A DNA stretch of 64,000 bases, taken from Escherichia coli phage NG_S8. The notes beneath the pieces were generated by a model, which was not told the origin of the DNA, searched no databases, and was given only the letters and a program-made list of their open reading frames with translations. How positions within the stretch are numbered: position 1 is the first letter of the stretch; every line of letters begins with the position of its first letter. Positions 1 through 64,000 of this stretch are shown here, piece by piece. Position numbers and translations under genes: made by a program. The stretch lies in the sequence record LC788711.1; one strand, given 5' to 3'.

Positions 1-1
1 T

Positions 2-35
2 CTAAAAAACTCAGGCAAATATGGGCCTTCGGCCC
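2..35 (-). terminator. possible intrinsic terminator (hairpin gggcc-ttc-ggccc)
   Basis: GC hairpin at 23-35 at end of leftward transcript; U-tract is distal, so weak. Confidence 0.3.
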
Positions 36-624
36 GAAATAATGCTGCTATTTTCAGTGTTCCTAAAAACTTTGGAGACTCCTATCAATGTGCAAATCCG
101 ACCATAAATTTCTAGAAACATAGTGTGCAAATCCGACAGTAAAATCCAGAAATGTGTTTTGGAAAAATGTTGTCTAGAAATAACCGCCCTCCCTATAACC
201 GCCCTGTATAGGAAAACCGGCCTAGGATATGTGACGTTGGAGAGAAACTGCCCTAGAATGCGTGAGAAACAGATTTAAAGTTTAGTGTAAACTCTAGAGT
301 TAGTGCTCAACTATTCCTAGAAACTTAGGAGTCTACTAGAAAGTGTTGGCCGTCCTAGCAGATGAGCGGCAACCGGTGTATCATCTTGAACACAAATATT
401 GCCTTTAAATATTATAAGGTAAATAAAAGTTAATATACCCCCATTTCATGAGAGTTAGCACCTCTAGGCGCGTGCGATTTGATACATCCTCCTGAGTCTC
501 GGGGAGGAAGAACAATTGACGAGAACCTGCAAGCAGAACCGTCATCAAGTATTTTCCTACGAGGAATGATGTAAATCTACGGCCTAGAGGTAAAAACAAG
601 TTGATGTTTTTAATCTATGAGATT

Positions 625-653
625 ATTATAACATGCAGCTCAAATAATGTCAA
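625..653 (-). promoter_or_regulatory. sigma70 consensus promoter, leftward
   Basis: minus-sense TTGACA (648-653) - 17 bp - TATAAT (625-630). Confidence 0.6.
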
Positions 654-670
654 GAAGATTTTGCTAACGT

Positions 671-1396
671 TTATAGATCGTGATTGACTTTGAGTATGAC
701 TCCCTTCGATGCCATGAAAAGGAATGTTGCTAGGTAAGATGACTCGGAATTTAGCGCAGAATAATCTACACTTCCCCTAGATCTAGTTTCTTGTTTAGTG
801 TCAAGAATTGTTTCGATATCAAACTTAACAGATCTTGCAACTTTTCTAGCTTGTTCAGGATCACGTAAGATTTCAAAGTGAGCAGCATCTAGAATATGGT
901 TAGATGATGTTGATTCGTCAACTATACTTAGATGAACCTGCGCAAGTGTAGATACGATTCCTAGCTTTAATTCAGATAGAGAAGAATATGGTGGTTCTAC
1001 TTTCTTTGTAAGTCTAGGGAGATGATCGTATTTACATTGCTTTTGAGGAATCATCAGAATATTAGGATAACATTCTAAACATGACTTTGCATTTCCTTCT
1101 TTAAAATGCGGGAGTTCTTTATCTGCAAAGACGTGGAATGAATCTGCTGAAAATCCTTTAATAGTAGGATCAACAGTTTGAATCAGACGACGTAAACTAA
1201 TATAAGAAGGTGCTAGAGTAACTTCTTCTGCATCTTTATTATATTTAGGTTGCCCACTAGCATTAATATATGCTGGATAAAACTCTGCACAAAATGCTAC
1301 TGCATGAGCTTCTAACTCATTAAGTTCGGAAACATTCTTTCCATTACAAGCTCTAGCTAACTTAATAATCTCTGCTAAATTCTTTTTTATACTCAT
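671..1396 (-). CDS. hypothetical protein (241 aa)
   Basis: ORF track; no motif recognised. Confidence 0.5.
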   Translation of the reverse strand: MSIKKNLAEIIKLARACNGKNVSELNELEAHAVAFCAEFYPAYINASGQPKYNKDAEEVTLAPSYISLRRLIQTVDPTIKGFSADSFHVFADKELPHFKEGNAKSCLECYPNILMIPQKQCKYDHLPRLTKKVEPPYSSLSELKLGIVSTLAQVHLSIVDESTSSNHILDAAHFEILRDPEQARKVARSVKFDIETILDTKQETRSRGSVDYSALNSESSYLATFLFMASKGVILKVNHDL

Positions 1397-1701
1397 ATAT
1401 AATCATCCGGTTTTGGTTTAGTTTTTGTTACTGATTTCACTGAAGGATCTAACTTAATCCACGTAAACCCTAGCTGCTCAGATAAGTGAGATATATTTCT
1501 AGGTGTTATTTTTATATTTGGAGGTAACTTAAATACTAGGTCTTTAAGTAACTTCATATCATCTGAACCAATGAAGAGAATATACTGCATATCTTCTTTT
1601 TGTTCATATTCGTTTTCAGATAATGTACTAACTCCGACTGTATGTTTATTGAGTGTGGCCACCTTACAGCGGCCTACAGTAAACTGAGTAATTATATCCA
1701 T
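1393..1701 (-). CDS. hypothetical protein (102 aa)
   Basis: ORF track; start overlaps upstream stop. Confidence 0.45.
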   Translation of the reverse strand: MDIITQFTVGRCKVATLNKHTVGVSTLSENEYEQKEDMQYILFIGSDDMKLLKDLVFKLPPNIKITPRNISHLSEQLGFTWIKLDPSVKSVTKTKPKPDDYI

Positions 1702-2312
1702 TAACGACCTCTAGCCTTATCTGCATCAATAGCTTCGAATACTTTCGTTAACATTTCTTCAAGCTCACCTTCTTTGCTAGGATTGCTCAAACGAATAGTA
1801 TATGAGTTCCTAGAAACTCCGGAGTCTTCTTGTGCTCCGCGATCTTTTGCAAAGCCCATCATTGCAACGCCAGCTTTATTCCACTCGTCTACGCTAGATG
1901 CTTCCCCAAACTTATATGCTTGCATATTGCTTACCACGCCACCACAAGGAACATTGTGCATATCCGACATTAATCTTTTATCAGAATTATTCAGCATTGC
2001 GATTGGCCCCGACTGCCACGGATCCCGAATAGTCACTGGAGTACTAGGGCGATTCACCTCAGTCTTCACGAGTTTGTACCCAGCATCGATTAGTGCATTA
2101 ATCAGATTATCAGCCGGGATACGAGCCGTGCCAAAGATAGCACGAGCATTCATAAGCTTAGCCTGAAATTCCTTGCAACCTTGAAGATCAGTGTGCAAAA
2201 ACGACAGTTGCATAGATTTAAACTGTACTGTAGCAGTCAGATCTTTAAAGCTGTAATCCCATGTGTCGAGTTCATGATCTGCTACTACTTTAATGGTTTG
2301 TTGTGTAAACAT
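1701..2312 (-). CDS. hypothetical protein (203 aa)
   Basis: ORF track. Confidence 0.5.
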   Translation of the reverse strand: MFTQQTIKVVADHELDTWDYSFKDLTATVQFKSMQLSFLHTDLQGCKEFQAKLMNARAIFGTARIPADNLINALIDAGYKLVKTEVNRPSTPVTIRDPWQSGPIAMLNNSDKRLMSDMHNVPCGGVVSNMQAYKFGEASSVDEWNKAGVAMMGFAKDRGAQEDSGVSRNSYTIRLSNPSKEGELEEMLTKVFEAIDADKARGR

Positions 2313-2497
2313 TATTTATTCTCCAGTTTATCTAACAGCTTACGAGCTGCGATATTGTGTTGTTTAATTTCTCTGTTAAGAATCTCGTTCTCACAGTTTA
2401 ACTCTAGATTCTTAGTATTAAGACGACTGCAAATCAGTATCAAGCCTAGAATAGTTAAGAGTGAACCGCCCAGTAATATAAGAAGTAATGTTTCCAT
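2312..2497 (-). CDS. small membrane protein (61 aa)
   Basis: ORF track; hydrophobic N-terminus. Confidence 0.35.
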   Translation of the reverse strand: METLLLILLGGSLLTILGLILICSRLNTKNLELNCENEILNREIKQHNIAARKLLDKLENK

Positions 2498-2730
2498 TAT
2501 TTGATTCCCATGTAACGTTTAAGATAAACAATGAAGTCTTCCGGTGCGTGCTCTAGGCTACCTTGAGCCACGAATAACTTCAGAGCTTCACGCTGTTGTT
2601 TGAGATTAGTAACTTTGCTACGCAACTTCACGTTATCGTCAATAACCTGATTGGCTTCACGAGTCTTATGCACAGCAGTGTTAATAGCAAATACTAATGC
2701 AATTGCTAAGATAATTAATACATATTCCAT
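2497..2730 (-). CDS. small membrane protein (77 aa)
   Basis: ORF track; N-terminal hydrophobic helix. Confidence 0.35.
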   Translation of the reverse strand: MEYVLIILAIALVFAINTAVHKTREANQVIDDNVKLRSKVTNLKQQREALKLFVAQGSLEHAPEDFIVYLKRYMGIK

Positions 2731-3017
2731 TAGTTACTCCAAATTAACATCCAACTCTTATCAAAGTTAGATGCTCTATTAATTAATTCGCCCATAGAAA
2801 TGTTATTGTTGTCTATGGCTTTTTGTACAAACTCTTTACCGAAATCATCTACTAGGTATCCTGTACCATTTATAATAATCTTGTAGAGAGCTGGAACTAA
2901 AGGATGTTGATGATTAAGAGGACTCTCGTTAACAATTATCTCATTCCTTCCCCACGTCGTCTTGAACAGTTTGTGGGAGAGTAGAGCTAAGGGGTTTGAC
3001 CAGACTACGTACTCCAT
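2730..3017 (-). CDS. hypothetical protein (95 aa)
   Basis: ORF track; overlaps upstream gene by 77 nt. Confidence 0.35.
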   Translation of the reverse strand: MEYVVWSNPLALLSHKLFKTTWGRNEIIVNESPLNHQHPLVPALYKIIINGTGYLVDDFGKEFVQKAIDNNNISMGELINRASNFDKSWMLIWSN

Positions 3018-3483
3018 CTTTCTTTAACTCCTGTTTTAACTTTTGATCTTTATTATACCAAATTATGTGCTCACCGTCAACTACAAATTTGTGGAAAGGT
3101 GCTGGTACGGTGTACACTCCATATTCTGTTAAGCGTGTCACAACTTTATGTGCACATAATCGGCAACCATGCCCTTCTAAGTGAGATCTAGCCGTTTGCC
3201 AGTAATAACCATCGTGATCTGGGCAATAGATCTCAACCTGCTGTTGCATAGTTCTATACTTAACTCTCTCATACCCAAAGAACTTACCATGTGCTTCTAC
3301 AGCTCTCCTAATAAAAATAAGATTAAGTGCGTCTTGCTGGAAGTCTGGATGAAGTTGTTTTAGCTTAGTTCTATTAATAGATCCATCTGATTTAGTGAAT
3401 CTATTTATGGGGAATTGTAATGCTTCCTCATAAAGTAATTCGTTTATTTTATTTCTCATAGTATACATGAAAGGCCAGAACAA
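2941..3483 (-). CDS. hypothetical Cys/His-motif protein (180 aa), possible nuclease-like zinc site
   Basis: ORF track; motif CPDHDGYYW...HLEGHGCRLCAH. Confidence 0.45.
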   Translation of the reverse strand: MFWPFMYTMRNKINELLYEEALQFPINRFTKSDGSINRTKLKQLHPDFQQDALNLIFIRRAVEAHGKFFGYERVKYRTMQQQVEIYCPDHDGYYWQTARSHLEGHGCRLCAHKVVTRLTEYGVYTVPAPFHKFVVDGEHIIWYNKDQKLKQELKKDGVRSLVKPLSSTLPQTVQDDVGKE

Positions 3484-3504
3484 TTAAGTCCTGGCCTCTA
3501 GAAA

Positions 3505-3927
3505 TTAGGTAGCGTCAATGCTCACTAAATCCGTTATAAATTCACCTGATTCCATAGGGATAGCGATCGCAGGGTCACACTCACAGGAGGTTATCCATTC
3601 GTCCCATTTACTATCAAGTAAAGAGATAAAGCTATCAGGACTTCCTCTTTCTTTATACCTAGCTAAATATTCTTCTTTTAGCTCTCGTTCTGGATAAAGC
3701 AAAATAAAATCTATTCCAGCAGCATGAAGAGCATCTCGTACTTCTTTATGACTAGAAACTAAGATCAGTTTACCTTCTTCTATAGCTTGTGAAATGTGCT
3801 CAATATAGTTCGCTGGAAAGTTATCCTTCTGGAACTTAGAAGAATCCGAATCTAGTACACGTGGAAAACACTTAGTGAAGTAAGTCTTACCACACCCTGG
3901 AAAAGCAGATATAACATTAAATTGCAT
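3505..3927 (-). CDS. P-loop NTPase-like protein (140 aa)
   Basis: Walker A FPGCGKTYF near N-terminus. Confidence 0.55.
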   Translation of the reverse strand: MQFNVISAFPGCGKTYFTKCFPRVLDSDSSKFQKDNFPANYIEHISQAIEEGKLILVSSHKEVRDALHAAGIDFILLYPERELKEEYLARYKERGSPDSFISLLDSKWDEWITSCECDPAIAIPMESGEFITDLVSIDAT

Positions 3928-3937
3928 AATTATTTCC

Positions 3938-4321
3938 TTAATGAAGTTGCTTGCCGTTTAAGGCCATATCAGCGGTTTCCAGAAGAGATTCAGTAATCTC
4001 ACGAGAAACTAGATATTCATCAATTGAGTGGCGGCGTTTGCAGGCATAAGCATTAACAATCAGATCTAGAGCACCAAGAACATCATGAATAGTTACTTCT
4101 TCATCCTTGTCTAACTCTTCTTTGGTAATCTCAATTAACTGGCCAACTGCCATTAAAAGCCCAAGAATATCTGCTGTTTCGCCTGCCACCAGCGGATTAG
4201 CACATCCTACTGTAAGATCGAAAGCATGATTGACAATTGACTGCCCATCAACGCTTCCTTCCTCAATCTGCTTCTCCAACTGCTTCATCTGCTCTAGCAC
4301 TGGATTTTTCTTTTGTGTCAT
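3938..4321 (-). CDS. hypothetical protein (127 aa; start moved to ATG 4321)
   Basis: AGGAA RBS 8 nt upstream of ATG at 4319-4321; track ORF 3938-4387. Confidence 0.45.
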   Translation of the reverse strand: MTQKKNPVLEQMKQLEKQIEEGSVDGQSIVNHAFDLTVGCANPLVAGETADILGLLMAVGQLIEITKEELDKDEEVTIHDVLGALDLIVNAYACKRRHSIDEYLVSREITESLLETADMALNGKQLH

Positions 4322-4730
4322 GGTAAAGATTTCCTGTATCAGTTGGAAGGAATGCCGATTGTGCCTTCGGCGGATGTTGTTTAGCAATCCAGTTGAGGAT
4401 CAGTACACGGCTAGGAACGATATCGGTATTATACCAGAAATCATGAACCCAATGTCGTGCATTTTCAAACTTACCGAACTTATACGCTTTCTTGAACAGC
4501 TCAAAACCAAAACAGTCAGGTGCAAAATCTACATCACGATAAGGAATTACCTTAGATCCGGTGAGATCTTGAATCGCTGCGTTAATCTCTGTATGCGAGA
4601 ACTTCGTTTCATGGAAAGTATTAAAGAAGCGGTAATTAAAACGTCCGTTCGTTTCGACAAACAACTGGATGAATAAATCATTAAATTGGCCATCAAACCA
4701 GTAATTCTGTAATCTTTGCAGTGCTGTCAT
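4263..4730 (-). CDS. hypothetical protein (155 aa)
   Basis: ORF track. Confidence 0.45.
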   Translation of the reverse strand: MTALQRLQNYWFDGQFNDLFIQLFVETNGRFNYRFFNTFHETKFSHTEINAAIQDLTGSKVIPYRDVDFAPDCFGFELFKKAYKFGKFENARHWVHDFWYNTDIVPSRVLILNWIAKQHPPKAQSAFLPTDTGNLYHDTKEKSSARADEAVGEAD

Positions 4731-4927
4731 TTACGAACCCCATTTATTGCTGCGATAACGCCTTCATACATGAAAGGAAGAACTTGTGAAATGTGGAAAT
4801 CTTGGACTGTCCAACCAGCTTCTTGATACATAATGTTAATGATTGCACAACTTAACATAAAAGCTGGTAGAATTATAAAGTAATCCCACGTTGCTTTCTG
4901 CAAGTTAGGGTTATAAAAATTAATCAT
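4727..4927 (-). CDS. small membrane protein (66 aa)
   Basis: ORF track; hydrophobic. Confidence 0.35.
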   Translation of the reverse strand: MINFYNPNLQKATWDYFIILPAFMLSCAIINIMYQEAGWTVQDFHISQVLPFMYEGVIAAINGVRK

Positions 4928-5027
4928 CTGTTTTTAAGTCTCCGTATTACTTTGGCCTGCTCAACGATTATGAAAGCGGCAACCACTAAACCGAAGATTA
5001 GGATTGCCGTAACAGTTGTTAAATCAA

Positions 5028-5360
5028 TCAAGGCAGACGCCAAATATAATGGGCTGTCCAAAGTGTTTCTGGTTCATCGTCATGATGCATCACTAGGGAC
5101 TCTGGAGAATAACTATTAGCCAGTTCTTTACGAACCATCTCACGTTCTTCACCAGTTTCAATATTTTTAACAATCACTTTCATATTAAGAGGAGTTAGCT
5201 CAGAAAGTGGTCGCCATAAGTCTTCCAGATCTGTTTTAGTTTTATTCTGGATGGATTGCAAGACTTCTAGTGTCTGAGGATCTACATTAATAAACCCACG
5301 TTCAGTAACAAAACCTAGAAACTCGTCCAGCAGGGTTAATTCACTAAAATTAAGCTTCAT
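5028..5360 (-). CDS. hypothetical protein (110 aa)
   Basis: ORF track. Confidence 0.45.
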   Translation of the reverse strand: MKLNFSELTLLDEFLGFVTERGFINVDPQTLEVLQSIQNKTKTDLEDLWRPLSELTPLNMKVIVKNIETGEEREMVRKELANSYSPESLVMHHDDEPETLWTAHYIWRLP

Positions 5361-5595
5361 CTTTCAGAATATCCTCGATCATGTCAGAAGATTGCTGTAG
5401 TTCGTCTACAATGCGTTTAACGTCAGTTTTTGTCACTTTACCGGCCAACATCGTGAACAGCATTGCAACGATGATGATAGGAACTGGCAGAACAAACAGT
5501 GCTACTTTACCAACGTTCTTCGGGGTCCAGGTATGATACTTAGTAACCAGAACACCAACAATAACCAGATAAAAAGCTAAGATAATTAACATCAT
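5350..5595 (-). CDS. membrane protein (81 aa)
   Basis: two hydrophobic segments. Confidence 0.45.
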   Translation of the reverse strand: MMLIILAFYLVIVGVLVTKYHTWTPKNVGKVALFVLPVPIIIVAMLFTMLAGKVTKTDVKRIVDELQQSSDMIEDILKDEA

Positions 5596-5873
5596 TTCTT
5601 AATCTCCGTGATTACCTGAGCGCGCAGGACTTTAATAGGAAGTTTAGTGTTACCAACAAGAGTTTCAATATTCGTTAGCTTTTCTTTAAGAAGATCTGAG
5701 CGTCTTTGTGCTAATTCGATATCTTCTTCCTGTTCAACGAGACGTTTAACTAGCCCATCATTGGTGAGGCGCATCCTATCCATATTTTTATTAGCATTAA
5801 TAATGCCAATGATTCCGCCAATTGCTGCTAAAGTCGTGAGAACCAGCAATCCAATTAAAATTTCTGTAATCAT
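5592..5873 (-). CDS. membrane protein with coiled coil (93 aa)
   Basis: N-terminal TM segment then charged helix. Confidence 0.45.
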   Translation of the reverse strand: MITEILIGLLVLTTLAAIGGIIGIINANKNMDRMRLTNDGLVKRLVEQEEDIELAQRRSDLLKEKLTNIETLVGNTKLPIKVLRAQVITEIKK

Positions 5874-6268
5874 TTAAATACTCCGTTGCCACATTCAATA
5901 TATGGGCTTATAGTTCTATAAAACGTGATTTTTTCTAAAGATTGGTCAATTGATTTACAAAATCTTTTGGCCTCTTCAATTTGATGCTTTATTTCTTCCA
6001 AGTCTTTCATAACGTGTGCATCTTTTACTTCAGCACCGGAATATTTTGAGAGAGCTATATCAAACTCTGCTTGATTAAGCACAAGGTTTGCTTCTGAGAG
6101 CATTTTATTACGTTTTGCTTGTTCTTTGATTTCCGGGCTAATGTACACTTGTTCAAGAGCTTCTTTCTTCTCATGCTGATTAAGCATGAGGTCACTAACA
6201 CCGAGTGTGATAGCTAGGGAGACTAGGGCATTCAGCCCTAGTACAAGTAAGAATTTTCCATTAGTCAT
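5870..6268 (-). CDS. membrane-anchored protein (132 aa)
   Basis: N-terminal TM segment. Confidence 0.45.
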   Translation of the reverse strand: MTNGKFLLVLGLNALVSLAITLGVSDLMLNQHEKKEALEQVYISPEIKEQAKRNKMLSEANLVLNQAEFDIALSKYSGAEVKDAHVMKDLEEIKHQIEEAKRFCKSIDQSLEKITFYRTISPYIECGNGVFK

Positions 6269-6537
6269 TATTTCTTACCTTTCAGTTGCTTAACTTCACG
6301 CTCAAAAGATGCTGCACGACGTTCGGCAGTTGCCTGATGCTCTTTCGCAAAACGTGCTTCTTGTTTCGCAAGGTTGAATGCCATAGCATTCTTGTTCAGA
6401 GAATCATACATCTTTTTCATTGCCGGAATAGACATCTTCATGAGCTGACCTTCAAAACCCTGCATATCGAGGAGAATTGCCAGAACGTTAGCCATTTCAG
6501 TTTTAGTCATGTTTTCCATTAGAATTTCCTCTCTCAT
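6268..6537 (-). CDS. hypothetical protein (89 aa)
   Basis: ORF track; promoter and GAGAGG RBS directly upstream. Confidence 0.5.
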   Translation of the reverse strand: MREEILMENMTKTEMANVLAILLDMQGFEGQLMKMSIPAMKKMYDSLNKNAMAFNLAKQEARFAKEHQATAERRAASFEREVKQLKGKK

Positions 6538-6551
6538 TAATTTATGAACTT

Positions 6552-6580
6552 ATTATACAGAATTTTAAAGCTAAAAGCAA
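6552..6580 (-). promoter_or_regulatory. T5-type early promoter (TTGCTT-17-TATAAT)
   Basis: plus-strand attata 6552-6557 and aagcaa 6575-6580. Confidence 0.6.
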
Positions 6581-6597
6581 TTGAATTTTTTATTTAC

Positions 6598-7029
6598 TTA
6601 CCAATCGTTAACGAAACCTGAGAACTCAGAAGCAAATACTAACTCAAATTTCTCAGCAATTTCAGGGTGATCTTTACAGATCAGTTCAATGCACTTCTCA
6701 GGTTCCATACCATCTTCTTCAGGATCACCGTAATACTTGTCCCAAAGATCATCAGGAATAACTTGCTCAGCTAGATCTTGGAAGTTCACTAACTGATAGC
6801 GTGGAGTATCCTCATTAATAAAAATCTCATGCAATTCCTCAGATACTTCTCCCTTATAATCGGAAATTAGCAGAGCATTGCAAGCAAAACATTCCCACAT
6901 CATCAAACGCTCAGAAATCGGGTTCGATTTGTCTTGAACATAGGACTGAAAGACTGCCTTAAAAGTAGATTTAACTTGCTCAAACTTATCTGCTGTTGCG
7001 ATTAAAAGTGCTTTATCAATCTTTTGCAT
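6598..7029 (-). CDS. hypothetical protein (143 aa)
   Basis: ORF track. Confidence 0.5.
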   Translation of the reverse strand: MQKIDKALLIATADKFEQVKSTFKAVFQSYVQDKSNPISERLMMWECFACNALLISDYKGEVSEELHEIFINEDTPRYQLVNFQDLAEQVIPDDLWDKYYGDPEEDGMEPEKCIELICKDHPEIAEKFELVFASEFSGFVNDW

Positions 7030-7059
7030 TTTGATTCCTTCTCATCAATTTATAAAGTA

Positions 7060-7088
7060 ATTATACAGAAAACTAAGCATTTTAGCAA
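7060..7088 (-). promoter_or_regulatory. T5-type early promoter
   Basis: attata 7060-7065, tagcaa 7083-7088. Confidence 0.55.
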
Positions 7089-7191
7089 ATGAAGTTTTTA
7101 AAATAAAAGGCCTAAGCCTAGGCCCGTAAAGAAAGAGATAAGAACTACTATCCCTATTGCTATAAATATCTCACGAGCCATGCCATCAAAA

Positions 7192-7782
7192 TCAAACATT
7201 GATATCTCCCCTCAATACCGCTGCCACATCTTCATCGATTTGGAGTACTTCACCAGTAGTGCAGTTAACCACTTTATCATAGCTTGTGAATTTGCCAGAC
7301 ACAATATCCTCTAGAGGAATAGGAGTCTTGCTCATCTCAAAAGAGACGTTGATATAACGTGGGTCACGCACAGAATTAGTGTGCACATGTCCGTGAATGT
7401 TTAGCCTACCACGAAGTTCTGCTTCGTGCAATGGACAATGTGACAGCCAAAACTTCTTGCCACCACCTGTTTGCTTACCTAGAGCCTGAATATCATCATA
7501 AACGTCTACAAGATCTTTAATATGCAGACCCTGACGCTCAGCATCGTGGTTTCCCATAATTAGTTGGTTAGGCACGTTGTGGATAACCGACTTCAACTTG
7601 GCCAACCCTTCTCGCCCCACGGCACTATCTCCTAGCAGCACAAGTTTTGTACGCTTGCCAATGTGCTTGGACAAAGTATCTAGGATATACTCATCGTGCT
7701 CTTTCATGTTCTTAAACCAGGGGCGAAAACGAAGAATCCCTGGGTGGTCTAAGTGGAGTTCACTCCAGAATTTAACTTTCAT
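7192..7782 (-). CDS. calcineurin-like metallophosphoesterase (196 aa)
   Basis: motifs GDSAVGR, GNHD, GHVH. Confidence 0.6.
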   Translation of the reverse strand: MKVKFWSELHLDHPGILRFRPWFKNMKEHDEYILDTLSKHIGKRTKLVLLGDSAVGREGLAKLKSVIHNVPNQLIMGNHDAERQGLHIKDLVDVYDDIQALGKQTGGGKKFWLSHCPLHEAELRGRLNIHGHVHTNSVRDPRYINVSFEMSKTPIPLEDIVSGKFTSYDKVVNCTTGEVLQIDEDVAAVLRGDINV

Positions 7783-7987
7783 TATTATTCCTTACACAGG
7801 TGGATGTAATAGTATAACTATCGTAGAATATACCTTTTGTGAGTCCAATTTGAATACTGGAATAATCTAGCTCACCTCCAGCTACATCACATAAGTGTTT
7901 TGTATCTTCTGCAGTAAATCTCATATTATCGTCGTAGGAATCACATCCAGCTAGTATTAGTACTGATAATAGTAGTAATCTCTTCAT
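7772..7987 (-). CDS. small lipoprotein (71 aa)
   Basis: signal peptide with lipobox LAGC. Confidence 0.5.
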   Translation of the reverse strand: MKRLLLLSVLILAGCDSYDDNMRFTAEDTKHLCDVAGGELDYSSIQIGLTKGIFYDSYTITSTCVRNNNES

Positions 7988-8355
7988 TACAGAACTTCCT
8001 CCGCATATTTATTCCAACCCTGACAATAACTACTAATACCACGAAGTTTGAATATTTCATCATAAACCTCATGGTGCTCTTTCGCTTCTTGGTAGCCTTT
8101 GTCAACCTCTTCCTGTCGTGCTTGTTCAAATTCAACACGATTCTCTAGCATCTTCCAGACTTCTTCGTACTCTGGCCAATTATGCTCTACTACGACTGTT
8201 TTAAGATCCTCTTTACCACGTTGTGCTCGACTATACCATAGTTTGGACAAGATATGCTCCAAAGTAGTAAAGTTACTTTGAGTGATATGCCCTAATTCTA
8301 TGGCTTTCTCAATATCAGATAGCTTTATAACTACATAACGTTCTTCACGTTCCAT
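7987..8355 (-). CDS. hypothetical protein (122 aa)
   Basis: ORF track. Confidence 0.5.
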   Translation of the reverse strand: MEREERYVVIKLSDIEKAIELGHITQSNFTTLEHILSKLWYSRAQRGKEDLKTVVVEHNWPEYEEVWKMLENRVEFEQARQEEVDKGYQEAKEHHEVYDEIFKLRGISSYCQGWNKYAEEVL

Positions 8356-9233
8356 TATAGAATCCTCTGTACACCACAGCTATCATTTTTATCTGTGGTA
8401 AATGTCATGATTTTACCGGCTTCATCATTAAGTTGCGCAACCGTCAACTGCCCGTTGAAAACACCGCCAGTATCGAGATAAACACGGTTCTTGTACAGAA
8501 TTGGGTAAGGAACACCAGTGTGACCATGGAATACGAAATCTACACTTTCAACTTCTGGCACTTCCACAGTCAGTTCATCTTTAAATCCTGCATAACGCTG
8601 GAAATAGGGGTGCTCTGCACCTTGCTTAGACAGATGAAAACCAATTTCCTGAATTACATCACGATCCCATAGATATGGCTCAATGTAATAACTAGGATGA
8701 TCATTAGGATCATTTTCACTTGCAGCGATATGATCAATAATATCGTCCCAATTAGGTGTATGTACATCTAATCCCGCATCTTTATATCTGAATGGTATTC
8801 CACCATGAACAACACCATATTTCTTGCCACGATGGAGTACAGTCATGAATACTGGCATTTTAACTGCCATATCTTCTGCGATACCTTTAATTGTATCGGT
8901 ATCTAGATCATTCATTGCCCACATTCCACCATTATACATCCAGTTGGCGTAGTCACCAGCAATCATAAACTGATCATGGTTGCCACGAACGCTGCGGAAG
9001 CGTGGGTTATATAAGAATTTGGCTAGAACCTGTAAGTTCTGCGGGCCACGGTCAATTAAGTCGCCAACACAGACAACATAGTCACGCTTTTCTTTATATC
9101 CTGCTAGTTTAAGAGCATCTTCCAGCATATCATTACAGCCGTGAATATCTCCTACGAAGAACAGGTTAACATCGTCTGGTACTACTAACATTTCGTGCAG
9201 GTTAAATTCTTTTTTCATTATCGAGTCATCCAA
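8355..9233 (-). CDS. serine/threonine protein phosphatase, PPP family (292 aa)
   Basis: motifs GDIHGC, GDLIDRG, RGNHD. Confidence 0.75.
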   Translation of the reverse strand: MDDSIMKKEFNLHEMLVVPDDVNLFFVGDIHGCNDMLEDALKLAGYKEKRDYVVCVGDLIDRGPQNLQVLAKFLYNPRFRSVRGNHDQFMIAGDYANWMYNGGMWAMNDLDTDTIKGIAEDMAVKMPVFMTVLHRGKKYGVVHGGIPFRYKDAGLDVHTPNWDDIIDHIAASENDPNDHPSYYIEPYLWDRDVIQEIGFHLSKQGAEHPYFQRYAGFKDELTVEVPEVESVDFVFHGHTGVPYPILYKNRVYLDTGGVFNGQLTVAQLNDEAGKIMTFTTDKNDSCGVQRIL

Positions 9234-9598
9234 TTAGTGTGTTTTTCAGCTTCTGTATCATTTGGCTCAAAGACAACGTGACAGTCTACTGCTTCCCAGA
9301 AAGATTGACGGATGATAGCATTTTGTTCTGCAATATCCAATTCTTCCCATTCTTCAAGTGTTTCTAGATCTGTATCAACTTCGGTATCACAGCCCACCAG
9401 CCCCAAAGTAACAACAATAGTAACACGGCCTTCACGTTCTTCGGGATAAGCCTCAGCATATTCCCAAGCAGCCTGTTCAACATAGTATTCTTGCTCCGAT
9501 TTAGACAAAGAGTTATACTTTTCTTCTGTGATTCCCATCTCTACAGCTCGAGTACCACAGACCACGTTGTTATGTATTATAAGATATACGTAATTCAA
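9218..9598 (-). CDS. hypothetical acidic protein (126 aa)
   Basis: ORF track. Confidence 0.5.
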   Translation of the reverse strand: MNYVYLIIHNNVVCGTRAVEMGITEEKYNSLSKSEQEYYVEQAAWEYAEAYPEEREGRVTIVVTLGLVGCDTEVDTDLETLEEWEELDIAEQNAIIRQSFWEAVDCHVVFEPNDTEAEKHTNWMTR

Positions 9599-9629
9599 TG
9601 TGATACTCCTCTTATCAATTTATACATAT

Positions 9630-9658
9630 ATTATATCAAAATTTTTAGCAGAAAGCAA
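9630..9658 (-). promoter_or_regulatory. T5-type early promoter
   Basis: attata 9630-9635, aagcaa 9653-9658. Confidence 0.6.
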
Positions 9659-9660
9659 GT

Positions 9661-9691
9661 AATAAAAAACCCAGATCAGCTAAGATCTGGG
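9661..9691 (-). terminator. intrinsic terminator
   Basis: stem cccagatc/gatctggg with U-tract on minus strand. Confidence 0.55.
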
Positions 9692-9700
9692 TTAGATTTA

Positions 9701-9991
9701 TTAATCTTCTGGATTATCTTCCAGGAAGTTTTTGATTGCGTCATGCATAGTTTCTTTACGAAGTTGACGACCAATCAGAATGTGGTTGGCTTCCACACGA
9801 CCATTAGGGAGACGATCTGCTAGAACTACTACAGGAACCTGACGAACGCCAAATTTCTGCATAAGTTCTGTGTTATCAGTCTCTTTATGAACTTCTAGAC
9901 TGTAGTCCTGTACTACTTTATCGAATACAGGCTCGAACATTTTGCACGGATTGCAGGTAGATCCCTTTAATAGATATACTAATTTACTCAT
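9701..9991 (-). CDS. thioredoxin-fold protein (96 aa)
   Basis: CNPC active-site-like motif. Confidence 0.55.
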   Translation of the reverse strand: MSKLVYLLKGSTCNPCKMFEPVFDKVVQDYSLEVHKETDNTELMQKFGVRQVPVVVLADRLPNGRVEANHILIGRQLRKETMHDAIKNFLEDNPED

Positions 9992-10394
9992 GTTTACTAA
10001 TGGCCTCCAAAAATGCCTTCATCACTTTAACAGTTGCAGTGCTAAGATCTAAGGTAGCACCTAAGCACTCAGATACAGCAGCCTGATAAGGGGCTTTTAG
10101 CCTGCCTTCCGGTACTTGTACTTTCTTATAGGTTTTCTTTTTGACTTTATCCAGCATCGTTTCAAGAACATTGAGAGGCAACTTCTGACCTTCAATATTC
10201 ACGCCAAGCTCTTCCATTAGCATGGTATTTAAGTCAATACGAGTAAGTTTCTTGCCTTTGCTAGACATACGAATTCCCACCTTTTTCTCAAGTTTTGCAC
10301 GCTCTGGTGAATCGAGGTCACGTAATGCGATGTTCAATTCATACGGAGCCATATTGTAATGGTTAGCCATCTGAGTATAGTAACGATCTGACAT
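9984..10394 (-). CDS. hypothetical protein (136 aa)
   Basis: ORF track. Confidence 0.5.
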   Translation of the reverse strand: MSDRYYTQMANHYNMAPYELNIALRDLDSPERAKLEKKVGIRMSSKGKKLTRIDLNTMLMEELGVNIEGQKLPLNVLETMLDKVKKKTYKKVQVPEGRLKAPYQAAVSECLGATLDLSTATVKVMKAFLEAISKHE

Positions 10395-10427
10395 TTGTGA
10401 AACTCCTCTGATTCAATTTATATAAAT

Positions 10428-10456
10428 ATTATATAAAAATTTCAGCGGAAAGTCAA
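10428..10456 (-). promoter_or_regulatory. T5-type early promoter (TTGACT -35)
   Basis: attata 10428-10433, agtcaa 10451-10456. Confidence 0.55.
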
Positions 10457-10469
10457 CTACTTTTTTATA

Positions 10470-10886
10470 TTAGTGTGCTTGATGTGGGAATCTCTTCCTA
10501 ACTAAGTACATAGTTATTGGATATATTGAATACATAAGTATAGGGGAGAAAAGGGTGAAATAAGCCGTGACTCCCCCAGCTAACATTAGTGGTATCAATG
10601 CTAGAGTAAGGGCCATAAGAATCATACCGAATGAGACAGCCAGGGCTACTGTGATGCAGTTCTCTAACTCCATCCAAAGCCAACAATATTTCGTATTCCT
10701 CTGGCAGTTGCATTTGCAAACGCCGAATGTGCCCATAATTATATACTCTAGCCCATGAACGACTTTCTTTAATGTATCATTTTGGGTAACTAGTGCGACA
10801 ACAGTGAGAATTATCATTAAGATGAAAATTACTAGGCTTATTTTCCATATTCCTAGTAATATCATGGTGAATAGTTCTGCAAACAT
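10470..10886 (-). CDS. holin-like membrane protein (138 aa)
   Basis: multiple TM helices, immediately upstream of endolysin. Confidence 0.5.
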   Translation of the reverse strand: MFAELFTMILLGIWKISLVIFILMIILTVVALVTQNDTLKKVVHGLEYIIMGTFGVCKCNCQRNTKYCWLWMELENCITVALAVSFGMILMALTLALIPLMLAGGVTAYFTLFSPILMYSIYPITMYLVRKRFPHQAH

Positions 10887-10961
10887 GGCTTTCTCCTATC
10901 ATTAAGTTTTTAAAGCCCCCTTTGCTTTAAAAGGCGGGAATTACCCCGCCTTGATTTATTA

Positions 10962-11375
10962 TCAGACTAATTCTACGTGACCACCGTCGTAAGTACCACG
11001 ATCGATCTCATCATGATAATCACCAGAACTATTCCAGTCGGCACCAAAACGAAGTTTGACACCAAGTTCCTTACCGGCTTGTTCAAAAGCCTTCTTAACA
11101 GCCCAAAATGCTTCCAGATCTTTCCAATCAATCTTTCCATTAATATATGGTGCAAAATCGATAGCGTCTCCAGTTACATGCTTACTCTTGCTAGGGTCTT
11201 TCAAAAATGAAGTACCATTAGCAATGTTTTGGGCACTTTGTGCTACTGTACGAATACCCTGTACGATTGTGAAATCATATGGAGATAATTCTAAAGCCCT
11301 ACGAGCTACCTTTTGTAGCTCGGGCTTAACAGTTGCTAATTGTTTTTCGCTATTTTTACCAAATTTAAAACTCAT
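10962..11375 (-). CDS. lys: endolysin, L-alanyl-D-glutamate peptidase type (137 aa)
   Basis: size and sequence recalled as EndoT5-like; zinc peptidase His/Asp residues. Confidence 0.7.
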   Translation of the reverse strand: MSFKFGKNSEKQLATVKPELQKVARRALELSPYDFTIVQGIRTVAQSAQNIANGTSFLKDPSKSKHVTGDAIDFAPYINGKIDWKDLEAFWAVKKAFEQAGKELGVKLRFGADWNSSGDYHDEIDRGTYDGGHVELV

Positions 11376-12028
11376 ATAGATCTACCTAATGATCTCCGTT
11401 GTGGGGAACAGAGCTTTGCTAAGTACTCATTAAATTGTTCCGAATCAGCTGTATCTACGGGTTTATCCTTCCATGCAATACCTATGTATCCAGCATAGGT
11501 ATTATTTAGGTTGAAATATGGACAAGTGTAGACGTAATTAAAAGTAATGTTCTTAAATGCTGGTATATTTGACCCAGTATATTTATTTACTTTTACACTT
11601 AAATCCGCAGCGTAGTTAAAGCCTTCCAGGTGACGTCTATAAAGTTCAGACGTCTTATTTACTGCTTTATCGGCCAAGTCAGCCCTATCCAATTGCGCAT
11701 TGCTTTCCCATGCAATAATGTTTGAATAATCATTTATAGCATCTGGTTTATACTTTACTACAAAAACGGCATCCGCACCAGTCTGGGAGAAAAGAACCAT
11801 ACTCTTTTCTCGTGCTACATTAGGAAAGTTATCTATCCTTTGGGTTTGAACATCCTGTAAAACCGAAGACGTGGAGAAAGTCTTTAAAAATGACATCACC
11901 TCGCTAGTGTTACTTACAAACAAGAAAATAATGACAGCAACTAAGATAGTTAGCAGACGTTTTAGTAGCGAAGCTGGATCTTTCGCTTCTTGTAGCAGTA
12001 TCGTTAATAGTTGTATAAACTTTTCCAC
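11372..12028 (-). CDS. membrane-anchored hypothetical protein (218 aa, GTG start)
   Basis: ORF track; GAGGAGG RBS; N-terminal TM. Confidence 0.5.
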   Translation of the reverse strand: MEKFIQLLTILLQEAKDPASLLKRLLTILVAVIIFLFVSNTSEVMSFLKTFSTSSVLQDVQTQRIDNFPNVAREKSMVLFSQTGADAVFVVKYKPDAINDYSNIIAWESNAQLDRADLADKAVNKTSELYRRHLEGFNYAADLSVKVNKYTGSNIPAFKNITFNYVYTCPYFNLNNTYAGYIGIAWKDKPVDTADSEQFNEYLAKLCSPQRRSLGRSI

Positions 12029-12052
12029 TTGTAACCTCCTCTAACCACTACC

Positions 12053-12083
12053 ATTATACTAATTCTAGAGTAAAATTACAATG
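12053..12083 (-). promoter_or_regulatory. possible promoter (TTGTAA-17-TATAAT)
   Basis: minus-sense -10 TATAAT with weaker -35. Confidence 0.4.
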
Positions 12084-12143
12084 TGTTTTTTAAGATCACT
12101 TCTGGAGCACAATTTTTTGTCGTTGTCAAGAAGAATTTTAGGC

Positions 12144-12175
12144 AAAAGAAAAGCCAGAGTCGTTAAACTCTGGCT
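12144..12175 (-). terminator. intrinsic terminator
   Basis: stem agccagag/ctctggct plus U-tract on minus strand. Confidence 0.55.
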
Positions 12176-12184
12176 TAAAACTAC

Positions 12185-12784
12185 TTACACTTCTCCATGT
12201 TCTTCTGGATGCGGGGCTTGAGCTTTACTACACTGCTCTTTACGATAATTCGCCAAAATTTCAATACGCTTATTGATTTCTTTGCTGTTGAGATAGATAT
12301 TCTTATTCTCTTTTACCATGTCCTCGATTTCGTCGACAGAGAAGAACGGAAAGTAAATATCTAGCATCATATCTTCTACAAACTGGTTGTAGGATTCATA
12401 TGCTTTCTTGATTTCTTGACCTTTCTCGCAGAATCCGCCAGAGAACGTATGTCCCATAAGCGTAGCATGTGGATGTACAACCCAACCGTGGCAAGATAGG
12501 AAGATTGTGCAGTAAGCAGAAGCACTAGGACCGAGTAGGTGTCCAATAACAGTTCCACGACAGTTAGCGATTAGGTTAGATAGTTGTGCAGCAGTATCAA
12601 CGTAACCACCCGGCCCATTAATCATCAGATTAATTTCATCATCTTCACCAGCCTGCATCAGTATCATGGATAGGTCACGATACTCATCCGGTGAGCCTAA
12701 TTCTTCATCAAAGAAAAAGGTATATTCGTTAGATTGGCGAACAGTGTGAAACAGGTTAGTCTTTTCTTCTTTCTTATTAGTCAT
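12185..12784 (-). CDS. clpP: ClpP-like serine protease subunit (199 aa)
   Basis: INGPGG..GPSASA..HPHA pattern typical of ClpP. Confidence 0.65.
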   Translation of the reverse strand: MTNKKEEKTNLFHTVRQSNEYTFFFDEELGSPDEYRDLSMILMQAGEDDEINLMINGPGGYVDTAAQLSNLIANCRGTVIGHLLGPSASAYCTIFLSCHGWVVHPHATLMGHTFSGGFCEKGQEIKKAYESYNQFVEDMMLDIYFPFFSVDEIEDMVKENKNIYLNSKEINKRIEILANYRKEQCSKAQAPHPEEHGEV

Positions 12785-12796
12785 AGTGATCCTTAA

Positions 12797-13549
12797 TTAT
12801 CCAACTAGTGGTTCTAGCTCTAAGTCACAGAAGTGGTATACATCAGTACGAAGTGCATCAAGTCCGTTGAAGGTATTCTCAAATTTATGAGAAATGTATT
12901 TTTCAGGAATACCGCTTTCAGACGGATGATCTGTCTCGATGCGATACTTATTAGTAATACCAGATTCAACCTTAATAAGTATGGAATCCATATCTAGAGT
13001 ATTGGTTTCCATGATTAGCTCTCCCTCATTGGGAAAACGCACATCGGTAACGATTGCGACGTCTGGGTCGTCTTTATCGATGGATTGCTCCAGAATTATG
13101 AGCCAAATGCGTTCATGCACCAGCTGCCTTCCTAACTCAGTACCTACAAGCTGTAGCACTTTTCTTGGGGAGATAAATACGCTATACAGCGCATCATCAG
13201 CTTGCTCAATTAACTGCTGAGGATCAAGGTATTTTCCTTCAAAAATCGGCCAAACGTACGAGAAGTCCTCAAACTTATCGATACCATACTTAAACCATAC
13301 GTCTCTAGCTCGCTCCAATTGAGATTGTGTGACCGTAAACCATTGGTCAATCTCTTTTCCCCTGCGCTCTCCCAGAAACTCTGGAGTTACCCCGAGGATT
13401 ACGGATGCAAGTTCGTAAACGGGTTTAGCAAAACTGTAACGACGGGATAAACACGTTGGGAACGTGTCATTACACCAGTCAATCATTAATTCTGCAACGG
13501 TATCTTTTCCCGCACCAGCCTCACCATGTAAACCGACTAATACTGACAT
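12797..13549 (-). CDS. dnk: deoxynucleoside monophosphate kinase (250 aa)
   Basis: P-loop GEAGAGKDT; recalled as T5 dNMP kinase-like. Confidence 0.65.
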   Translation of the reverse strand: MSVLVGLHGEAGAGKDTVAELMIDWCNDTFPTCLSRRYSFAKPVYELASVILGVTPEFLGERRGKEIDQWFTVTQSQLERARDVWFKYGIDKFEDFSYVWPIFEGKYLDPQQLIEQADDALYSVFISPRKVLQLVGTELGRQLVHERIWLIILEQSIDKDDPDVAIVTDVRFPNEGELIMETNTLDMDSILIKVESGITNKYRIETDHPSESGIPEKYISHKFENTFNGLDALRTDVYHFCDLELEPLVG

Positions 13550-13902
13550 TAATCTTTCCTATTTGTAATGGGTGGATAGTAAACTAAGCAACGTTTTTCT
13601 TGTAAATCTTGACGATAGAAGCAAACCATACCGGTCAGTCGTGAAATGTAAGAGTAAACTGCTTCCTCGCATTTTGCTTTTGCATTCCAATCTTTGTAAG
13701 GTACAACAACTACTACGCCATCTTCGCCATTTGTAGCTAATTTCTTTTCGAATTTGAAATCAAAGCTACACGGCTGAAGTCCTTTAGGCCAGTCAACATG
13801 GGCTTGCTTTAACTCATGTGAAGGCTCTGGTTTTATTTCTTCTGCACAGCCTGTGATTGTGATTGCGGCTGCGAGCAGTACTCCAAGTTTCCAGTTAAAC
13901 AT
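13549..13902 (-). CDS. lipoprotein, possible o-spanin (117 aa)
   Basis: signal peptide with lipobox ITGC; overlaps 3-prime end of upstream TM/coiled-coil gene. Confidence 0.45.
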   Translation of the reverse strand: MFNWKLGVLLAAAITITGCAEEIKPEPSHELKQAHVDWPKGLQPCSFDFKFEKKLATNGEDGVVVVVPYKDWNAKAKCEEAVYSYISRLTGMVCFYRQDLQEKRCLVYYPPITNRKD

Positions 13903-14282
13903 GCTAATCTTTCCTCGAACTCCTTACTCTGCTTTTTAGCAATTAATGTAACCAATCCAGGCTTTGCAGATATAATGTCTTGACGACTAAGTGCTTTATC
14001 AAGCTGACTAATTTTCTTGTCTAGATCTGCTTGGGAAACATTATTCATTGTGAAATACTGATTCATACGAGTTTCACGAAGTTCACTCTCAGCTTTCACA
14101 TTATTAAGGGAAGTCTCTAGGGACGTAATCTTTTTAGTAGCTACTGCAAGATCACCTGCTAGAGTCTCAACCTTATTTACTAAGTGATAAGCACCGAATC
14201 CGATGCCTATCGCTAGACCTGCTCCCAGGATATACCACTTACCTTGCCATATTCCTGAAAGAAGTTTTTGTATCAAATCCAT
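13833..14282 (-). CDS. type II membrane coiled-coil protein, possible i-spanin (149 aa)
   Basis: N-terminal TM segment then long coiled coil. Confidence 0.45.
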   Translation of the reverse strand: MDLIQKLLSGIWQGKWYILGAGLAIGIGFGAYHLVNKVETLAGDLAVATKKITSLETSLNNVKAESELRETRMNQYFTMNNVSQADLDKKISQLDKALSRQDIISAKPGLVTLIAKKQSKEFEERLACLTGNLEYCSQPQSQSQAVQKK

Positions 14283-14937
14283 GTGCTGCTAACCTGTCTT
14301 TATCTGATACGGTAATCATATCAGGCTCACCAGTTCCTAGTACACCGAAGATATACTGTTCGAGAACTTGGTGTAAACGGTATAAGTTACTTTCAATTTC
14401 CTGCCACGGAATACCTGACTGGTGGAAACGAATGTTTGTCTGAATTACGAAGTTACGAACATCATCGTTATCGTTCTTCTTAATACCTTTCACATATGCA
14501 ATTGGTACGCGCAGTTCAGATAAGATACGTTCTGCTTTAGGTTTTGCTTCAACCAACATATCTCGCATGGTTTCACGAACATCACCACGATTCTTGTCTA
14601 GTAAGTAAGAACGGGCATGTAATCCCATTTCTTCCATTTTATCAAATACAGCATCGATGTTGAACGTTTTGAAACTGAATGCCGGATGCCAGCAGGACAG
14701 CTCATGTAACCAGTAAACTTCACCTGCAATAAACAGCGGATTTACTGAGTATTCGAAATCACCACGGAAGGATAAGGAACCTTCACGAAACACCTGACGA
14801 TTATGAACAATATTCTTTTCTACATCGTCGGTTACTTTTACTAGCAGCTCTTCAGTTTTACGCTCCCAGACACGATCTGGATCAAATAAACTATTCTGCA
14901 AATCGTATACATCATTGAACTTTGAAATGATTCTCAT
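14239..14937 (-). CDS. hypothetical protein (232 aa)
   Basis: ORF track. Confidence 0.5.
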   Translation of the reverse strand: MRIISKFNDVYDLQNSLFDPDRVWERKTEELLVKVTDDVEKNIVHNRQVFREGSLSFRGDFEYSVNPLFIAGEVYWLHELSCWHPAFSFKTFNIDAVFDKMEEMGLHARSYLLDKNRGDVRETMRDMLVEAKPKAERILSELRVPIAYVKGIKKNDNDDVRNFVIQTNIRFHQSGIPWQEIESNLYRLHQVLEQYIFGVLGTGEPDMITVSDKDRLAAHGFDTKTSFRNMAR

Positions 14938-14968
14938 AAATTATCCTTTTGCCTCAATCTATAAACAT

Positions 14969-14997
14969 ATTATACAATACTTGTGGCATCTGAGCAA
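14969..14997 (-). promoter_or_regulatory. T5-type early promoter
   Basis: attata 14969-14974, gagcaa 14992-14997. Confidence 0.5.
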
Positions 14998-15010
14998 CTG
15001 AAATTTTATT

Positions 15011-15047
15011 ACAAAAATAGCCCAGTCGCAAAATTGCAGGCTGGGCT
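15011..15047 (-). terminator. intrinsic terminator
   Basis: stem agcccag/ctgggct with U-tract on minus strand. Confidence 0.5.
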
Positions 15048-15082
15048 TTGTCATTATTATTCTTGCTAGGAGGTGATTATCA

Positions 15083-15472
15083 TCACTCTTGTTTACTTAA
15101 TTCTCTAGCACGACGTAGCGATCCAGCGGTTCTCCATAGTTTAATGTCGTCAACAACTTCTTTGTAGGGAGCAATAGTAAGACCTAGCGGCCCCGCTACC
15201 AACAGTCCAAAGAAACCAATTACACGCATGTAAAGCAAGCATTCTTTGGGAGTCATTGACTGGACAGCCTGTCTTTCCTCAGCACTGTCGAACTCGTGTT
15301 CTTGATCGTCTAAACGTAGGTACTTAATAAACCATTCAGCAGAATATTCATCCAGATGACGAATAACTGCAATAGCATAGCCTAAACCAATAATAAACCA
15401 TGCTGCTACAATGAATAAAATAAAGCTCATGATATCTCCAGTTAAAGTTGAGGTCAGCGACCAACTCACCAC
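15083..15472 (-). CDS. membrane protein (129 aa)
   Basis: two TM helices. Confidence 0.45.
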   Translation of the reverse strand: MVSWSLTSTLTGDIMSFILFIVAAWFIIGLGYAIAVIRHLDEYSAEWFIKYLRLDDQEHEFDSAEERQAVQSMTPKECLLYMRVIGFFGLLVAGPLGLTIAPYKEVVDDIKLWRTAGSLRRARELSKQE

Positions 15473-15546
15473 TTACCGCACTAAGGGGCACGACTCCCTT
15501 ATCCGTAACAGTTGCAGGTGACGCAACTCGGTCCTACGCGAGTTCT

Positions 15547-15831
15547 TTACTTGCTCTGCATTTCAGCGCGAAACTTTTTCATCTTACGAGTTTTACGGAA
15601 GAAGAAGTAAGTAGCTACTGGCCCGAACAAGGTGTCCATGATAAGCATACCTGACATAATGAATTTGAACATCTTTTCATCGTCAAATTCTGCTAATTCT
15701 GGTGGACGATATTTGTTTATAACATAAAGAATAACATCTTTATTTTTAGAGATATACAGATCATCAATCAGGCTGTAAATCGCGACAACTGCACCAATAA
15801 CAAACCACAAAGCAAATGGAGAGATAATCAT
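15547..15831 (-). CDS. membrane protein (94 aa)
   Basis: TM helices. Confidence 0.45.
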   Translation of the reverse strand: MIISPFALWFVIGAVVAIYSLIDDLYISKNKDVILYVINKYRPPELAEFDDEKMFKFIMSGMLIMDTLFGPVATYFFFRKTRKMKKFRAEMQSK

Positions 15832-16121
15832 TTAAGATCCTTTTCATCAATTAGAATAGTAACAAACAATGGTACACAACCTGGGCACAAATCTTTACCA
15901 AACTTTTCCATCACATCCCAAAGTGGTAAAGTAATCACACCATTCTTAACTCTAGAATCTGTATACTCAGCTATTCGTTTATTTGCAAAATCAGTAGCTA
16001 AATCTGAGTTATGCTCGTAGCTATAATCAGTCCAGAATTTAACATGATCCTTTCTAAGATATTCTAGTACAGCATCAGTTGCTGGAATCTGTACTAGACT
16101 GTTGAGATTTAGCTCTTTCAC
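15828..16121 (-). CDS. hypothetical protein (97 aa)
   Basis: ORF track. Confidence 0.45.
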   Translation of the reverse strand: MKELNLNSLVQIPATDAVLEYLRKDHVKFWTDYSYEHNSDLATDFANKRIAEYTDSRVKNGVITLPLWDVMEKFGKDLCPGCVPLFVTILIDEKDLK

Positions 16122-16572
16122 GTTCTTCTCTCCGACGTTTGCGTTCTTTCATCATGTAAGCTGCTACAACTTCATGGTAGTAGTCGTTAATGTTACCTTC
16201 AGGCAAGAAATGCTTAATCGTTTCTAGCTGGCAGACAACACGGTAAAGATGTTTATTTGGTAAACATAATTTCATGCCCATAACAAATCCAGAGAAGCCT
16301 GGAACACTGAACATGGGTTGGGCTTCTACGTTGCCCTCTGGATTGATACTAAGTTCAATCGAGATGCCCATTTTCATGCTATAAAGCTGACAGCCTTCAC
16401 CATTGCCAAATCTTGACCAAACAGTGAAGTCCTCATCTATCTGATCTTGGATTTCTTCGACTGCATGTTTAATTCTAGGGTCTAAATTACTCATCTTCAC
16501 CTTCAAAGCCGCAGTCATAACGGCAAGTAAAAGAATCAGAACTATTAGTACGTTGAGTAGTGATTTCACCAC
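16075..16572 (-). CDS. hypothetical protein with N-terminal TM (165 aa)
   Basis: ORF track. Confidence 0.45.
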   Translation of the reverse strand: MVKSLLNVLIVLILLLAVMTAALKVKMSNLDPRIKHAVEEIQDQIDEDFTVWSRFGNGEGCQLYSMKMGISIELSINPEGNVEAQPMFSVPGFSGFVMGMKLCLPNKHLYRVVCQLETIKHFLPEGNINDYYHEVVAAYMMKERKRRREERERAKSQQSSTDSSN

Positions 16573-16852
16573 GTTTACTAACAGTAATAGCCGGAGTAGA
16601 GAAGTTTTTATTAGTATAGATTTCTACTTTGCCATTACGTTCTTTAACATCACGTACTTTACCATATTCGGTGGTAATGCCGTTCTGCTGAACTTTAACA
16701 TTACCATTTTTCATAGAAACTTTGGTAGATGCCAGAGAACCGAAACTAACTGCTGAGATTACTAGAGCAATAATAAACTTATTCATCTTCATCGTCCTCT
16801 TTACAGTCACGGCATACATCATAATCATTGAAAGAATATTCGTGAGCTTCAC
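16487..16852 (-). CDS. secreted/periplasmic hypothetical protein (121 aa)
   Basis: signal-peptide-like segment. Confidence 0.4.
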   Translation of the reverse strand: MKLTNILSMIMMYAVTVKRTMKMNKFIIALVISAVSFGSLASTKVSMKNGNVKVQQNGITTEYGKVRDVKERNGKVEIYTNKNFSTPAITVSKRGEITTQRTNSSDSFTCRYDCGFEGEDE

Positions 16853-17060
16853 ACCACCAAGAACAAGAATCGCACAAGAAAATTTCTGTTTTCTCTATTG
16901 CCTGTCCAAGTAGTTCGTCTGCTTCATCTTCTGTAATTTTCAAACTACAAACATCAGCAACACGTTTAACAATCATTTTACCCGCTTCATGATAAGACAT
17001 ACAAGTCCCAACAACATCATGCTCAAGTACGTGAACAGCACAGTCTAGTCGAGTTTTCAT
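16779..17060 (-). CDS. Cys-rich hypothetical protein (93 aa)
   Basis: CDSCSWWC and CRDC motifs. Confidence 0.4.
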   Translation of the reverse strand: MKTRLDCAVHVLEHDVVGTCMSYHEAGKMIVKRVADVCSLKITEDEADELLGQAIEKTEIFLCDSCSWWCEAHEYSFNDYDVCRDCKEDDEDE

Positions 17061-17090
17061 TTCAAAGCCCTCTCATCAATTTATATAAAT

Positions 17091-17119
17091 ATTATATCAA
17101 AAGGAGAGGGTTTTAGCAA
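17091..17119 (-). promoter_or_regulatory. T5-type early promoter
   Basis: attata 17091-17096, tagcaa 17114-17119. Confidence 0.6.
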
Positions 17120-17136
17120 ATGAATTATTTACGAAA

Positions 17137-17532
17137 TTAGTCGTAGCACCACCATAACCCACGCTTACGCAGATCATGATCGCGATTATAGTCGTAATTT
17201 TCTGGATCTTTCATCACACGATGAAGTTCGCGACGGTTTCCCTGCCGAACCATTTTGTTAGAATGCCACTTAACATTCCTACTAACAGAATCCCACCAGT
17301 GCCCATCTTTCTTCTCGTTACGGATGATATTTTCCTGAATCTCCTTCTCAATTTCATCCCAAGTTTTAGCCCATGCTTCATTGGATCGAACTTGATAATA
17401 CTTCCACTGCTTACCATCCCTATCCGTGTAGGTATACGGAATACGGATATTAGTGCTATGAAAATTATAAGTAGAACGATGTGCATCACGCCAGTGACGA
17501 TCACCAGATTGTTTACGATATGTACGGCTCAT
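17137..17532 (-). CDS. hypothetical basic protein (131 aa)
   Basis: ORF track. Confidence 0.45.
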   Translation of the reverse strand: MSRTYRKQSGDRHWRDAHRSTYNFHSTNIRIPYTYTDRDGKQWKYYQVRSNEAWAKTWDEIEKEIQENIIRNEKKDGHWWDSVSRNVKWHSNKMVRQGNRRELHRVMKDPENYDYNRDHDLRKRGLWWCYD

Positions 17533-17590
17533 ATTACCTCCATTAAGTCTTTTAAATTAACTTAATGTGGGCGAACTTCAAAATATAACA

Positions 17591-17776
17591 TCAGTAATCT
17601 CCGTTGTTGTTGTATACTACCCCACTGCTCGGGAGTTCTTCTACTGTCACATCCTCGAATTCTATAGAACTTCTATGGTTTCTAGTCAGTTCGATTGCTT
17701 CTTCTGCAGTTTCTGCAACGACAATAGCTGTACCACCTAACCACAGGCCGCTATAGTTCACTTTAAAAATTTTCAT
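17591..17776 (-). CDS. hypothetical small protein (61 aa)
   Basis: ORF track. Confidence 0.35.
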   Translation of the reverse strand: MKIFKVNYSGLWLGGTAIVVAETAEEAIELTRNHRSSIEFEDVTVEELPSSGVVYNNNGDY

Positions 17777-17794
17777 TTCGAAAATCCTACATAC

Positions 17795-17832
17795 AAGAAA
17801 ACCCCAGACTACCTATTCAATAGCTGGGGTTT
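17795..17832 (-). terminator. intrinsic terminator
   Basis: stem ccccag/ctgggg with U-tract on minus strand. Confidence 0.5.
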
Positions 17833-17840
17833 ATTATTAA

Positions 17841-18140
17841 TTAGATAATTTCGACAATATCCTGAGTTACAAAACCGTCGAATTCATCAGAGATACCACC
17901 TGTAAAGGTGATGCCCATAATCATTGCATCCATCTTTTTAATCTCCGAGATTTTCATGCCTGCTTTACTATTCTTATAGTATTTGCGAGGATTCCCACAC
18001 ATCCAACAAGAACAGATGCAAGGAGTGGTAGTGATAATGCCTAACCGCTTAGGACTTTCTTCATGTGGGAAGACTGTCCAATACTTTTTGCGATTGTTTT
18101 TCACACGTTGCCGGTGATGACGTCTTAATGCTCGATCCAC
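17841..18140 (-). CDS. Cys-rich hypothetical protein (99 aa)
   Basis: CICSCWMC motif. Confidence 0.4.
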   Translation of the reverse strand: MDRALRRHHRQRVKNNRKKYWTVFPHEESPKRLGIITTTPCICSCWMCGNPRKYYKNSKAGMKISEIKKMDAMIMGITFTGGISDEFDGFVTQDIVEII

Positions 18141-18221
18141 ACATTTCTCCTAAAACTTGGGAGATAAATGGAGTTTGCTCGACTACCTTGCGTAGCTGGG
18201 AGAAATCGTATCCAAACCCCA

Positions 18222-18590
18222 TTATATCGCCTGAGTAAATGTACGACTAATAACGTCGTTCTGTTGTTCACGCGTCAATGCGTTAAATCGAACAGCATAG
18301 CCAGAGACACGGATGGTCAACTGAGGATATTTTTCAGGATGTTTCTGTGCATCCAAAAGCTGATCACGGCTTAACACATTGACATTTAGGTGCTGACCAC
18401 CCTCGACTTGAGGAACCACTTCCACATCTACAATGCGAAAGGCCTCAGGGTCAAAGTGAGGTGTGATACCTTCTAGATCTTCGACTAGAACTTTCTGTTT
18501 AAGTTCACCATCTTTAGAATATAGTTGAATGATCTGATTGTTATGAACAATGTTAATTACGCCAGACTTAAGACTTTGATATGCTTTCAT
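18222..18590 (-). CDS. hypothetical protein (122 aa)
   Basis: ORF track. Confidence 0.5.
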
Positions 18591-18962
18591 TAGATCTCCC
18601 TGATGTTAGAATTTGGCTCAGCTTTTTGTTAACCCAGAAGCAAGATAAAAACTGGAAGGCAGGCTTGCTTATTATCTAATCACTAGCTGCTGTTGGGGTG
18701 CTAGCATTCCGGTGAGATTGATGGTCTCGATTAGATAAATAAGCACTGGAACTTTGATTTTAACGTTGCGATCTTCCAGGTCTGTTGCAACTACGTGATT
18801 GCTCACGCTAAGACAATGGCTATCTAAAGTCCTAGCTTCTACATTTATACTCCTGGATAGCATGGAGTTGCAGTCTACTTCCTGCTGTCACGCCCGACCA
18901 TTTATAGAATGTGGACTCTCTTCTCAGCAGGATCTGGTACAATGACCTGATCCTCTGTTTAG

Positions 18963-19035
18963 TAGTTAGTAGTGGATTTGAACCACTGTAGTCACTCCGT
19001 ATGAAGGAGGTGCATAACCGCTCTGCCAACTAACT
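18963..19035 (-). tRNA. tRNA with CAT anticodon (Met/fMet or Ile-lysidine)
   Basis: T-arm agtgg-atttgaa-ccact; acceptor agttagt/actaact; loop TTCATAC. Confidence 0.65.
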
Positions 19036-19041
19036 ATAATT

Positions 19042-19117
19042 TGGTACTCCGACTTGGGATCGAACCAAGATTTGACGATTATCGGTCGCCTGTTCTAACC
19101 GTTTGAACTATCGGAGC
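19042..19117 (-). tRNA. tRNA-Ile (GAT)
   Basis: CCA encoded; T-arm cttgg-gatcgaa-ccaag; loop CCGATAA. Confidence 0.65.
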
Positions 19118-19118
19118 A

Positions 19119-19412
19119 TTACATCATTTCGTCTAAGTAAGAGGTATACTGGTATTTAGCTTCTCCAGTTTTATCTACTTCGACTTCTGTTCTAGGTACT
19201 TTTCGTACCAGACCATGAATCATCTTATAGTTAATAGACTTAGATGGTTCGTGATCTTTTGGAAATACTTGTTTAACCGTTACTACTTTGAAGCCTTCAC
19301 GAGGTGTTAGCACAACAACTTGATCACCTTCTTTTATTTTCCAAGACTCAGGAAATTCGTAAGTGTAGCGTTGACCACCCGTTTGGAACACGACAGAAAG
19401 ATAACGTTTCAT
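19119..19412 (-). CDS. hypothetical protein (97 aa)
   Basis: ORF track; promoter upstream. Confidence 0.5.
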   Translation of the reverse strand: MKRYLSVVFQTGGQRYTYEFPESWKIKEGDQVVVLTPREGFKVVTVKQVFPKDHEPSKSINYKMIHGLVRKVPRTEVEVDKTGEAKYQYTSYLDEMM

Positions 19413-19442
19413 TTGGTTTCCCTCTCATTAATTTATATAAAT

Positions 19443-19471
19443 ATTATAACAAGAAATAAGAGAGAAGGCAA
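19443..19471 (-). promoter_or_regulatory. T5-type early promoter
   Basis: attata 19443-19448, aggcaa 19466-19471. Confidence 0.55.
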
Positions 19472-19486
19472 ATGAATTTTTAAATT

Positions 19487-19561
19487 TGGTGCTCCCACCA
19501 GGAATCGAACCCGGTTCAGATGCTTACAAGGCAACTGCATCGCCAGCAATGCTTTAGGAGC
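19487..19561 (-). tRNA. tRNA-Thr (TGT), tentative
   Basis: CCA encoded; T-arm and acceptor pair; loop CTTGTAA; one anticodon-stem mismatch. Confidence 0.55.
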
Positions 19562-19728
19562 AATAAACCCGTTATTTCAACGGAATTTCTTTTTCAAATA
19601 CAGGAGACTTATCAGACATTACTGTCATAGCCAACTGTTGTAAGAATTCGAAGGAGAGTTTTAAACGTTCTTCACCCAACTCAACCTCAACGCACTACAT
19701 TTGTTTATCTACCTTTAGCTTTAGATTA

Positions 19729-19950
19729 TCAGCCATCTTCGGGTTCTCTTTGCTCAGCTATTGCTAGCCAGTCTGGTAAAAGAAACTTAGTACGAAATTC
19801 CTCATATGTTTCTTCTGGATGAAAACTATAGCCTTGCTTTTCATCATTTAATAAAACCGAACCATCTTCTTGCTCATAAGCTCGATATGTTTCACCAATA
19901 ATTAAAACTCGTCTATTAGGGTTTTTATTACGAAACTCAAAAACGTGCAT
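19729..19950 (-). CDS. hypothetical protein (73 aa)
   Basis: ORF track. Confidence 0.4.
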   Translation of the reverse strand: MHVFEFRNKNPNRRVLIIGETYRAYEQEDGSVLLNDEKQGYSFHPEETYEEFRTKFLLPDWLAIAEQREPEDG

Positions 19951-19966
19951 AACGTTTCCTTATATT

Positions 19967-20041
19967 TGGTGCGGGATACGAGAGTCGAACTCGTGTCTAC
20001 TGGTTGGAAGCCAGTTATTCTAGCCACTGAACTAATCACGC
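19967..20041 (-). tRNA. tRNA-Gly (TCC)
   Basis: CCA encoded; T-arm acgag-agtcgaa-ctcgt; loop CTTCCAA. Confidence 0.65.
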
Positions 20042-20047
20042 ATAAAT

Positions 20048-20123
20048 TGGCTGGAGAAGGAGGAATCGAACCTACCATTAACGGAGTCAAAGGCCGTTGT
20101 GCTAACCGTTACACTACTCTCCA
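20048..20123 (-). tRNA. tRNA-Gln (TTG)
   Basis: CCA encoded; loop CTTTGAC. Confidence 0.65.
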
Positions 20124-20129
20124 AGTATT

Positions 20130-20205
20130 TGGCTGGGATGCCACGGATTGAACGTGGAACCTTCGGAGTCAGAGGCCGACGATCTGCCAATTGATCTACA
20201 TCCCA
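20130..20205 (-). tRNA. tRNA-Gln (CTG)
   Basis: CCA encoded; perfect acceptor tgggatg/catccca; loop CTCTGAC. Confidence 0.7.
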
Positions 20206-20212
20206 ATAATTT

Positions 20213-20413
20213 TTATTCTACAGGAACCGTGGCAATTGGATCTGGTTCTTCTAGACGTTTACCATTATGATCAACACGAATAATACCACAACCTTCACAG
20301 ATTACAACAGCACCATAGCCTTCTTTAACTTCGGCTTCTGTAATCAGACCAGAAAGATCACCAGTATCTTTGCCCCACATATCGATAGAGCATTCTTTGC
20401 AGAAATCAGCCAT
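20213..20413 (-). CDS. small Cys-containing protein (66 aa)
   Basis: CKEC...CEGC motif. Confidence 0.4.
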   Translation of the reverse strand: MADFCKECSIDMWGKDTGDLSGLITEAEVKEGYGAVVICEGCGIIRVDHNGKRLEEPDPIATVPVE

Positions 20414-20437
20414 ATTTTAGTTCCTATATAAGTTAAT

Positions 20438-20512
20438 TGGTGCATCCTCAGGGAATCGAACCCCGATCGTAAAGTTCGTAGCTTTACATTCTTTCCATTG
20501 AAATAAGGACGC
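20438..20512 (-). tRNA. tRNA-Arg (ACG)
   Basis: anticodon arm GTAAAG-CTACGAA-CTTTAC. Confidence 0.65.
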
Positions 20513-20518
20513 AATATT

Positions 20519-20595
20519 TGGGGTGGCTAGTGGAATTCGAATCCACATAGGCCTGATTCACAATCAGGATCATTAACCAATTATGATATAGCCAC
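20519..20595 (-). tRNA. tRNA-His (GTG)
   Basis: perfect acceptor gtggcta/tagccac; loop TTGTGAA. Confidence 0.7.
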
Positions 20596-20807
20596 AATTG
20601 AAAACTCGCAGGGTTAGCGAAACCATCCTCAAATAGCATTTTCTAGAATACTAATCAAGTTATCTTCTATTGCACGAAGCTCAAGACGAGTACGAATTTT
20701 CAATTGTGGCGGCTCTCCGAAACTCATCACACTAACAACTAGTTGATTACACCTGGATTCTCGCCCAGGAAATTCTCTAGAAAGGTGCACCGTTACTCTT
20801 TGAGCCA

Positions 20808-20890
20808 TTGAATATCAAGAAGCAGAAGGACTTGAACCTTCACGAGATAGACCATTTATCTCAGCCTCGTTTTCGGGTATCTTATGAGGA
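20808..20890 (-). ncRNA. tRNA-like element (T-arm only, no acceptor partner found)
   Basis: hairpin gaagg-acttgaa-ccttc at 20815-20831; boundaries approximate. Confidence 0.3.
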
Positions 20891-20961
20891 GTGGATGTTC
20901 CCCTTACGCCCTTTAGGAAGCCCCGTCTACCGATTCCGGCATACTTCAAGAATACTAGTTG

Positions 20962-21297
20962 CTAAACATCTTTAGGTTTCCAAAGTCTAGCAAATTTTAA
21001 AACATTTGGCATATCAACAGAACTCATAGGCATAACTACTAAACAGCTAGGTTCTGCATTACAGATAGTGCGCTCAAAACCTACGTAACACTCTAGGGTA
21101 GATATGATCTTTTTAAATTCTTTTTTATTAACCCTAAGAATTACTTTCTTAAAAGAATTATCAAGCCAATCCCCATACCTAGGGTCATCCTGAAACTTAA
21201 TATGAGCGTTTAAAACAGAGTGAGCAACTAGAGTTGGTACCATATAATCGGGTGCTTCATCTAGTACTGCAATATACATTTTAATATAACTACTCAT
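20962..21297 (-). CDS. hypothetical protein (111 aa)
   Basis: ORF track. Confidence 0.45.
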   Translation of the reverse strand: MSSYIKMYIAVLDEAPDYMVPTLVAHSVLNAHIKFQDDPRYGDWLDNSFKKVILRVNKKEFKKIISTLECYVGFERTICNAEPSCLVVMPMSSVDMPNVLKFARLWKPKDV

Positions 21298-21313
21298 ATT
21301 TTTCCTTATTAGT

Positions 21314-21403
21314 TGGAGGAAGGTAATGGAGTCGAACCATCACCATATCGCTACAGCGGGCAGGTTTTCAAGACCTGTTACATACCACTATGTCCTACCT
21401 TCC
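21314..21403 (-). tRNA. tRNA-Ser (TGA), type II
   Basis: long variable arm; anticodon arm CAGGT-CTTGAAA-ACCTG; acceptor ggaaggt/accttcc. Confidence 0.65.
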
Positions 21404-21410
21404 AGTTGTT

Positions 21411-21502
21411 TGGCGGAAGAAGAGAGATTCGAACTCTCAAGCCTGCTTTAACAAGTCAGCCACTTTCCAAGCGGTTTTCGTCACCTATCGATTTGCTCTT
21501 CC
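21411..21502 (-). ncRNA. type II tRNA-like element, cloverleaf not resolved
   Basis: CCA, T-arm gagag-attcgaa-ctctc and acceptor pair present; no D-stem or anticodon stem could be placed. Confidence 0.4.
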
Positions 21503-21666
21503 GTAGATCTCAGGATTAAATCATAAACTTCATTAGCGGATACTGGAAGTATGAGATTATACATCTTTTGGTCATACCTCTGACCATACTCTATAAACAC
21601 ATACTCTTTAGTTAATGTATTAACAGCTAACCAGATATCAGTTATAGGAGTTTTCATCATGAGTTA

Positions 21667-21747
21667 ATCCAATGTTTGGTAGGGATGGAGGGACTCGAAC
21701 CCACACCCGAAGACTAGAACCTAAATCTAGCGCGTCTGCCAATTTCG
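21667..21747 (-). tRNA. tRNA-Leu (TAG)
   Basis: D-arm GCG-loop-CGC; anticodon arm CTAGA-TTTAGGT-TCTAG. Confidence 0.6.
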
Positions 21748-21764
21748 CCACATCCCCATTTTAT

Positions 21765-21983
21765 TTAGTTAGAAATAAATAATAATCCCGCAACAATGGA
21801 ACCTACGCCACTGAATACCATTATCAGCATAGCTTCTAAGCTGATAAAGCGGACAGTATATGGAGCGCCCCAAGAATAATCAGTAAAGAAAGTTTTCTTT
21901 TCTTTAGCTAAATCTTTAACAGTTCTAAAATAGATAGCTAGTGCTAAAGCTGCAAGAACTACAGAGGCTGCTAAGAATACCAT
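21765..21983 (-). CDS. small membrane protein (72 aa)
   Basis: two hydrophobic helices. Confidence 0.4.
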   Translation of the reverse strand: MVFLAASVVLAALALAIYFRTVKDLAKEKKTFFTDYSWGAPYTVRFISLEAMLIMVFSGVGSIVAGLLFISN

Positions 21984-22002
21984 ATTATTTCCTTAATTTG
22001 TT

Positions 22003-22078
22003 TGGTGGAGTCACTCAGAATTGAACTGAGTTCCACTGCTTGCAAGGCAGTAAGTTTAACCAAATAACCTATGACCCC
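22003..22078 (-). tRNA. tRNA-Ala (TGC)
   Basis: G3-U70 pair; anticodon arm ACTGC-CTTGCAA-GCAGT. Confidence 0.7.
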
Positions 22079-22083
22079 GAATT

Positions 22084-22162
22084 TGGTGGAGAATAAGAGA
22101 TTCGAACTCTTCTGATATCCTCGGTGCAAGCGAGGTGTCCACTCCAAGCAGACCCATTCCCC
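22084..22162 (-). tRNA. divergent tRNA-Ala-like (TGC)
   Basis: G3-U70 pair; anticodon arm CCTCG-CTTGCAC-CGAGG; G at position 8 and 7-nt variable loop. Confidence 0.5.
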
Positions 22163-22171
22163 AAAATTTAT

Positions 22172-22435
22172 TTATTCTCTATACATATCGAGAACAGTTG
22201 CTACAATCTGAGCTTCTAGCCTAGCAATATCTTTATTCACTATATCAGATTCTACTACTAAGTGATTATATATTGCTTCAGTTTTAGCAAGATCTACGTC
22301 AGATAGCTTATTAAGACTATTATAATACTTAGCATTATTGCAACGTTTCTTCATATCGGAAACTCGTTTATGAAGTGTTCTTTGTTGATAACGTTGCGAC
22401 ATTAGTTTCTTAGCCATATCTTTCAGATCAAACAT
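22172..22435 (-). CDS. hypothetical coiled-coil protein (87 aa)
   Basis: ORF track. Confidence 0.4.
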   Translation of the reverse strand: MFDLKDMAKKLMSQRYQQRTLHKRVSDMKKRCNNAKYYNSLNKLSDVDLAKTEAIYNHLVVESDIVNKDIARLEAQIVATVLDMYRE

Positions 22436-22700
22436 AGATATTCCTTCTAGTTTACTAAGGCTATTAGCTCGGTGTGCGTATTACCCTCAGACATTAGCCA
22501 GTAGAGGATAACCGCTCTTCACAAACCCGATACACTATTCAGTTGCCGCTGAATCTAGTGGACTAATCTAGAACTTCTTGCAAAGTATCCCCCGCCATTA
22601 GGGGTCTAATTGCAGTTGTGCTTTTTGGCAGCCAGTCCTAGGTCGAGCTAATACCTTAGTGAACTTTGATGAGGATTTCTCCTCATCAATTTATATAAAT

Positions 22701-22729
22701 ATTATAACAAGAAATTAAGCATCAAGCAA
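22701..22729 (-). promoter_or_regulatory. T5-type early promoter with hairpin-sequestered RBS-like leader
   Basis: attata 22701-22706, aagcaa 22724-22729; leader forms 8-bp hairpin gatgagga/tcctcatc. Confidence 0.55.
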
Positions 22730-23081
22730 GTACATTTTTAGCGATTTCTTGTAGTTCCTTAACGTCGCTAACGAAAAGGTAATCAGAGCTTCCAGAGTGC
22801 ATACTCTGCATAACCACACCATCCTCTGGTGCATCTTCCTTCAAAGTAAGTCCTAACCAGAACTCGGCAAAACTAGGTGTTACCTCACCTTGACTTGCCT
22901 TGAACACATCGCCTTCTGTGATCTCTTGACCAGTGGAGAGTCCCATGTACGGTACGTTCAGATCAATATCTTTGTAGAACTCAGCTAGATCTTGCTCGAA
23001 ATCCCAACCTTTAGAGATAGCGAACTCCACTGTTACATGACCGAAATAGCCTTGAACCTTGCTTGATAATTGCATTTGCAA
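22722..23081 (-). CDS. hypothetical acidic protein (119 aa)
   Basis: ORF track. Confidence 0.5.
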   Translation of the reverse strand: MQMQLSSKVQGYFGHVTVEFAISKGWDFEQDLAEFYKDIDLNVPYMGLSTGQEITEGDVFKASQGEVTPSFAEFWLGLTLKEDAPEDGVVMQSMHSGSSDYLFVSDVKELQEIAKNVLA

Positions 23082-23100
23082 TTCCTTATTTTGAGTTAAT

Positions 23101-23174
23101 TGGTACTCGGTGATAGAATCGAACTATCGCAACCGTCGTGTAAAGACGGGGTTCTCCCATTAAACTAACCGAGC
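23101..23174 (-). tRNA. tRNA-Val (TAC)
   Basis: CCA encoded; anticodon arm CCGTC-TTTACAC-GACGG. Confidence 0.65.
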
Positions 23175-23308
23175 AAAAGACGTCCTATAATATAGGCTTC
23201 AACTACAAATTCACAGAAACCTGCTAAAAACATACCTATTGTAAAATCGGCAGAGAATACATAGGAATCTTTTATTTTCTGCTTCATTAAGTAAAACCAG
23301 ATAGTCAT
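23165..23308 (-). CDS. small hydrophobic peptide (47 aa), below track threshold
   Basis: ATG overlaps upstream stop; GGAGAG RBS; 3-prime end overlaps tRNA-Val. Confidence 0.35.
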   Translation of the reverse strand: MTIWFYLMKQKIKDSYVFSADFTIGMFLAGFCEFVVEAYIIGRLLLG

Positions 23309-23625
23309 TAAAATCTCTCCATTCTAAAGCCAATGAAGTAAGGTGCATTACATGGAACATGCTTAAGATCTTTAAGAGTAATTTTACGTCCTAAGCGTCG
23401 TTCCATACAAGTGAAACATAGAACAATATCTTTGGGCTGCTCTTTTCTTATCTGATCCCAGACCCAATCTTCAACCATACACATTTCATGGTATTGTTCA
23501 CAGTCTCGACAATAATGACACTGATGTTCTGGTACTTTTTGATTTTTAATACACAGTTCAGTAAAGCGTTTTCCGGCTCTGCCAGACATTTCTGATATTG
23601 TTTCTAGAACTTTGTTAATATTCAT
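23308..23625 (-). CDS. Cys-rich zinc-finger-like protein (105 aa)
   Basis: CHYCRDC...C motifs. Confidence 0.5.
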   Translation of the reverse strand: MNINKVLETISEMSGRAGKRFTELCIKNQKVPEHQCHYCRDCEQYHEMCMVEDWVWDQIRKEQPKDIVLCFTCMERRLGRKITLKDLKHVPCNAPYFIGFRMERF

Positions 23626-23642
23626 AACAAATTCCTTTAAAT

Positions 23643-23721
23643 TGGTAGACCGCCTGGGACTCGAACCCAGAACCTTCCGGTTAAAAGCCGGGTGCTGCTA
23701 AACCAATTGAGCTAGCGATCT
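23643..23721 (-). tRNA. tRNA-Lys (TTT), divergent D-arm
   Basis: CCA encoded; anticodon loop CTTTTAA; D-stem poorly paired. Confidence 0.6.
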
Positions 23722-23723
23722 AT

Positions 23724-23888
23724 TTAGTACATATATACTTCTTTAATAGAGTAGACTTTTAAGTAAGGATGATTAATACCAAATTCCGCCATCACTTCGT
23801 TTTCATCTTTACCGTAATGAGCTAGTGGATACTTCTTACGATCTTTGCTAGAACGCAGATCACTTACTTTTAAACGAAATAATTTCAT
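23724..23888 (-). CDS. small basic protein (54 aa), below track threshold
   Basis: ATG with AAGGA RBS 7 nt upstream. Confidence 0.4.
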   Translation of the reverse strand: MKLFRLKVSDLRSSKDRKKYPLAHYGKDENEVMAEFGINHPYLKVYSIKEVYMY

Positions 23889-23909
23889 TTCGAAATCCTT
23901 CTATTAAAT

Positions 23910-23987
23910 TGGAAGCGGGTGTAGGAATCGAACCTACCTCTTTCTAGCTTATGAGACTAGCGATCTCTACCAGAGATCTAACCCGCA
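23910..23987 (-). tRNA. tRNA with CAT anticodon (Met type; U1-U72 unpaired)
   Basis: anticodon arm CTAGT-CTCATAA-GCTAG; position 1-72 mismatch. Confidence 0.6.
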
Positions 23988-23993
23988 ATTGTT

Positions 23994-24071
23994 TGGTCTC
24001 CGTGGGAGGATTTGAACCCCCGACCCTACCGCCCCAAACGGAACGCTCTGGCCAAACTGAGCTACACGGAG
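23994..24071 (-). tRNA. tRNA-Pro (TGG)
   Basis: perfect acceptor ctccgtg/cacggag; loop TTTGGGG. Confidence 0.65.
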
Positions 24072-24103
24072 AATATTCTTTGTTAACTCACTTTATAAGA
24101 TAT

Positions 24104-24132
24104 ATTATACAGAGAATTAAGTGAAATAGCAA
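24104..24132 (-). promoter_or_regulatory. T5-type early promoter driving a tRNA operon
   Basis: attata 24104-24109, tagcaa 24127-24132; no ORF follows, tRNA-Pro starts about 30 nt downstream. Confidence 0.55.
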
Positions 24133-24382
24133 ATGAGTTTTTAATAAATTTACTTATTGTGTAGGCCACCTCACGCTTCAAACGCTCTGCTGACAAAGAA
24201 GTTTGCGAGACTTCTCTTAAATGCCAGAATAGATCCGCCGATCTATCGGAACCTACTCAATAAGTAAACTTTCGTTTACCTACACCTACCTGGTCGGGAG
24301 GATTTTCAGCGACTAGAACCGGCCGGAAACTCATCGCCTTGTTTATCTAGGATCCGTTCTCTAGGAAGCAGAAACCTAAATT

Positions 24383-24456
24383 TGGTGCGGTCGGAGGGAA
24401 TCGAACCCTCAACTTCTGGTTGGCAACCAAAAATTATACCTTTTAACTACGAACGC
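24383..24456 (-). tRNA. tRNA-Gly (GCC)
   Basis: CCA encoded; anticodon arm TTTGG-TTGCCAA-CCAGA. Confidence 0.6.
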
Positions 24457-24465
24457 ATAATAAGT

Positions 24466-24587
24466 CAATCTAGGCAGGACTTGAACCTGCTATCACTTGT
24501 GCGGATTTACGAGAACCATTCTTTCACTCGAATCGAACGAGCTTCTACCCTCGGCAAGCTGGTGTCCCCTCTCCACCACGCTAGAAT
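24466..24587 (-). ncRNA. atypical 122-nt tRNA-like element with two T-arm hairpins
   Basis: T-arms at 24474-24490 and 24526-24542; outer acceptor aatctag/ctagaat pairs 6 of 7. Confidence 0.4.
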
Positions 24588-24654
24588 GTTTGATAAAGAG
24601 TCCGGTGTAGCAATCCGTAAGGGTGCACCTACTGTAGCCTTTACTCTTTAAATT

Positions 24655-24730
24655 TGGTACACCCACTAGGACTTGAACCTAGAACCCTCCGCTTAAGAGG
24701 CGGTAGCTCTAACCATTGAGCTATGGATGT
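24655..24730 (-). tRNA. tRNA-Lys (CTT)
   Basis: D-arm GCTC/GAGC; anticodon loop CTCTTAA. Confidence 0.65.
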
Positions 24731-24736
24731 ATTATT

Positions 24737-24813
24737 TGGCGCGACCGATGGGATTCGAACCCACATTCTCTCCCGTGACAGGGAAGTACCATTACCAAGC
24801 CAGCCCCGATCGC
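24737..24813 (-). tRNA. tRNA-Asp (GTC)
   Basis: anticodon arm CTTCC-CTGTCAC-GGGAG. Confidence 0.6.
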
Positions 24814-24822
24814 ATAATTTGT

Positions 24823-25008
24823 TTACTCAGCTTTGAGTTTTTCGATAGCTTCCTCAACCTCTTTTAGAGCTTCACGACGTGCATTCTGTTGCTGCATATC
24901 TTGAATTAATGTCAGTTTTTGGTTTTCAATTTCTTGATCCCAAACCTTAATATTATTAATCAGACTATCACGATCAGCTTCTAGTCGAGCAATTGCACGA
25001 GTTGTCAT
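24823..25008 (-). CDS. small coiled-coil protein (61 aa)
   Basis: ORF track. Confidence 0.4.
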   Translation of the reverse strand: MTTRAIARLEADRDSLINNIKVWDQEIENQKLTLIQDMQQQNARREALKEVEEAIEKLKAE

Positions 25009-25111
25009 ATCTATTTCCTCAGTTGTTAATGAAAAATGGTATCTGTGACTGAATTCAATATCAGTAATGATAGCTGGTTGGCTACCGGTTTACTTAACTC
25101 TACACAGAATA

Positions 25112-25194
25112 TGGCGGGCCGTGTAGGATTCGAACCTACGTTGTCTTTCGACATGGATTAACAGTCCACCGCCAAACCGCTTGGCTAACGACCC
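25112..25194 (-). tRNA. type II tRNA with GTT (Asn) anticodon and G73
   Basis: Ser-like D-arm GCC-AAGCGGTTT-GGC, variable hairpin GTCGAAAGAC, anticodon arm GTGGA-CTGTTAA-TCCAT. Confidence 0.55.
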
Positions 25195-25201
25195 TAAAAT
25201 T

Positions 25202-25277
25202 TGGACGACCGCATGAGATTCGAACTCACATAAGGAGGTTTTGCAGGCCTCCGCCTAAGCCATTCAGCCAACGGTCG
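25202..25277 (-). tRNA. tRNA-Cys (GCA)
   Basis: anticodon loop CTGCAAA. Confidence 0.6.
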
Positions 25278-25455
25278 ATTTATCTTGCTTTTCGAGATTA
25301 GTAAACTCTAGATCTTTAGAATGTCCTATAGATCTAGCATAATAGCCATCTCCAGCATCATAGCCTGACTTACCACACTCACACATCTTAAACTCTCTAT
25401 AACGAGTGAAAATATGTTCAGAACCACAACACTTAAATTTAACTAACATTTTCAT
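25264..25455 (-). CDS. small zinc-ribbon-like protein (63 aa)
   Basis: CCGSEH...CECGKSG motif. Confidence 0.4.
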   Translation of the reverse strand: MKMLVKFKCCGSEHIFTRYREFKMCECGKSGYDAGDGYYARSIGHSKDLEFTNLEKQDKSTVG

Positions 25456-25694
25456 TTAACACGCTCCGGTAAATCTTCGAGTTTATATTGAGTAGCCACA
25501 TTAGCAGCATCTAGTAACAAACCCATATGTTTAAGAATTCTAGTGATAGCCTCGCCTTCTGCTTCTTCTACAAAGCAACGTAGTTGCATGAAGTCAATAC
25601 CACCATCCATACCAGAGAAAATGTTAAGTAAGCGAAGCATTACCAGCTTACGTTCTTTCAATTCTTGTTCTGTCATGTTGCTTCTCCAGTTCAA
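25452..25694 (-). CDS. hypothetical protein (80 aa)
   Basis: ORF track. Confidence 0.45.
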   Translation of the reverse strand: MNWRSNMTEQELKERKLVMLRLLNIFSGMDGGIDFMQLRCFVEEAEGEAITRILKHMGLLLDAANVATQYKLEDLPERVK

Positions 25695-25705
25695 TTTATG
25701 TAATA

Positions 25706-25734
25706 ATTATACAGAACTTTAAGCGGTTAAGCAA
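25706..25734 (-). promoter_or_regulatory. T5-type early promoter
   Basis: attata 25706-25711, aagcaa 25729-25734. Confidence 0.6.
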
Positions 25735-25999
25735 CTACATTTTTCAGAAATATGATGCCTTTCTTTTTCTTCTTATACTTCCACGTTAACGGATTCTGTC
25801 GATTATGAACGCTTGAGATCTTTGTCTCGTCAAAGTTCTTCAATACCATGTAATCACAAGCCAACTGCTCTAGTGGAATGGTTTCTCCGTCAAAAGCATA
25901 AACATAAGGCTGTTGACTGGCACGATAATGATAGACTTTGTTAATTCTGCGTTTTAATGACTTATCCGCACAATAAATAAAGAAGTTTTCAGGATGCAT
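25727..25999 (-). CDS. hypothetical protein (about 90 aa; ATG 25999 preferred)
   Basis: AAGGAG RBS 6 nt upstream of ATG at 25997-25999; track ORF uses TTG at 26014. Confidence 0.45.
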   Translation of the reverse strand: MHPENFFIYCADKSLKRRINKVYHYRASQQPYVYAFDGETIPLEQLACDYMVLKNFDETKISSVHNRQNPLTWKYKKKKKGIIFLKNVVA

Positions 26000-26016
26000 C
26001 AGCATCTCCTTCAAAT

Positions 26017-26091
26017 TGGTGCACCCCGTTGGTAACGATCCAACCTCTCAAGCTCTTCAGGCAAGCGCTAATCCATCTCAGCTAAAGGTGC
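26017..26091 (-). tRNA. divergent tRNA, possibly Phe (GAA)
   Basis: CCA, acceptor and D-arm pair; T-loop ATCGTTA atypical; loop CTGAAGA with weak stem. Confidence 0.4.
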
Positions 26092-26097
26092 AAATAT

Positions 26098-26176
26098 TGG
26101 CAAACCTACTAGGACTCGAACCTAGACCGTACGGTTTTGGAGACCGACATGCTGTCCAGTAACACTCTAGGAATGC
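26098..26176 (-). tRNA. tRNA-Trp (CCA) candidate with weak acceptor stem
   Basis: CCA encoded; T-arm ctagg-actcgaa-cctag; anticodon arm TCGGT-CTCCAAA-ACCGT. Confidence 0.45.
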
Positions 26177-26182
26177 AGAAAT

Positions 26183-26259
26183 TGGCGTCCTGTGCGGGGA
26201 TCGAACCCGCAAATCCTACCTTGAAAGGGTAGTGACTTTACCAGTTTGTCTAACAGGAC
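26183..26259 (-). tRNA. tRNA-Glu (TTC)
   Basis: perfect acceptor gtcctgt/acaggac; anticodon arm CTACC-CTTTCAA-GGTAG. Confidence 0.7.
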
Positions 26260-26266
26260 TTAAATT

Positions 26267-26357
26267 TGGTGTTGGATGATGGAGTCGAACCACCCGAGAC
26301 CCTTCCGAGTCGGCAGATTTACAGTCTGCTTCGCTACCTCTACGATACTAATCCAAC
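26267..26357 (-). tRNA. tRNA-Tyr (GTA), type II
   Basis: anticodon arm GCAGA-CTGTAAA-TCTGC; long variable arm; perfect acceptor. Confidence 0.7.
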
Positions 26358-26482
26358 ATATTTGAATGAAAAGTAAGTCGGTTAAACTCAAGGTGGAATA
26401 TTTCAGGATTTCCTGACTTTACCCCTAAAAGCAACTCGCTTAGTTACTTCTCATTCAGATATGTTTTCCAAATTAGATAACT

Positions 26483-26511
26483 ATTATATCAAGTTTTGAA
26501 GGACTGAGCAA
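26483..26511 (-). promoter_or_regulatory. T5-type early promoter driving a tRNA operon
   Basis: attata 26483-26488, gagcaa 26506-26511. Confidence 0.55.
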
Positions 26512-26547
26512 GTCAAATTTTAAAGAACTTGCTCAGTGCTATATCAG

Positions 26548-26823
26548 TTACTCGAAGCTAGGAGTGACACTCAGTTTGAATGGAAGCTCGAACACTTCTT
26601 CATAATCATCATTGAGCGTAATTACACGACCTTCTAGCTTAGTCATGGTGATTTCGATATCAGCCTTTGCATCAGGAGCCATACCAGCTTCCACACATTT
26701 AGCTTTGACTTCCGGCAGAAGTTCTACATCGTAGAAATAAAGCCATTCAATCTCACCTTCCCAGCCACCCCAGGATTTACAAACAGCACTTTCAACACCA
26801 GTTGCAGTAACACGTTTTGACAT
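26548..26823 (-). CDS. hypothetical protein (91 aa)
   Basis: ORF track. Confidence 0.45.
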   Translation of the reverse strand: MSKRVTATGVESAVCKSWGGWEGEIEWLYFYDVELLPEVKAKCVEAGMAPDAKADIEITMTKLEGRVITLNDDYEEVFELPFKLSVTPSFE

Positions 26824-26853
26824 TCGTTAACTCCTTCATCAATTTATATAACT

Positions 26854-26884
26854 ATTATAGCAGAAATCTTAAGTAAAAAGCAAG
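26854..26884 (-). promoter_or_regulatory. T5-type early promoter (18-bp spacer)
   Basis: attata 26854-26859, aagcaa 26879-26884. Confidence 0.55.
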
Positions 26885-26913
26885 TACATTTTTAAAATTT
26901 CTGCTTGGAGGAG

Positions 26914-27120
26914 TTAAACTCCTGATTCTTCAGCCAGATCAAGCCCAACCAACGTGATTGCCATAATAGCCGCGCCATGTTCTTTCTCTCCTAGCTCTTT
27001 GGCTTGAGTGAGAATATTGAGGAATTGCTTTTGAAAATCTGCAACTTCTTCTGTCAAGCCTGCTTCAGCAATAATTCCTTTCAGCATAAAGCGTTGTGCC
27101 GTAATTTCAGGATTAGCCAT
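26914..27120 (-). CDS. hypothetical protein (68 aa)
   Basis: ORF track. Confidence 0.4.
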   Translation of the reverse strand: MANPEITAQRFMLKGIIAEAGLTEEVADFQKQFLNILTQAKELGEKEHGAAIMAITLVGLDLAEESGV

Positions 27121-27133
27121 TTATTATCTCCAG

Positions 27134-27256
27134 TTATTTAGAGTGTAAACCAAACTTAGGATCATAGCGATCGTAAGTCGTACCATTAGTTGAAGCCTTG
27201 ATGCTATGAAAACGACAGTACATAAATTTACGCAGTGCTTTCTTAATAGCTTTCAT
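27134..27256 (-). CDS. small basic protein (40 aa), below track threshold
   Basis: ATG with AAGGA RBS 7 nt upstream. Confidence 0.3.
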   Translation of the reverse strand: MKAIKKALRKFMYCRFHSIKASTNGTTYDRYDPKFGLHSK

Positions 27257-27271
27257 TTTATTTCCTTAATT

Positions 27272-27349
27272 TGGTAGGGGTGGTGGGATTCGAACCCACA
27301 AAACCTGAATTTTAAGTCCAGTACCTATGCCAATTCGATTACACCCCCA
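27272..27349 (-). tRNA. tRNA, anticodon read as TAA (Leu), class I-like
   Basis: CCA encoded; T-arm gtggg-attcgaa-cccac; loop CTTAAAA; D-arm unclear. Confidence 0.45.
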
Positions 27350-27356
27350 TGTAATC

Positions 27357-27710
27357 TTAGCGAATCTCTAAACCCTGGAAATATCGAGGGAATGGAGAGC
27401 CAACTTCAAAATTGATGCCCCAATTAAGTTCAACGAGTTCAGATTTATTAAGATCTAGGCCATTACCTTCAAAGATATAGCCGTAAACCGCAGGGAACAT
27501 AGCTGCTAGATCTTCCATATCGGAATGAGCATTGTGTTCTTCACGGAACTGCTCAAACTCTTCAAAGAACTTTTCTAGGAAGAACTCAGGTACGATAAAA
27601 GTTACCACATCAGTAGAATCATCGGTACGATACACCGTAGCTTGGAACAAGCCAACACCTAAAAGGTTTATTGCCGGAGTAGTAAAAATATCCATCTTAG
27701 CCTCTCTCAA
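27357..27710 (-). CDS. hypothetical acidic protein (117 aa)
   Basis: ORF track. Confidence 0.45.
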   Translation of the reverse strand: MREAKMDIFTTPAINLLGVGLFQATVYRTDDSTDVVTFIVPEFFLEKFFEEFEQFREEHNAHSDMEDLAAMFPAVYGYIFEGNGLDLNKSELVELNWGINFEVGSPFPRYFQGLEIR

Positions 27711-27882
27711 TGTCTAGACAAATTGCATATTCAGGGTTGATACCAGTACCTTTACATGTAGGACATTCCCATTCTCTACAGAAAATATCCCCAGGCTCTG
27801 CATCATCCTGCCTACCACCACCATGACAGTCCTTACACCGACATTCTTCTAATGCTTTCTTCATTTCATAGAATCTGGACAT
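27697..27882 (-). CDS. small zinc-finger-like protein (61 aa)
   Basis: CRCKDCHGGG...CPTCKG motifs. Confidence 0.4.
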   Translation of the reverse strand: MSRFYEMKKALEECRCKDCHGGGRQDDAEPGDIFCREWECPTCKGTGINPEYAICLDIERG

Positions 27883-27898
27883 ATAGTCTCCTAGTTAA

Positions 27899-27976
27899 TT
27901 GGTGGCTCCCGGAGGATTCGAACCTACCTACCTTTCGCTTATGAGGCGACGGCTCATACCAAATGAGCTTGAGAAC
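27899..27976 (-). tRNA. tRNA with CAT anticodon (Met/Ile2 type)
   Basis: D-arm GCTC/GAGC; anticodon loop CTCATAA. Confidence 0.6.
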
Positions 27977-27981
27977 CAAAT

Positions 27982-28075
27982 TTGGAGGAAGATGCCAGAC
28001 TCGAACTGGCACACCATGTCTCCACAGCTACTGGCTGTTTAGCAAACAGCTCCCTTACCTTTAGGGTTAATCTTC
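27982..28075 (-). tRNA. tRNA-Ser (GCT), type II
   Basis: perfect acceptor ggaagat/atcttcc; anticodon arm GCTGT-TTGCTAA-ACAGC. Confidence 0.7.
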
Positions 28076-28089
28076 CAAATTTATGAATA

Positions 28090-28118
28090 TATTATACAGA
28101 AAATTTCGGCATTAAGCA
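28090..28118 (-). promoter_or_regulatory. T5-type early promoter driving a tRNA operon
   Basis: attata 28090-28095, aagcaa 28113-28118. Confidence 0.6.
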
Positions 28119-28127
28119 AGTGAAATT

Positions 28128-28424
28128 TTACTGAACATTGCACTGATATACCTGTTTGATACGTGTCACTGACTTCTTAGTTGGGTTGATAGAAGAACCC
28201 TGCCACCAACGTGACTCTGAGCTAAGAACAGCACCAGGAACAGCCTGCTCTTTTGGCAGAACAATATCAAAACACTGTTCACCCATATTATCTTTAATGT
28301 GTGACCAAATATCCAAAGTAAATCGTTCTAACTTATTACAAACCTGAACTTGACAAAGTTCCTGTTGCGGAGCAGCAAATACAGAAGTAGATACTAGAGT
28401 CAATGCAAATACAATGCGTTTCAT
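28128..28424 (-). CDS. secreted hypothetical protein (98 aa; start at signal-peptide Met)
   Basis: GAGAGAGGAA RBS; N-terminus MKRIVFALTLVSTSVFA. Confidence 0.45.
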   Translation of the reverse strand: MKRIVFALTLVSTSVFAAPQQELCQVQVCNKLERFTLDIWSHIKDNMGEQCFDIVLPKEQAVPGAVLSSESRWWQGSSINPTKKSVTRIKQVYQCNVQ

Positions 28425-28454
28425 GTTTGATTCCTCTCTCGAATTTATAAATAT

Positions 28455-28483
28455 ATTATACAGAGAATTTAGCATTCAAGCAA
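28455..28483 (-). promoter_or_regulatory. T5-type early promoter
   Basis: attata 28455-28460, aagcaa 28478-28483. Confidence 0.6.
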
Positions 28484-28626
28484 TTGAATTTTTAAACTTT
28501 TTAGTGGAAAATCGCAGGGCACTTAAGGGTAGCACGTTGTTGCTGCAATAATAGTATATGATTCTAAAGAATTAAATACTAAAGACCTTAGTTGAATAAC
28601 TTATGGGCTTTTCTTTTGCCTTAAAT

Positions 28627-28662
28627 ACAGAAAAGCCCGCGCTCTCGGGGGAAACGCGGGCT
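28627..28662 (-). terminator. intrinsic terminator
   Basis: 8-bp GC stem agcccgcg/cgcgggct with U-tract on minus strand. Confidence 0.6.
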
Positions 28663-28686
28663 TGTTTCGAAGATTACGTGTAACTA

Positions 28687-28854
28687 TTACTTATTACGCA
28701 TATCCATGATCATTTGACCATCGTAGCCAGTACCGACAACAGTCTGTGGTACACCACCTTGGTATTTTTCAGCACGAAGCATTTCAACTTCCAGCTGCTT
28801 CCAACGAATTACTTTTTGATCGGAAGTCAGTTCTTTAGTGTTTTTAGTAAACAT
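28687..28854 (-). CDS. small hypothetical protein (55 aa), below track threshold
   Basis: ATG with AAGGAA RBS. Confidence 0.35.
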   Translation of the reverse strand: MFTKNTKELTSDQKVIRWKQLEVEMLRAEKYQGGVPQTVVGTGYDGQMIMDMRNK

Positions 28855-28865
28855 ATATTTCCTTA

Positions 28866-29066
28866 TTATTTAGAAGAGTTAGCTACTACAGTTACTTTAG
28901 TTGCAGAAATAAACAGGCTAGCATCCACAGCAAATTCAGGAGCTTTGATATCTCCGTTATGAAATATGACTATACCGGAGACTACTTCAAATGCTAGTGC
29001 TGTAACATCGGTGGTATTTACTTGTGAATGTTCACCTACTACTTTTACTATATATCGTGTTTTCAC
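28866..29066 (-). CDS. hypothetical protein (66 aa)
   Basis: ORF track. Confidence 0.4.
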   Translation of the reverse strand: MKTRYIVKVVGEHSQVNTTDVTALAFEVVSGIVIFHNGDIKAPEFAVDASLFISATKVTVVANSSK

Positions 29067-29092
29067 TTTATTTTCCTAGCAGTTAATAAAAT

Positions 29093-29167
29093 TGGCCGAG
29101 GTGACAGGATTCGAACCTGCATAAAGGAATTTAGAAGACTCCTGCCTATCCCTTAGACTACACCCCG
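29093..29167 (-). tRNA. tRNA-Arg (TCT)
   Basis: CCA encoded; anticodon arm GGAGT-CTTCTAA-ATTCC; acceptor pairs with one G-U. Confidence 0.7.
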
Positions 29168-30281
29168 TTTAGGTATTTTTAAGAACTCTTATAAAAGCTC
29201 TTAAAGATACCCGACGATAGGTAGGGTCAGCCCCCTCAGATTAAGCTCTGCAGCCCTTCCGTCAGACAATATCTTCCAGTTTAAGTCAGGGTGACTTTGT
29301 GGTTATGCCCTTCGTATGTGAAAGACTCGGTTAGGCTTAGGTCATGACTCCCAGCCTACTGCTGCTCCTCAACAGGAATTATCGCGTTTACCTGTACTAT
29401 TGTGCACCATTAGTGGCATCTCTCATGCCAGCATTTCCCACTCTCATAGTTACGCGGTCTGTTAGAATCGCACCTCCGATTTTCGATGCGAAGCTGGATG
29501 CCTAGTCTCAGGTTAAACGGGGCACACACTAGGCAGTGATCCCGAGTTCCGAGTTTGGTTGAGGCCGTCAGGTTTCCTCGTGGTTTAGCTGTTTCGCCCT
29601 AAACAATTCCTGCAACATTAAGGATGCAGGGGGATAGGTGGTACTCCAGCAGCGAGTGCTTATCCGGTATAAGCCCGAGTTATCCGATTCTTTCCGACCG
29701 TAGGATTCGAACCTACATCTTCCACCAGTTGCGGCTTGATATTACCGTTTATACTAGGACGGCAGTGTTATCGCATAAGTCAGTTCGACACCCCACATTG
29801 TGACTGGTAAGTCCCCCAATGAAGCCATCAGTCGTTAGACCTCCATCATTCATTAAAAACTTACGCTATTCACTATTCGATGGACAATCGCCGCATTGTG
29901 GTATACATACGTCTTGACTTGCATCCTAGACGGGTCAGCGTTGAAAGTTATATGGATTTCTCAAGCCCAACCTTCAGTCTTCTACCCCTGGGACACGCAC
30001 CGTACTTCACACTATGCCTAGCTCATGTTGAGAACCATCGTTTTGTATAAATTAGAGAAGAGTTTACGAGGTTTCGGGACAGCTCCCGAATTTTACAAGA
30101 CGTCTCGAATCTGACCGCAAAGTCGGCTCATTGGCCGGATATACCGGACTAGGCGTCATAAGTCTCACAGATGATCTTTCTTAACTCACCGACTCTATTC
30201 AGTGGAGTAGCTATCTCGGCATCCGAGAATCACTAAACTCACTCAGCGTAATCGGCTCGCTGTTCTCTAATTTATGAATCT
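29168..30281 (-). ncRNA. candidate large non-coding RNA / long ORF-free transcribed region
   Basis: about 1.1 kb with no ORF of 60 aa or more on either strand; promoter at 30282-30310; several local hairpins; embedded tRNA-like hairpin. Confidence 0.35.
29692..29767 (-). ncRNA. degenerate tRNA-like element (T-arm only)
   Basis: T-arm gtagg-attcgaa-cctac at 29700-29716; no complementary 5-prime acceptor strand. Confidence 0.3.
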
Positions 30282-30310
30282 ATTATACAGAATTTTGAAG
30301 CGTTTAGCAA
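30282..30310 (-). promoter_or_regulatory. T5-type early promoter driving the ORF-free region
   Basis: attata 30282-30287, tagcaa 30305-30310. Confidence 0.6.
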
Positions 30311-30318
30311 ATCAATTT

Positions 30319-30762
30319 TTAATTAAATTCGCCAGCAACCTGAGCAGCGATGCCACCGTCATAACGACCAGGGAATTCTTCCTTAATCGCTTTCATCAGC
30401 ATACCTTTTGTAATCCCAGGGTTCAACTTAACTAATTCTGCAAAGTATTTGCGAATCTCAGAATCAGAAAGCTGAGGAGGCAGATACTGTTGTAACCATT
30501 TGTTCAGTATATATTCATACTGAGCAGACTGCAAGCTATAATTATCAAGGTCTTGACCATGAAGTTTAGCTTTCGTCTGATTAATGCTTTTCAGTTGAGC
30601 TTTTAGATAAGATACAAACTGCTCAGAAGTAATGAAGTCTTTATCAACACGCTGAAGATCTCCGATTATGGTCTGATAGCTTTTAGCTACTTCTTTATCA
30701 GAACCATCAACCTTAGATTCCTGCAAAGCCCTACGCAAAACATCTAGAATATTCTCTTCCAT
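30319..30762 (-). CDS. GatB/YqeY-domain protein (147 aa)
   Basis: C-terminal pattern YLPPQLS...GITKGMLMKAIKEEFPGRYDGG resembles YqeY family. Confidence 0.55.
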   Translation of the reverse strand: MEENILDVLRRALQESKVDGSDKEVAKSYQTIIGDLQRVDKDFITSEQFVSYLKAQLKSINQTKAKLHGQDLDNYSLQSAQYEYILNKWLQQYLPPQLSDSEIRKYFAELVKLNPGITKGMLMKAIKEEFPGRYDGGIAAQVAGEFN

Positions 30763-30932
30763 TATTTAATTCCCAGTGCTTGGTTAAAAGATTGTTCTGT
30801 CATAACTGCCGAGACTTTAGCGAAATCAAACTTCTTAGGGTTTGTAGTAATTTCAGCAACGTTAGTAGTTTTAACTGTTTTCGTAGTACGGATACCACGA
30901 GTATTAACACCAATAATTACAACTGATTTCAT
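30762..30932 (-). CDS. small hypothetical protein (56 aa), below track threshold
   Basis: GAGAGGAAG RBS; stop overlaps downstream ATG (TAATG). Confidence 0.4.
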   Translation of the reverse strand: MKSVVIIGVNTRGIRTTKTVKTTNVAEITTNPKKFDFAKVSAVMTEQSFNQALGIK

Positions 30933-30963
30933 ATTTCGCTTCCTCTCATTAATTTATGAAAGT

Positions 30964-30992
30964 ATTATACAGAAATTTAAGGCTTTAAGCAA
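30964..30992 (-). promoter_or_regulatory. T5-type early promoter
   Basis: attata 30964-30969, aagcaa 30987-30992. Confidence 0.6.
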
Positions 30993-31000
30993 TCGAATTT

Positions 31001-31468
31001 TTAAGTTTTCTTAACCACAGGCTTGTAGAACGTATGGCCTTGAATCTTCGTTGTTTTCTTAAACTTCTTTGTCCAGTACGGTTTATCTTTACCACTATGG
31101 AAGTATAACGCTCCATGTGTTGGATCTTGTGGTAAATCAACGTAGTATATCACTCTAGCTAAATTCTTAGCAACTTGCCAAGCCTCATCGGTTTTATCAA
31201 CTTTTGGTCTCTTGGCCACCCAAGAGAACTGGTTAGACTGATATACTACTTTACAGTAAGAATCAGGAAAAGTACCAGAGTTAACACGGTTTTTAGTAAC
31301 CTGTGCAACTGCGATCATTCCTTTAGTGCCCTCACCTCGTGCTTCGAAGTAGATATTTTTTGCAATGCAATCAATCTGCTTTGAGTCGTAGGTCGCATGA
31401 CTATTGAAGCTATAGGTTAGGGCAGCTATTAAAAGCAAAGCTGCCTTCATTTTATTTACTCCGGCCAA
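31001..31468 (-). CDS. SleB-like cell wall hydrolase with signal peptide (155 aa)
   Basis: motif NIYFEARGE...AVAQVTKNR. Confidence 0.55.
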   Translation of the reverse strand: MAGVNKMKAALLLIAALTYSFNSHATYDSKQIDCIAKNIYFEARGEGTKGMIAVAQVTKNRVNSGTFPDSYCKVVYQSNQFSWVAKRPKVDKTDEAWQVAKNLARVIYYVDLPQDPTHGALYFHSGKDKPYWTKKFKKTTKIQGHTFYKPVVKKT

Positions 31469-31773
31469 TCGTACTCAATACGATTAGGGCTTTCTTGATA
31501 CCCTTCGTCTAAGAGATCATTACGCATGGTCTCTTTAGCTACTGGGTTCGAGGTTACTAGTACCACTTTCTTGGGTCTCTGACCAAATTCTAGGAGTAAA
31601 CGAAGAATTTGATAACCTTCCATACCATCTACAGCCAGATCGTTATCCATATAAACGAAATGACCTGTGGTATCGGTTTTATTCAGAAACTCAACAGCGG
31701 CTTCGGGGGTTCGAATGATAATGTCCATTCCATGAAGGTTACGCACATCATCAATCAGAATATGAAAAATCAT
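31456..31773 (-). CDS. stand-alone receiver-domain-like protein (105 aa), tentative
   Basis: ILIDDV...YMDNDLAVDGMEGYQILRLL resembles a CheY-like acidic pocket. Confidence 0.35.
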   Translation of the reverse strand: MIFHILIDDVRNLHGMDIIIRTPEAAVEFLNKTDTTGHFVYMDNDLAVDGMEGYQILRLLLEFGQRPKKVVLVTSNPVAKETMRNDLLDEGYQESPNRIEYDWPE

Positions 31774-31803
31774 AATAGCCTCGTCTCATCAATTTAAAAA
31801 TAT

Positions 31804-31832
31804 ATTATACAGAAAACTAAACTAATTAGCAA
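31804..31832 (-). promoter_or_regulatory. T5-type early promoter
   Basis: attata 31804-31809, tagcaa 31827-31832. Confidence 0.6.
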
Positions 31833-32216
31833 ATACATTTTTAAATTGAGAGACTAGTAAACCGATAAACAGCCTAGAGGCGCCACAGGCCATATCTTAT
31901 GAGCCATGTACCTTTGATCTAGGGTTTGAATCATCAACGAATACTTTGCATCTTTTAGCTTTAGAAGGTTAGAAGTTTGAGTGCTTTTAACTTTTCAGCT
32001 TTCATACTTGAGCGTTGATCTTTGAAGTTGTGTTGGTACTACCAACGACCTTTTGTTTTTACGTGTCAGATTAAATGTCTGATGTAATAAACATAATCTC
32101 CAATAGATTATACTTTATAGTATGGTCAGCGGTCTTATTTAACCTCGTATTTCAACCGCTGCTGCGAGGTAAGATGCTTGGGCTTTCGTCTACCGATTTA
32201 CTAGTCTTTTAAATTA

Positions 32217-32855
32217 TTACTCTACTTCGATAAAAGTAGAGGCGTTGGACTCAGACAGAACAAAGTCAACGTTGGTTGCAAAGTCCTGGTACTCTTCGTC
32301 GTGTTGCTTGATCAGCTTTTCCAGCTCCAGCGGATCGATCAGGAACGGAGTGTTCTTGAGTTCCAGCAGGTTAAGCTGCATCTTAACTTCATCCTCGGAA
32401 GTCTTCTTGTCACGGGTAGCCATGGTATCCTGCAAACGCTCATACTTGGCATCAAACTGAGCCTTTTGAGTGTTAAACTTAACAGTAGCAGCATGGAACT
32501 GCTTACGCATGTTAGCCAGCAACTGAGCTTTGAGTTCCATAGAACGCTTAGCTTCGATTGCTTCCGCAACAGTCATAGAGCGGGAACCGATCTCTACAAC
32601 AGTTTCAGCATTGCTCTTGATCAGCGCTGCTTTCAGATGATCACGCTGGGTCATCATATCCAGCAGAGACTGGAAATCAGTTTTAATACGAGTAGACAGA
32701 GCATCTACTTCGATTGCAGCACCAACGACAACTTGATTCTTGTCTTTACCTTCACCAACAGCAATCAAAAGCTGTTGTTCAGTAGCTTTACGGATTTTAG
32801 CTTCCAGAGACTTGATAGTTGCCAGAGCACGAGTTTTAGAGATACGAGTAGTCAT
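32217..32855 (-). CDS. hypothetical coiled-coil protein (212 aa)
   Basis: ORF track. Confidence 0.5.
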   Translation of the reverse strand: MTTRISKTRALATIKSLEAKIRKATEQQLLIAVGEGKDKNQVVVGAAIEVDALSTRIKTDFQSLLDMMTQRDHLKAALIKSNAETVVEIGSRSMTVAEAIEAKRSMELKAQLLANMRKQFHAATVKFNTQKAQFDAKYERLQDTMATRDKKTSEDEVKMQLNLLELKNTPFLIDPLELEKLIKQHDEEYQDFATNVDFVLSESNASTFIEVE

Positions 32856-32909
32856 TATTTGCTTCCTTATATGAAGTTTGAGATTTGAATTTGTTTTAAA
32901 AACGGTCTA

Positions 32910-33092
32910 TTACAGACCGATTGCGAGCAGAGTGCGCAGAACAGTATCAGAACTGTTATCAATATTCGGATTGGCGCGATTCAGTACGTTAAAGATTTTC
33001 TGGATGCCGGACTGACGTTCAGCCATACGACGCAGACCCAGGTTACGTTTTGCTACTTTACCATTTTTACGGACGTTTTTAGATACTGGCAT
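32910..33092 (-). CDS. small basic protein (60 aa)
   Basis: ORF track; promoter upstream. Confidence 0.4.
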   Translation of the reverse strand: MPVSKNVRKNGKVAKRNLGLRRMAERQSGIQKIFNVLNRANPNIDNSSDTVLRTLLAIGL

Positions 33093-33132
33093 AATTGTTT
33101 TCCTTTTGTTGTTCTCTCAAATTTATGAATAT

Positions 33133-33161
33133 ATTATACAGAATTTTGGAGCTGAAAGCAA
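33133..33161 (-). promoter_or_regulatory. T5-type early promoter
   Basis: attata 33133-33138, aagcaa 33156-33161. Confidence 0.6.
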
Positions 33162-33162
33162 A

Positions 33163-33864
33163 TCAAATTTTGATTTTTTCGATCATGATGGCTACACAAT
33201 AACTTTCAACTAAAGCATCGAATGCGGGATCATGTTTCACTGGATAGATTCCATAACGAATGGTATCCATCTTTTCCATTTTAGCTTTTGCCCAGCTAGC
33301 ACCTTCGGCTTCTAGATCTTTATAACTATAACCAGCTTGCATCCACTGATTACGGAAAGATCGAACGTTACCTAAGTTCCAGAATTTCCATGGAACTATT
33401 TCTTCATGGGTTCCGGCATGGAATGTATTTGCAGAGTAGATAGTCATATCAAACTCTGGGCCATTGCCGTAGTACAGAGCATTATCTCCTAGAGACAATT
33501 CCATAATGTTCTGAGCCATAGAGAAGGCAGCATAATTAGAGCCTACGTCATTAGTGCAGTGATGCTTACCATCACGGAAGGCAATCAGTTTAGGATTACG
33601 ACCATTTAGAGCCTCCATAATATGGAGCGCAGATGGACTGTTTTTAGCTTGATCCATCCAGAATGCAATAGTAGAGGCAGTTACCTTAGCACCCGCATTA
33701 AGCTGATCTTGAACGTCTAGAGTAACGAATACCAGATCAGGATCTTTATCAATTCCGTGCATCGCTACAAAAGAGAAAGAAGGCATTGCAATATGAGTAG
33801 TACCGCAATTTCCTGGAGTACCTAGAGATTCAATGTCCAGCATACCAAAGGGCTTGAATTTCAT
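33163..33864 (-). CDS. DEDDh-type 3-prime-5-prime exonuclease-like protein (233 aa)
   Basis: LDIESLG (Exo I-like) and HDPAFDALV (Exo III-like) motifs. Confidence 0.5.
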   Translation of the reverse strand: MKFKPFGMLDIESLGTPGNCGTTHIAMPSFSFVAMHGIDKDPDLVFVTLDVQDQLNAGAKVTASTIAFWMDQAKNSPSALHIMEALNGRNPKLIAFRDGKHHCTNDVGSNYAAFSMAQNIMELSLGDNALYYGNGPEFDMTIYSANTFHAGTHEEIVPWKFWNLGNVRSFRNQWMQAGYSYKDLEAEGASWAKAKMEKMDTIRYGIYPVKHDPAFDALVESYCVAIMIEKIKI

Positions 33865-33894
33865 AATTATGTCCTTTATTGTTGTAGAAAACTA

Positions 33895-34107
33895 TTAAAG
33901 AGCTGTCTCTTTAATAGACTCCCACTGTTTGGGGTCTTTCAGAGGAAGTTCCTCTTCTTCAAACAGGTCTGTTCCATTTTCGTTAACATCCCAGTTTTCT
34001 TCCATGATCTCTTCTAGAAGCTCATGTTTAGAAAGACGAGTGTAGTCTCTAGCAGATTTATGAGTGCTAGCACGGTTAAAATCATTCTTTGCAACGAAGT
34101 TACGCAT
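33895..34107 (-). CDS. hypothetical protein (70 aa)
   Basis: ORF track. Confidence 0.4.
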   Translation of the reverse strand: MRNFVAKNDFNRASTHKSARDYTRLSKHELLEEIMEENWDVNENGTDLFEEEELPLKDPKQWESIKETAL

Positions 34108-34114
34108 AGTTTCT

Positions 34115-34140
34115 CCAAATAAGAGGGGCTTTCGCCCCCT
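34115..34140 (-). terminator. possible intrinsic terminator (ggggc-tttc-gcccc)
   Basis: GC hairpin; same hairpin recurs at 34402-34419. Confidence 0.4.
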
Positions 34141-34148
34141 GATTTAAA

Positions 34149-34364
34149 TTACTTGCCCAGCAGTTTAAGGATATTTTCCTTAATAGTTTGAGCAGATTTT
34201 TCACTCTTATTGGTTTCAGCCAGTTTCAGAGCGAGTTCTTCTTGCTGTTTCTGAATATCAGCAGCAGTTTTCTGGTCAGCTTCAATACGAGCTTGAAGTT
34301 CATCAGTAATAGTGGTAAAGGAAGCAACGATTTCAGTAACGGAACGTGGTTTCTTAGAGAACAT
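34149..34364 (-). CDS. hypothetical coiled-coil protein (71 aa)
   Basis: ORF track. Confidence 0.4.
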   Translation of the reverse strand: MFSKKPRSVTEIVASFTTITDELQARIEADQKTAADIQKQQEELALKLAETNKSEKSAQTIKENILKLLGK

Positions 34365-34425
34365 AAAAATATCCTTAATTAGTCAGAGAAAGAGTTAATA
34401 TATGGGGCTTTCGCCCCATCAATCA

Positions 34426-34941
34426 TTACTTCGCTTTACGCTTACGAGCAGGTTTAGCGGATTTACGATCAGAAGCACCAGTAAACTTAATACCGATACC
34501 ATAGCACAGAGCGCGAACGTTGTCACGGCTGTACTCTACACCGAAGATATTCGGTTTAACGGAGCCAAACTGTCCACGCGATTCACGCATTACGTCAGCC
34601 ATTGGCTTACGCTTCTGATTGACTGCTTTTTCGTAGTCTTTCAGAGCCATACCGTTGCGGGCGAACATCTCAGCACCGCCGTTAAAGCTCAGAGTTACCG
34701 GTACAGACTTATGACCTTCACCCTTGATGAACACAACCTGCTTAGCAGTTGCGCGAGTAGAGTTCTTGGCCTTCGGCTTCTGGCGAACCGGAGCCGGAGA
34801 CTTCAGGGCAGTCTGAGCCTGAGCATCAGTAGGATGCTTACGCAGATGACGTTCCAGACGAGCCTTACGATTGGCTTCGGTCTGAGTGAAAGTTTTAACT
34901 GCCGGAGCTGCCTGAGTTTTTGCGTTTTTCTGCTTAGCCAT
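34426..34941 (-). CDS. highly basic protein, possible DNA/RNA-binding (171 aa)
   Basis: Lys/Arg-rich N- and C-termini. Confidence 0.5.
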   Translation of the reverse strand: MAKQKNAKTQAAPAVKTFTQTEANRKARLERHLRKHPTDAQAQTALKSPAPVRQKPKAKNSTRATAKQVVFIKGEGHKSVPVTLSFNGGAEMFARNGMALKDYEKAVNQKRKPMADVMRESRGQFGSVKPNIFGVEYSRDNVRALCYGIGIKFTGASDRKSAKPARKRKAK

Positions 34942-34979
34942 TATTTGTTTTCCTTTTTGTTGATCAATTTATGAGATAT

Positions 34980-35008
34980 ATTATACGAAATTTTGAAGCG
35001 TTTAGCAA
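34980..35008 (-). promoter_or_regulatory. T5-type early promoter
   Basis: attata 34980-34985, tagcaa 35003-35008. Confidence 0.6.
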
Positions 35009-35024
35009 ATGAATTTTTTAAAAA

Positions 35025-35303
35025 TTATCTGCCGATCATCTTAGCTTGTTCCTCACTGGAAACGTACTGATAACCACCCTTGTTATATGCAGGAGCAGTA
35101 CACAGTTTCTTGCGCTCAATTTCTTCTTGAGCTTTGCGTTCCCTTTCGGCTAATTCTTCATCTAGGTAAACTAGACGTTGCTCCGGAGGTGGTGGAAGCC
35201 TAGTTTCTGGCTCACCAATATTTGCCTTTCTGATCTGACGCGGAGATTGTGCGCGTTTTCTCAAAGGTTTAAATCCTAATGAATTTGAGTTGTAAATTCG
35301 CAT
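35025..35303 (-). CDS. hypothetical protein (92 aa)
   Basis: ORF track. Confidence 0.45.
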   Translation of the reverse strand: MRIYNSNSLGFKPLRKRAQSPRQIRKANIGEPETRLPPPPEQRLVYLDEELAERERKAQEEIERKKLCTAPAYNKGGYQYVSSEEQAKMIGR

Positions 35304-35330
35304 AAAGCCCTCCTCACTTTCAATACGAAT

Positions 35331-35359
35331 ATTATACTAAATTCGAGGGCTTTAAGCAA
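35331..35359 (-). promoter_or_regulatory. T5-type early promoter
   Basis: attata 35331-35336, aagcaa 35354-35359. Confidence 0.6.
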
Positions 35360-35379
35360 GTGAATTTTTAAATTATTTA

Positions 35380-35868
35380 TTACATCTCAGCAAGTTCTTG
35401 CTCAGTAATTACAGTATTGCATAGAGCATCAACTTCTTCATTACCACGAATACCTGAGTGACCTTTAACCTTAACAAAGGTTGGATTGGTATCATGGAAG
35501 TTAATATACTGTTGAGTTAGTTTAAATGCTTCTTGCCAGAGTTCTAGATTAAGAGGAGTTTCACCATCTCCCTTCTTCCAGCCTTTCTTCTGCCAAGACC
35601 ACATCCAGCTTTCCATACCATTTTTGCAGTAAGCAGAATCAGTGTAGATAATTACTGGACGATTATCTTTCTTAGTAGACCAACGAAGAACTTCTACAAT
35701 TGCAGTAAGTTCCATTTCGTTATTAGTAGTTTTAGGGCTGAAGCCAGATTTAGAGCCAATACGATCATCATTATCATTATAGACAACGAATCCCCACGCA
35801 CCTAAACCAGGATTGCCTTTACATGCACCATCTGTATATATGTGGAAAACCGACATTATTTGCTCCAA
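35380..35868 (-). CDS. rnh: ribonuclease H (162 aa)
   Basis: YTDGAC...NNEMEL...YTDS motifs of RNase HI. Confidence 0.8.
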   Translation of the reverse strand: MEQIMSVFHIYTDGACKGNPGLGAWGFVVYNDNDDRIGSKSGFSPKTTNNEMELTAIVEVLRWSTKKDNRPVIIYTDSAYCKNGMESWMWSWQKKGWKKGDGETPLNLELWQEAFKLTQQYINFHDTNPTFVKVKGHSGIRGNEEVDALCNTVITEQELAEM

Positions 35869-36125
35869 TCAATTTCAAGCCAAAAACCTTCACGCTGTTC
35901 ATACTTAGCTTCTACAACATAACCTAGTTTGCTAAGTTTTTGCATGACGCTATTTCTAGCGTTTTCTGAGTATTCAGTTAATCCCTGGATGTGACAGTTA
36001 AATTCTTTATCTTTAATAGCTTTGTCAATCTCTACGGCAATAAGTGATTCTAGGTCAATTACTTCCTTTTTAATGCTAGCAATAGTATTTTGTTTTGCTT
36101 CTAAAGCAGATAAAAGAATAGACAT
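35856..36125 (-). CDS. hypothetical protein (89 aa)
   Basis: ORF track. Confidence 0.45.
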   Translation of the reverse strand: MSILLSALEAKQNTIASIKKEVIDLESLIAVEIDKAIKDKEFNCHIQGLTEYSENARNSVMQKLSKLGYVVEAKYEQREGFWLEIDWSK

Positions 36126-36127
36126 AT

Positions 36128-36706
36128 TTATTCTCCAATTACTAAAACATCATGTTGGGAAGATACACCACACATATAATCTGCACAATGCGTAAAAGCC
36201 AGATCAATGATTTCAAATATATCATCTACATCTAAATCTGTGGCTCGACAATCCGCAATAGCTAAACCTGTACGAATACTGGAAAGTACATCTTCTCCTC
36301 CACAGCCTACACCGGCATATTCAACTTCTAGAATAGAAGCATTAGATTGGAAAATAAAGATTCTTCCTTTGTAGAGCATAATAAATTGTCCCAGATTAGG
36401 TTCAGCATATTTTTCATTTTTCTTTTCGCCAAAATCTTTCTGGTTAAACATATCACGTAATTTAGGTACTATTTCCGTATATAAATATTTATCATCGGAA
36501 ATATCTGCTAAACGTGGTGGTACAGTAAAGCTATGCTCTAGTAATTGTCCCATGTAGAAGGAACTAGTGTATCCGAAGTACAAATCATCAGAGATTTTGA
36601 ATACTTTCGGATTTTTAACCAGCAGTTTCGTATAGCCATTAGAACCCATACGATCACCAGCTAAGTATACTTTATCTTTATATTTAAATGCTACTATGGC
36701 TGTCAT
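36128..36706 (-). CDS. HslV/proteasome-beta-like Ntn hydrolase (192 aa)
   Basis: N-terminus MTAIVAFKYKDKVYLAGD aligns gap-free with HslV TTIVSVRRNGHVVIAGD; GVGCGG matches the GSGG region. Confidence 0.5.
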   Translation of the reverse strand: MTAIVAFKYKDKVYLAGDRMGSNGYTKLLVKNPKVFKISDDLYFGYTSSFYMGQLLEHSFTVPPRLADISDDKYLYTEIVPKLRDMFNQKDFGEKKNEKYAEPNLGQFIMLYKGRIFIFQSNASILEVEYAGVGCGGEDVLSSIRTGLAIADCRATDLDVDDIFEIIDLAFTHCADYMCGVSSQHDVLVIGE

Positions 36707-36736
36707 TATTAAATCCTTCTGTCAAATTAGAAGTAT

Positions 36737-36765
36737 ATTATATTTGAATTTCACTCAGTAAGCAA
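36737..36765 (-). promoter_or_regulatory. T5-type early promoter
   Basis: attata 36737-36742, aagcaa 36760-36765. Confidence 0.6.
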
Positions 36766-36804
36766 ATGAAATTTAAATATAATAGCCCCGAAGGGCTATT
36801 TGAA

Positions 36805-37158
36805 TTAGATTATAATCAAGATTATTAGGGCGTATGTCAGATAATGCAGTAACTGATCAAATCCTAAAGCTATCCAAAACTTAGCATCGCTTATAGCGTA
36901 TTTACAGCGTTGTGCTTTCCAATAATCTATAATAAAGTGTAGAATTAATTCCATAATAGCTAAAGCTATAGACATTCCTGGTGATGTGAATAGGATTAGA
37001 ATTGCAAATGTTAATCCAGCATGTACTAGCGAATGGGTTAATAATGGAAGTTTCCACCCTATTTTATGCGTCTTTCTTAGCATATATGGTGTTTGGAGTG
37101 GATAATCGGCCATAAAATGTTTTAGAAAGAATATGACAAATAATAGTATAATTAACAT
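36805..37158 (-). CDS. integral membrane protein (117 aa)
   Basis: three or more TM helices. Confidence 0.45.
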   Translation of the reverse strand: MLIILLFVIFFLKHFMADYPLQTPYMLRKTHKIGWKLPLLTHSLVHAGLTFAILILFTSPGMSIALAIMELILHFIIDYWKAQRCKYAISDAKFWIALGFDQLLHYLTYALIILIII

Positions 37159-37161
37159 ATG

Positions 37162-38016
37162 TTACACCGTAAATGGATATGCAATAGCAGGATGGTGTTC
37201 ATAGCCACGAACAGTAAAATCATCCTTACTTACCCACGTTAATACATCATCCAAAGTTCTAATATTTGGATTGATTTCTAAAGTAGGAGGTGCAAAAGGT
37301 TCACGATCGAATTGCTTGTGCTCCATCAGAACATTATACTGATCTTCATAGATATGAAGATTAATAATCTTTTGACGAGCAATACCTGGCTTAAGACCTG
37401 TAATCTGTGCCATAATAGCTAGAAGTGCATAGCATTGCACCATATTAAATACTTGGCCCAGCAAGAAATCATTAGACCTCTGGAAAGAGTTTAGGTATAG
37501 TGTATCACCTAAAATAGAGAATTGATGGGTATGCATACACGGACGTAGGCATCCTTTACGAAATTCCCCAGGGTTCCAAAAAGTTAAAATTTCTCCACGA
37601 TCGTCAATCCCTCTTTTCAAATTATGATAGACTTTGGCTAACTGATCAAATACCATACCATCAGAATTAGTCCAATGACGTCCTTGAACACCATAGACTC
37701 GTCCCATATCATCCTCGCCTTTACGGAATGGATTACCTAGCCAGGCAATATTTTCATTTGCATTAGCATTCCATGTATTAACACCAATAGCGCGGAATTG
37801 TGCTGCTGAGTCGTACCCACGGAGATATCCGATCATTTCCATTATTGCTTGTTTAGCAAATGCTTTACGAGTAGTTACTAGCGGCAGTTCTCCTGCTCCT
37901 ACGTTAAAGGTAAAGTCTGCATCAATAATGGTTAGGCAACGAACCCCTGTTCTAGGATTCGTTACCCATACACCCTCTTCAAGAATACGTTTTCCAGTTT
38001 CAATATATTGCTTCAT
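37162..38016 (-). CDS. thyA: thymidylate synthase (284 aa)
   Basis: ThyA-like length and conserved blocks including catalytic-Cys region PCMHTHQF. Confidence 0.85.
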
Positions 38017-38543
38017 TTAAATATCACCAATTCTTGTAAGAATGAAAGCGTTTTATCTGCATTCTGTCCTGCCACATAGTCCATTCTAGTTGCCATTGAA
38101 TTAGTTAAAGTAATATGATGATGCAGATGTACATCAGCAGATAATGGTGTGGCTGAAGTAATAGTAGAGATATACGCCATATCTAGATGATTTTTGACAT
38201 ACATTTCAAGAAGCAGAGTTGCTCCCCCTAATACTACAGTTACCTCTTCCTTGAGAAAATCAGGCAGACGGTATCCAATGTTGCTTATGCGTGTAGCTGA
38301 TCTTATAGAGTTCGGTAGTGGTCTATTTGCATAAATAAATAGGTCAGAATCTCCTAGTATTCTTTTTTGCAGAGTCTCAGGGAATGCTAACCAAGTTCCT
38401 GCTCCTACAATAATATTGTCAGGTGCCAGAGAATCCAATGTAGCATAGAAGATATCTAGTTCTTCTTTGAAAGAACCCCAGGGGAGCTTACCATTGAGGC
38501 CGAACTCCCCATTCGGCCCAGTTGCATAGATTGCTGCTATCAT
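38013..38543 (-). CDS. dihydrofolate reductase (176 aa)
   Basis: N-terminus [22 protein letters not shown]; overlapping-stop coupling with thyA. Confidence 0.75.
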
Positions 38544-39688
38544 TAGAACATATCCTCAAATTCGTTGCCAAGATCTTTCAGAGTATCAGCAGAGGTTTCA
38601 GTTACTTGACCTACACGATATGCTGCACCAATCTGAATCTCTTGCGGAGCAGGTTGTAAAGATGTAGTATCCAACCAGTTCATAATCCACGGAATAGGGT
38701 TCTTAGTAATTACAGGTAAGTGGCTTGGCCATTCTACACCAATGTGCATAAATGCGTTACGTCCTACAAAGTAAAGATATTCTTCAAGCAGTTCTGCGTT
38801 CAAACCAATCAGACTACGGCCTTTAAAGATAAAGTGACCCCATTCAATCTCAGTTTTCAGAGTTTTTAGGAGTTGTGCTGGTGCTTTAGCTAATGCTTCA
38901 TCTACCAGATCTTTATCAAACTGCTGAAACATAATCTGGATGATAGCTTTAGACATTTGAGTGTGCAGAGCTTCATCTTTAGCAATTAGTTGCAGGTTCT
39001 TGGCAATACCTTGCAGAATATCGTTCTCTGCTAGAGCAAAGGTACATGCAAAAGATGCGTAGAACTGCATTGCTTCCAGACCGTAGATTGCAAAGTAAGC
39101 ATCTAACAGCTTAGCTTGAGTTTCACGTTTAACTTCAGGGAACTCAGTTTCTGGATAAGTATTATCACCCTGATGATCACGTACTGCAAGGAAATACTGA
39201 CCTAACAGATACAATTCATCAAACAGTTCAACAGAATCTGCGATACGTGCAAATGCTTCTTGGTTTTTAGTTACAGAATCAATAAATTCTGCTGGGTCAG
39301 TCAGAACGTTACGAATAATGTTACTATACGCACGGCTATGTAGATCTTCGAAGTAGCTCCACTGCTTGAGCATACCTTCCAATTCAGGACGGCTTACAAG
39401 TGGCATAATAGCTGCCTCAGGAGCACGACTAATGAAAGAATCTGTTTGAGTTTGCCATGCTAAGTTCAGGAGAGTAATTTCCTGGATATCACGCGGGAGG
39501 TTTGGCCATTGTTTCTTATCAGCTTCCAGACTGATTTCAGTTTCAGTCCAAAATTGAGAACGTTGCAGAAGTGCTAGACGCTCAAGTTCAGGATGTGCTA
39601 CACGAACGTAATCTGCGATACCAAGAGAATCGCCCAGGAAAAGGTCAGCGTTAGTATGATCCCAATTCAGGTTTAGTAAAGTAGTCAT
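38543..39688 (-). CDS. nrdB: ribonucleotide reductase class I beta subunit (381 aa)
   Basis: diiron/tyrosyl radical protein pattern; adjacent to nrdA. Confidence 0.8.
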   Translation of the reverse strand: MTTLLNLNWDHTNADLFLGDSLGIADYVRVAHPELERLALLQRSQFWTETEISLEADKKQWPNLPRDIQEITLLNLAWQTQTDSFISRAPEAAIMPLVSRPELEGMLKQWSYFEDLHSRAYSNIIRNVLTDPAEFIDSVTKNQEAFARIADSVELFDELYLLGQYFLAVRDHQGDNTYPETEFPEVKRETQAKLLDAYFAIYGLEAMQFYASFACTFALAENDILQGIAKNLQLIAKDEALHTQMSKAIIQIMFQQFDKDLVDEALAKAPAQLLKTLKTEIEWGHFIFKGRSLIGLNAELLEEYLYFVGRNAFMHIGVEWPSHLPVITKNPIPWIMNWLDTTSLQPAPQEIQIGAAYRVGQVTETSADTLKDLGNEFEDMF

Positions 39689-39719
39689 TGATTTTCCTCT
39701 TTCTCACTATTTCAGGAAT

Positions 39720-39748
39720 ATTATAGCAAATCTGGTAGCGATTAGCAA
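39720..39748 (-). promoter_or_regulatory. T5-type early promoter
   Basis: attata 39720-39725, tagcaa 39743-39748. Confidence 0.6.
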
Positions 39749-39794
39749 GTAAAATTTCAAAGAAAAAGGAGACCCGAAGATCTCCTTGTTTTTA

Positions 39795-42185
39795 TTACAG
39801 GTTACAACCACCTGATGCACAACCTGCTGCTTCTTCACCAGCTCCACCACCATTTTCAGTGTTGAAGTTAGCGTAGTACCAAGTTTTCCAACCGTACTTA
39901 ACAGCAGTCATGAAATCACGAACTACTACTGGACCAGGAATGATTTCATTCTCAAACTTGGTGTAGTCATAGTACATATTCGTACTGATAGACTGACTGA
40001 AAAATTTCTGCATGGTTGCTACCCATTTGATCCACTCGATACGATCTACATCATAAGCCAGTTTATAGCTCATTAATGTATCCCAATCAGTTGCACCTGG
40101 AGCAATTGCAATTACTTTATTCACTGCACTACCCTTGATAGATACGATCTTACGAGGCGGTTCAATAGAGTTAGTAACACCTAGCAGTACAGAGGAACTT
40201 TCACCTGGCATCTGAGCAGTCAGAACAGAGTTACGCATACCATATTTCAGAATATCTGCACGCAGAGATTCCCAATCCATTTCTAGACCTACAGTTACCA
40301 GTTCATCAACAGTTTTCTTATACGTGTCGATTACCAGAGTTCCTTGTGAAGGCTTAGTACGATTAAACCAGTCACATGCACCCTGTTCTTTGGCCAGACG
40401 TACAGAGGCTTTGTGCAGGAAGTAGGACAGCTTTTCAGCTTCACGGTGAATCCAGTTACGTGCTTCAACACCTTCGTAAGCCAAACCTTCTGCTGCCATT
40501 GCACCTGCTGCGTTCATCAGACCAATACCAACGTTACGACGTTTCTTAGCCGTGTATTCCATAGTTGGGAATGGATAATCCTGAATCTCGATGATTGTAT
40601 CAACGAATTTCAGAAGGATGTAGCAAGTTTTCTCCCATTCAGCCAGAGATTCCATGCGGCCTAGTACAACACCACCTAAGTTACACAGAGATACTTCACC
40701 AATATCTTCTGGACGCATATCGTCTAACTGATCTTGGGTTTTATACAGTTCCGTAATGTGATGGAATGGACGGGTTGGCTGAGTAATTTCAACACAAAGG
40801 TTGGTCATACGAATCGGGTCAAGGAAGTTACCATGACGGTTAGATTCACCAATGTGATGAGCATACATACGCCCCGTTTCCATACGGATACGCAACCAAG
40901 TATCTAGGATTTCTTTTGCAGAGATTCTAGGAGCTGCTGGAATTGTTTTTCCTTCGTGGTCGATCTTTGTAAGAGATGCCACACGTTTCTCCGCTGCCAC
41001 GTAGATTTCTTCAAACTTAGCCTCATCTTCGCCATAAAACGCTTCATGAACTTCTGGTGCGTAGAAATAGGACATTAGCGTAATATCTTCGCTTTTCAGG
41101 TAACGTTTTAACAGAAGGTTGTTAAAGCTCAGAGAGTAATCCATTTTATCGATTTTATTCTCGTCTGTAGCACGTTGTTGTTTAACCTGCATCAACTGAA
41201 TGATTTCAGGATCGAAGTATGGATAAGACACAGTAGCAGAACCGCCACGGGTTTGCTGAGTGTTAGCTTTTACTGAACGGTCAATGTGTCGATAATATGG
41301 CAGTTTTCCGGAATGCGGGAATGCCCCATTTCGCACCGGATCAGCAATTGATCGGCTTTCAAGATGATACCCGATTCCCGCTCTGGCTGCGACCATTTTG
41401 AAGACGATGTGCTCGGCTGTGTCGATTGAATCCAGCGTGTCAGTGGAATCCACGAGGCAACAACTAGCAAATCCACGGTCACTAGAGCGCAGGCCAACCA
41501 GTGGCGGCGTAGGAACGTTGATTTTGTGGAGCGACATTGCATTGTAGAGGTCGATTGCATCTAGAATTGTCCAGTTAGGTTGAGATAACATCGCCATTGC
41601 CATACCCATGTAGGCAAACTGCGGGGTTTCATAAATTTCACCAGTTGCAATATTACGACGAGAATACTTGTCGAAGAACTGTTTCAGTCCACCACTGGTG
41701 AATAAACGATCGCGATCATGATCAATAACTTGGTTCAGAGCGTCAAACTGATCATCGCTAATCCATGCACTCATGTCTTCCCAAGCGCCAACACGAACCA
41801 TATGATCGTGGAAGAAACGCAGAGAAGGTGGTTCGAAGGAATCATATAGGCGTTTACGCATCTGCGCAAGACGTAATTCCTTTGCTGGCACATCGTATGC
41901 TGGATTATCTTTGATAAGACCTTCAGCGGCTTTAATTAACGCATCCATTAGGGTATCGGAATCTACAACACCTTTAGGTAGAGTTTTTTGAGCAGACATA
42001 GTGATGGCTGACCAGCTCACATCAACTGTTTTGCAGCCATATACTGCCCAACCATTGAGTTTTTCAGGAGCAAAGTCTTCTACAGTACCGTCACGTTTAA
42101 TTACTTTTGTAATTCTAAAGTCCATTGCGGTTTCCTTTTTATAGTTCTCAGGATTTAGATAGTATTCTACTTTGTTTTGAGTCAT
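39795..42185 (-). CDS. nrdA: ribonucleotide reductase class I alpha subunit (796 aa)
   Basis: ATP-cone N-terminus, active-site NLCxE block, C-terminal Cys pair. Confidence 0.9.
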   Translation of the reverse strand: MTQNKVEYYLNPENYKKETAMDFRITKVIKRDGTVEDFAPEKLNGWAVYGCKTVDVSWSAITMSAQKTLPKGVVDSDTLMDALIKAAEGLIKDNPAYDVPAKELRLAQMRKRLYDSFEPPSLRFFHDHMVRVGAWEDMSAWISDDQFDALNQVIDHDRDRLFTSGGLKQFFDKYSRRNIATGEIYETPQFAYMGMAMAMLSQPNWTILDAIDLYNAMSLHKINVPTPPLVGLRSSDRGFASCCLVDSTDTLDSIDTAEHIVFKMVAARAGIGYHLESRSIADPVRNGAFPHSGKLPYYRHIDRSVKANTQQTRGGSATVSYPYFDPEIIQLMQVKQQRATDENKIDKMDYSLSFNNLLLKRYLKSEDITLMSYFYAPEVHEAFYGEDEAKFEEIYVAAEKRVASLTKIDHEGKTIPAAPRISAKEILDTWLRIRMETGRMYAHHIGESNRHGNFLDPIRMTNLCVEITQPTRPFHHITELYKTQDQLDDMRPEDIGEVSLCNLGGVVLGRMESLAEWEKTCYILLKFVDTIIEIQDYPFPTMEYTAKKRRNVGIGLMNAAGAMAAEGLAYEGVEARNWIHREAEKLSYFLHKASVRLAKEQGACDWFNRTKPSQGTLVIDTYKKTVDELVTVGLEMDWESLRADILKYGMRNSVLTAQMPGESSSVLLGVTNSIEPPRKIVSIKGSAVNKVIAIAPGATDWDTLMSYKLAYDVDRIEWIKWVATMQKFFSQSISTNMYYDYTKFENEIIPGPVVVRDFMTAVKYGWKTWYYANFNTENGGGAGEEAAGCASGGCNL

Positions 42186-42248
42186 TATGCAAGTACAATT
42201 TTTCAGATAAAAAGAGCCCGGATATTTTCATACCCAGGCTCGTCTGTC

Positions 42249-42491
42249 TTACCATTTAAGTTTATCGGCTTGATCAAGTAATTGCTGTTGTATTTCTTGG
42301 TTAAAGAGAATATCTACAGAAGTACTTAGTTCATTATAATTGAAAGGCCGATTTGGATTAGAGGCTACAATTTTCCACGCTAGGGTAGTCTTAGGACTTT
42401 CTTCCCCTTCCTTACGTGTAATCATATTAGCAGCGCTCAGTGAAGTACGGTGGATCTTAGTTTTGCGGTGCAGATGTACGACGTTTCCCAT
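42249..42491 (-). CDS. hypothetical protein (80 aa)
   Basis: ORF track. Confidence 0.45.
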   Translation of the reverse strand: MGNVVHLHRKTKIHRTSLSAANMITRKEGEESPKTTLAWKIVASNPNRPFNYNELSTSVDILFNQEIQQQLLDQADKLKW

Positions 42492-42492
42492 A

Positions 42493-43254
42493 TTACACCT
42501 TCCCCATATCCTTAAAGATATCGTAGAATGCTTTAGACTCTGGTGAGCGAACGTTGTCGATCAGTTCGATCATAGAGAAAGGAGAGTTTTCGTACTTCTC
42601 ATAGACTTCCATAAGAAGTGCTAGACCTGAATCACCCTTGATGTCTTTCTGAGCTATATCCCCACAGATAATTAAACGACAATCTTGTCCTACACGAGTC
42701 AGGAGACAGATCATTGCTTCAACGGAGATATTCTGAGCTTCATCGACAATAACATAGGAGTTGTTGAAAGTTCGACCACGGGCATGTTCGATAGCCAGGA
42801 ATTTGATTTTCTGACGTTCGACATATCCTTTGTAGGCGTGATCACCGATTGCCCATTTCATGCCATCGGCTATTGGTTCCAACCAAGGCTCTAGCTTTTC
42901 TGCCAGATCACCTGGGAGCATACCAAGAGATTTACCTAGAGGTTCGTTCGGACGCACGAGGATCACTTGCTCAATATCTGAGTGAATGTCTACGAGTTCC
43001 TGAGCTGCAAGAACGGATGGAATAAAGGTTTTACCAGTACCTGGTTCACCAATACCCACAGTCACTGTATTGTTCTTGATCATATTGATATATGATTTTT
43101 GCTCACGGTTTTTACCAACTAGGGATTTAGCAACTGGATTGGCGTAATCACCAGAGAAATCTGCTTGAATTACGTTACTCTCATACTTGTTGCCACGCTT
43201 TCTTGAACCATTGCGGTTCTCTCTTTTTTGACGTGCTTTTCCCATAAATAACAC
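42493..43254 (-). CDS. phoH: PhoH-like ATPase (253 aa)
   Basis: Walker A GEPGTGKTF; PhoH-like blocks. Confidence 0.85.
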   Translation of the reverse strand: MLFMGKARQKRENRNGSRKRGNKYESNVIQADFSGDYANPVAKSLVGKNREQKSYINMIKNNTVTVGIGEPGTGKTFIPSVLAAQELVDIHSDIEQVILVRPNEPLGKSLGMLPGDLAEKLEPWLEPIADGMKWAIGDHAYKGYVERQKIKFLAIEHARGRTFNNSYVIVDEAQNISVEAMICLLTRVGQDCRLIICGDIAQKDIKGDSGLALLMEVYEKYENSPFSMIELIDNVRSPESKAFYDIFKDMGKV

Positions 43255-43318
43255 TCCTATAGTGTACTTCGCTAACAGAGGATCAACAAAAAGATCTTGT
43301 TTATCAACTTACAAATAT

Positions 43319-43347
43319 ATTATACCAATATATACGGGAGAAAGCAA
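43319..43347 (-). promoter_or_regulatory. T5-type early promoter for phoH (divergent region)
   Basis: attata 43319-43324, aagcaa 43342-43347. Confidence 0.6.
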
Positions 43348-43539
43348 CTACAATTTTAAATAAGCCTATGATATTGCATTTAAATAAAAAATTTGCTTGC
43401 TTTTATTGGGAGATGTATGGTACTAGATAATCATTTTATATCGCGTACACGGGTGCGTGATTATACTATTTTTAGTAGAGGTTGGCAAATAAAATTTTTT
43501 GACTCAGATCATGTTACAGAACTTTATAGTAAAATATTG

Positions 43540-43568
43540 TTGACATCCGCCTTCGAATGAGTTATAAT
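43540..43568 (+). promoter_or_regulatory. sigma70 consensus promoter for nrdD
   Basis: TTGACA 43540-43545, 17-bp spacer, TATAAT 43563-43568; possible second promoter about 40 bp upstream. Confidence 0.65.
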
Positions 43569-43597
43569 AGTAGTCTTAGTTAGAGAAGGAGGGTATA

Positions 43598-45472
43598 ATG
43601 AATCGCAATGAAGAACTAAAGTATAAAGGAATGCAGTCCTTGATTCGAAACTGCAAAGAAATTATCGAAGGTTCAGCAGATGAAGAGCTGCTGTTTAATA
43701 ATGCCAATAAGCCCTCAGAACGTTTCCCTACACAAAGGGATATGCTTGCAGGGGAATTGAGTAAATATCTGATTCTGGAAGAAATGCCAATCCAGATTCG
43801 AAATGCTCACATGATTGGTGATATTCACTTCCATGATGCTGATTACGCTGCGTTAGGTATGACTAACTGTTGCCTGGTTGCTTTGGAAGATATGTTGAAG
43901 AATGGTATGAAGGTTGGTAATGCTGAAATCAGTACACCAAACTCTATTACTACTGCGGCTGCTATCACAGCTCAGATTATCACTCAGGTTAGTTCACATC
44001 AATATGGGGGTACTTCTGTAGACCGATTAGATGAAGTATTGGCTCCTTATGTTCGTAAGTCTTATGATAAGAATCATGCGTTTGCAAAGCGTTGGACTAA
44101 GGATGAAGCTAAAGCATCTGTAATGGCTACGGAAATGACTGAGAAAGAAGTTTACGATGCCTGTCAGGGCCTGGAGTATGAAATCAATACGATGTTCAAC
44201 TCTAATGGTCAAAGTCCGTTTATTACCTTTGGTTTTGGTCTAGGAACTTCTTTGGAAGCACGTCTTGTACAGAAAGCAATACTAGAAGTACGTATGGATG
44301 GTTTGGGTATCAATAAACGTACAGCTATCTTCCCTAAACTGGTATTTGTTTTGCGTGAGGGCGTAAACATGAAACCTGGTGATGTTAACTATGATATCAA
44401 GAAGTTAGCTATGAAATGTACTGCTGAACGTATGTATCCTGACTACATCAGTTATGATAAGGTTGTAGAAGTTACGGGGGACTACAAAGTCTCTATGGGC
44501 TGTCGTTCGTTCCTGGCTGCTGCGGAAGATGGTGAAACTTCTGGTCGTAACAACTTAGGCGTTGTTTCCGTAAACCTTCCTCGAATCGCTATCGAAGCGG
44601 AAGGAAATATTGATCTATTCTTCGATCTGCTTGAGCTGCGTGTGGATACCGCGTTAAAAGCATTGGAGTGGAGGGTTGATCGCTTAAAATACATTCAAGC
44701 TAAAGCTGCGCCCATCCTCTATATGTCAGGAGCCTTTGGATTACGTCTGGGGCCAGATGAATATGTATTTGATCATTTCTACAAGCGTGCTTCTGTATCT
44801 CTAGGGTATATTGGTTGCCACGAAATGTTGCAGCTCATGTTTGGTAAAGATGTAGATACAATGTCTGAGTCTTGTATCAAGTTCGTTCAACGTGTGCTAC
44901 AATACATGCGTGATCGTGCTGATCAGAAGAAGGAAGAGACTCAATTAGGGTATAGTCTGTATGCTACACCATCTGAATCTCTATGTGACCGCTTCTGTCG
45001 CCTAGACCGTGAGTATTTCCCAGAGCATGAAGATATTCTGGCTAAAGGATATTACACTAATTCCCATCACCTTGATGTAGAACGTAAGGTTGCTCCAAAT
45101 GTGAAGTTTGATTATGAGTCTAACTTTACTCCTATTGCTTCTGGTGGGTGCATTTCCTATGTGGAATTACCGGATATGAAACGATTCCCTGATGCACTGG
45201 AATGGGTTATTAACTATGCTGCAAGTAAAGTTCATTACTTCGGTATTAATACTCCAGTAGACTCTTGTGGGGAATGTGGGTTCTTGGGTGAAACTATAGC
45301 TTCTGAGGATGGTTTCAAATGCCCAATTTGTGGCAATCATGATCCTGAGACTCTTGAGGTAACTCGTCGAGTTTGTGGATATCTTGGAAATCCAGGTGCT
45401 CGTCCGTTTAACCCAGGTAAACAACATGAGGTTATGGGTCGAGTGAAACATCAAGACATTCGCGCTAAATAA
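43598..45472 (+). CDS. nrdD: anaerobic ribonucleotide reductase, class III (624 aa)
   Basis: C-terminal glycyl-radical motif RVCGYLG and Cys zinc site. Confidence 0.9.
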   Translation: MNRNEELKYKGMQSLIRNCKEIIEGSADEELLFNNANKPSERFPTQRDMLAGELSKYLILEEMPIQIRNAHMIGDIHFHDADYAALGMTNCCLVALEDMLKNGMKVGNAEISTPNSITTAAAITAQIITQVSSHQYGGTSVDRLDEVLAPYVRKSYDKNHAFAKRWTKDEAKASVMATEMTEKEVYDACQGLEYEINTMFNSNGQSPFITFGFGLGTSLEARLVQKAILEVRMDGLGINKRTAIFPKLVFVLREGVNMKPGDVNYDIKKLAMKCTAERMYPDYISYDKVVEVTGDYKVSMGCRSFLAAAEDGETSGRNNLGVVSVNLPRIAIEAEGNIDLFFDLLELRVDTALKALEWRVDRLKYIQAKAAPILYMSGAFGLRLGPDEYVFDHFYKRASVSLGYIGCHEMLQLMFGKDVDTMSESCIKFVQRVLQYMRDRADQKKEETQLGYSLYATPSESLCDRFCRLDREYFPEHEDILAKGYYTNSHHLDVERKVAPNVKFDYESNFTPIASGGCISYVELPDMKRFPDALEWVINYAASKVHYFGINTPVDSCGECGFLGETIASEDGFKCPICGNHDPETLEVTRRVCGYLGNPGARPFNPGKQHEVMGRVKHQDIRAK

Positions 45473-45480
45473 TGAATCAG

Positions 45481-45516
45481 CCAGGTTGCTAGTCGACCTG
45501 GCTTTTATTTTATTTG
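45481..45516 (+). terminator. intrinsic terminator after nrdD
   Basis: hairpin ccaggttgctagtcgacctgg followed by T-run. Confidence 0.65.
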
Positions 45517-45542
45517 CTTTCGAGCTAAAACTTATGTATAAT
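45514..45542 (+). promoter_or_regulatory. T5-type early promoter
   Basis: TTGCTT 45514-45519, TATAAT 45537-45542, conserved leader. Confidence 0.65.
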
Positions 45543-45570
45543 TGATTTATAAATTTGAGAGGAGAAAGCT

Positions 45571-45852
45571 ATGAGCGAATTGCTTCCGAAAGTAGATGTT
45601 TCCCATCTTGGAGAGCCTAGTGAAGAACGTAAGGCTCTAGATTGGTTGGGCGGATTTGATTATCGTCGTGTTGTTGCAACATGGAATGATAAGAAAGTTA
45701 AGAAGTTTCGGGTACATTATGTAGGTAAAGACAAGTGGCTCTGGATTGATTATGAAGAATCGAAGGGGTCTACTAAGGCTGTGAAAATTTATCGTATGTA
45801 TGGGTATTATTATGCTCACTGTGATAAGAATGAATTTACAGTACAGAACTAA
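45571..45852 (+). CDS. hypothetical protein (93 aa)
   Basis: ORF track; GAGAGGAG RBS. Confidence 0.5.
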   Translation: MSELLPKVDVSHLGEPSEERKALDWLGGFDYRRVVATWNDKKVKKFRVHYVGKDKWLWIDYEESKGSTKAVKIYRMYGYYYAHCDKNEFTVQN

Positions 45853-45861
45853 GGAATAAGA

Positions 45862-46065
45862 ATGAAAAACGTAAAACATCTTAAATATCGCTTAATTTAC
45901 AACGGACGTATGGAAACAGAAGATCTAGCTCAGCTAGCGATCAATTCAGATGAAGTTACAGTTCGTGCTTTGTCCATCGAGAAGCTGCGTGCTTCTTATG
46001 AAAATCGTATTATGGAATTGGAGGAAAAACTTTATGGACTTCTTGAATCAGAATCTAAAAAGTAA
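45862..46065 (+). CDS. hypothetical protein (67 aa)
   Basis: ORF track. Confidence 0.45.
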   Translation: MKNVKHLKYRLIYNGRMETEDLAQLAINSDEVTVRALSIEKLRASYENRIMELEEKLYGLLESESKK

Positions 46066-46228
46066 TTTAGAAAATATGCTTATGGAGCAGTGGAATGCTG
46101 GGTATAATGCTGGAGTAGCTACCTGTATTGCTGGTTTGGATATGCTTATTAAGCAAGAGAAGGTTCGCCCAGAAGAAGCAATTCTGCTCCAAAATATCAT
46201 CGAAGGATTCAAGCAAGGAATCATATAA
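46034..46228 (+). CDS. hypothetical protein (64 aa; start moved to ATG 46034)
   Basis: in frame with track ORF 45950-46228. Confidence 0.4.
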   Translation: MDFLNQNLKSNLENMLMEQWNAGYNAGVATCIAGLDMLIKQEKVRPEEAILLQNIIEGFKQGII

Positions 46229-47079
46229 TGCGTAGACTAATCGTTGTTAGTGGTGCAGGTTTGAGTGTAGATAGTGGTGTTCGTGCTTTCCGTACTGATA
46301 CTGCTAGTGGGAAATCCTTGTGGGATGAGTACGATCTAGAGGAAGTATGTAGCTTGCCTAACTTTGAAGCTGGCTTCCGTCGCTTCTGTGGTGAAGATGA
46401 TCCTAACTACTTCAGTGCTCGTTTCCCTGGCATTGATAAAGATGGTAACGATCTGTATCTCAAGACTCATGAGTTCTACAACATGCGTCGTCAGGAATTA
46501 CAGACTGTTGAGCCTAACATTGCCCATCTGCGAATTGCAGAATGGTTCCAGCGTTATGGTGCGGATAGCGTGAAGAACTTCACTACTAACGTTGATGACC
46601 TTCTGGAACGTGCTGGTATCCCTCGTGATGAAATCATTCACGCTCACGGGTACTTGAAAGAGGTGATCTATCGTCAGGGTCGCAACCAAATCATCGAAGA
46701 TGTTGGGTATACTGCGATTGCCCCTGAGGATTACGAATGGGTAAAACCAAACGTAACATTCTTTGGTGAGACGGCTCCGTGGTATATGGGTCAGATTAAC
46801 CTGTTTGATACACTTACTAGCAATGATATGGTTATTGTAGTAGGTTGTAGCAACCAAGTAATCGACTTCAACTGGGAGCTATTTCCTGCTGTATGTCGTG
46901 GAACTAAGATGATGGTTGTTAACCCACAAGTTCGTTATGACGAACAGCTTGAGTATGAGAAACGTGGTGTTACTGTATGGCGTGCTGGAGCTGCCGAAGT
47001 TTTTGGTAATAAACACTTTATTGATCAAGTTGAAGCTTTTATGGAGGGAAATATTTATGTCCCAGAAAAGCATGTGTGA
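46228..47079 (+). CDS. Sir2-family NAD-dependent protein (283 aa)
   Basis: N-terminal GAGLSVDSGVRAFR matches the Sir2 NAD-binding signature. Confidence 0.7.
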   Translation: MRRLIVVSGAGLSVDSGVRAFRTDTASGKSLWDEYDLEEVCSLPNFEAGFRRFCGEDDPNYFSARFPGIDKDGNDLYLKTHEFYNMRRQELQTVEPNIAHLRIAEWFQRYGADSVKNFTTNVDDLLERAGIPRDEIIHAHGYLKEVIYRQGRNQIIEDVGYTAIAPEDYEWVKPNVTFFGETAPWYMGQINLFDTLTSNDMVIVVGCSNQVIDFNWELFPAVCRGTKMMVVNPQVRYDEQLEYEKRGVTVWRAGAAEVFGNKHFIDQVEAFMEGNIYVPEKHV

Positions 47080-47239
47080 TCTTTTAGTATGGCCAGACGG
47101 TAGTTGGTGCTACCGTTTCGAATTTGCTACTGATGACTTCTCATGGAAGAGTGATGATTTCTGCGTTATCTATGAGGATACAGCAGAATGGAAAGAGTTC
47201 CTTATTAAGGAGGGAGAATATGGTGAAGAAGATTTTTAA
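47072..47239 (+). CDS. small acidic protein (55 aa)
   Basis: ATG overlaps Sir2 stop. Confidence 0.35.
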   Translation: MCDLLVWPDGSWCYRFEFATDDFSWKSDDFCVIYEDTAEWKEFLIKEGEYGEEDF

Positions 47240-47405
47240 GGGTATCTGGAAAGGTCTAGTATGGTTTGTCAACCTAATCGGTATGATTACCATTTATTCT
47301 CTGTTCCTATCTGTTATGTGGGGTAAAGGTGAATTGAAGGTTCCAGTTCCTTTTACTGATGAAGTTAAAGTCTGGACGTGGGATGCTACTGGTGGAAATA
47401 AGTAA
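47220..47405 (+). CDS. small membrane protein (61 aa)
   Basis: AAGGAGGG RBS; hydrophobic helix. Confidence 0.4.
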   Translation: MVKKIFKGIWKGLVWFVNLIGMITIYSLFLSVMWGKGELKVPVPFTDEVKVWTWDATGGNK

Positions 47406-47899
47406 TACTCCTGTGATTTTCCTGGATATTGATGGGGTGCTCAATTCGAGCATCTCTCACCATCATGCTCCAGATAGTGAGAAGCTATTCTTTGGGGGTG
47501 ATTGGGTTTACAAGCCATTACTCCAGGCTTTTCAGAACTTTCTTGAGCCATCCCCAATAATGATTGTTGGGGTATCTTCATGGTTTTCTGTACGAAATGA
47601 AATGGAGAACGTTCAGATTATGACCGGACTCGGTTTGATCGATCGTTTTCTTGGTACAACAGATTTTACTGGAGGTGGTTTATCTCGGGGGTAATTCTGT
47701 TTTACGTTTTGTCGAAAAATATAAGCTCAAGCATTGGTGTGTCCTAGATGATGCTGGTGCTATGATGTATCAATTTCCTACTGTTATTGTAAACGGCAGG
47801 ACTGGAATAAACCTTCAAGATTTAAACGCTATCAGCTATATGCTGGAGTTTAGTCCAGATCTTGAAATGTGTAAGGCTCTTCAGAAACTTAAGGTATAA
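47383..47899 (+). pseudogene. HAD-superfamily phosphatase-like gene interrupted by a +1 frameshift at a G5 run
   Basis: N-part carries VIFLDIDGVLN; C-part in +1 frame carries HWCVLDDAG; frames meet at ggggg 47687-47691. Confidence 0.5.
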
Positions 47900-47901
47900 G
47901 C

Positions 47902-48330
47902 ATGTTCAATAATATTTTCATGAAAGAGGTAAATCCTATGCTTCTCAACTTCTGGCGCTCTCTCCCTAATGGTATGTATAATGAAACCATCAATCTCCTT
48001 AAGATTTGGTGTGAGAATAACGATATCTTCCTGTCTTTTAAAGGCCCGCTAGAGGAAGCTCCGTGTATTGGAGTTAGTGTGGATTTAGGCGAGGGAGTAG
48101 AAGAGATTGTAGACTGGAAAGAACTTGATGAAATGGGTCTGGTTTTTGCCTTGAACCATAAGCTGTTTATGCCTGCAAATCACCGTCTTATTGTAAATTA
48201 TCGCACTGGTGAAGCTCCTGCTTTCCAGGTAAATGAACGTGAGGGCTGGTCATACTCGCCCGGGGAAGTAAATGAGGGGATTCAGAAACTTCGTCGTTTC
48301 GGGTATATGATCCCAGGTTTAACTGCTTAA
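47902..48330 (+). CDS. hypothetical protein, paralog A (142 aa)
   Basis: shares DW.EL..MGL..ALN...F.P and PGL pattern with next ORF. Confidence 0.5.
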   Translation: MFNNIFMKEVNPMLLNFWRSLPNGMYNETINLLKIWCENNDIFLSFKGPLEEAPCIGVSVDLGEGVEEIVDWKELDEMGLVFALNHKLFMPANHRLIVNYRTGEAPAFQVNEREGWSYSPGEVNEGIQKLRRFGYMIPGLTA

Positions 48331-48339
48331 GGAGGCAGA

Positions 48340-48735
48340 ATGGAACAAGTATTTTGGCGTCAGATAGATCCTAGTTTGGTAGAGCGTGCTGAGGGGCTCC
48401 TTGCACGTTGGTTGGGGGTTGACAAGGTTAGTGTAACATTTCCGTTTACTTCTGTAACAGACCCTAGTGTAGGAGTCTTTGTGGATGAAGATGAAGATGA
48501 TGGTTGGGAAGCTGACTGGAATGAATTGTCCAGCATGGGCTTGATTGTTGCCCTCAACTTCTCTATATTCCATCCACGTGGCTTAGCCATTACACGTGAC
48601 CCCGAAACTGGTGAATCCCCTTATCTTTTGCAAGTAGAAGATGATATTTGGGAGTACACCGAAGATATTCTCGAAGAAGCTAAAGGTCACTTAAATCGCA
48701 TTGGGATCTATGTCCCAGGCCTAAATGATGATTGA
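48340..48735 (+). CDS. hypothetical protein, paralog B (131 aa)
   Basis: tandem paralog of 47902-48330. Confidence 0.5.
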   Translation: MEQVFWRQIDPSLVERAEGLLARWLGVDKVSVTFPFTSVTDPSVGVFVDEDEDDGWEADWNELSSMGLIVALNFSIFHPRGLAITRDPETGESPYLLQVEDDIWEYTEDILEEAKGHLNRIGIYVPGLNDD

Positions 48736-48826
48736 TTTTCATTAGCCCAATCCTGATTACCGAGTCATTTTGGCTCGGTTTTCTCTGTGCTCAAAGACAC
48801 TGATAGCACCTTCGGAAAAATTTTAC

Positions 48827-48855
48827 TTGCAGGATGCTCAAAATCTTGATATAAT
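48827..48855 (+). promoter_or_regulatory. T5-type early promoter with long leader
   Basis: TTGCAG 48827-48832, TATAAT 48850-48855; no start codon for about 500 nt. Confidence 0.55.
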
Positions 48856-49351
48856 ATTTATATTGAATTGAGAGACATTAGTAAAAATTGATTTTGCTAA
48901 TTTTTCTTGTTTACAATCCGCAATACGGAACAGTTAGGCTGCCCCATTAAGGGTTGTTTTAACTATTACTAGTGTTTATACTGCATTAGTTAATTATCAA
49001 TTAAGTGATCTGCGTACCCTGAATTCGGAAAGGTAAATCCAAACCGTGCATATTTAGCTCGTTATATAGGCAGAGCTTTATATGGGGGTGCGAACGAAAA
49101 GAGCAGCGAATGGTGACACGTCCAGTAGCCACCTACCAATAGGATAGTGAGGGCAATCAGAATCGGCTTAGCGGCCAATGACCTAGGTTCTGATCTGGAT
49201 AAGAGTTAAGAGAGCGCAGCACTGAGGTATGATAACTTATTCATACTGCTTGATGGTGATTAATGTTTGTGTAAATGGTAGTAATAGTTGTTCTATTCTT
49301 TTGAATAGTCCTAAAGAAAGATATCCGAATAACCAACATAGGAGTATTGTT

Positions 49352-52141
49352 GTGTTCTCAATCCTACAAGGTCACGCAGGATTTTCCAGAGATAAAGCCA
49401 CTGGCATCTGGAAAGAGATCAAAGTGGAAGATTACACCTTTGCAAAGCGATTCTCTAAAGAGCATCCAGAAGGTAAACCAGCTTCCATGCCCTTCAAATT
49501 TGATGTACTTGAAGAACTTGACCCGCAAAACCTTGCTGAAATGTTACCTATCATGCGTCGTCTTACCAAAGACCCGCATATTGTAGCTATTCGGGGTAAG
49601 TGTCTAGCTCCAAAAGATAATGTGCGTCGTACCAGAGGAAACTTTAACGTATCCAATCCTAGTCATATTATTGCTATGGACGTGGATGGTATTGTAGATA
49701 CTGGTGGCTATGACAAGTTTAATCTTGTTGGCATGGCACGTCATATTATTAAGATGTTGAATAGTATTAGTGAGGATATGTTTCCTCTTGATGCAGGGTT
49801 TATTGCCCATGCATCGTCTTCGGCTGGATTAAAACCAGGTATCCGAATGCACTTAATGCTAGAATCTAATGTCAAGGTAACGCAGGGACAGTTAAAGTTC
49901 TTATTTACATCTATCAATGATAGTAGTAAGCAAAAGTACGGCTTTGATATTGCTGACTTAGCTTATTATTCTTCTGTTCAGCTTCACTATTTCGCAGATC
50001 CCTTATTTGATGATGGTATAGTCGATCCGTTTAAAGCGGAGAATAAACCACGTCTTGTGTATGTTAAGGGTTCGAAGGTGAATCTACCTAATAACCTAGT
50101 TGACTTTGAAACAACTAGAGGTGAGTTTAAAGAAGAATTCTACTCCTTACTTGACCAAATTAAAGGCAAGAAGGCTGCATCTGATAAAGTGGAAGAAACC
50201 ATCAGCGAACTAGAAGAAGCTGAGGATGGGGTGTACCTGCGTATTATTCCAAAACTTTACCACAGAGCGTTAGAAGATGGTGTTGACTTTACATGGTTAG
50301 AACGTGAGATTAAACCAGCTTTATCTGAATATATTGCAACTAAAGATAATAGTCGTAATATTCAAGATTACTTTAATAACGGTCGTAAGCAGGCTCTCAA
50401 AGCCTTTGTAAATAACTCCAAACGTGAGATTCCACCAAACTTAAAAGGTGTACCATTAAAACGTCTAGACACAGATTCTCCACCAGAAGTTCCATACCTG
50501 AAAATTAACATTGTACCACCAAAAGGACATTTAACATTTGTTAAGGCAAGTCTTGGTACGGGTAAAACTACAGCAGTAACTAAGTGGCTAGATGCAGGTG
50601 TTCTTCCAGGAAACTTTATTGCAATCACAAATACTAGGGCACTTGTATCTTCTAACGCGAAGAAATTCGGTGCTGGTCAGTATGATAAGTCAGTTGATAT
50701 GCTGAACTTCAAACGTGGTGCCATTGATCGTATGTCTTCAACTATTCACTCTATCCATAAGTTCAAGAGCTTTGTGGGTCAGATTGATACGATCTTTATT
50801 GATGAATGTGACGCAGTAATGAATGATCTGTTATTCGCTCCGGTTGTTAAAAACCGTCGTGAATGTATTCAGGTTCTTCGTGATATCCTTATTACTGCTA
50901 AAACTGTTATCTTATCCGATGGTGATATCAGTGCAGAAACGATTGAAGCCTATGGTTCTTTGATTGATTTTGATAAACCAGTCGCATTTTATAATCACCA
51001 CCGTAAAATGCTGGCGAAAGCTCATGCTTATGAATTCCCTGATGAATCCAGTATTTGGGTTGCACTTCAAACATCTTTAGAGATGGGGGAGAAATCAATC
51101 CTAGTATCTGACTGTGGCCCGGATGAACTGAATGAGAAGGGAATGGCATTACGTCGTAATACTGGTGCGTTAGTTAAAGAAATTCACTCAAACTCTACGT
51201 CTGATGTAGATATCCGACGTATTCTGGATTATACAACTAATGAGCTAATTGATCAACAGATTGATTGTTTATTATGTAGTCCATCTGTAACGAGTGGTGT
51301 TGACTTTAACTATTTTGATAACGTATTCGTAATCACTAGAACCTCAAACCAAGCGCCAAACATGCGTTTTCAAGCAATCAGGCGCGACCGTGGTGCTCAG
51401 AACATTTATTATTTTATTGATAAATCTACGAGTGGATTTTCTGCGGGTTCCGAGCAATATAATATTGACGAAGGTTGGATTGAGTTAGCCCAACAACTGT
51501 ACGCACGTCGTCGTGAGCTGGAATCTAGAAACTATACTAGTACTTTGCGTTATTATCTGCTTGATCAGGGTGCAACTATCGATATTTTCAGCGAAAGCTG
51601 GGGAACTATCGAAGGTGCAGGCAAAGAGTATACAGAAGAGCGAATCAAAGCTATTTTGCACTCAACTCCTGAATATTGTGCACCACGTCATGCAGATGCC
51701 TATGAAGCCAAGTTACTTCTGGTTCGCTATTATCATCTGGATTCTATTAAAGATGTAACAGTGGAACACGTTGAACAGTATATCAAGGATAAACCAAACG
51801 ATAGAGCTGCATTCTTCCATAAGATGCACGACATGTTCTGGGAAGATATTAAAAAGTGTTCAAACGTAACAATCAAACCGTTTATCGAAGCTCTTAAGAA
51901 TAAGAAGAAGGATTTCTTCCTTAAGACAGGTCAGAGCGCTAACCCAAAATATGCTCGTATGTATCTTGGCATGATGGGTATCGGTAAAGATCTGGATACG
52001 GAAAAGATTGTGGACTGGTACAGAACTTACTGTAAGATCGAATGTATGCCGATTCCAGTTAAGTTTATGACAGATGAAGAACGTCAGATGCATGAGGAAG
52101 CTCTTGCTGAATTGGGGGCTAGAAATGACAGCGAAGAATAA
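49352..52141 (+). CDS. SF2 helicase-like replication origin-binding-type protein (about 929 aa, GTG start)
   Basis: Walker A SLGTGKTT, Walker B IFIDECDAV; AGGAG RBS before GTG 49352; track ORF extends to 49229. Confidence 0.7.
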   Translation: MFSILQGHAGFSRDKATGIWKEIKVEDYTFAKRFSKEHPEGKPASMPFKFDVLEELDPQNLAEMLPIMRRLTKDPHIVAIRGKCLAPKDNVRRTRGNFNVSNPSHIIAMDVDGIVDTGGYDKFNLVGMARHIIKMLNSISEDMFPLDAGFIAHASSSAGLKPGIRMHLMLESNVKVTQGQLKFLFTSINDSSKQKYGFDIADLAYYSSVQLHYFADPLFDDGIVDPFKAENKPRLVYVKGSKVNLPNNLVDFETTRGEFKEEFYSLLDQIKGKKAASDKVEETISELEEAEDGVYLRIIPKLYHRALEDGVDFTWLEREIKPALSEYIATKDNSRNIQDYFNNGRKQALKAFVNNSKREIPPNLKGVPLKRLDTDSPPEVPYLKINIVPPKGHLTFVKASLGTGKTTAVTKWLDAGVLPGNFIAITNTRALVSSNAKKFGAGQYDKSVDMLNFKRGAIDRMSSTIHSIHKFKSFVGQIDTIFIDECDAVMNDLLFAPVVKNRRECIQVLRDILITAKTVILSDGDISAETIEAYGSLIDFDKPVAFYNHHRKMLAKAHAYEFPDESSIWVALQTSLEMGEKSILVSDCGPDELNEKGMALRRNTGALVKEIHSNSTSDVDIRRILDYTTNELIDQQIDCLLCSPSVTSGVDFNYFDNVFVITRTSNQAPNMRFQAIRRDRGAQNIYYFIDKSTSGFSAGSEQYNIDEGWIELAQQLYARRRELESRNYTSTLRYYLLDQGATIDIFSESWGTIEGAGKEYTEERIKAILHSTPEYCAPRHADAYEAKLLLVRYYHLDSIKDVTVEHVEQYIKDKPNDRAAFFHKMHDMFWEDIKKCSNVTIKPFIEALKNKKKDFFLKTGQSANPKYARMYLGMMGIGKDLDTEKIVDWYRTYCKIECMPIPVKFMTDEERQMHEEALAELGARNDSEE

Positions 52142-52358
52142 AAAGTGGGAAACAAGGAAGTTTTCCGTAAAAGAACGGAAAACTTCTGTTTACGATACTG
52201 CGGAGAAACTATGTAGGGTTGTACCACCTCGTCTCGCTGGCATCCCTAACGTCTCCATATGGTTACTTAAACAACGGAAGACTCGTGTGTCTCTTCGCAT
52301 TGGCTTTGAGTTAGATAAAGTCTATGCTGAACTTGCTTCTTTGCTCAAAGAATCGTAA
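52125..52358 (+). CDS. hypothetical basic protein (77 aa)
   Basis: ATG overlaps end of upstream gene. Confidence 0.35.
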   Translation: MTAKNKKWETRKFSVKERKTSVYDTAEKLCRVVPPRLAGIPNVSIWLLKQRKTRVSLRIGFELDKVYAELASLLKES

Positions 52359-52366
52359 AAATTTAT

Positions 52367-52395
52367 TTGCTTTTAGGAAAATTTTTCTGTATAAT
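52367..52395 (+). promoter_or_regulatory. PN25-like strong early promoter
   Basis: TTGCTT 52367-52372, TATAAT 52390-52395; sequence nearly identical to the T5 PN25 promoter as recalled. Confidence 0.8.
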
Positions 52396-52426
52396 AGATT
52401 CATAAATTTGAGAGAGGAGTTTAAAT

Positions 52427-53131
52427 ATGGCTGGTTCTCGTAGAAAGAAACTTATCCATGAAATCCCTGATGAAACCTTTAAAAAGGTTATTGAACATCT
52501 GGAGAATGGTGGTACTAAGAAAGCAGCATGTGAAATGCTCGGTGTTTCTTCTAACCCAACTATGGAACGAATGATCGAAGAATGGAGAGATCGTCAGGTT
52601 CAAGTTGCGGAAATGAAAAAGAAGAAGCGTGGAACACTGATTGAGGGTGTTGAGCTTGCAAACGTAATTGAACAGTATCTTTCTGGTGATTCTTTTGAAG
52701 AAATTGCTGATCGTAACTATCGTTCTGTAGCGATGATTAAATCTGTTCTGGAACGTTATGGTGCTCTGCTTCGTTTAAACGATATTGTTGATCCATTGAA
52801 TCCTCCGTTGATTCCTGATGATGCAATGGCAGAAGAATTTGAAGTTGGTGAACTTGTTTGGGTTCCTGGCTATCAGTGTATTGGTGAAATCAAGAAAGCA
52901 ATGACTAACCCAGTTGGCTGCTACCGTGTTTGGTTGTTATCAGAAGGTAAACAACAGAACGTTCACTATATGCACTACGAATTAGCTTCTGTTAAACATC
53001 TGGAAAAGCTGGGTGTTGATGTTAAGGCTCTGGGCTTTAAGTGGAGTCGTGAAGAAGTTATCACGTTGGTTAATGAAGCTGTTAAAGCTGCCCTGAAACT
53101 AGATAAAGAGAAAGGAAAACGTCGTGAGTAA
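52427..53131 (+). CDS. HTH-containing protein, possible regulator (234 aa)
   Basis: N-terminal helix-turn-helix-like GTKKAACEMLGVSSNPTMERMI. Confidence 0.55.
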   Translation: MAGSRRKKLIHEIPDETFKKVIEHLENGGTKKAACEMLGVSSNPTMERMIEEWRDRQVQVAEMKKKKRGTLIEGVELANVIEQYLSGDSFEEIADRNYRSVAMIKSVLERYGALLRLNDIVDPLNPPLIPDDAMAEEFEVGELVWVPGYQCIGEIKKAMTNPVGCYRVWLLSEGKQQNVHYMHYELASVKHLEKLGVDVKALGFKWSREEVITLVNEAVKAALKLDKEKGKRRE

Positions 53132-53360
53132 ACTAACTGATCTGTTAAAAGCTGGAGACGTAAAATATCTCCAGCGAACTAGTTGGGAAAATAATAAAGA
53201 TTACACAGTAATCCTGAAATTCTTTGTAGATAGCAATACCGTACGCCAGTACGTGTGGATGCCTTTTGATACATCATTATTCCCAAGTGATGAAGTGTGT
53301 GAACTAACCCTAGAAGAAGCCCTGGCCGACGATTGGGAGATCGTTGAACTAGATGTGTAG
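53124..53360 (+). CDS. hypothetical protein (78 aa)
   Basis: ORF track; overlaps upstream stop. Confidence 0.5.
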   Translation: MSKLTDLLKAGDVKYLQRTSWENNKDYTVILKFFVDSNTVRQYVWMPFDTSLFPSDEVCELTLEEALADDWEIVELDV

Positions 53361-53380
53361 CAGTTACTGAAAAATTTCAG

Positions 53381-53409
53381 TTGCTTAATCCTGTAATTCT
53401 TGATATAAT
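53381..53409 (+). promoter_or_regulatory. T5-type early promoter
   Basis: TTGCTT 53381-53386, TATAAT 53404-53409. Confidence 0.65.
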
Positions 53410-53467
53410 ATTCTCATAGTTTGAAAGAACTATTCTGTTTAATTCTTAATTAAGGAAATCGAAAAAT

Positions 53468-53878
53468 ATGACTACTCCAACTCAGTGGACTGATGAACTG
53501 TTCGAAAAAATGTCTTCCGACTACGTTGCTCGTATGGAGCAATTCCCAGAAGATGAGCGTCCGGGCGTTAGCATGGAAATTGTTAGCGAAATTGCTCAGG
53601 AAAATGGTGTAACTCCGAACGGTTTCCGTATGAAGCTGACCAAAGCAGGTCTGTATATCAAGAAAGCTGCTGGCTCTACTTCTAAATCAAGCGCATCTAC
53701 TGGAGAAAAAGCTTCTGGTGGTTCTCGTACTTCCAAAGCTCAGGCTCACTCCGATCTTCGCTCCGCATTCTCTGATGCTGGCTTAGCCCCGGACTTCCTG
53801 GACGACGCAATCATCGACAAGCTGACCGGTAAAGCAGCTGCTCATCTGGCAGAAGCTATCCGAGCTATCACTAAGTAA
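53468..53878 (+). CDS. hypothetical protein with D5-like repeat unit (136 aa)
   Basis: segment TPNGFRMKLTKAGLYIKK resembles repeats of the 56795 protein. Confidence 0.5.
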   Translation: MTTPTQWTDELFEKMSSDYVARMEQFPEDERPGVSMEIVSEIAQENGVTPNGFRMKLTKAGLYIKKAAGSTSKSSASTGEKASGGSRTSKAQAHSDLRSAFSDAGLAPDFLDDAIIDKLTGKAAAHLAEAIRAITK

Positions 53879-53914
53879 TTCTTAGATAAATCCACCAACA
53901 CAAGGAATACAGTT

Positions 53915-54211
53915 ATGAATAAAGCTGAAATTATTGCTCAATGCGAAAAATTTGGTGAGTTTTATCTTCATTACGAAAAACTTCGTCAGAAAGGAACCAC
54001 GTACCTTCAGGGTACGATGGAATTTGATCCAGCTCAGGATAAATACCTGGCTGAGCGTATTAAACGTGAGCGCATCCGTAAGCCGAAAGAAGATGAAATC
54101 CTCGTTTTCTCTCGTACTAACGATAGCTTCCGTTTCATTCCTGTTGCGAAAGTTCGCCGTGTGACGAGCCTCCAGTCAGAGTTAGATCGTGCTTCTCCAG
54201 TAGGCCGATAA
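53915..54211 (+). CDS. hypothetical protein (98 aa)
   Basis: ORF track. Confidence 0.5.
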   Translation: MNKAEIIAQCEKFGEFYLHYEKLRQKGTTYLQGTMEFDPAQDKYLAERIKRERIRKPKEDEILVFSRTNDSFRFIPVAKVRRVTSLQSELDRASPVGR

Positions 54212-54221
54212 GAAACCAATT

Positions 54222-54243
54222 AGCCCCTATATGGGGCTTTTTG
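54222..54243 (+). terminator. intrinsic terminator
   Basis: hairpin agcccc-tatat-ggggct followed by ttttt. Confidence 0.6.
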
Positions 54244-54261
54244 TGTATTTGGGATATGTAA

Positions 54262-54570
54262 ATGAGCGATCAGGTAAATCAAAACTATGAAGGACACGTT
54301 GACGACCAGTCCATCATGCTTTGGGAGAAGGAGGGGGAACAAGTAAGACTAACCGTATCTGAATTTCGTGGGAATCTATACATGGGAATTCGTTACTGGC
54401 TCCAAGATATTACTGGAGAGTGGTTTCCAACGAAATCCGGCTTCTCTTTTCCTTATACCCTAGAAACTACATCACAGCTATTCTACGCTTTTACGCAAAT
54501 CCTCAGTGAATCCGAGGTCTTGCATGAAGTACAGAAACGAGCTGAAGAACTCAAAGCCAAGAATGCCTAG
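54262..54570 (+). CDS. hypothetical protein (102 aa)
   Basis: ORF track. Confidence 0.5.
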   Translation: MSDQVNQNYEGHVDDQSIMLWEKEGEQVRLTVSEFRGNLYMGIRYWLQDITGEWFPTKSGFSFPYTLETTSQLFYAFTQILSESEVLHEVQKRAEELKAKNA

Positions 54571-54588
54571 TTCTTGGCTTTTTCTTTA
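54555..54588 (+). terminator. intrinsic terminator
   Basis: hairpin agccaagaa/ttcttggct followed by T-run. Confidence 0.6.
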
Positions 54589-54597
54589 TAAATGTAC

Positions 54598-54626
54598 TTG
54601 CTTTCGACTCAGTTTTCATATATAAT
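54598..54626 (+). promoter_or_regulatory. T5-type early promoter
   Basis: TTGCTT 54598-54603, TATAAT 54621-54626. Confidence 0.65.
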
Positions 54627-54637
54627 ATTTATATAAA

Positions 54638-54856
54638 TTGATGAGAGGATCAATTATGGCAATGACAATAACACTTCCAAAGATTCAAGCAAAACTTAAT
54701 TTGCTCTCCATAGCAAGAATCAATTACCAGGATAGTATCGGCACTCCAAACCAGAAAGCGTACAAAGATGCGTGGTTGAAAGAAGCTGCTGATTTAGCTG
54801 GTATGGCTGCTCAGTATAATAAAGAACTCAAAATGGAAATCGCAGACGATGAATAA
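54638..54856 (+). CDS. hypothetical protein (72 aa)
   Basis: ORF track. Confidence 0.45.
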   Translation: MMRGSIMAMTITLPKIQAKLNLLSIARINYQDSIGTPNQKAYKDAWLKEAADLAGMAAQYNKELKMEIADDE

Positions 54857-55820
54857 TGTAAAAGACTTTATCAAACGTTGTCAAGAAGCGTACTACCAGG
54901 GAATGAGTCTTATTTCCGATGAAGAATATGATCGTCTGATTAAAAGATTCCCACTAGAGGAAGAAATCGGACCGAAAGGTGATATCCCTCATTTGTATCG
55001 TATGTATTCTTTACAGAAAGTCTATTACGATCGTGGTGATAAAGCTCCATTTAACCCATTAGGTCAGGTTGAAACTGATAAGTTAGATGGTTGTGCGATT
55101 TCTCTATTATATATTAATGGTGAATTTGTTCAAGCGTTAACTCGTGGTAACGGTATTCTAGGGAATGATGTAACGCATAATGTTAAAATGCTGAACATTC
55201 CCAAAACTATTTCCCAAAAAGTACCAACTCAAATCACTGGTGAAGTTCTCATTACTAAAGAAGTAGAGAACAAACGTAACTACGCTTCGGGTGCTATTAA
55301 CCTGAAAGATAGTGATGATTTCATGCAACGTATTGGTGAAGGTGGTTTAATCTTCGTTGCATATGGTATCCAGTGTTCAGCGGAAACAGTCGGTATTACA
55401 GAAGCCTATTTAAAAGATATGCTTTGGCTAGAGAATGAGAACTTCTTGACAGTTATTAATGTTCGTTCCTTCTTTAAATGGATTCCGACAGATGGTAAAG
55501 TTGTTCGCATTAACGACAACAATAAATTCTTCCGTGAAGGTTGGACTAATAAATTTCCTCGTGGTGCATTTGCTATTAAAGAGGATGAAGAAGGCGAAAT
55601 TACCACACTTGTTAAAGTTGAATGGCAAGTAGGGGCTTCTGGTAAAGTAACTCCAGTTGGTTATTTCGAACCGGTGATTATTGATGATGCCACAATCGTT
55701 AAAGCAACTCTTAATAACGTTGATTATATTAACGCTCTCGATTTAGAGATCGGTTGCCAGATTCGAGTGATTCGTGCTGGTGGTGTAATCCCTTGTATAG
55801 TAGAGCGAGTATACGACTAA
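54849..55820 (+). CDS. ligA: NAD-dependent DNA ligase, N-terminal adenylation/OB part (323 aa)
   Basis: adenylation motif KLDG (TDKLDGCAISLLY); ends before Zn-finger/HhH/BRCT regions. Confidence 0.75.
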   Translation: MNNVKDFIKRCQEAYYQGMSLISDEEYDRLIKRFPLEEEIGPKGDIPHLYRMYSLQKVYYDRGDKAPFNPLGQVETDKLDGCAISLLYINGEFVQALTRGNGILGNDVTHNVKMLNIPKTISQKVPTQITGEVLITKEVENKRNYASGAINLKDSDDFMQRIGEGGLIFVAYGIQCSAETVGITEAYLKDMLWLENENFLTVINVRSFFKWIPTDGKVVRINDNNKFFREGWTNKFPRGAFAIKEDEEGEITTLVKVEWQVGASGKVTPVGYFEPVIIDDATIVKATLNNVDYINALDLEIGCQIRVIRAGGVIPCIVERVYD

Positions 55821-55963
55821 TTCGTAACCCTTTGCTACCCGTTTACCATGTCGGAATTATAAAGTGGTTATTGACATTTTCGCCGCTTAGGTATATACTA
55901 TTATCATTCAGTTGAGGGATAGAAAGTTATGGCGAGGGTAAGCAAAGTTAGTTAAAATTGTAG

Positions 55964-55992
55964 TTGCTAAATGCTTAAATACTTGCTATAAT
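55964..55992 (+). promoter_or_regulatory. T5-type promoter between the two ligase parts
   Basis: TTGCTA 55964-55969, TATAAT 55987-55992. Confidence 0.6.
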
Positions 55993-56019
55993 ATTTATAT
56001 AAATTGATAAGGAAGAAAT

Positions 56020-56802
56020 TTGATGAAAATCGAAATTCCAACACAATGTCCCTCTTGTGGTTCTAAGCTAGATCTTGTCAACGGGCAATTATTCTGTAGG
56101 AATAAGTCCAACTGTCCAGCGCAATCAAGTAAGTTAATCGAGAACTTCTGCACAAAAATGAAGTTAAAGGGCTTTGGCCCGAAAACTATTGAGAAGCTGG
56201 AGCTGACTAAGATCTCAGAACTGTTTTACCTGACCGAAGAAGATTTGGTCGGAGCTGTGGGTAGCAAGGTTGCCGCTAAATTGATTAGCGAGTTAAATAC
56301 TAAGGTTCGCGGAGACATTAACTTTGGTTCAGTTCTCGGTTCTTTAGGAATTCCTCTTATTGGAGAGGTTGCAGCAAAGAAACTGTCCCAAAATTGCACT
56401 AGCTTCCACGATGTGAAGGCTGACGGCAAGGCTGGAGAAAATTACAAAACCTGGCTAAATTCCCCACAAGGCAAGGATGTTATTGAATTACCGTGGAAAT
56501 TCTCAACGGGTATTCGAGGTGCTAAAGCGGATATCATCATTACAGATGATTTAGTTGCCCAGCCAAATGGAATCACGGTCTGTATTACCGGATCTTTGCA
56601 AGATTTTGCAAATCGAACGGATGCAACAAACTATTTAGAAAGTCTAGGATATACGGTTAAGAAGTCCGTTACCAAAGACGTCAAATACCTAATCTGTGAG
56701 GATGAATCAAAACGTTCTTCCTCATCTTATAAGAAAGCCGAAACGAATGGGATAGAAATCCTGTCGATTAAAGAACTATTGGAGAAAAATAATAATGTCT
56801 AA
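56020..56802 (+). CDS. ligB: NAD-dependent DNA ligase, C-terminal Zn-finger/HhH/BRCT part (260 aa)
   Basis: Cys4 zinc finger CPSCGSKL...CRNKSNCPAQ, HhH-like GFGPKT, BRCT-like C-terminus. Confidence 0.75.
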   Translation: MMKIEIPTQCPSCGSKLDLVNGQLFCRNKSNCPAQSSKLIENFCTKMKLKGFGPKTIEKLELTKISELFYLTEEDLVGAVGSKVAAKLISELNTKVRGDINFGSVLGSLGIPLIGEVAAKKLSQNCTSFHDVKADGKAGENYKTWLNSPQGKDVIELPWKFSTGIRGAKADIIITDDLVAQPNGITVCITGSLQDFANRTDATNYLESLGYTVKKSVTKDVKYLICEDESKRSSSSYKKAETNGIEILSIKELLEKNNNV

Positions 56803-57562
56803 ACTGAACTGGAACGTAGAAGGTGTAACCGAGTCTCTGAAAGCAAAAGCCACTGCTCTGGGTGTTGCTGTAATCTCTCAAGAACAAGTAGCTGCTATCG
56901 CTGCTGAACTGGCTACCGAGACTGGTAAAGACGTTACCGCTCGCTCTGTTGGCTCTAAGCTGCGTAAAGAAGGTTTCGAAGTACAGAAAGCAAACGAAGT
57001 ACAGAAATCCCCGTGGACTCCTGAGCAGGAAGCTGAACTGGTTGATTTCCTGAACGCTCATGCTGGTCAGTATACTTACGCTGAAATCGCTGCTGCTGTA
57101 GCTGGTGGTCAGTTCGGTGCTAAGCAGGTACAAGGTAAGATCCTGAGTCTGGAAATGACTGCTTCTGTTAAGCCAACCGAAAAAGCTGCTGCTGTTCGTT
57201 CCTTTACTCCTGACGAAGAAACTGATTTCGTTAATCAGGTTGTTGCTGGTGCTACTATTGAAGCTATCGCTGCTCACTTCGGTCGCAATATTAAGCAGAT
57301 CCGTGGTAAAGCTCTGAGTCTGCTTCGTGAAGGTCGTATCGCTGCTATGCCGGTACAGGAAACTTCAAGTGCTAAAACTCGTGAAGATCTGTTAGAAGGT
57401 CTGGATCTGGCTAACATGACTGTTGCTGAGATCGCTGAGAAAACTGGTAAGTCTGAGCGCGGTGTTAAATCTATGCTGTCTCGTCGTGGTCTGGTTGCTA
57501 AGGACTATGATGGTGCCGCTAAGCGTGCTAAACTGGATGCAAAAGCTGCGGCTGCTGAATAA
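56795..57562 (+). CDS. repeat-built DNA-binding protein, T5 D5-like (255 aa)
   Basis: four internal repeats of about 60 aa; Ala/Lys-rich with highly biased codons. Confidence 0.55.
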   Translation: MSKLNWNVEGVTESLKAKATALGVAVISQEQVAAIAAELATETGKDVTARSVGSKLRKEGFEVQKANEVQKSPWTPEQEAELVDFLNAHAGQYTYAEIAAAVAGGQFGAKQVQGKILSLEMTASVKPTEKAAAVRSFTPDEETDFVNQVVAGATIEAIAAHFGRNIKQIRGKALSLLREGRIAAMPVQETSSAKTREDLLEGLDLANMTVAEIAEKTGKSERGVKSMLSRRGLVAKDYDGAAKRAKLDAKAAAAE

Positions 57563-57580
57563 TCTGGTAAATTAAACCTA

Positions 57581-57612
57581 AGGGGAGGGGGCTATGCTCC
57601 TTCCCCTTTTTG
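57581..57612 (+). terminator. intrinsic terminator
   Basis: 10-bp GC-rich hairpin followed by ttttt. Confidence 0.65.
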
Positions 57613-57644
57613 CATTTAGAAGGCACGAAAGCGTGCAAAGGAGA

Positions 57645-59117
57645 ATGACCTTGTTTAACGTGCAAGCTGTAGTGTTGAAGATGCTTCTCGCTTCTGGACA
57701 GAAGCAAATAGCATTGGAAACATTCTCAAAACTGCATAAAGATCATTTTAATGACGCTTTCTCCTCAATTTACCAAGCCGTCCAGAATTATTATAAGAAA
57801 TATAACGCAATGCCGTCCATTGACGCACTGATGCTTGAGGCCAATAGGAACGCCCGCCTTTCTCAAGCTCTTGTCGTCTTAGCTAACACTCAAATTCCAG
57901 AAGTGAGCATGGAACAGGCGCTTGAAGTCCTAGAAGCCGAATATACACAGGATCTATTCCTGAAACTTCTAGAAACAGACGTGCTTCAAGATTTAACAAT
58001 GCTGGATCAGGGAGAAATTCTCAACCGAGTTGCCTCCCTTCACTTAAAATTAGAAGAGAAAGTAACGAATACTGGAAAGGTATTCAACGCAGACACAATG
58101 CGTATTTTCCAGAGAGAAGAAGATACCAAACTGAACTTGATCGCTCTTGGTATTTGTAATGAGTTCGACGCTCAAATTGGTTTAGCTCGCACAGAAACGT
58201 TACTGCTTGGTGGTTGGCGTGGTACTGGTAAATCCATTATCTGTTCAAACATACAGGTTCAGCAATATTTGAATGGAGACATTGCTCCATATTTCTCAAT
58301 TGAGATGAAAGAGCACGAAGTGTTTAGACGTAATCTGGCTATGTTAGCTGGAGTATCTGCATTAGCAATGCGTAACAACACTCTTGAAGGTGCTGCTCTG
58401 TTGAGATTAGCCAGAACTAGGGCTAGGATGTTTAATGGTGGTGAAGAGCTTTTCGATAACTTCGTTAAGCAATACACTATGGCTAAAATGAGTGACTTCT
58501 ATGATATGGAAAGTAAACTCCTTGAAGGCTATGAGCTTCACACTCCTATGATCATCGTTTACGATCCTGAACTGTCTATTACGACGGTTGACGTAGAATT
58601 AAATAAACTAGTTGCTAAGTATGGTGATAAGGTTACTGTAGCTCTTCTAGACTATATTAACCAAACAAGACTTCCAGATTCAAAGACCATTGATATGTAT
58701 GACTGGAAAGAACAGATGGTTGTTAGTTCATCTTTCAAATCTATCTGCCAGAAACATAACGTGGCTGGTGTTGCCCCTTACCAGATTGACCAAGATGGTA
58801 GAACGCGTATGTCTAAAGGGATTCTTGATTCCGCAGATATGGCTGCTAATCTTAATGCTGCAAAAGCTGATAACGGTCAAGGTGCTATTATGTTTGACTT
58901 CGTTAAGACTCGTTCCTCTGATAGTGTGAAGTTTATGCCTAAGATGAACTGGGAAACTCTACGAATGGATAACACTACCAACCTAGCAATGGAAGATATT
59001 GCGCAAATGGAAGCTGAGTTCGTTATTCCTATTGAAAAGGATAAACCAGCTCAACCTAAACGTGCTAAGAAAGACAAAGCTGAAAATTCAACAGGTGAAC
59101 AGGCCAGCGATATATGA
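57645..59117 (+). CDS. replicative helicase-like ATPase (about 490 aa)
   Basis: Walker A GGWRGTGKS; AAGGAG RBS before ATG 57645; track ORF starts at 57594. Confidence 0.65.
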   Translation: MTLFNVQAVVLKMLLASGQKQIALETFSKLHKDHFNDAFSSIYQAVQNYYKKYNAMPSIDALMLEANRNARLSQALVVLANTQIPEVSMEQALEVLEAEYTQDLFLKLLETDVLQDLTMLDQGEILNRVASLHLKLEEKVTNTGKVFNADTMRIFQREEDTKLNLIALGICNEFDAQIGLARTETLLLGGWRGTGKSIICSNIQVQQYLNGDIAPYFSIEMKEHEVFRRNLAMLAGVSALAMRNNTLEGAALLRLARTRARMFNGGEELFDNFVKQYTMAKMSDFYDMESKLLEGYELHTPMIIVYDPELSITTVDVELNKLVAKYGDKVTVALLDYINQTRLPDSKTIDMYDWKEQMVVSSSFKSICQKHNVAGVAPYQIDQDGRTRMSKGILDSADMAANLNAAKADNGQGAIMFDFVKTRSSDSVKFMPKMNWETLRMDNTTNLAMEDIAQMEAEFVIPIEKDKPAQPKRAKKDKAENSTGEQASDI

Positions 59118-60004
59118 GTAGAATAACAGAACTACTTGATCTGAAAGGCATTGAATACAAAGACACAGGTGGGGACATCCTCATCTGTTGTCTCAATCCA
59201 GATCATGATGATAAACACCCAAGCTTGCGTATTGACCCTGAATCAGGTATTATGCATTGCTTGAGCTGTGGCTTCGGTAGAGGAATACCGAGCATTTACC
59301 ATTATTTTAATGAGACTCAGTACAGACAGTCACCAAGATTGTCACAAGTACGTAAAAAGATTTCAGAGATTAGGAATGGATCTACGAATCTTGCAATTCC
59401 TGAATCTGCTTACCTTTTCGAAGGTGATTTCCGAGGTATCAGTTCTAAGACCTTGAAGAAATATTTTGCTTTCCAACATCAAGCAGACTGGGAAGGCAGA
59501 ATTGTATTCCCAATAACAGATGCTGTTGGACGCAATATCCTATTTCTGGGACGTTCTATAAACAGTTCTGCCCCTCCTAAATACTTAGTAAAACCAAAAC
59601 AAGTTTCACCACCGATTTTCCCTGTACGATATAATACACCAGTTCTTGTTCTAGTTGAAGGTATCTTTGATATGTTAAATCTAGAAGATAACGGTGTGGA
59701 TTATGCTTCTTGCTGCTTTGGTACACATCAGTTTACATCTGATAACATTGCTGATAAGTTCAGTCCTTACATTATTGCTGGGGTAAGAGTAGTAGTTATC
59801 CTATTAGATAATGATGCCTCTGGTAATAAAGCTGCTCAAGCACTAGCGAAGCTAATTCGTACAAAAACACGTTTAACACCTGTAGTTGGTAACTTCCTTC
59901 TTCCAGAAGGCAAAGACCCAGGTGATTTAAATAAAGAAGAGATCGATATGTTGGCTCAACGTATTGAAATTTTAGTTGCCGAATCGCTCAAAGATTTGGT
60001 ATAA
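59114..60004 (+). CDS. DNA primase, zinc-ribbon plus Toprim (296 aa)
   Basis: CCLNPDHDDKHPSLRI...CLSCGFG zinc ribbon; Toprim-like LVEGIFDM and LLDND. Confidence 0.75.
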   Translation: MSRITELLDLKGIEYKDTGGDILICCLNPDHDDKHPSLRIDPESGIMHCLSCGFGRGIPSIYHYFNETQYRQSPRLSQVRKKISEIRNGSTNLAIPESAYLFEGDFRGISSKTLKKYFAFQHQADWEGRIVFPITDAVGRNILFLGRSINSSAPPKYLVKPKQVSPPIFPVRYNTPVLVLVEGIFDMLNLEDNGVDYASCCFGTHQFTSDNIADKFSPYIIAGVRVVVILLDNDASGNKAAQALAKLIRTKTRLTPVVGNFLLPEGKDPGDLNKEEIDMLAQRIEILVAESLKDLV

Positions 60005-60066
60005 TATATTGGTAAGTTAGAGAAGAAACACTGAAGTTATACTTACTTACCAAAAGGAGACTAAAT

Positions 60067-62634
60067 TTGAAAATTGCAGTAGTTGATAAAGCTCTAAATA
60101 ACACTCGTTATGATAAACACTTCCAGCTTTACGGTGAGGAAGTTGATGTATTCCATATGTGTAACGAGAAGTTATCTGGCCGTTTGCTGAAAAAGCATAT
60201 TACAATCGGAACTCCAGATAACCCGTTCGATCCGAACGATTACGATTTTGTTGTACTAGTTGGTGCTGAACCTTTCCTGTATTTCGCAGGTAAGAAAGGT
60301 ATCGGTGATTATACTGGTAAACGTGTAGAGCATGGCGGCTATGCCAATTGGATTGCAAGTATTAGTCCAGCTCAGTTACACTTTAAACCTGAAATGAAAC
60401 CAGTTTTCGATGCAACTGTAGAAAGTATTCACGATATTATTAATGGTCGTGAGAAGATTGCAAAAGCTGGTGATTATCGTCCTATTACTGATCCAGATGA
60501 AGCTGAAGAATACATCAAGATGGTGTATAACATGGTTATCGGTCCTATCGCATTCGACTCCGAAACCTCAGCTTTGTACGCTCGTGATGGTTATCTGCTT
60601 GGTGTTTCTATATCTCACCAAGAGTACCAGGGTGTTTATATTGACTCTGACAGCATAACCGAAGTAGCTGTACATTATCTCCAGAAAATTCTGGATAGCA
60701 AGAATCATCAGATCGTTTTTCATAACTTGAAGTTCGATATGCACTTTTATTCCTATCACTTAGGACTTTCCTTTGAGAAAGCACATAAAGAGCGTAGACT
60801 TCATGATACCATGTTACAACACTATGTTCTCGATGAACGTCGTGGTACTCACGGCTTGAAATCTCTGGCTATGAAGTATACTGACATGGGCGATTACGAC
60901 TTTGAACTGGATAAGTTCAAGGATGATTATTGCAAAGCACATAAAATCAAGAAAGAAGATTTCAGCTATGATCTGATTCCATTTGATATTATGTGGCCTT
61001 ATGCTGCAAAAGATACCGATGCTACTCTGCGTCTGCATAACTTCTTCTTACCGAAAATTGAGAAGAATGAAAAACTTTGCAGTCTATACTATGATGTTCT
61101 GATGCCTGGTTGCGTATTCCTGCAACGTGTTGAAGATCGTGGTGTACCAATTTCTGTTGATCGCTTGAAAGAAGCTCAGTATCAGTTAACTCACAACCTG
61201 AGCAAGGCTCGTGAAAAGCTGTATACTTATCCAGAAGTCGTTCAGCTAGAGAAAGATCAGAACGAAGCGTTTAACCCGAACTCTGTTAAGCAACTTCGTG
61301 TTCTTCTGTTTGATTATGTTGGTCTGACTCCAACGGGTAAATTGACGGATACAGGTGCAGATTCTACAAACGCAGAAGCTCTGAATGAATTGGCTACTCA
61401 GCACCCGATTGCGAAAACTCTGCTAGAGATTCGTAAGCTGACTAAGCTGATCTCTACTTATGTTGAGAAGATTCTTCTGAGCATCGATGCAGATGGTTAC
61501 ATTCGTACTGGTTTCCACGAACACATGACTACTTCTGGTCGTCTGAGTTCTTCTGGTAAGCTAAACCTGCAACAGTTACCGCGTGATGAATCTATTATCA
61601 AGGGTTGTGTAGTAGCTCCCCCTGGATATCGTGTAATCGCATGGGACTTAACAACTGCGGAAGTTTATTACGCTGCTGTACTGTCTGGTGACAGAAACAT
61701 GCAACAAGTATTTATCAACATGAAGAATGAGCCTGATAAATACCCTGACTTCCACTCAAACATCGCACACATGGTATTTAAACTGACCTGTGAACCACGT
61801 GATGTTAAGAAGCTGTTCCCAGCTCTGCGTCAGGCTGCTAAGGCAATTACCTTCGGTATTCTGTATGGTTCTGGCCCAGCTAAAGTAGCTCATTCTGTTA
61901 ACGAAGCTCTTCTGGAACAGGCTGCTAAGACAGGCGAACCGTTTGTTGAATGTACCGTTGCAGATGCGAAGGACTATATCGAAACTTACTTCGGTCAGTT
62001 CCCTCAGCTTAAGCGTTGGATTGATAAGTGCCACGATCAGATCAAGAACTTTGGATTCATCTATAGTCACTTTGGTCGTAAGCGTCGTCTGCACAACATC
62101 CATTCCGAAGATCGTGGTGTTCAGGGTGAAGAAATCCGTTCTGGATTTAACGCAATCATTCAGTCTGCATCTTCTGATAGCCTGCTGTTAGGTGCTATTG
62201 ATGCTGATGAAGAAATCCTATCCCTGGGTCTAGGAAAAGAGATGAAGATCGTCATGTTGGTTCACGACTCCGTGGTTGCTATTGTACGTGAAGATCTGAT
62301 TGATCAATATAACGAGATTCTGATTCGTAACATCCAGAAGGATCGTGGTATTAGTATCCCTGGCTGCCCAATCGGTATTGATTCTGATTCTGAGAAAGGT
62401 GGTTCTCGTGACTACTCTTGTGGTAAGATGAAGAAACAGCACCCATCAATCGCTTGTATTGATGATGATGAGTATACTCGTTATGTTAAGGGTGTATTAC
62501 TCGATGCAGATTTCGAGTATAAGAAGTTAGCTGCAATGGATAAAGAGCATCCAGACCACAGCAAGTACAAGGATGATAAGTTTATTGCTGTATGTAAAGA
62601 TCTGGATAATGTGAAAAGGATTTTAGGTGCTTGA
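60067..62634 (+). CDS. family A DNA polymerase with 3-prime-5-prime exonuclease domain (855 aa, TTG start)
   Basis: N-terminus recalled as T5 DNA polymerase; exo motif FDSETS; Pol A motifs DYSQIELR-like and KAITFGILYG. Confidence 0.9.
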   Translation: MKIAVVDKALNNTRYDKHFQLYGEEVDVFHMCNEKLSGRLLKKHITIGTPDNPFDPNDYDFVVLVGAEPFLYFAGKKGIGDYTGKRVEHGGYANWIASISPAQLHFKPEMKPVFDATVESIHDIINGREKIAKAGDYRPITDPDEAEEYIKMVYNMVIGPIAFDSETSALYARDGYLLGVSISHQEYQGVYIDSDSITEVAVHYLQKILDSKNHQIVFHNLKFDMHFYSYHLGLSFEKAHKERRLHDTMLQHYVLDERRGTHGLKSLAMKYTDMGDYDFELDKFKDDYCKAHKIKKEDFSYDLIPFDIMWPYAAKDTDATLRLHNFFLPKIEKNEKLCSLYYDVLMPGCVFLQRVEDRGVPISVDRLKEAQYQLTHNLSKAREKLYTYPEVVQLEKDQNEAFNPNSVKQLRVLLFDYVGLTPTGKLTDTGADSTNAEALNELATQHPIAKTLLEIRKLTKLISTYVEKILLSIDADGYIRTGFHEHMTTSGRLSSSGKLNLQQLPRDESIIKGCVVAPPGYRVIAWDLTTAEVYYAAVLSGDRNMQQVFINMKNEPDKYPDFHSNIAHMVFKLTCEPRDVKKLFPALRQAAKAITFGILYGSGPAKVAHSVNEALLEQAAKTGEPFVECTVADAKDYIETYFGQFPQLKRWIDKCHDQIKNFGFIYSHFGRKRRLHNIHSEDRGVQGEEIRSGFNAIIQSASSDSLLLGAIDADEEILSLGLGKEMKIVMLVHDSVVAIVREDLIDQYNEILIRNIQKDRGISIPGCPIGIDSDSEKGGSRDYSCGKMKKQHPSIACIDDDEYTRYVKGVLLDADFEYKKLAAMDKEHPDHSKYKDDKFIAVCKDLDNVKRILGA

Positions 62635-63124
62635 TTTCAAATTGCCCGTATATGCTTTACGGGCGTTTGTATCAATTGAGCAGGAAGGTGATTATTCCGT
62701 AATTACAACAAGATATAATAAATATGTGCTAGATAACAGGGAGTTGCCTGGCACATTCTCTCAACGTAGGTTAGCCTTATTTGAGAAGCGGAAAGAATTA
62801 CCTTATAAGCTCTATCCTATTCGTGGTAGAATATCAATGTTGTCCCAATTAGTTGGGTCAAAGCGTAGCCAGTTCATAGATTCTGATGGAAATCTCATTA
62901 ACTGGAAGAAAACTACGTTCTATGATGTTATCACGTCTAAAGTTCTGCATTCTGCAAGAATTTATAATGGAAAGTATCAATGCTATGTGGCTAAAGTCCC
63001 GTATCCATTCGTGCTATCCTATGTTCCAGCTTATATAAGCTATATTCTGGTAAATAATAGCCCTGTTATTTATCAAGTCCATCAAGAGGAGCCTGAAATT
63101 CCTAGACTTAGAATAAAATTATGA
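62627..63124 (+). CDS. hypothetical protein (165 aa)
   Basis: ORF track. Confidence 0.45.
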   Translation: MLDFKLPVYALRAFVSIEQEGDYSVITTRYNKYVLDNRELPGTFSQRRLALFEKRKELPYKLYPIRGRISMLSQLVGSKRSQFIDSDGNLINWKKTTFYDVITSKVLHSARIYNGKYQCYVAKVPYPFVLSYVPAYISYILVNNSPVIYQVHQEEPEIPRLRIKL

Positions 63125-64000
63125 AGGTTGTTATATCTAATAAAGCCTATTTCAAGCCCGATGATGAACTCTGGGATTATTGTAGTAAGCAAACCACTTA
63201 TCACATCGAGACAATGACTAGTAAATACCCTATTATGTATAAGAATAGTGGTGTTGTTGCTAAAGAGATTAAGTGGATTCCCATTACGCGCCTGGATTTA
63301 CTAGATGCTAAGGGAGTAAAATACGAATTAGTTGATAAACGCACATTAGCTCCGGTAGAAATACCAGAACCTCAGTTCAAGCTACGTGAAGAAGATCAGC
63401 TTCCTATATATGAAGAGTGCGATGATACCTGTATTATTAATGGTAAGCCTGGATTTGGTAAAACTATCCTAGCTCTAGCTCTTGCATATAAGTTTGGCCA
63501 GAAAACTCTGGTAATCTGCACTAACACATCCATTCGTGAAATGTGGGCTGCAGAAGTTCGTAAATGGTTTGGATTCGAGCCGGGTATTATAGGTTCTGGA
63601 AAGTATAACATTGATCCACCAATCGTGGTCAGTAATATACAAACAGTGAACAAACATGCGAATAATCTTTCTAAGGTATTCGGTACTGTTATAGTTGATG
63701 AAGTTCACCACTGTGTAGCTACAACTTTCACTAATTTCCTAGAGATCTCATGTGCTCGCTACAAGATCGGTCTATCAGGTACATTAAAACGTAAAGATGG
63801 GCTACAAGTTATGTTCAAAGATTTCTTTGGATATAAGATCTTTAGTCCCCCTGTTAATAACACTGTTCCACCCACAATCCATAGGTACTCCGTACCTGTC
63901 GAGTTATCAGGAAACCAGAACGTACCATGGGCACTACGTGCTAATGATGTATATAATCATCCTGAATATCGGGAAACTATTATAAACCTAGCACATTTAT
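63121..64000 (+). CDS. SF2 DEAH-box helicase, 5-prime partial (runs off window)
   Basis: Walker A GKPGFGKT and DEVHH box; ATG 63121 overlaps upstream stop. Confidence 0.6.
   Translation, partial: MKVVISNKAYFKPDDELWDYCSKQTTYHIETMTSKYPIMYKNSGVVAKEIKWIPITRLDLLDAKGVKYELVDKRTLAPVEIPEPQFKLREEDQLPIYEECDDTCIINGKPGFGKTILALALAYKFGQKTLVICTNTSIREMWAAEVRKWFGFEPGIIGSGKYNIDPPIVVSNIQTVNKHANNLSKVFGTVIVDEVHHCVATTFTNFLEISCARYKIGLSGTLKRKDGLQVMFKDFFGYKIFSPPVNNTVPPTIHRYSVPVELSGNQNVPWALRANDVYNHPEYRETIINLAHL

What the first reader, a model, noticed from the sequence alone, without database searches (positions are those of the whole stretch)
20808..26176. Several non-canonical tRNA-like elements interspersed with normal tRNAs
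Alongside about 27 tRNAs that fold conventionally there are elements with good T-arms but aberrant remainder: 20808-20890 (no acceptor partner), 21411-21502 (type II length, no D-stem or anticodon stem placed), 24466-24587 (122 nt with two nested T-arms), 26017-26091 (T-loop ATCGTTA, weak anticodon stem around GAA) and 26098-26176 (good Trp anticodon arm, poor acceptor). They may be pseudo-tRNAs, tRNA-derived regulatory RNAs, or real tRNAs that defeat manual folding.
Basis: seen in the sequence. Interest (0 to 1): 0.5.

Follow-up and report, generated by a model that had tools for sequence, protein, structure and literature searches.

The report
Phage T5 tRNA-like stable RNAs
Of the five odd "tRNA-like" elements in this T5-like Salmonella phage, three are genuine if quirky tRNA genes (Ser, Phe, Trp), and two are copies of the long-known but never explained T5 stable RNAs RNA1 and RNA2, which are tRNA-shaped molecules whose anticodon loop is replaced by an extra folded domain.

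Summary
The window is a T5-like phage, 99.8% identical to Salmonella phage 3-29. Its tRNA cluster lies on the minus strand.

Three of the five flagged elements are real tRNAs:
- 21411-21502 is tRNA-Ser(GGA), called by ARAGORN.
- 26017-26091 is tRNA-Phe(GAA), Rfam 33.4 bits.
- 26098-26174 is tRNA-Trp(CCA), called by both tools and identical to the phage 5 tRNA-Trp.

The other two elements are homologues of the T5 GenBank features rna1 and rna2, annotated "tRNA-like stable RNA with unknown functions".
- 20808-20890 is only the 3' part of the 144-nt RNA1 (20807-20950).
- 24466-24587 is RNA2 (24464-24588).

Covariation in 24-27 distinct sequences from three Demerecviridae lineages supports full tRNA frames. 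The anticodon loop is replaced by a 48-nt domain in RNA1 and a 55-nt domain in RNA2; the RNA2 domain includes a second T-arm-like hairpin. Neither RNA encodes CCA here. Neither matches Rfam or bacterial genomes. T5 deletion mutants lacking one or the other are viable.

They are known objects, mostly unannotated, and their function is unknown. I judge them to be non-decoding tRNA mimics processed out of the tRNA transcripts.

The parts
20807..20950 (-). RNA1 homologue, 144 nt; the tRNA-like core is 20816-20950. Layout: acceptor helix 20942-20950 with 20816-20824 (6 bp, a conserved tandem U.U, and a closing C-G); D arm 20923-20939; anticodon-position stem 20917-20921 with 20864-20868; 48-nt insert 20869-20916 containing a hairpin at 20886-20903 with loop ACAUCCAC; long variable arm 20844-20862 with loop AAUGGUC; T arm 20825-20841. 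No CCA is encoded (the 3' end reads ..UUGAUAUUCAAU).
   Evidence: 81% identical to T5 rna1 and 88% to phage 5 rna1, in the same gene order. 17 of 34 pairs show compensatory change, 96.6% of cells are paired, 0 of 500 shuffles reach the observed values, and slid controls give 1-4 pairs. No Rfam match.
24464..24588 (-). RNA2 homologue, 125 nt. Layout: acceptor 24581-24587 with 24467-24473; D arm 24560-24578 (5 bp, loop GAGAGGGGA); anticodon-position stem 24555-24559 with 24495-24499; 55-nt insert 24500-24554 with an internal T-arm-like hairpin GCUCG UUCGAUU CGAGU at 24526-24542 and the invariant stretch CUCGUAA.UCCGCA; T arm 24474-24490. The 3' end reads ..G ACU, not CCA.
   Evidence: 90% identical to T5 rna2 and 92% to phage 5 rna2. 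24 of 35 pairs show compensatory change, 98.3% of cells are paired, 0 of 500 shuffles reach the observed values (alignment fitted to the model). On a plain MAFFT alignment, 18 of 26 frame pairs covary. Covariation of the internal hairpin was also seen on my manual alignment. No Rfam match.
21411..21502 (-). tRNA-Ser(GGA), type II, 92 nt, with encoded CCA. It is the homologue of T5 tRNA-Ser2.
   Evidence: ARAGORN. 89% identical to the phage 5 tRNAS2. RNAalifold gives a cloverleaf with 11 covarying pairs. CCA is present. The Rfam tRNA model is below threshold.
26017..26091 (-). tRNA-Phe(GAA), 75 nt, with encoded CCA. The anticodon stem has tandem U.U mismatches. The T arm is GUUGG AUCGUUA CCAAC.
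   Evidence: Rfam tRNA 33.4 bits. Annotated tRNA-Phe in the phage 3-29 record. The same variant is present at 99% identity or more in 66 phage records. The U.U stem is shared by all Markadamsvirinae copies examined.
26098..26174 (-). tRNA-Trp(CCA), 77 nt, with A1-U72, U2.U71, U3.U70, G73 and encoded CCA.
   Evidence: ARAGORN and Rfam, 36.3 bits. 100% identical to the phage 5 tRNA-Trp, whose GenBank note says the CUA-anticodon version is an amber suppressor. The acceptor mismatches are conserved while pairs 4-7 covary.
25037..25109 (-). RNA3 homologue, 73 nt. It ends in ACCA.
   Evidence: 94.5% identical to T5 rna3, annotated 'putative tRNA-like RNA'. Fold z-score -2.6.
20597..20806 (-). RNAI (20707-20806; 5'/3' stem GGCUC/GAGCC followed by GCCA) and RNAIII (20597-20702). 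These stable RNAs fill the gap between RNA1 and tRNA-His. Their 5' ends define the 3' ends of the upstream RNAs.
   Evidence: Mapped from the T5 and phage 5 annotation. End sequences.

Best explanation
SHOWN. The five elements fall into two classes.

Three are functional-type tRNA genes of the T5 family: Ser-GGA, Phe-GAA and Trp-CCA. Their non-canonical features are conserved lineage traits, not decay. These features are tandem U.U mismatches in the Trp acceptor stem and the Phe anticodon stem, an A54/U58 T-loop in Phe, and a 3-bp D-stem with a 4-nt connector in Ser.

Two are the T5-type 'tRNA-like stable RNAs' RNA1 and RNA2. Each keeps a complete tRNA frame: acceptor stem, D arm with GG, canonical T arm, and a stem at the anticodon position. 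RNA1 has a type II frame closest to tRNA-Leu and tRNA-Ser. RNA2 has a type I frame. In both, the 7-nt anticodon loop is replaced by a conserved folded domain. In RNA1 this is 48 nt, with two helices and the loop ACAUCC(A/G)C. In RNA2 it is 55 nt and includes a second T-arm-like hairpin.

INFERRED. Both RNAs are transcribed with the neighbouring tRNAs and ORFs from the early promoters. RNase P and 3' trimming cut them out like tRNAs, because they abut other tRNA-like units. They accumulate as L-shaped tRNA mimics that cannot decode. In this phage they are probably not aminoacylated, because no CCA is encoded.

They are dispensable in laboratory hosts. I think their function is that of a tRNA mimic that engages some tRNA-binding factor through the elbow/acceptor half and the conserved insert. 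This is more likely than mere transcript punctuation, but the partner is unknown.

The confidence given (0.8) is for the identities and the non-decoding tRNA-mimic architecture. The mimic-with-a-partner function on its own would rate about 0.4.
For: Phage identity and gene order.

tRNA calls. Cloverleaf covariation for Ser and Trp. The Trp gene is identical to the suppressor-competent phage 5 gene. Conservation of the mismatches.

RNA1 and RNA2 match features annotated as 'tRNA-like stable RNA with unknown functions' in NC_005859 and AJ604531.

Structure of RNA1. Structure of RNA2.

Homologues occur in Tequintavirus, Epseptimavirus, Sugarlandvirus and Myunavirus (My1). RNA2 is also in Pantoea phage AAS21.

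After the true homologues, the RNA1 model's next-best hits are type II tRNAs (Leu, Ser) at 30-41 bits. The RNA2 model's next-best hits are ordinary tRNAs at 24-31 bits. ARAGORN in intron mode calls RNA1 a tRNA with a 41-nt insert.

All neighbouring tRNAs but one (tRNA-Met, 18962-19035) encode CCA; RNA1 and RNA2 do not.

Loop and insert sequences are invariant across lineages whose stems have changed. This argues for a sequence-specific role.

T5 deletions 29191-32442 and 30661-38625 remove RNA1 and RNA2 respectively, and both mutants are viable (PMC11464382; T5 coordinates).
Against: No expression, end-mapping or binding data were available to me. 'Stable RNA' rests on the GenBank annotation of T5 and phage 5, not on this phage.

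T5 notes say that the CUA-anticodon versions of Ser2 and Phe, and of T5's own different Trp, are not amber suppressors. Full translational activity of Ser(GGA) and Phe is therefore not demonstrated.

RNA2 copies in Sugarland and AAS21 end in NCCA, so aminoacylation of RNA2 cannot be excluded.

The tertiary fold of the insert domains is unresolved. The GGG/UCC helix and the short Px helix next to the internal hairpin rest mainly on invariant bases.

The covariation counts come from about 5-6 independent lineages, and many sequences are close relatives.
Confidence: 0.8

Rival explanations
1. RNA1 and RNA2 are only processing punctuation. On this view they are tRNA-shaped cleavage signals for RNase P and RNase E that separate and stabilise the small ORF mRNAs and tRNAs of the polycistronic early transcripts. 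The released RNAs would have no function of their own.
For: They are embedded in tRNA arrays with spacers of 0-8 nt. RNA1 is directly followed by RNAI, then RNAIII, then tRNA-His. In My1, RNA1 starts 2 nt after a tRNA's CCA and is followed by an ORF with a ribosome-binding site. They are dispensable in the laboratory. T4 has analogous stable RNAs in its tRNA cluster.
Against: An RNase P signal needs only the acceptor and T-arm. Yet the D arm, the insert helices and long single-stranded stretches are conserved or covary across subfamilies. Examples are CUCGUAA.UCCGCA, GAACAUCCACUC and AAAUGGUCU. Ordinary tRNAs already flank these positions and could serve as punctuation.
Confidence: 0.25
2. RNA1 and RNA2 are decoys or sponges for host tRNA-targeting immunity, or for another tRNA-binding enzyme. 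They would present a tRNA body without a cleavable anticodon loop.
For: The T5 tRNA region is an anti-defence island. T5 tRNA-Lys, Thr and Asn neutralise PARIS (PMC11464382, PMC12409363). tRNA-Tyr and ORF75 counter retrons Eco7 and Eco2 (PMC11555353). RNA1 and RNA2 keep the elbow, acceptor and T-arm while lacking an anticodon loop. They are found only in phages.
Against: There is no direct evidence. The T5 fragment set that rescued PARIS sensitivity contained only Pro, fMet, Lys and Val, and 'other fragments had no effect'. Of the nine tRNA-region fragments tested, only those with tRNA-Tyr and ORF75 countered Eco2 and Eco7. Simple loss of the loop would not explain the conserved insert.
Confidence: 0.2
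3. RNA1 and RNA2 are intron-containing tRNA genes. The insert would be spliced out to give a decoding tRNA.
For: ARAGORN in intron mode calls RNA1 a tRNA-Phe(AAA) with a 41-nt intron. With relaxed scoring it calls RNA2 a tRNA-Pro(AGG) with an intron. Some GenBank records label the RNA1 locus tRNA-Phe or tRNA-Leu.
Against: The inserts are 41-55 nt. From general knowledge, the tRNA introns known in bacteria are self-splicing group I introns of about 200 nt or more, and enterobacteria have no tRNA-splicing endonuclease. There is no group I hit in Rfam. The residual 'anticodon' differs between relatives: AAA here and a UAA-like loop in T5. No CCA is encoded, unlike nearly every real tRNA here. The annotated stable RNAs of 144 and 125 nt are the unspliced lengths. 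The insert helices covary, so the insert is selected as part of the mature fold.
Confidence: 0.03
4. All five elements are decaying pseudo-tRNAs without function.
For: Automated scores are low or absent. Several stems contain mismatches. T5 notes report failure of suppressor conversion for Ser2, Phe and the T5 Trp.
Against: Compensatory substitutions maintain every major helix. The mismatches themselves are conserved across genera. The Trp gene is identical to a suppressor-competent one. The elements are present in about 500 phage records.
Confidence: 0.04

Closest known systems
Bacteriophage T5 RNA1 (gene rna1, T5s03, NC_005859 30501-30644; also AJ604531 rna1)
   Same: 81-88% identity over the full 144 nt. 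Same gene order: Ser2, Ser1, ORF, RNA1, RNAI, RNAIII, tRNA-His. Same helices, and the differences between copies are compensatory.
   Different: The upstream ORF differs. Here it is a 111-aa Pth2-fold protein; in T5 it is the 57-aa T5.063. RNAI is more diverged: only the last 22 nt align.
Bacteriophage T5 / phage 5 RNA2 (gene rna2, T5s06, NC_005859 32959-33083; AJ604531 5936-6060)
   Same: 90-92% identity over 125 nt. Same tRNA frame and the same internal T-arm-like hairpin.
   Different: Here it is flanked by tRNA-Lys(CUU), a 55-nt conserved hairpin element and tRNA-Gly(GCC), which T5 lacks. The acceptor has one U.U mismatch.
Phage T4 species 1 and species 2 RNAs (rnaC, 139 nt; rnaD, 119 nt)
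   Same: They are small stable RNAs of unknown function, encoded inside a phage tRNA cluster next to tRNA-Arg. rnaC has a canonical T-arm and 5'/3' pairing.
   Different: There is no sequence similarity beyond 7-10-nt words. The R1 and R2 models do not hit them. They are analogous, not homologous.
tmRNA (tRNA-like domain)
   Same: An acceptor stem plus T arm, with the anticodon region replaced by another domain.
   Different: ARAGORN's tmRNA search and the Rfam tmRNA families find nothing. RNA1 and RNA2 keep a D stem and an anticodon-position stem, and they are only 125-144 nt. From reading the sequence, I saw no G3.U70 alanine identity pair and no tag reading frame.
Bacterial Y-RNA-like YrlA and other tRNA mimics (recalled from my own knowledge, not tested beyond Rfam)
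   Same: Non-decoding RNAs that imitate the tRNA elbow/acceptor half.
   Different: In YrlA the 5'/3' ends form the Ro-binding stem and the tRNA-like module is internal. In RNA1 and RNA2 the ends form the acceptor stem. No Rfam family matched at E up to 10.

Membership tests
Canonical tRNA: element 21411-21502, Ser(GGA) | Cloverleaf recognised by a tRNA finder; 7-nt anticodon loop with U33; encoded or added CCA; helices maintained by covariation | tested here: met
   ARAGORN calls tRNA-Ser(gga). The loop is UUGGAAA. It ends in GCCA. 11 pairs covary. One caveat: the Rfam tRNA model is below its gathering score, and the only hit is tRNA-Sec at 26.5 bits.
Canonical tRNA: element 26017-26091, Phe(GAA) | Rfam RF00005 score at or above 29 bits; 7-nt anticodon loop; CCA | tested here: met
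   33.4 bits. The loop is CUGAAGA. It ends in ACCA. ARAGORN does not call this variant, but it does call its relatives.
Canonical tRNA: element 26098-26174, Trp(CCA) | Recognised by both tools; CCA; evidence of function in translation | tested here: met
   ARAGORN plus Rfam at 36.3 bits. It ends in GCCA. It is 100% identical to the phage 5 tRNA-Trp, which is annotated as convertible to an amber suppressor.
Canonical tRNA: RNA1 (20807-20950) and RNA2 (24464-24588) | 7-nt anticodon loop carrying an anticodon | tested here: not met
   The stem at the anticodon position encloses 48 nt in RNA1 and 55 nt in RNA2. Default ARAGORN makes no call and the Rfam tRNA model gives no hit even at E up to 10.
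Canonical tRNA: RNA1 and RNA2 | 3' CCA end (encoded, as in nearly all other tRNAs of this cluster) | tested here: not met
   RNA1 ends ..CUUCUUGAUAUUCAAU and RNA2 ends ..CUAGAUUGACU. Post-transcriptional CCA addition cannot be tested here. The Sugarland and AAS21 copies of RNA2 do encode NCCA.
T5 RNA1 / RNA2 stable-RNA families | Sequence homology over the full length, and the same position in the tRNA cluster | tested here: met
   RNA1: 81% (T5) and 88% (phage 5). RNA2: 90% and 92%. Gene order is the same. Model scores are 145-163 bits.
T5 RNA1 / RNA2 stable-RNA families | Accumulates as a discrete stable RNA in infected cells | not testable with these tools
   This rests on the depositors' annotation of T5 and phage 5. 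The primary papers are not in the library.
Intron-containing tRNA gene | An insert with features of a known splicing system, and a conserved anticodon after removal | tested here: not met
   No group I hit. The insert is 41-55 nt. The residual loop is not conserved between relatives. The insert helices covary as part of the fold.
tmRNA | Recognised by ARAGORN's tmRNA search or the Rfam tmRNA models; tag reading frame | tested here: not met
   No tmRNA call and no Rfam hit.

The most novel reading that the evidence does not exclude
RNA1 and RNA2 may be dedicated phage tRNA mimics. The tRNA body would dock onto a host or phage tRNA-binding protein: an immune tRNase, a modification or processing enzyme, or a translation factor. 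The conserved domain that replaces the anticodon loop would block or redirect that protein. That would make them an RNA-based counter-defence or regulatory device. The second T-loop in RNA2, and the AUAAAUGGUCU motif shared between RNA1 and RNA2, would be part of the recognition surface.
Probability: 0.2. Interest if true: 0.7.

Novelty: already known. Interest (0 to 1): 0.33.

Why it matters
The practical result is a correction of annotation. Three elements that look defective are real tRNAs. Two RNA genes are missing from almost all of the roughly 500 T5-like phage records that contain them, where they are left blank or covered by spurious 'hypothetical protein' or tRNA-Phe/Leu calls.

There is also a scientific point. 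T5 RNA1 and RNA2, like T4 species 1 and 2 RNAs, have had no assigned function since they were found. The T5 tRNA region is now known to be an anti-defence island. The covariation-backed structures given here show intact tRNA frames with the anticodon loop replaced by a conserved domain. That makes the old question testable with precise deletions and pull-downs.

Tried and rejected
- **Rfam.** Searches at gathering score and at E up to 10 over 18500-30500 gave nothing for RNA1, RNA2, RNA3 or the 55-nt element.
- **Literature.** Searches for the original T5 stable-RNA work found nothing useful in the library. Glukhov 2018 is not held.
- **Viral-contig pattern.** The first RNA2 pattern was mis-specified and returned nothing. 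It was corrected.
- **Metagenome scan.** It added only 11 loci, mostly close relatives.
- **Bacterial genomes.** No copy of RNA2 or of the 55-nt element was found. RNA1 has no blastn match in E. coli genomes.
- **T4 rnaC and rnaD.** No homology to the T5 RNAs.
- **Single-sequence folding.** Energies of RNA1 and RNA2 are not better than shuffles (z -0.5 and -0.3). Thermodynamics alone would not have flagged them; the support comes from covariation.
- **Alternative D-arm for RNA1.** RNAalifold proposed pairing 10-14 with 19-23. I rejected it in favour of 12-14 with 26-28, because the My1 copy has a compensatory C-G to U-A change there.
- **CGAG/CUCG helix in the RNA2 insert.** Rejected because many copies have U opposite an invariant C.
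- **Loop-loop pairing in RNA1.** A possible pairing of CCA in the insert loop with UGG in the variable-arm loop (UCCUA with UGGGA in My1) was noted, but it rests on too little variation to claim.
- **Internal fold of the 55-nt element.** Not resolved.

Full report
**What the window is.** A 5.8-kb query spanning the finding is 99.8% identical to Salmonella phage 3-29 (Epseptimavirus, Demerecviridae) and matches about 600 T5-like phage records. The tRNA cluster lies on the minus strand between about 18960 and 29770. ARAGORN finds 29 tRNAs. Rfam finds 29 at gathering score. These include two that ARAGORN misses, at 26020-26091 and a borderline one at 29692-29763. Rfam in turn misses Ser(GGA) and one Ala.

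**The three real tRNAs.**

*Ser(GGA), 21411-21502.* ARAGORN calls it. It is 89% identical to the phage 5 tRNAS2 and corresponds to T5 tRNA-Ser2. An alignment of six variants gives a type II cloverleaf with 11 covarying pairs. The Rfam tRNA model stays below threshold. The T5 record notes that its CUA-anticodon version is not a suppressor. It is therefore atypical, but it is not a relic.

*Phe(GAA), 26017-26091.* It scores 33.4 bits and is annotated tRNA-Phe in phage 3-29. The weak anticodon stem CUUGC/GCUUG, with two U.U mismatches, is identical in all Markadamsvirinae copies examined. The T-arm variant GUUGG AUCGUUA CCAAC occurs at 99% identity or more in 66 records.

*Trp(CCA), 26098-26174.* Both tools call it. 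It is 100% identical to the phage 5 tRNA-Trp, which its depositors note becomes an amber suppressor when given a CUA anticodon. The 'poor acceptor' (A1-U72, U2.U71, U3.U70, G73) is conserved in Sugarland and My1 relatives, while pairs 4-7 covary.

All three encode CCA.

**The two elements that are not tRNAs.** blastn shows that 20790-20975 matches the T5 features rna1 and rnaI. It also shows that 24457-24654 matches rna2 of phage 5 and T5. The T5 and phage 5 records come from the laboratory that studied this region. They annotate RNA1 (144 nt) and RNA2 (125 nt) as 'tRNA-like stable RNA with unknown functions'. They also annotate RNA3, RNAI, RNAIII, RNAIV, RNA2H and RNAX. Mapping these features onto the window gives:
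- RNA1: 20950 to 20807
- RNAI: 20806 to 20707
- RNAIII: 20702 to 20597
- RNA2: 24588 to 24464
- RNA3: 25109 to 25037

The gene order is the same as in T5.

**Structure of RNA1.** I collected 27 distinct sequences from Tequintavirus, Epseptimavirus, Sugarlandvirus and, through a covariance model, My1. The following fold is supported:
- an acceptor helix of 6 bp, a conserved tandem U.U, and a closing pair that changes from C-G to U.G to A-U between lineages;
- a 3-bp D stem with the loop GGAAUYGGUAGAC. This loop resembles that of bacterial tRNA-Leu; the resemblance is recalled from memory and was not tested;
- a 5-bp stem at the anticodon position;
- a 48-nt insert with a 3-bp helix and a 5-6-bp hairpin whose loop keeps CAUCC;
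- a 6-bp variable arm and a canonical T arm.

Seventeen of 34 pairs show compensatory changes and 96.6% of cells are paired. No shuffle out of 500 reaches the observed values, and slid controls give 1-4 pairs. A plain MAFFT alignment gives the same picture. After the true homologues (84-170 bits), the model's best hits are type II tRNAs, Leu and Ser, at 30-41 bits.

**Structure of RNA2.** I used 24 distinct sequences, including Sugarland, My1, phiR2-01, Pantoea phage AAS21 and metagenome contigs. The acceptor (8 of 8 pairs), D arm (4 of 5), anticodon-position stem (4 of 5), T arm (2 of 5) and the internal T-arm-like hairpin (4 of 5) all covary. In total 24 of 35 pairs show compensatory changes and 98.3% of cells are paired. 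That alignment is fitted to the model. On plain MAFFT, 18 of 26 frame pairs covary, and my manual alignment shows the internal hairpin change GCUCG/CGAGU to UACGG/CCGUA.

The stretch CUCGUAA.UCCGCA and the D-loop GAUGGGGAA are invariant. The Sugarland and AAS21 copies end in NCCA; the copy here ends in GACU.

**How they probably work.**

*What is shown.* Both RNAs are selected as tRNA-shaped folds that lack an anticodon loop. They sit in tRNA arrays with tRNA-like spacing. They are absent from Rfam. RNA2 has no copy in bacterial genomes, and RNA1 has no blastn match in E. coli genomes. They are individually dispensable: T5_123 (deletion 29191-32442) lacks RNA1, T5Mos (deletion 30661-38625) lacks RNA2, and both are viable (with T5 coordinates).

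*What is inferred.* They are processed by RNase P and 3' trimming, and they act as non-decoding tRNA mimics. Conservation of loop and insert sequences argues for more than punctuation.

*The decoy idea.* A decoy role against tRNA-targeting immunity is attractive, because this region counters PARIS and retrons through real tRNAs. However, the published fragment-rescue experiments gave no sign that other fragments matter for PARIS, Eco2 or Eco7. I rate it at about 0.2.

*The other rivals.* The intron reading is very unlikely. The inserts are too short for known bacterial tRNA introns, there is no group I signal, the residual anticodon is not conserved, there is no CCA, and the insert covaries as structure. 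The relic reading is contradicted by the covariation.

**Comparison with known systems and novelty.** These are members of the T5 RNA1 and RNA2 families, so the objects are already known. T4 rnaC and rnaD are analogues without homology. tmRNA and Y-RNA-like mimics share only the general idea.

This analysis adds three things:
- covariation-tested secondary structures;
- the phylogenetic spread across Demerecviridae, with RNA1 and RNA2 in Sugarland and My1 and RNA2 also in AAS21;
- the observation that nearly all modern records leave these genes unannotated or mislabel them.

Interest is modest. The finding is explained, but it points at an old unanswered question that has become testable.

**Seen in passing.** A 55-nt hairpin element next to RNA2 is shared with the tRNA arrays of Ackermannviridae and Schitoviridae. 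A Pth2-fold protein is encoded just upstream of RNA1. Details are in the list below.

Noticed in passing
window 24595-24649 (- strand), between tRNA-Lys(CUU) and RNA2: A 55-nt element: AAAGAGU-AAAGGCUACAGUAGGUGCACCCUUACGGAUUGCUACACCGG-ACUCUUU. It is found in 357 phage records: about 100 T5-like phages, about 250 Ackermannviridae, and some Schitoviridae. It always lies inside tRNA arrays and is never annotated. The closing stem covaries in five variants. The 40-nt core is nearly invariant and contains the palindrome GGUGCACC. There is no Rfam hit and no copy in bacterial genomes. It may be an undescribed small RNA or a DNA-level site that travels with tRNA modules.
   Followed up: partly
window 20962-21297 (- strand): A 111-aa ORF immediately upstream of RNA1 has a peptidyl-tRNA hydrolase Pth2 fold. 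The AlphaFold model has pLDDT 94.8. The top 14 PDB matches are all Pth2 or Bit1, with TM 0.6-0.78 and probability 1.0. Sequence methods barely see the relationship (Pfam PTH2 E=0.19). It has 390 homologues, mostly on phage-sized contigs. It is mislabelled 'putative endolysin' in some records. Catalytic residues were not checked.
   Followed up: yes
It has an acceptor-like stem with U1.U72, no D stem, a 6-nt loop at the anticodon position, an odd T-loop and an encoded ACCA end.
   Followed up: partly
window 20597-20806 (- strand): RNAI and RNAIII homologues fill the space between RNA1 and tRNA-His. RNAI has a 5'/3' stem GGCUC/GAGCC followed by GCCA, like an acceptor end. RNA1 and RNAIII both end in UCAAU directly before the next RNA's 5' G.
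   Followed up: partly
window 29692-29763 (- strand), inside the RNAX homologue (about 29168-29950): A borderline Rfam tRNA hit (29.3 bits) without CCA. It lies inside the region homologous to the 785-nt 'RNAX' stable RNA of phage 5, upstream of tRNA-Arg(UCU). The surrounding roughly 500 nt are non-coding and GC-rich, and have no Rfam match.
   Followed up: no
window 26017-26091, and hits H165-H175: This tRNA-Phe is 91-98% identical over positions 6-64, a stretch that contains the whole anticodon arm, to tRNA-Phe genes of unrelated phages: Serratia X20, Acinetobacter YMC13/03/R2096, Cronobacter Pet-CM3-4 and Erwinia Cronus. Listeria phages match at about 85%. This suggests a phage-borne tRNA-Phe lineage exchanged across families. 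I did not read those sequences to confirm the U.U stem.
   Followed up: no
RNA1 20844-20862, and Sugarland RNA2 (L025:11385-11507): The 11-nt motif AUAAAUGGUCU is shared by the variable-arm loop of RNA1 and the internal loop of the Sugarland RNA2. T5-type RNA2 has GAAUGGUUCU there. In My1 both RNAs have a GGG-containing sequence instead. This could be a common recognition motif or a sign of common descent.
   Followed up: no
window 18962-19035 (- strand): The last tRNA of the cluster, Met/CAU (Rfam 50.9 bits), is the only called tRNA that does not encode CCA. After the acceptor stem it reads ..ACUAACU-A-CUA.
   Followed up: no

What the first reader, a model, noticed from the sequence alone, without database searches (positions are those of the whole stretch)
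25112..25194. Type II (long variable arm) tRNA carrying an Asn GTT anticodon and G73
The T-arm, acceptor stem and encoded CCA are clean. The D-arm (GCC-AAGCGGTTT-GGC) and variable hairpin (GTCGAAAGAC) are serine-tRNA-like, and long variable arm plus G73 are SerRS identity elements. The anticodon loop reads CTGTTAA (GUU), and GUU plus G73 are AsnRS identity elements. No canonical class I tRNA-Asn was found in the window. It could be an unusual Asn tRNA, or a Ser-charged tRNA decoding AAC/AAU.
Basis: partly seen in the sequence, partly recalled or inferred. Interest (0 to 1): 0.6.

Follow-up and report, generated by a model that had tools for sequence, protein, structure and literature searches.

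The report
Phage asparagine tRNA with tyrosine-type extra arm
This T5-like phage carries a real asparagine tRNA built on a long-extra-arm (class II) body that bacteria normally use only for leucine, serine and tyrosine tRNAs; the same odd design is widespread in phages and seems never to have been described.

Summary
Window 25112-25194 (minus strand) encodes an 83-nt tRNA with anticodon GUU, G73, encoded CCA and a 13-nt variable region (3-bp stem, GAAA loop, 3 unpaired nt). It is the only tRNA-Asn among about 30 tRNAs in a T5-like phage array.

It is not a one-off. The same design occurs in T5-like, T4-like, rV5-like and phiKZ-like phages, in more than 120 IMG/VR contigs, and in only about 17 of 185,579 bacterial or archaeal species genomes, mostly inside large tRNA arrays. 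The extra helix covaries, and G73 is kept in 101 of 109 distinct sequences.

The arm geometry and the masked sequence profile match bacterial tRNA-Tyr. E. coli tRNA-Tyr has the same 13-nt arm with the same GUC/GAC stem.

Most likely it is a working tRNA-Asn charged by host AsnRS, whose identity set (GUU plus G73) is complete, on a Tyr-derived body. G73 blocks TyrRS, and the short arm makes SerRS charging unlikely. No charging data exist.

The gene is routinely annotated tRNA-Asn, but I found no paper that notes its class II architecture.

The parts
25112..25194 (-). Whole tRNA-Asn(GUU) gene, 83 nt including the encoded CCA; class II (long variable arm) architecture
   Evidence: ARAGORN; Rfam tRNA 59 bits; MFE cloverleaf; model R1 77.2 bits
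25188..25194 (-). Acceptor stem 5' strand GGGUCGU (G1-C72, G2-C71, G3-C70, U4-G69)
   Evidence: Sequence; all 7 acceptor pairs covary in the family
25171..25185 (-). D arm GCC-AAGCGGUUU-GGC. Three G-C pairs; A13 and U22 could add a fourth.
   Evidence: Sequence; the family consensus has a 3-bp D stem with covariation
25153..25169 (-). Anticodon arm GUGGA-CUGUUAA-UCCAU. It differs from E. coli tRNA-Asn (GCGGA-CUGUUAA-UCCGU) only at the 28-42 pair.
25160..25162 (-). Anticodon GUU (tRNA positions 33-35 by raw count, 34-36 by standard numbering)
   Evidence: ARAGORN, anticodon at position 33
25140..25152 (-). Variable region GUC-GAAA-GAC-AAC: 3-bp stem, GAAA tetraloop, 3 unpaired nt on the 3' side
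   Evidence: stem covariation in the family
25123..25139 (-). T arm GUAGG-UUCGAAU-CCUAC
25116..25122 (-). Acceptor stem 3' strand ACGGCCC
25115..25115 (-). Discriminator G73
   Evidence: G73 in 101 of 109 distinct family members although the search pattern did not require it
25112..25114 (-). Genome-encoded CCA 3' end
25202..25277 (-). Context: tRNA-Cys(GCA), 7 nt upstream in the same array. The Cys-Asn pairing is conserved in T5-like phages.

Best explanation
This is a functional phage tRNA-Asn that decodes AAC and AAU and is charged with asparagine by the host AsnRS. Charging would rest on the two elements that define bacterial Asn identity, the GUU anticodon and G73. Its body, however, is a class II tRNA of the bacterial tRNA-Tyr type. 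It belongs to an old, diverse lineage that is almost confined to phages and tRNA arrays. That lineage most likely arose from a tRNA-Tyr(GUA) through A36->U and A73->G, and persists because AsnRS does not read the variable region. G73 keeps TyrRS and LeuRS off. The short Tyr-type arm, unlike the long arm of tRNA-Ser, keeps SerRS from charging it efficiently. Shown here: the gene, its fold, its family, the covariation, the Tyr-like geometry, and the retained Asn identity set. Inferred: the charging enzyme, the Tyr origin, and the neutrality of the arm.
For: The gene and fold are supported. It is the only tRNA-Asn in an array of about 30 tRNAs that covers nearly every amino acid. It sits in the same Cys-Asn slot as T5's class I tRNA-Asn, and expression of that T5 tRNA helps rescue cells whose tRNA-Asn is cleaved by PARIS AriB (PMC12409363).

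The family is large: 650 phage records match, and 534 of them cover at least 80% of the query. They span Demerecviridae, Straboviridae, Marfavirus, Phapecoctavirus and a phiKZ-like phage. More than 120 IMG/VR loci match, giving about 100 distinct long-arm sequences. In the covariance-model alignment 96.7% of cells are paired, and all four variable-stem pairs have changes on both sides, in 42 and 39 sequences at the two central pairs.

G73 occurs in 101 of 109 distinct sequences and U1 in 74 of 109, the latter typical of bacterial tRNA-Asn. Asn identity can be transplanted into tRNA-Lys with only the anticodon and G73, and G73 is listed as an antideterminant for TyrRS and LeuRS (PMC9976931).

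The body is Tyr-like. The arm geometry matches tRNA-Tyr. 78 of 109 sequences score best on the masked tRNA-Tyr profile. tRNA-Tyr is the commonest nearest neighbour for the D region, the T arm and the acceptor strand. The window tRNA is 59% identical to E. coli tRNA-Tyr with 2 gap columns, against 50% to E. coli tRNA-Asn and 49% to tRNA-Ser.
Against: There are no aminoacylation or tRNA-sequencing data for this tRNA. The window copy has G1-C72, G2-C71, C11-G24 and G73, which also belong to the E. coli serine identity set (PMC9976931), so some SerRS charging cannot be excluded from sequence. From my own knowledge, class IIb synthetases approach tRNA from the variable-loop side, so a long arm could interfere with AsnRS; this was not tested.

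The Tyr-likeness is partly driven by arm length. Asn and Tyr tRNAs from the same phage are no more alike than random pairs (0.585 against 0.585), so the Tyr origin, if real, is ancient and hard to prove. The IMG/VR sample was drawn with a pattern that fixes the anticodon arm, so conservation of that arm there carries no information.
Confidence: 0.72

Rival explanations
1. The extra arm is selected, not a neutral legacy. The tRNA still carries asparagine, but the arm protects it from, or titrates, host factors that attack host tRNA-Asn, such as anticodon nucleases or toxins. Alternatively it serves as a handle for a phage or host processing factor. This would explain why the design is nearly confined to phages and mobile tRNA arrays.
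For: Enrichment is strong. About 15 of 120 viral-contig hits are long-arm, and 111 of 120 long-arm genes sit in tRNA arrays, against about 17 genuine cases in 185,579 species genomes. Host tRNA-Asn is a known target of the PARIS effector AriB and of colicin E5 (PMC12409363; PMC1635277 abstract). The arm is kept as a helix across very divergent sequences.
Against: The window tRNA keeps the AriB cleavage context of E. coli tRNA-Asn, U36-A-A-U-C|C41. The allele shown to help against PARIS is T5's class I tRNA-Asn, which is mutated at that site. The same phage arrays also contain leucine tRNAs that have lost the long arm, which fits drift wherever the synthetase ignores the arm. No nuclease is known that reads the variable region of tRNA-Asn.
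Confidence: 0.15
2. The tRNA is charged with serine, wholly or partly, by host SerRS, which ignores the anticodon and reads G73 plus a long variable arm. It would then insert Ser at Asn codons.
For: G73, G1-C72, G2-C71 and C11-G24 are present in the window copy. [quoted passage not shown] Natural long-arm tRNAs with non-serine anticodons (allo-tRNAs) can insert Ser (PMC5389517).
Against: The arm has a 3-bp stem and 3 unpaired nt on the 3' side. Phage and E. coli tRNA-Ser have 5-7 bp and 0-1 unpaired nt. From my own knowledge of Himeno et al. 1990 (paper not held), E. coli tRNA-Tyr needs a 3-nt lengthening of this arm as well as G73 to become a SerRS substrate. Two thirds of the family have U1-A72 rather than the G1-C72 conserved in bacterial tRNA-Ser. 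It is the only Asn decoder in the array and occupies the slot of a proven tRNA-Asn. Proteome-wide Asn-to-Ser errors would hit the phage's own proteins.
Confidence: 0.05
3. The body is not Tyr-derived. An ordinary class I tRNA-Asn acquired a hairpin insertion in its variable loop, possibly several times.
For: The anticodon arm is nearly identical to that of host tRNA-Asn, and U1-A72 is common in the family. 6 of 109 members score best on the class I Asn profile.
Against: The D arm is also class II in type: a 3-bp stem with a GAGCGG-type loop. tRNA-Tyr is the top neighbour for the D region, T arm and acceptor strand. 78 of 109 members score best on the tRNA-Tyr profile with the anticodon loop masked. 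The similarity of the anticodon arm is expected from AsnRS and decoding constraints.
Confidence: 0.15
4. It is a non-translational tRNA-like element or a decaying pseudogene.
For: T5-like arrays do contain degenerate tRNA-like RNAs, for example T5 rna3 and the weak Phe-like tRNA at 26020-26091.
Against: It has a perfect cloverleaf, a canonical UUCGAAU T loop, GG in the D loop and an encoded CCA. 207 phage records are at least 99% identical. Compensatory changes occur in every helix.
Confidence: 0.03

Closest known systems
Bacterial class I tRNA-Asn(GUU), e.g. E. coli asnT/U/V/W
   Same: Same anticodon, same anticodon loop CUGUUAA, anticodon stem differing at one pair, G73, and so the complete known AsnRS identity set.
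   Different: E. coli tRNA-Asn has a 5-nt variable loop, a 4-bp D stem and U1-A72. The window tRNA has a 13-nt arm with a helix, a class II-type D arm and G1-C72. Overall identity is only 50%.
Bacterial class II tRNA-Tyr(GUA), e.g. E. coli tyrT
   Same: Both have a 13-nt variable region with a GUC/GAC 3-bp stem and 3 unpaired nt on the 3' side, a GAGCGG-type D loop and a nearly identical T arm. Identity is 59% with 2 gap columns, and the anticodons differ by one base (GUA/GUU).
   Different: The window tRNA has U36 instead of A36 and G73 instead of A73, that is, both major tyrosine determinants outside G34/U35 are replaced by the asparagine ones.
Bacterial tRNA-Ser
   Same: Both are class II and share G73, G1-C72, G2-C71 and C11-G24.
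   Different: The Ser arm is longer (5-7 bp stem, 15-23 nt) with 0-1 unpaired nt on the 3' side. The masked profile score is 11.0 bits against 23.9 for Tyr.
Phage T5 tRNA-Asn (T5t17), class I allele
   Same: It occupies the same Cys-Asn slot with a homologous downstream flank, and has a GUU anticodon, G73 and CCA.
   Different: It is 78 nt with a 5-nt variable loop and a mismatched anticodon stem changed at the AriB site. It is overlapped by a T5orf172/MUG113-domain ORF. It is the allele tested in the PARIS work.
Allo-tRNAs (Mukai et al., PMC5389517) and nematode nev-tRNAs (Hamashima et al.; own knowledge)
   Same: These are natural tRNAs that combine a long variable arm with an anticodon outside Leu, Ser or Tyr.
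   Different: Allo-tRNAs have 8/4 or 9/3 acceptor/T stems and probable Ser or Ala identity. nev-tRNAs are eukaryotic and Leu-charged. In both, the anticodon and the identity disagree. Here the branch is a canonical 7/5, and the anticodon and discriminator agree with each other (Asn).

Membership tests
tRNA (Rfam RF00005) | Cloverleaf that scores above the family's gathering threshold | tested here: met
   59 bits against a gathering score of 29, full model 1-71; ARAGORN call
Bacterial tRNA-Asn (AsnRS identity set) | Anticodon G34 U35 U36 | tested here: met
   GUU in the loop CUGUUAA; identity rule from PMC9976931
Bacterial tRNA-Asn (AsnRS identity set) | Discriminator G73 | tested here: met
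   G at 25115; G73 in 101 of 109 family members
Bacterial tRNA-Asn (AsnRS identity set) | Aminoacylation with Asn by AsnRS | not testable with these tools
   Needs an in vitro charging assay or charged-tRNA sequencing
Bacterial tRNA-Asn (canonical architecture) | Class I body: 4-5 nt variable loop and 4-bp D stem | tested here: not met
   13-nt variable region with a helix; E. coli tRNA-Asn has 5 nt
Class II (long variable arm) tRNA | Variable region longer than 10 nt that forms a stem-loop | tested here: met
   13 nt, 3-bp stem plus GAAA loop; the stem covaries
Class II (long variable arm) tRNA | 3-bp D stem with an unpaired 13:22 | tested here: inconclusive
   The family consensus has 3 pairs. 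In the window copy A13 and U22 could form a fourth pair.
Bacterial tRNA-Tyr | Tyr-type variable arm (about 3-bp stem, about 3 unpaired nt on the 3' side) | tested here: met
   distributions; same arm length and same stem sequence as E. coli tyrT
Bacterial tRNA-Tyr | A73 and anticodon GUA | tested here: not met
   G73 and GUU; G73 is listed as an antideterminant for TyrRS
Bacterial tRNA-Ser | Long variable arm of Ser geometry (stem of 5 bp or more, 0-1 unpaired nt on the 3' side) | tested here: not met
   3 bp and 3 unpaired nt here; Ser has 5-7 bp and 0-1 in 92 phage tRNA-Ser and in E. coli serT
Bacterial tRNA-Ser | G73, G1-C72 and G2-C71 | tested here: met
   Present in the window copy, but U1-A72 is found in 48 of 76 aligned family members
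Allo-tRNA | 8/4 or 9/3 acceptor/T-stem configuration | tested here: not met
   7-bp acceptor stem and 5-bp T stem, both covarying; definition from PMC5389517

The most novel reading that the evidence does not exclude
The Tyr-type extra arm on phage tRNA-Asn is an adaptive device. Either it acts as a steric shield or decoy that lets the phage's Asn decoder survive host immune nucleases and toxins that destroy tRNA-Asn, or it gives the tRNA a second (Ser) identity so that AAC/AAU are deliberately read ambiguously during infection. In either case it would be a new structural strategy in the phage-host contest over tRNAs, separate from the anticodon-loop mutations described so far.
Probability: 0.15. 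Interest if true: 0.8.

Novelty: new variant of a known kind. Interest (0 to 1): 0.55.

Why it matters
Textbooks and current reviews restrict long-arm (class II) tRNAs in bacteria to Leu, Ser, Tyr and Sec. This finding adds a conserved, covarying class II tRNA-Asn. It occurs in at least 534 deposited phage genomes and in roughly one in eight viral-contig tRNA-Asn genes that carry this anticodon arm.

It implies that AsnRS tolerates a Tyr-type arm. Where U1-A72 is kept, the same would hold for the ND-AspRS/GatCAB route. It is also a natural example of how two substitutions (A36U, A73G) could move a tRNA from one amino acid to another.

It matters for work on phage tRNAs as counter-defence, because tRNA-Asn is a target of PARIS and colicin E5. 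It matters for tRNA annotation pipelines that rely on isotype-specific models, and for engineering orthogonal tRNAs. If the arm proved to be adaptive, the interest would rise sharply.

Tried and rejected
- Literature: searches were aimed at a description of a long-arm tRNA-Asn in phages, and searched related topics. None turned up such a description. PMC2474678 treats tRNA-Asn only as type I.
- Host origin: blastn of the tRNA against 5,426 E. coli genomes gave only E > 0.5 matches to tRNA-Lys, Asn and Arg fragments, so it is not a recent host capture.
- Recent duplication of the phage's own tRNA-Tyr: rejected. Co-resident Asn/Tyr identity is 0.585, the same as for random pairs.
- MAFFT plus RNAalifold did not recover the variable stem because its register shifts between sequences. 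This was solved with a covariance-model alignment.
- T5's 'anticodon to amber suppressor' annotation and the PARIS rescue data could not be applied directly. T5 carries a different, class I allele.
- I tried to find out whether BASEL phage Bas34, whose own tRNA-Asn does not protect it from PARIS, carries the class II allele. I could not map the phage name to an accession.
- Himeno et al. 1990 (the Tyr-to-Ser identity switch) is not held, so that point rests on memory.
- Ten or so of the 33 genome hits are tandem partial tRNA-Asn copies in Saprospiraceae and other Bacteroidota, not class II tRNAs.
- The YqeY-like protein near the array is also present in T5, so it is not specific to the class II allele.

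Full report
**Observation.** ARAGORN calls tRNA-Asn (anticodon gtt) at 25112-25194. The Rfam tRNA model matches 25115-25194 at 59 bits, against a gathering score of 29. The minimum-free-energy fold is a cloverleaf plus one extra hairpin, -30.5 kcal/mol, z -2.31. From the RNA reads GGGUCGU-UA-GCC-AAGCGGUUU-GGC-G-GUGGA-CUGUUAA-UCCAU-GUCGAAAGACAAC-GUAGG-UUCGAAU-CCUAC-ACGGCCC-G-CCA. The variable region is therefore 13 nt: a 3-bp stem, a GAAA loop and 3 unpaired nt on the 3' side. The discriminator is G73 and CCA is encoded.

**Context.** The window is a T5-like phage, 99.8% identical over the tested kilobase to Salmonella phage 3-29; related Salmonella phage 1-23 is classified in genus Epseptimavirus. 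The tRNA lies in a minus-strand array of 29 ARAGORN tRNAs plus one weak Phe-like tRNA found only by Rfam. It is the only Asn decoder there. Relatives annotate it as tRNA-Asn.

**It is a family, not an oddity.**
- blastn of the 83 nt against 50,697 phage records finds 650 records. 534 of them cover at least 80% of the query, and 207 are at least 99% identical.
- Full-length long-arm tRNA-Asn(GUU) genes of 83-87 nt occur in several groups: Demerecviridae (Epseptimavirus, the Tequintavirus Lindwurm, the Novosibvirus PM135); T4-like Straboviridae (Winklervirus X20, Jiaodavirus KpV477, Moonvirus CF1); Marfavirus; the rV5-like Phapecoctavirus nepoznato; and the phiKZ-like Pseudomonas phage PA1C.
It gave about 100 distinct long-arm tRNA-Asn sequences. 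111 of the 120 lie in tRNA arrays.
- A scan that allowed both short and long gaps returned 15 long-arm and 105 short-arm loci in the same slice of the collection. Among array-embedded genes the counts were about 12 long against 54 short.
- The same long-gap pattern found only 33 loci in one genome each of 185,579 bacterial and archaeal species. ARAGORN recognises a class II tRNA-Asn in 17 of them, mostly inside arrays of 10-36 tRNAs such as those of Micromonospora and Verrucosispora. About ten others are tandem partial tRNA-Asn copies in Saprospiraceae and related Bacteroidota and are false positives.
- E. coli genomes contain nothing similar.

**The extra arm is a conserved helix.** I built a covariance model from 45 diverse members and used it to align 77 (76 distinct) family members. 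On that alignment 96.7% of cells form standard pairs, against 63.8% in shuffles and 34-44% for slid partners. All four variable-stem pairs have changes on both sides. The two central pairs show such changes in 42 and 39 sequences, with four to five pair types each. The D stem has three covarying pairs. The alignment was fitted to the model, which favours the structure, but the range of arm sequences can also be seen in the raw sequences: GUCGAAAGAC, AUCCGCAAGGAU, GUCAGAAAUGAC, GGCGAAAGCC and others.

**What the body resembles.** Tested against the Ser, Leu and Tyr tRNAs of the same loci, the arm instead has tRNA-Tyr geometry.

| tRNA group (distinct sequences) | Stem, mode | Loop | Unpaired nt on the 3' side |
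|---|---|---|---|
| Long-arm Asn (109) | 3-4 bp | 4 nt | 3-4 |
| Tyr (59) | 3 bp | 3-5 nt | 3 |
| Ser (92) | 5-7 bp | 4 nt | 0-1 |
| Leu (77) | 4 bp | 4 nt | 1 |

With the anticodon loop and discriminator masked, 78 of 109 long-arm Asn sequences score best on the tRNA-Tyr profile. The window sequence scores Tyr 23.9, class I Lys 19.8, class I Asn 11.7 and Ser 11.0 bits. tRNA-Tyr makes up 4% of the comparison set but is the commonest top-5 neighbour for the D region, the T arm and the acceptor strand. I confirmed the E. coli tRNA-Tyr, tRNA-Asn and tRNA-Ser sequences against 5,426 genomes. Against them the window tRNA is 59% identical to tRNA-Tyr with two gap columns, 50% to tRNA-Asn and 49% to tRNA-Ser. 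E. coli tRNA-Tyr has the same 13-nt arm with the same GUC/GAC stem. Asn and Tyr tRNAs from the same phage are no closer than random pairs. Any Tyr origin is therefore old, not a recent in-phage duplication.

**Identity and mechanism.**
- In bacteria, Asn identity rests on the anticodon and G73. It can be transplanted into a tRNA-Lys body with just those four bases (PMC9976931).
- The window tRNA has all four. Its anticodon arm differs from E. coli tRNA-Asn at one base pair.
- G73 was not required by my search pattern, yet it is present in 101 of 109 family members, whereas 57 of 59 Tyr tRNAs have A73.
- U1, typical of bacterial tRNA-Asn, is present in 74 of 109.
- G73 is listed as an antideterminant for TyrRS and LeuRS.
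- Serine identity depends mainly on the size and orientation of the long arm plus G73 and the first acceptor pairs. The window copy has G73, G1-C72 and G2-C71, but its arm has Tyr length and geometry. From memory of Himeno et al. 1990 (not held), E. coli tRNA-Tyr needs a 3-nt lengthening of this arm as well as G73 to become a SerRS substrate.

I therefore infer Asn charging by the host AsnRS, with low or no Ser charging. This step is inferred, not shown.

**Synteny with T5.** In T5 the same Cys-Asn slot, with a homologous downstream flank that begins right after CCA, holds a 78-nt class I tRNA-Asn. That tRNA has a mismatched anticodon stem and is overlapped by ORF T5.069, which has T5orf172 and MUG113 domains. 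About 134 phage records carry that allele at 95% identity or more, often annotated together with the endonuclease-like ORF. About 268 records carry the class II allele. The Tequintavirus Lindwurm has the class II allele. The T5 allele helps rescue cells from PARIS AriB, which cleaves E. coli tRNA-Asn at U36AAUC|C41 (PMC12409363). The window tRNA keeps exactly that sequence. The long arm is therefore not obviously a PARIS countermeasure, although this was not tested.

**Broader pattern.** The same arrays contain leucine tRNAs without a long arm. In the window, tRNA-Leu(UAA) at 27272-27348 has a 5-nt variable loop and A73. Occasional long-arm tRNAs also carry Cys, Thr, Ile, Met, Trp or Glu anticodons. 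E. coli LeuRS does not need the arm. This fits a picture in which phage tRNAs drift between structural classes wherever the cognate synthetase ignores the variable region. It favours, without proving, a neutral legacy over an adaptive arm.

**Novelty.** The gene is routinely annotated tRNA-Asn in GenBank, but none of my literature searches found any mention of its class II architecture. The PARIS paper that works with T5-like tRNA-Asn never uses the word 'variable'. The nearest described oddities, allo-tRNAs, have 8/4 or 9/3 stems and mismatched identity, unlike this canonical 7/5 tRNA whose anticodon and discriminator agree. I rate it a new variant of a known kind. It is moderately surprising to a tRNA specialist and directly testable.

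Noticed in passing
window 27272-27348 (-) and 21677-21757 (-): tRNA-Leu(UAA) is 77 nt with only a 5-nt variable loop and A73, so it is a leucine tRNA with a class I shape. tRNA-Leu(UAG) has a shortened 9-nt variable region. Across all fetched loci, 62 of 139 distinct Leu tRNAs lack a long arm.
   Followed up: partly
window 26020-26091 (-): A weak tRNA found only by Rfam (33.4 bits) and missed by ARAGORN. It has anticodon GAA (Phe), two U-U mismatches in the anticodon stem and an unusual T loop AUCGUUA. It occupies the position of T5 tRNA-Phe.
   Followed up: partly
L011 12007-12525 (T5 ORF T5.069), compared with window 25195-25201: In T5 and about 134 relatives, a T5orf172/MUG113-domain ORF (annotated in some records as a putative homing endonuclease) is inserted between tRNA-Cys and tRNA-Asn. 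It overlaps the 5' end of a class I tRNA-Asn allele. Phages with the class II allele have only a 7-8 nt spacer there. This looks like an endonuclease-linked allele replacement. In phage fuchur the breakpoint lies inside the 3' end of the tRNA.
   Followed up: partly
window about 25036-25109 (-): A conserved non-coding stretch directly after the tRNA CCA is homologous to T5 'rna3, putative tRNA-like RNA'. Its function is unknown.
   Followed up: no
window 30319-30762 (-): A 147-aa protein with a weak YqeY-like match (25.4 bits, cutoff 27; the GatB-tail type of tRNA-binding domain). It is the counterpart of T5.081, annotated 'tRNA amidotransferase', and lies just beyond the tRNA array.
   Followed up: partly
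IMG/VR loci L012-L131: Long variable arms also occur on phage tRNAs with Cys (8), Thr (8), Ile (12), Met (7), Trp (5) and Glu (4) anticodons, counted as distinct sequences. The Cys ones all have U73 and the Trp ones G73, that is, the discriminators of their anticodon's amino acid.
   Followed up: no
L135, L136, L140, L161 (Micromonospora and Verrucosispora chromosomes): Chromosomal arrays of 23-36 tRNA genes within about 5 kb include a class II tRNA-Asn (variable region 16-17 nt, U1, G73) and several Leu tRNAs with a class I shape. In make-up they resemble phage arrays.
   Followed up: no
L143 5470-5850 (Saprospiraceae MAG); similar in L133, L142, L146, L152, L159: Tandem 128-nt repeats each carry the 5' half of tRNA-Asn fused to unrelated sequence, upstream of an intact class I tRNA-Asn. 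They may be scars of repeated integration at the tRNA gene.
   Followed up: partly
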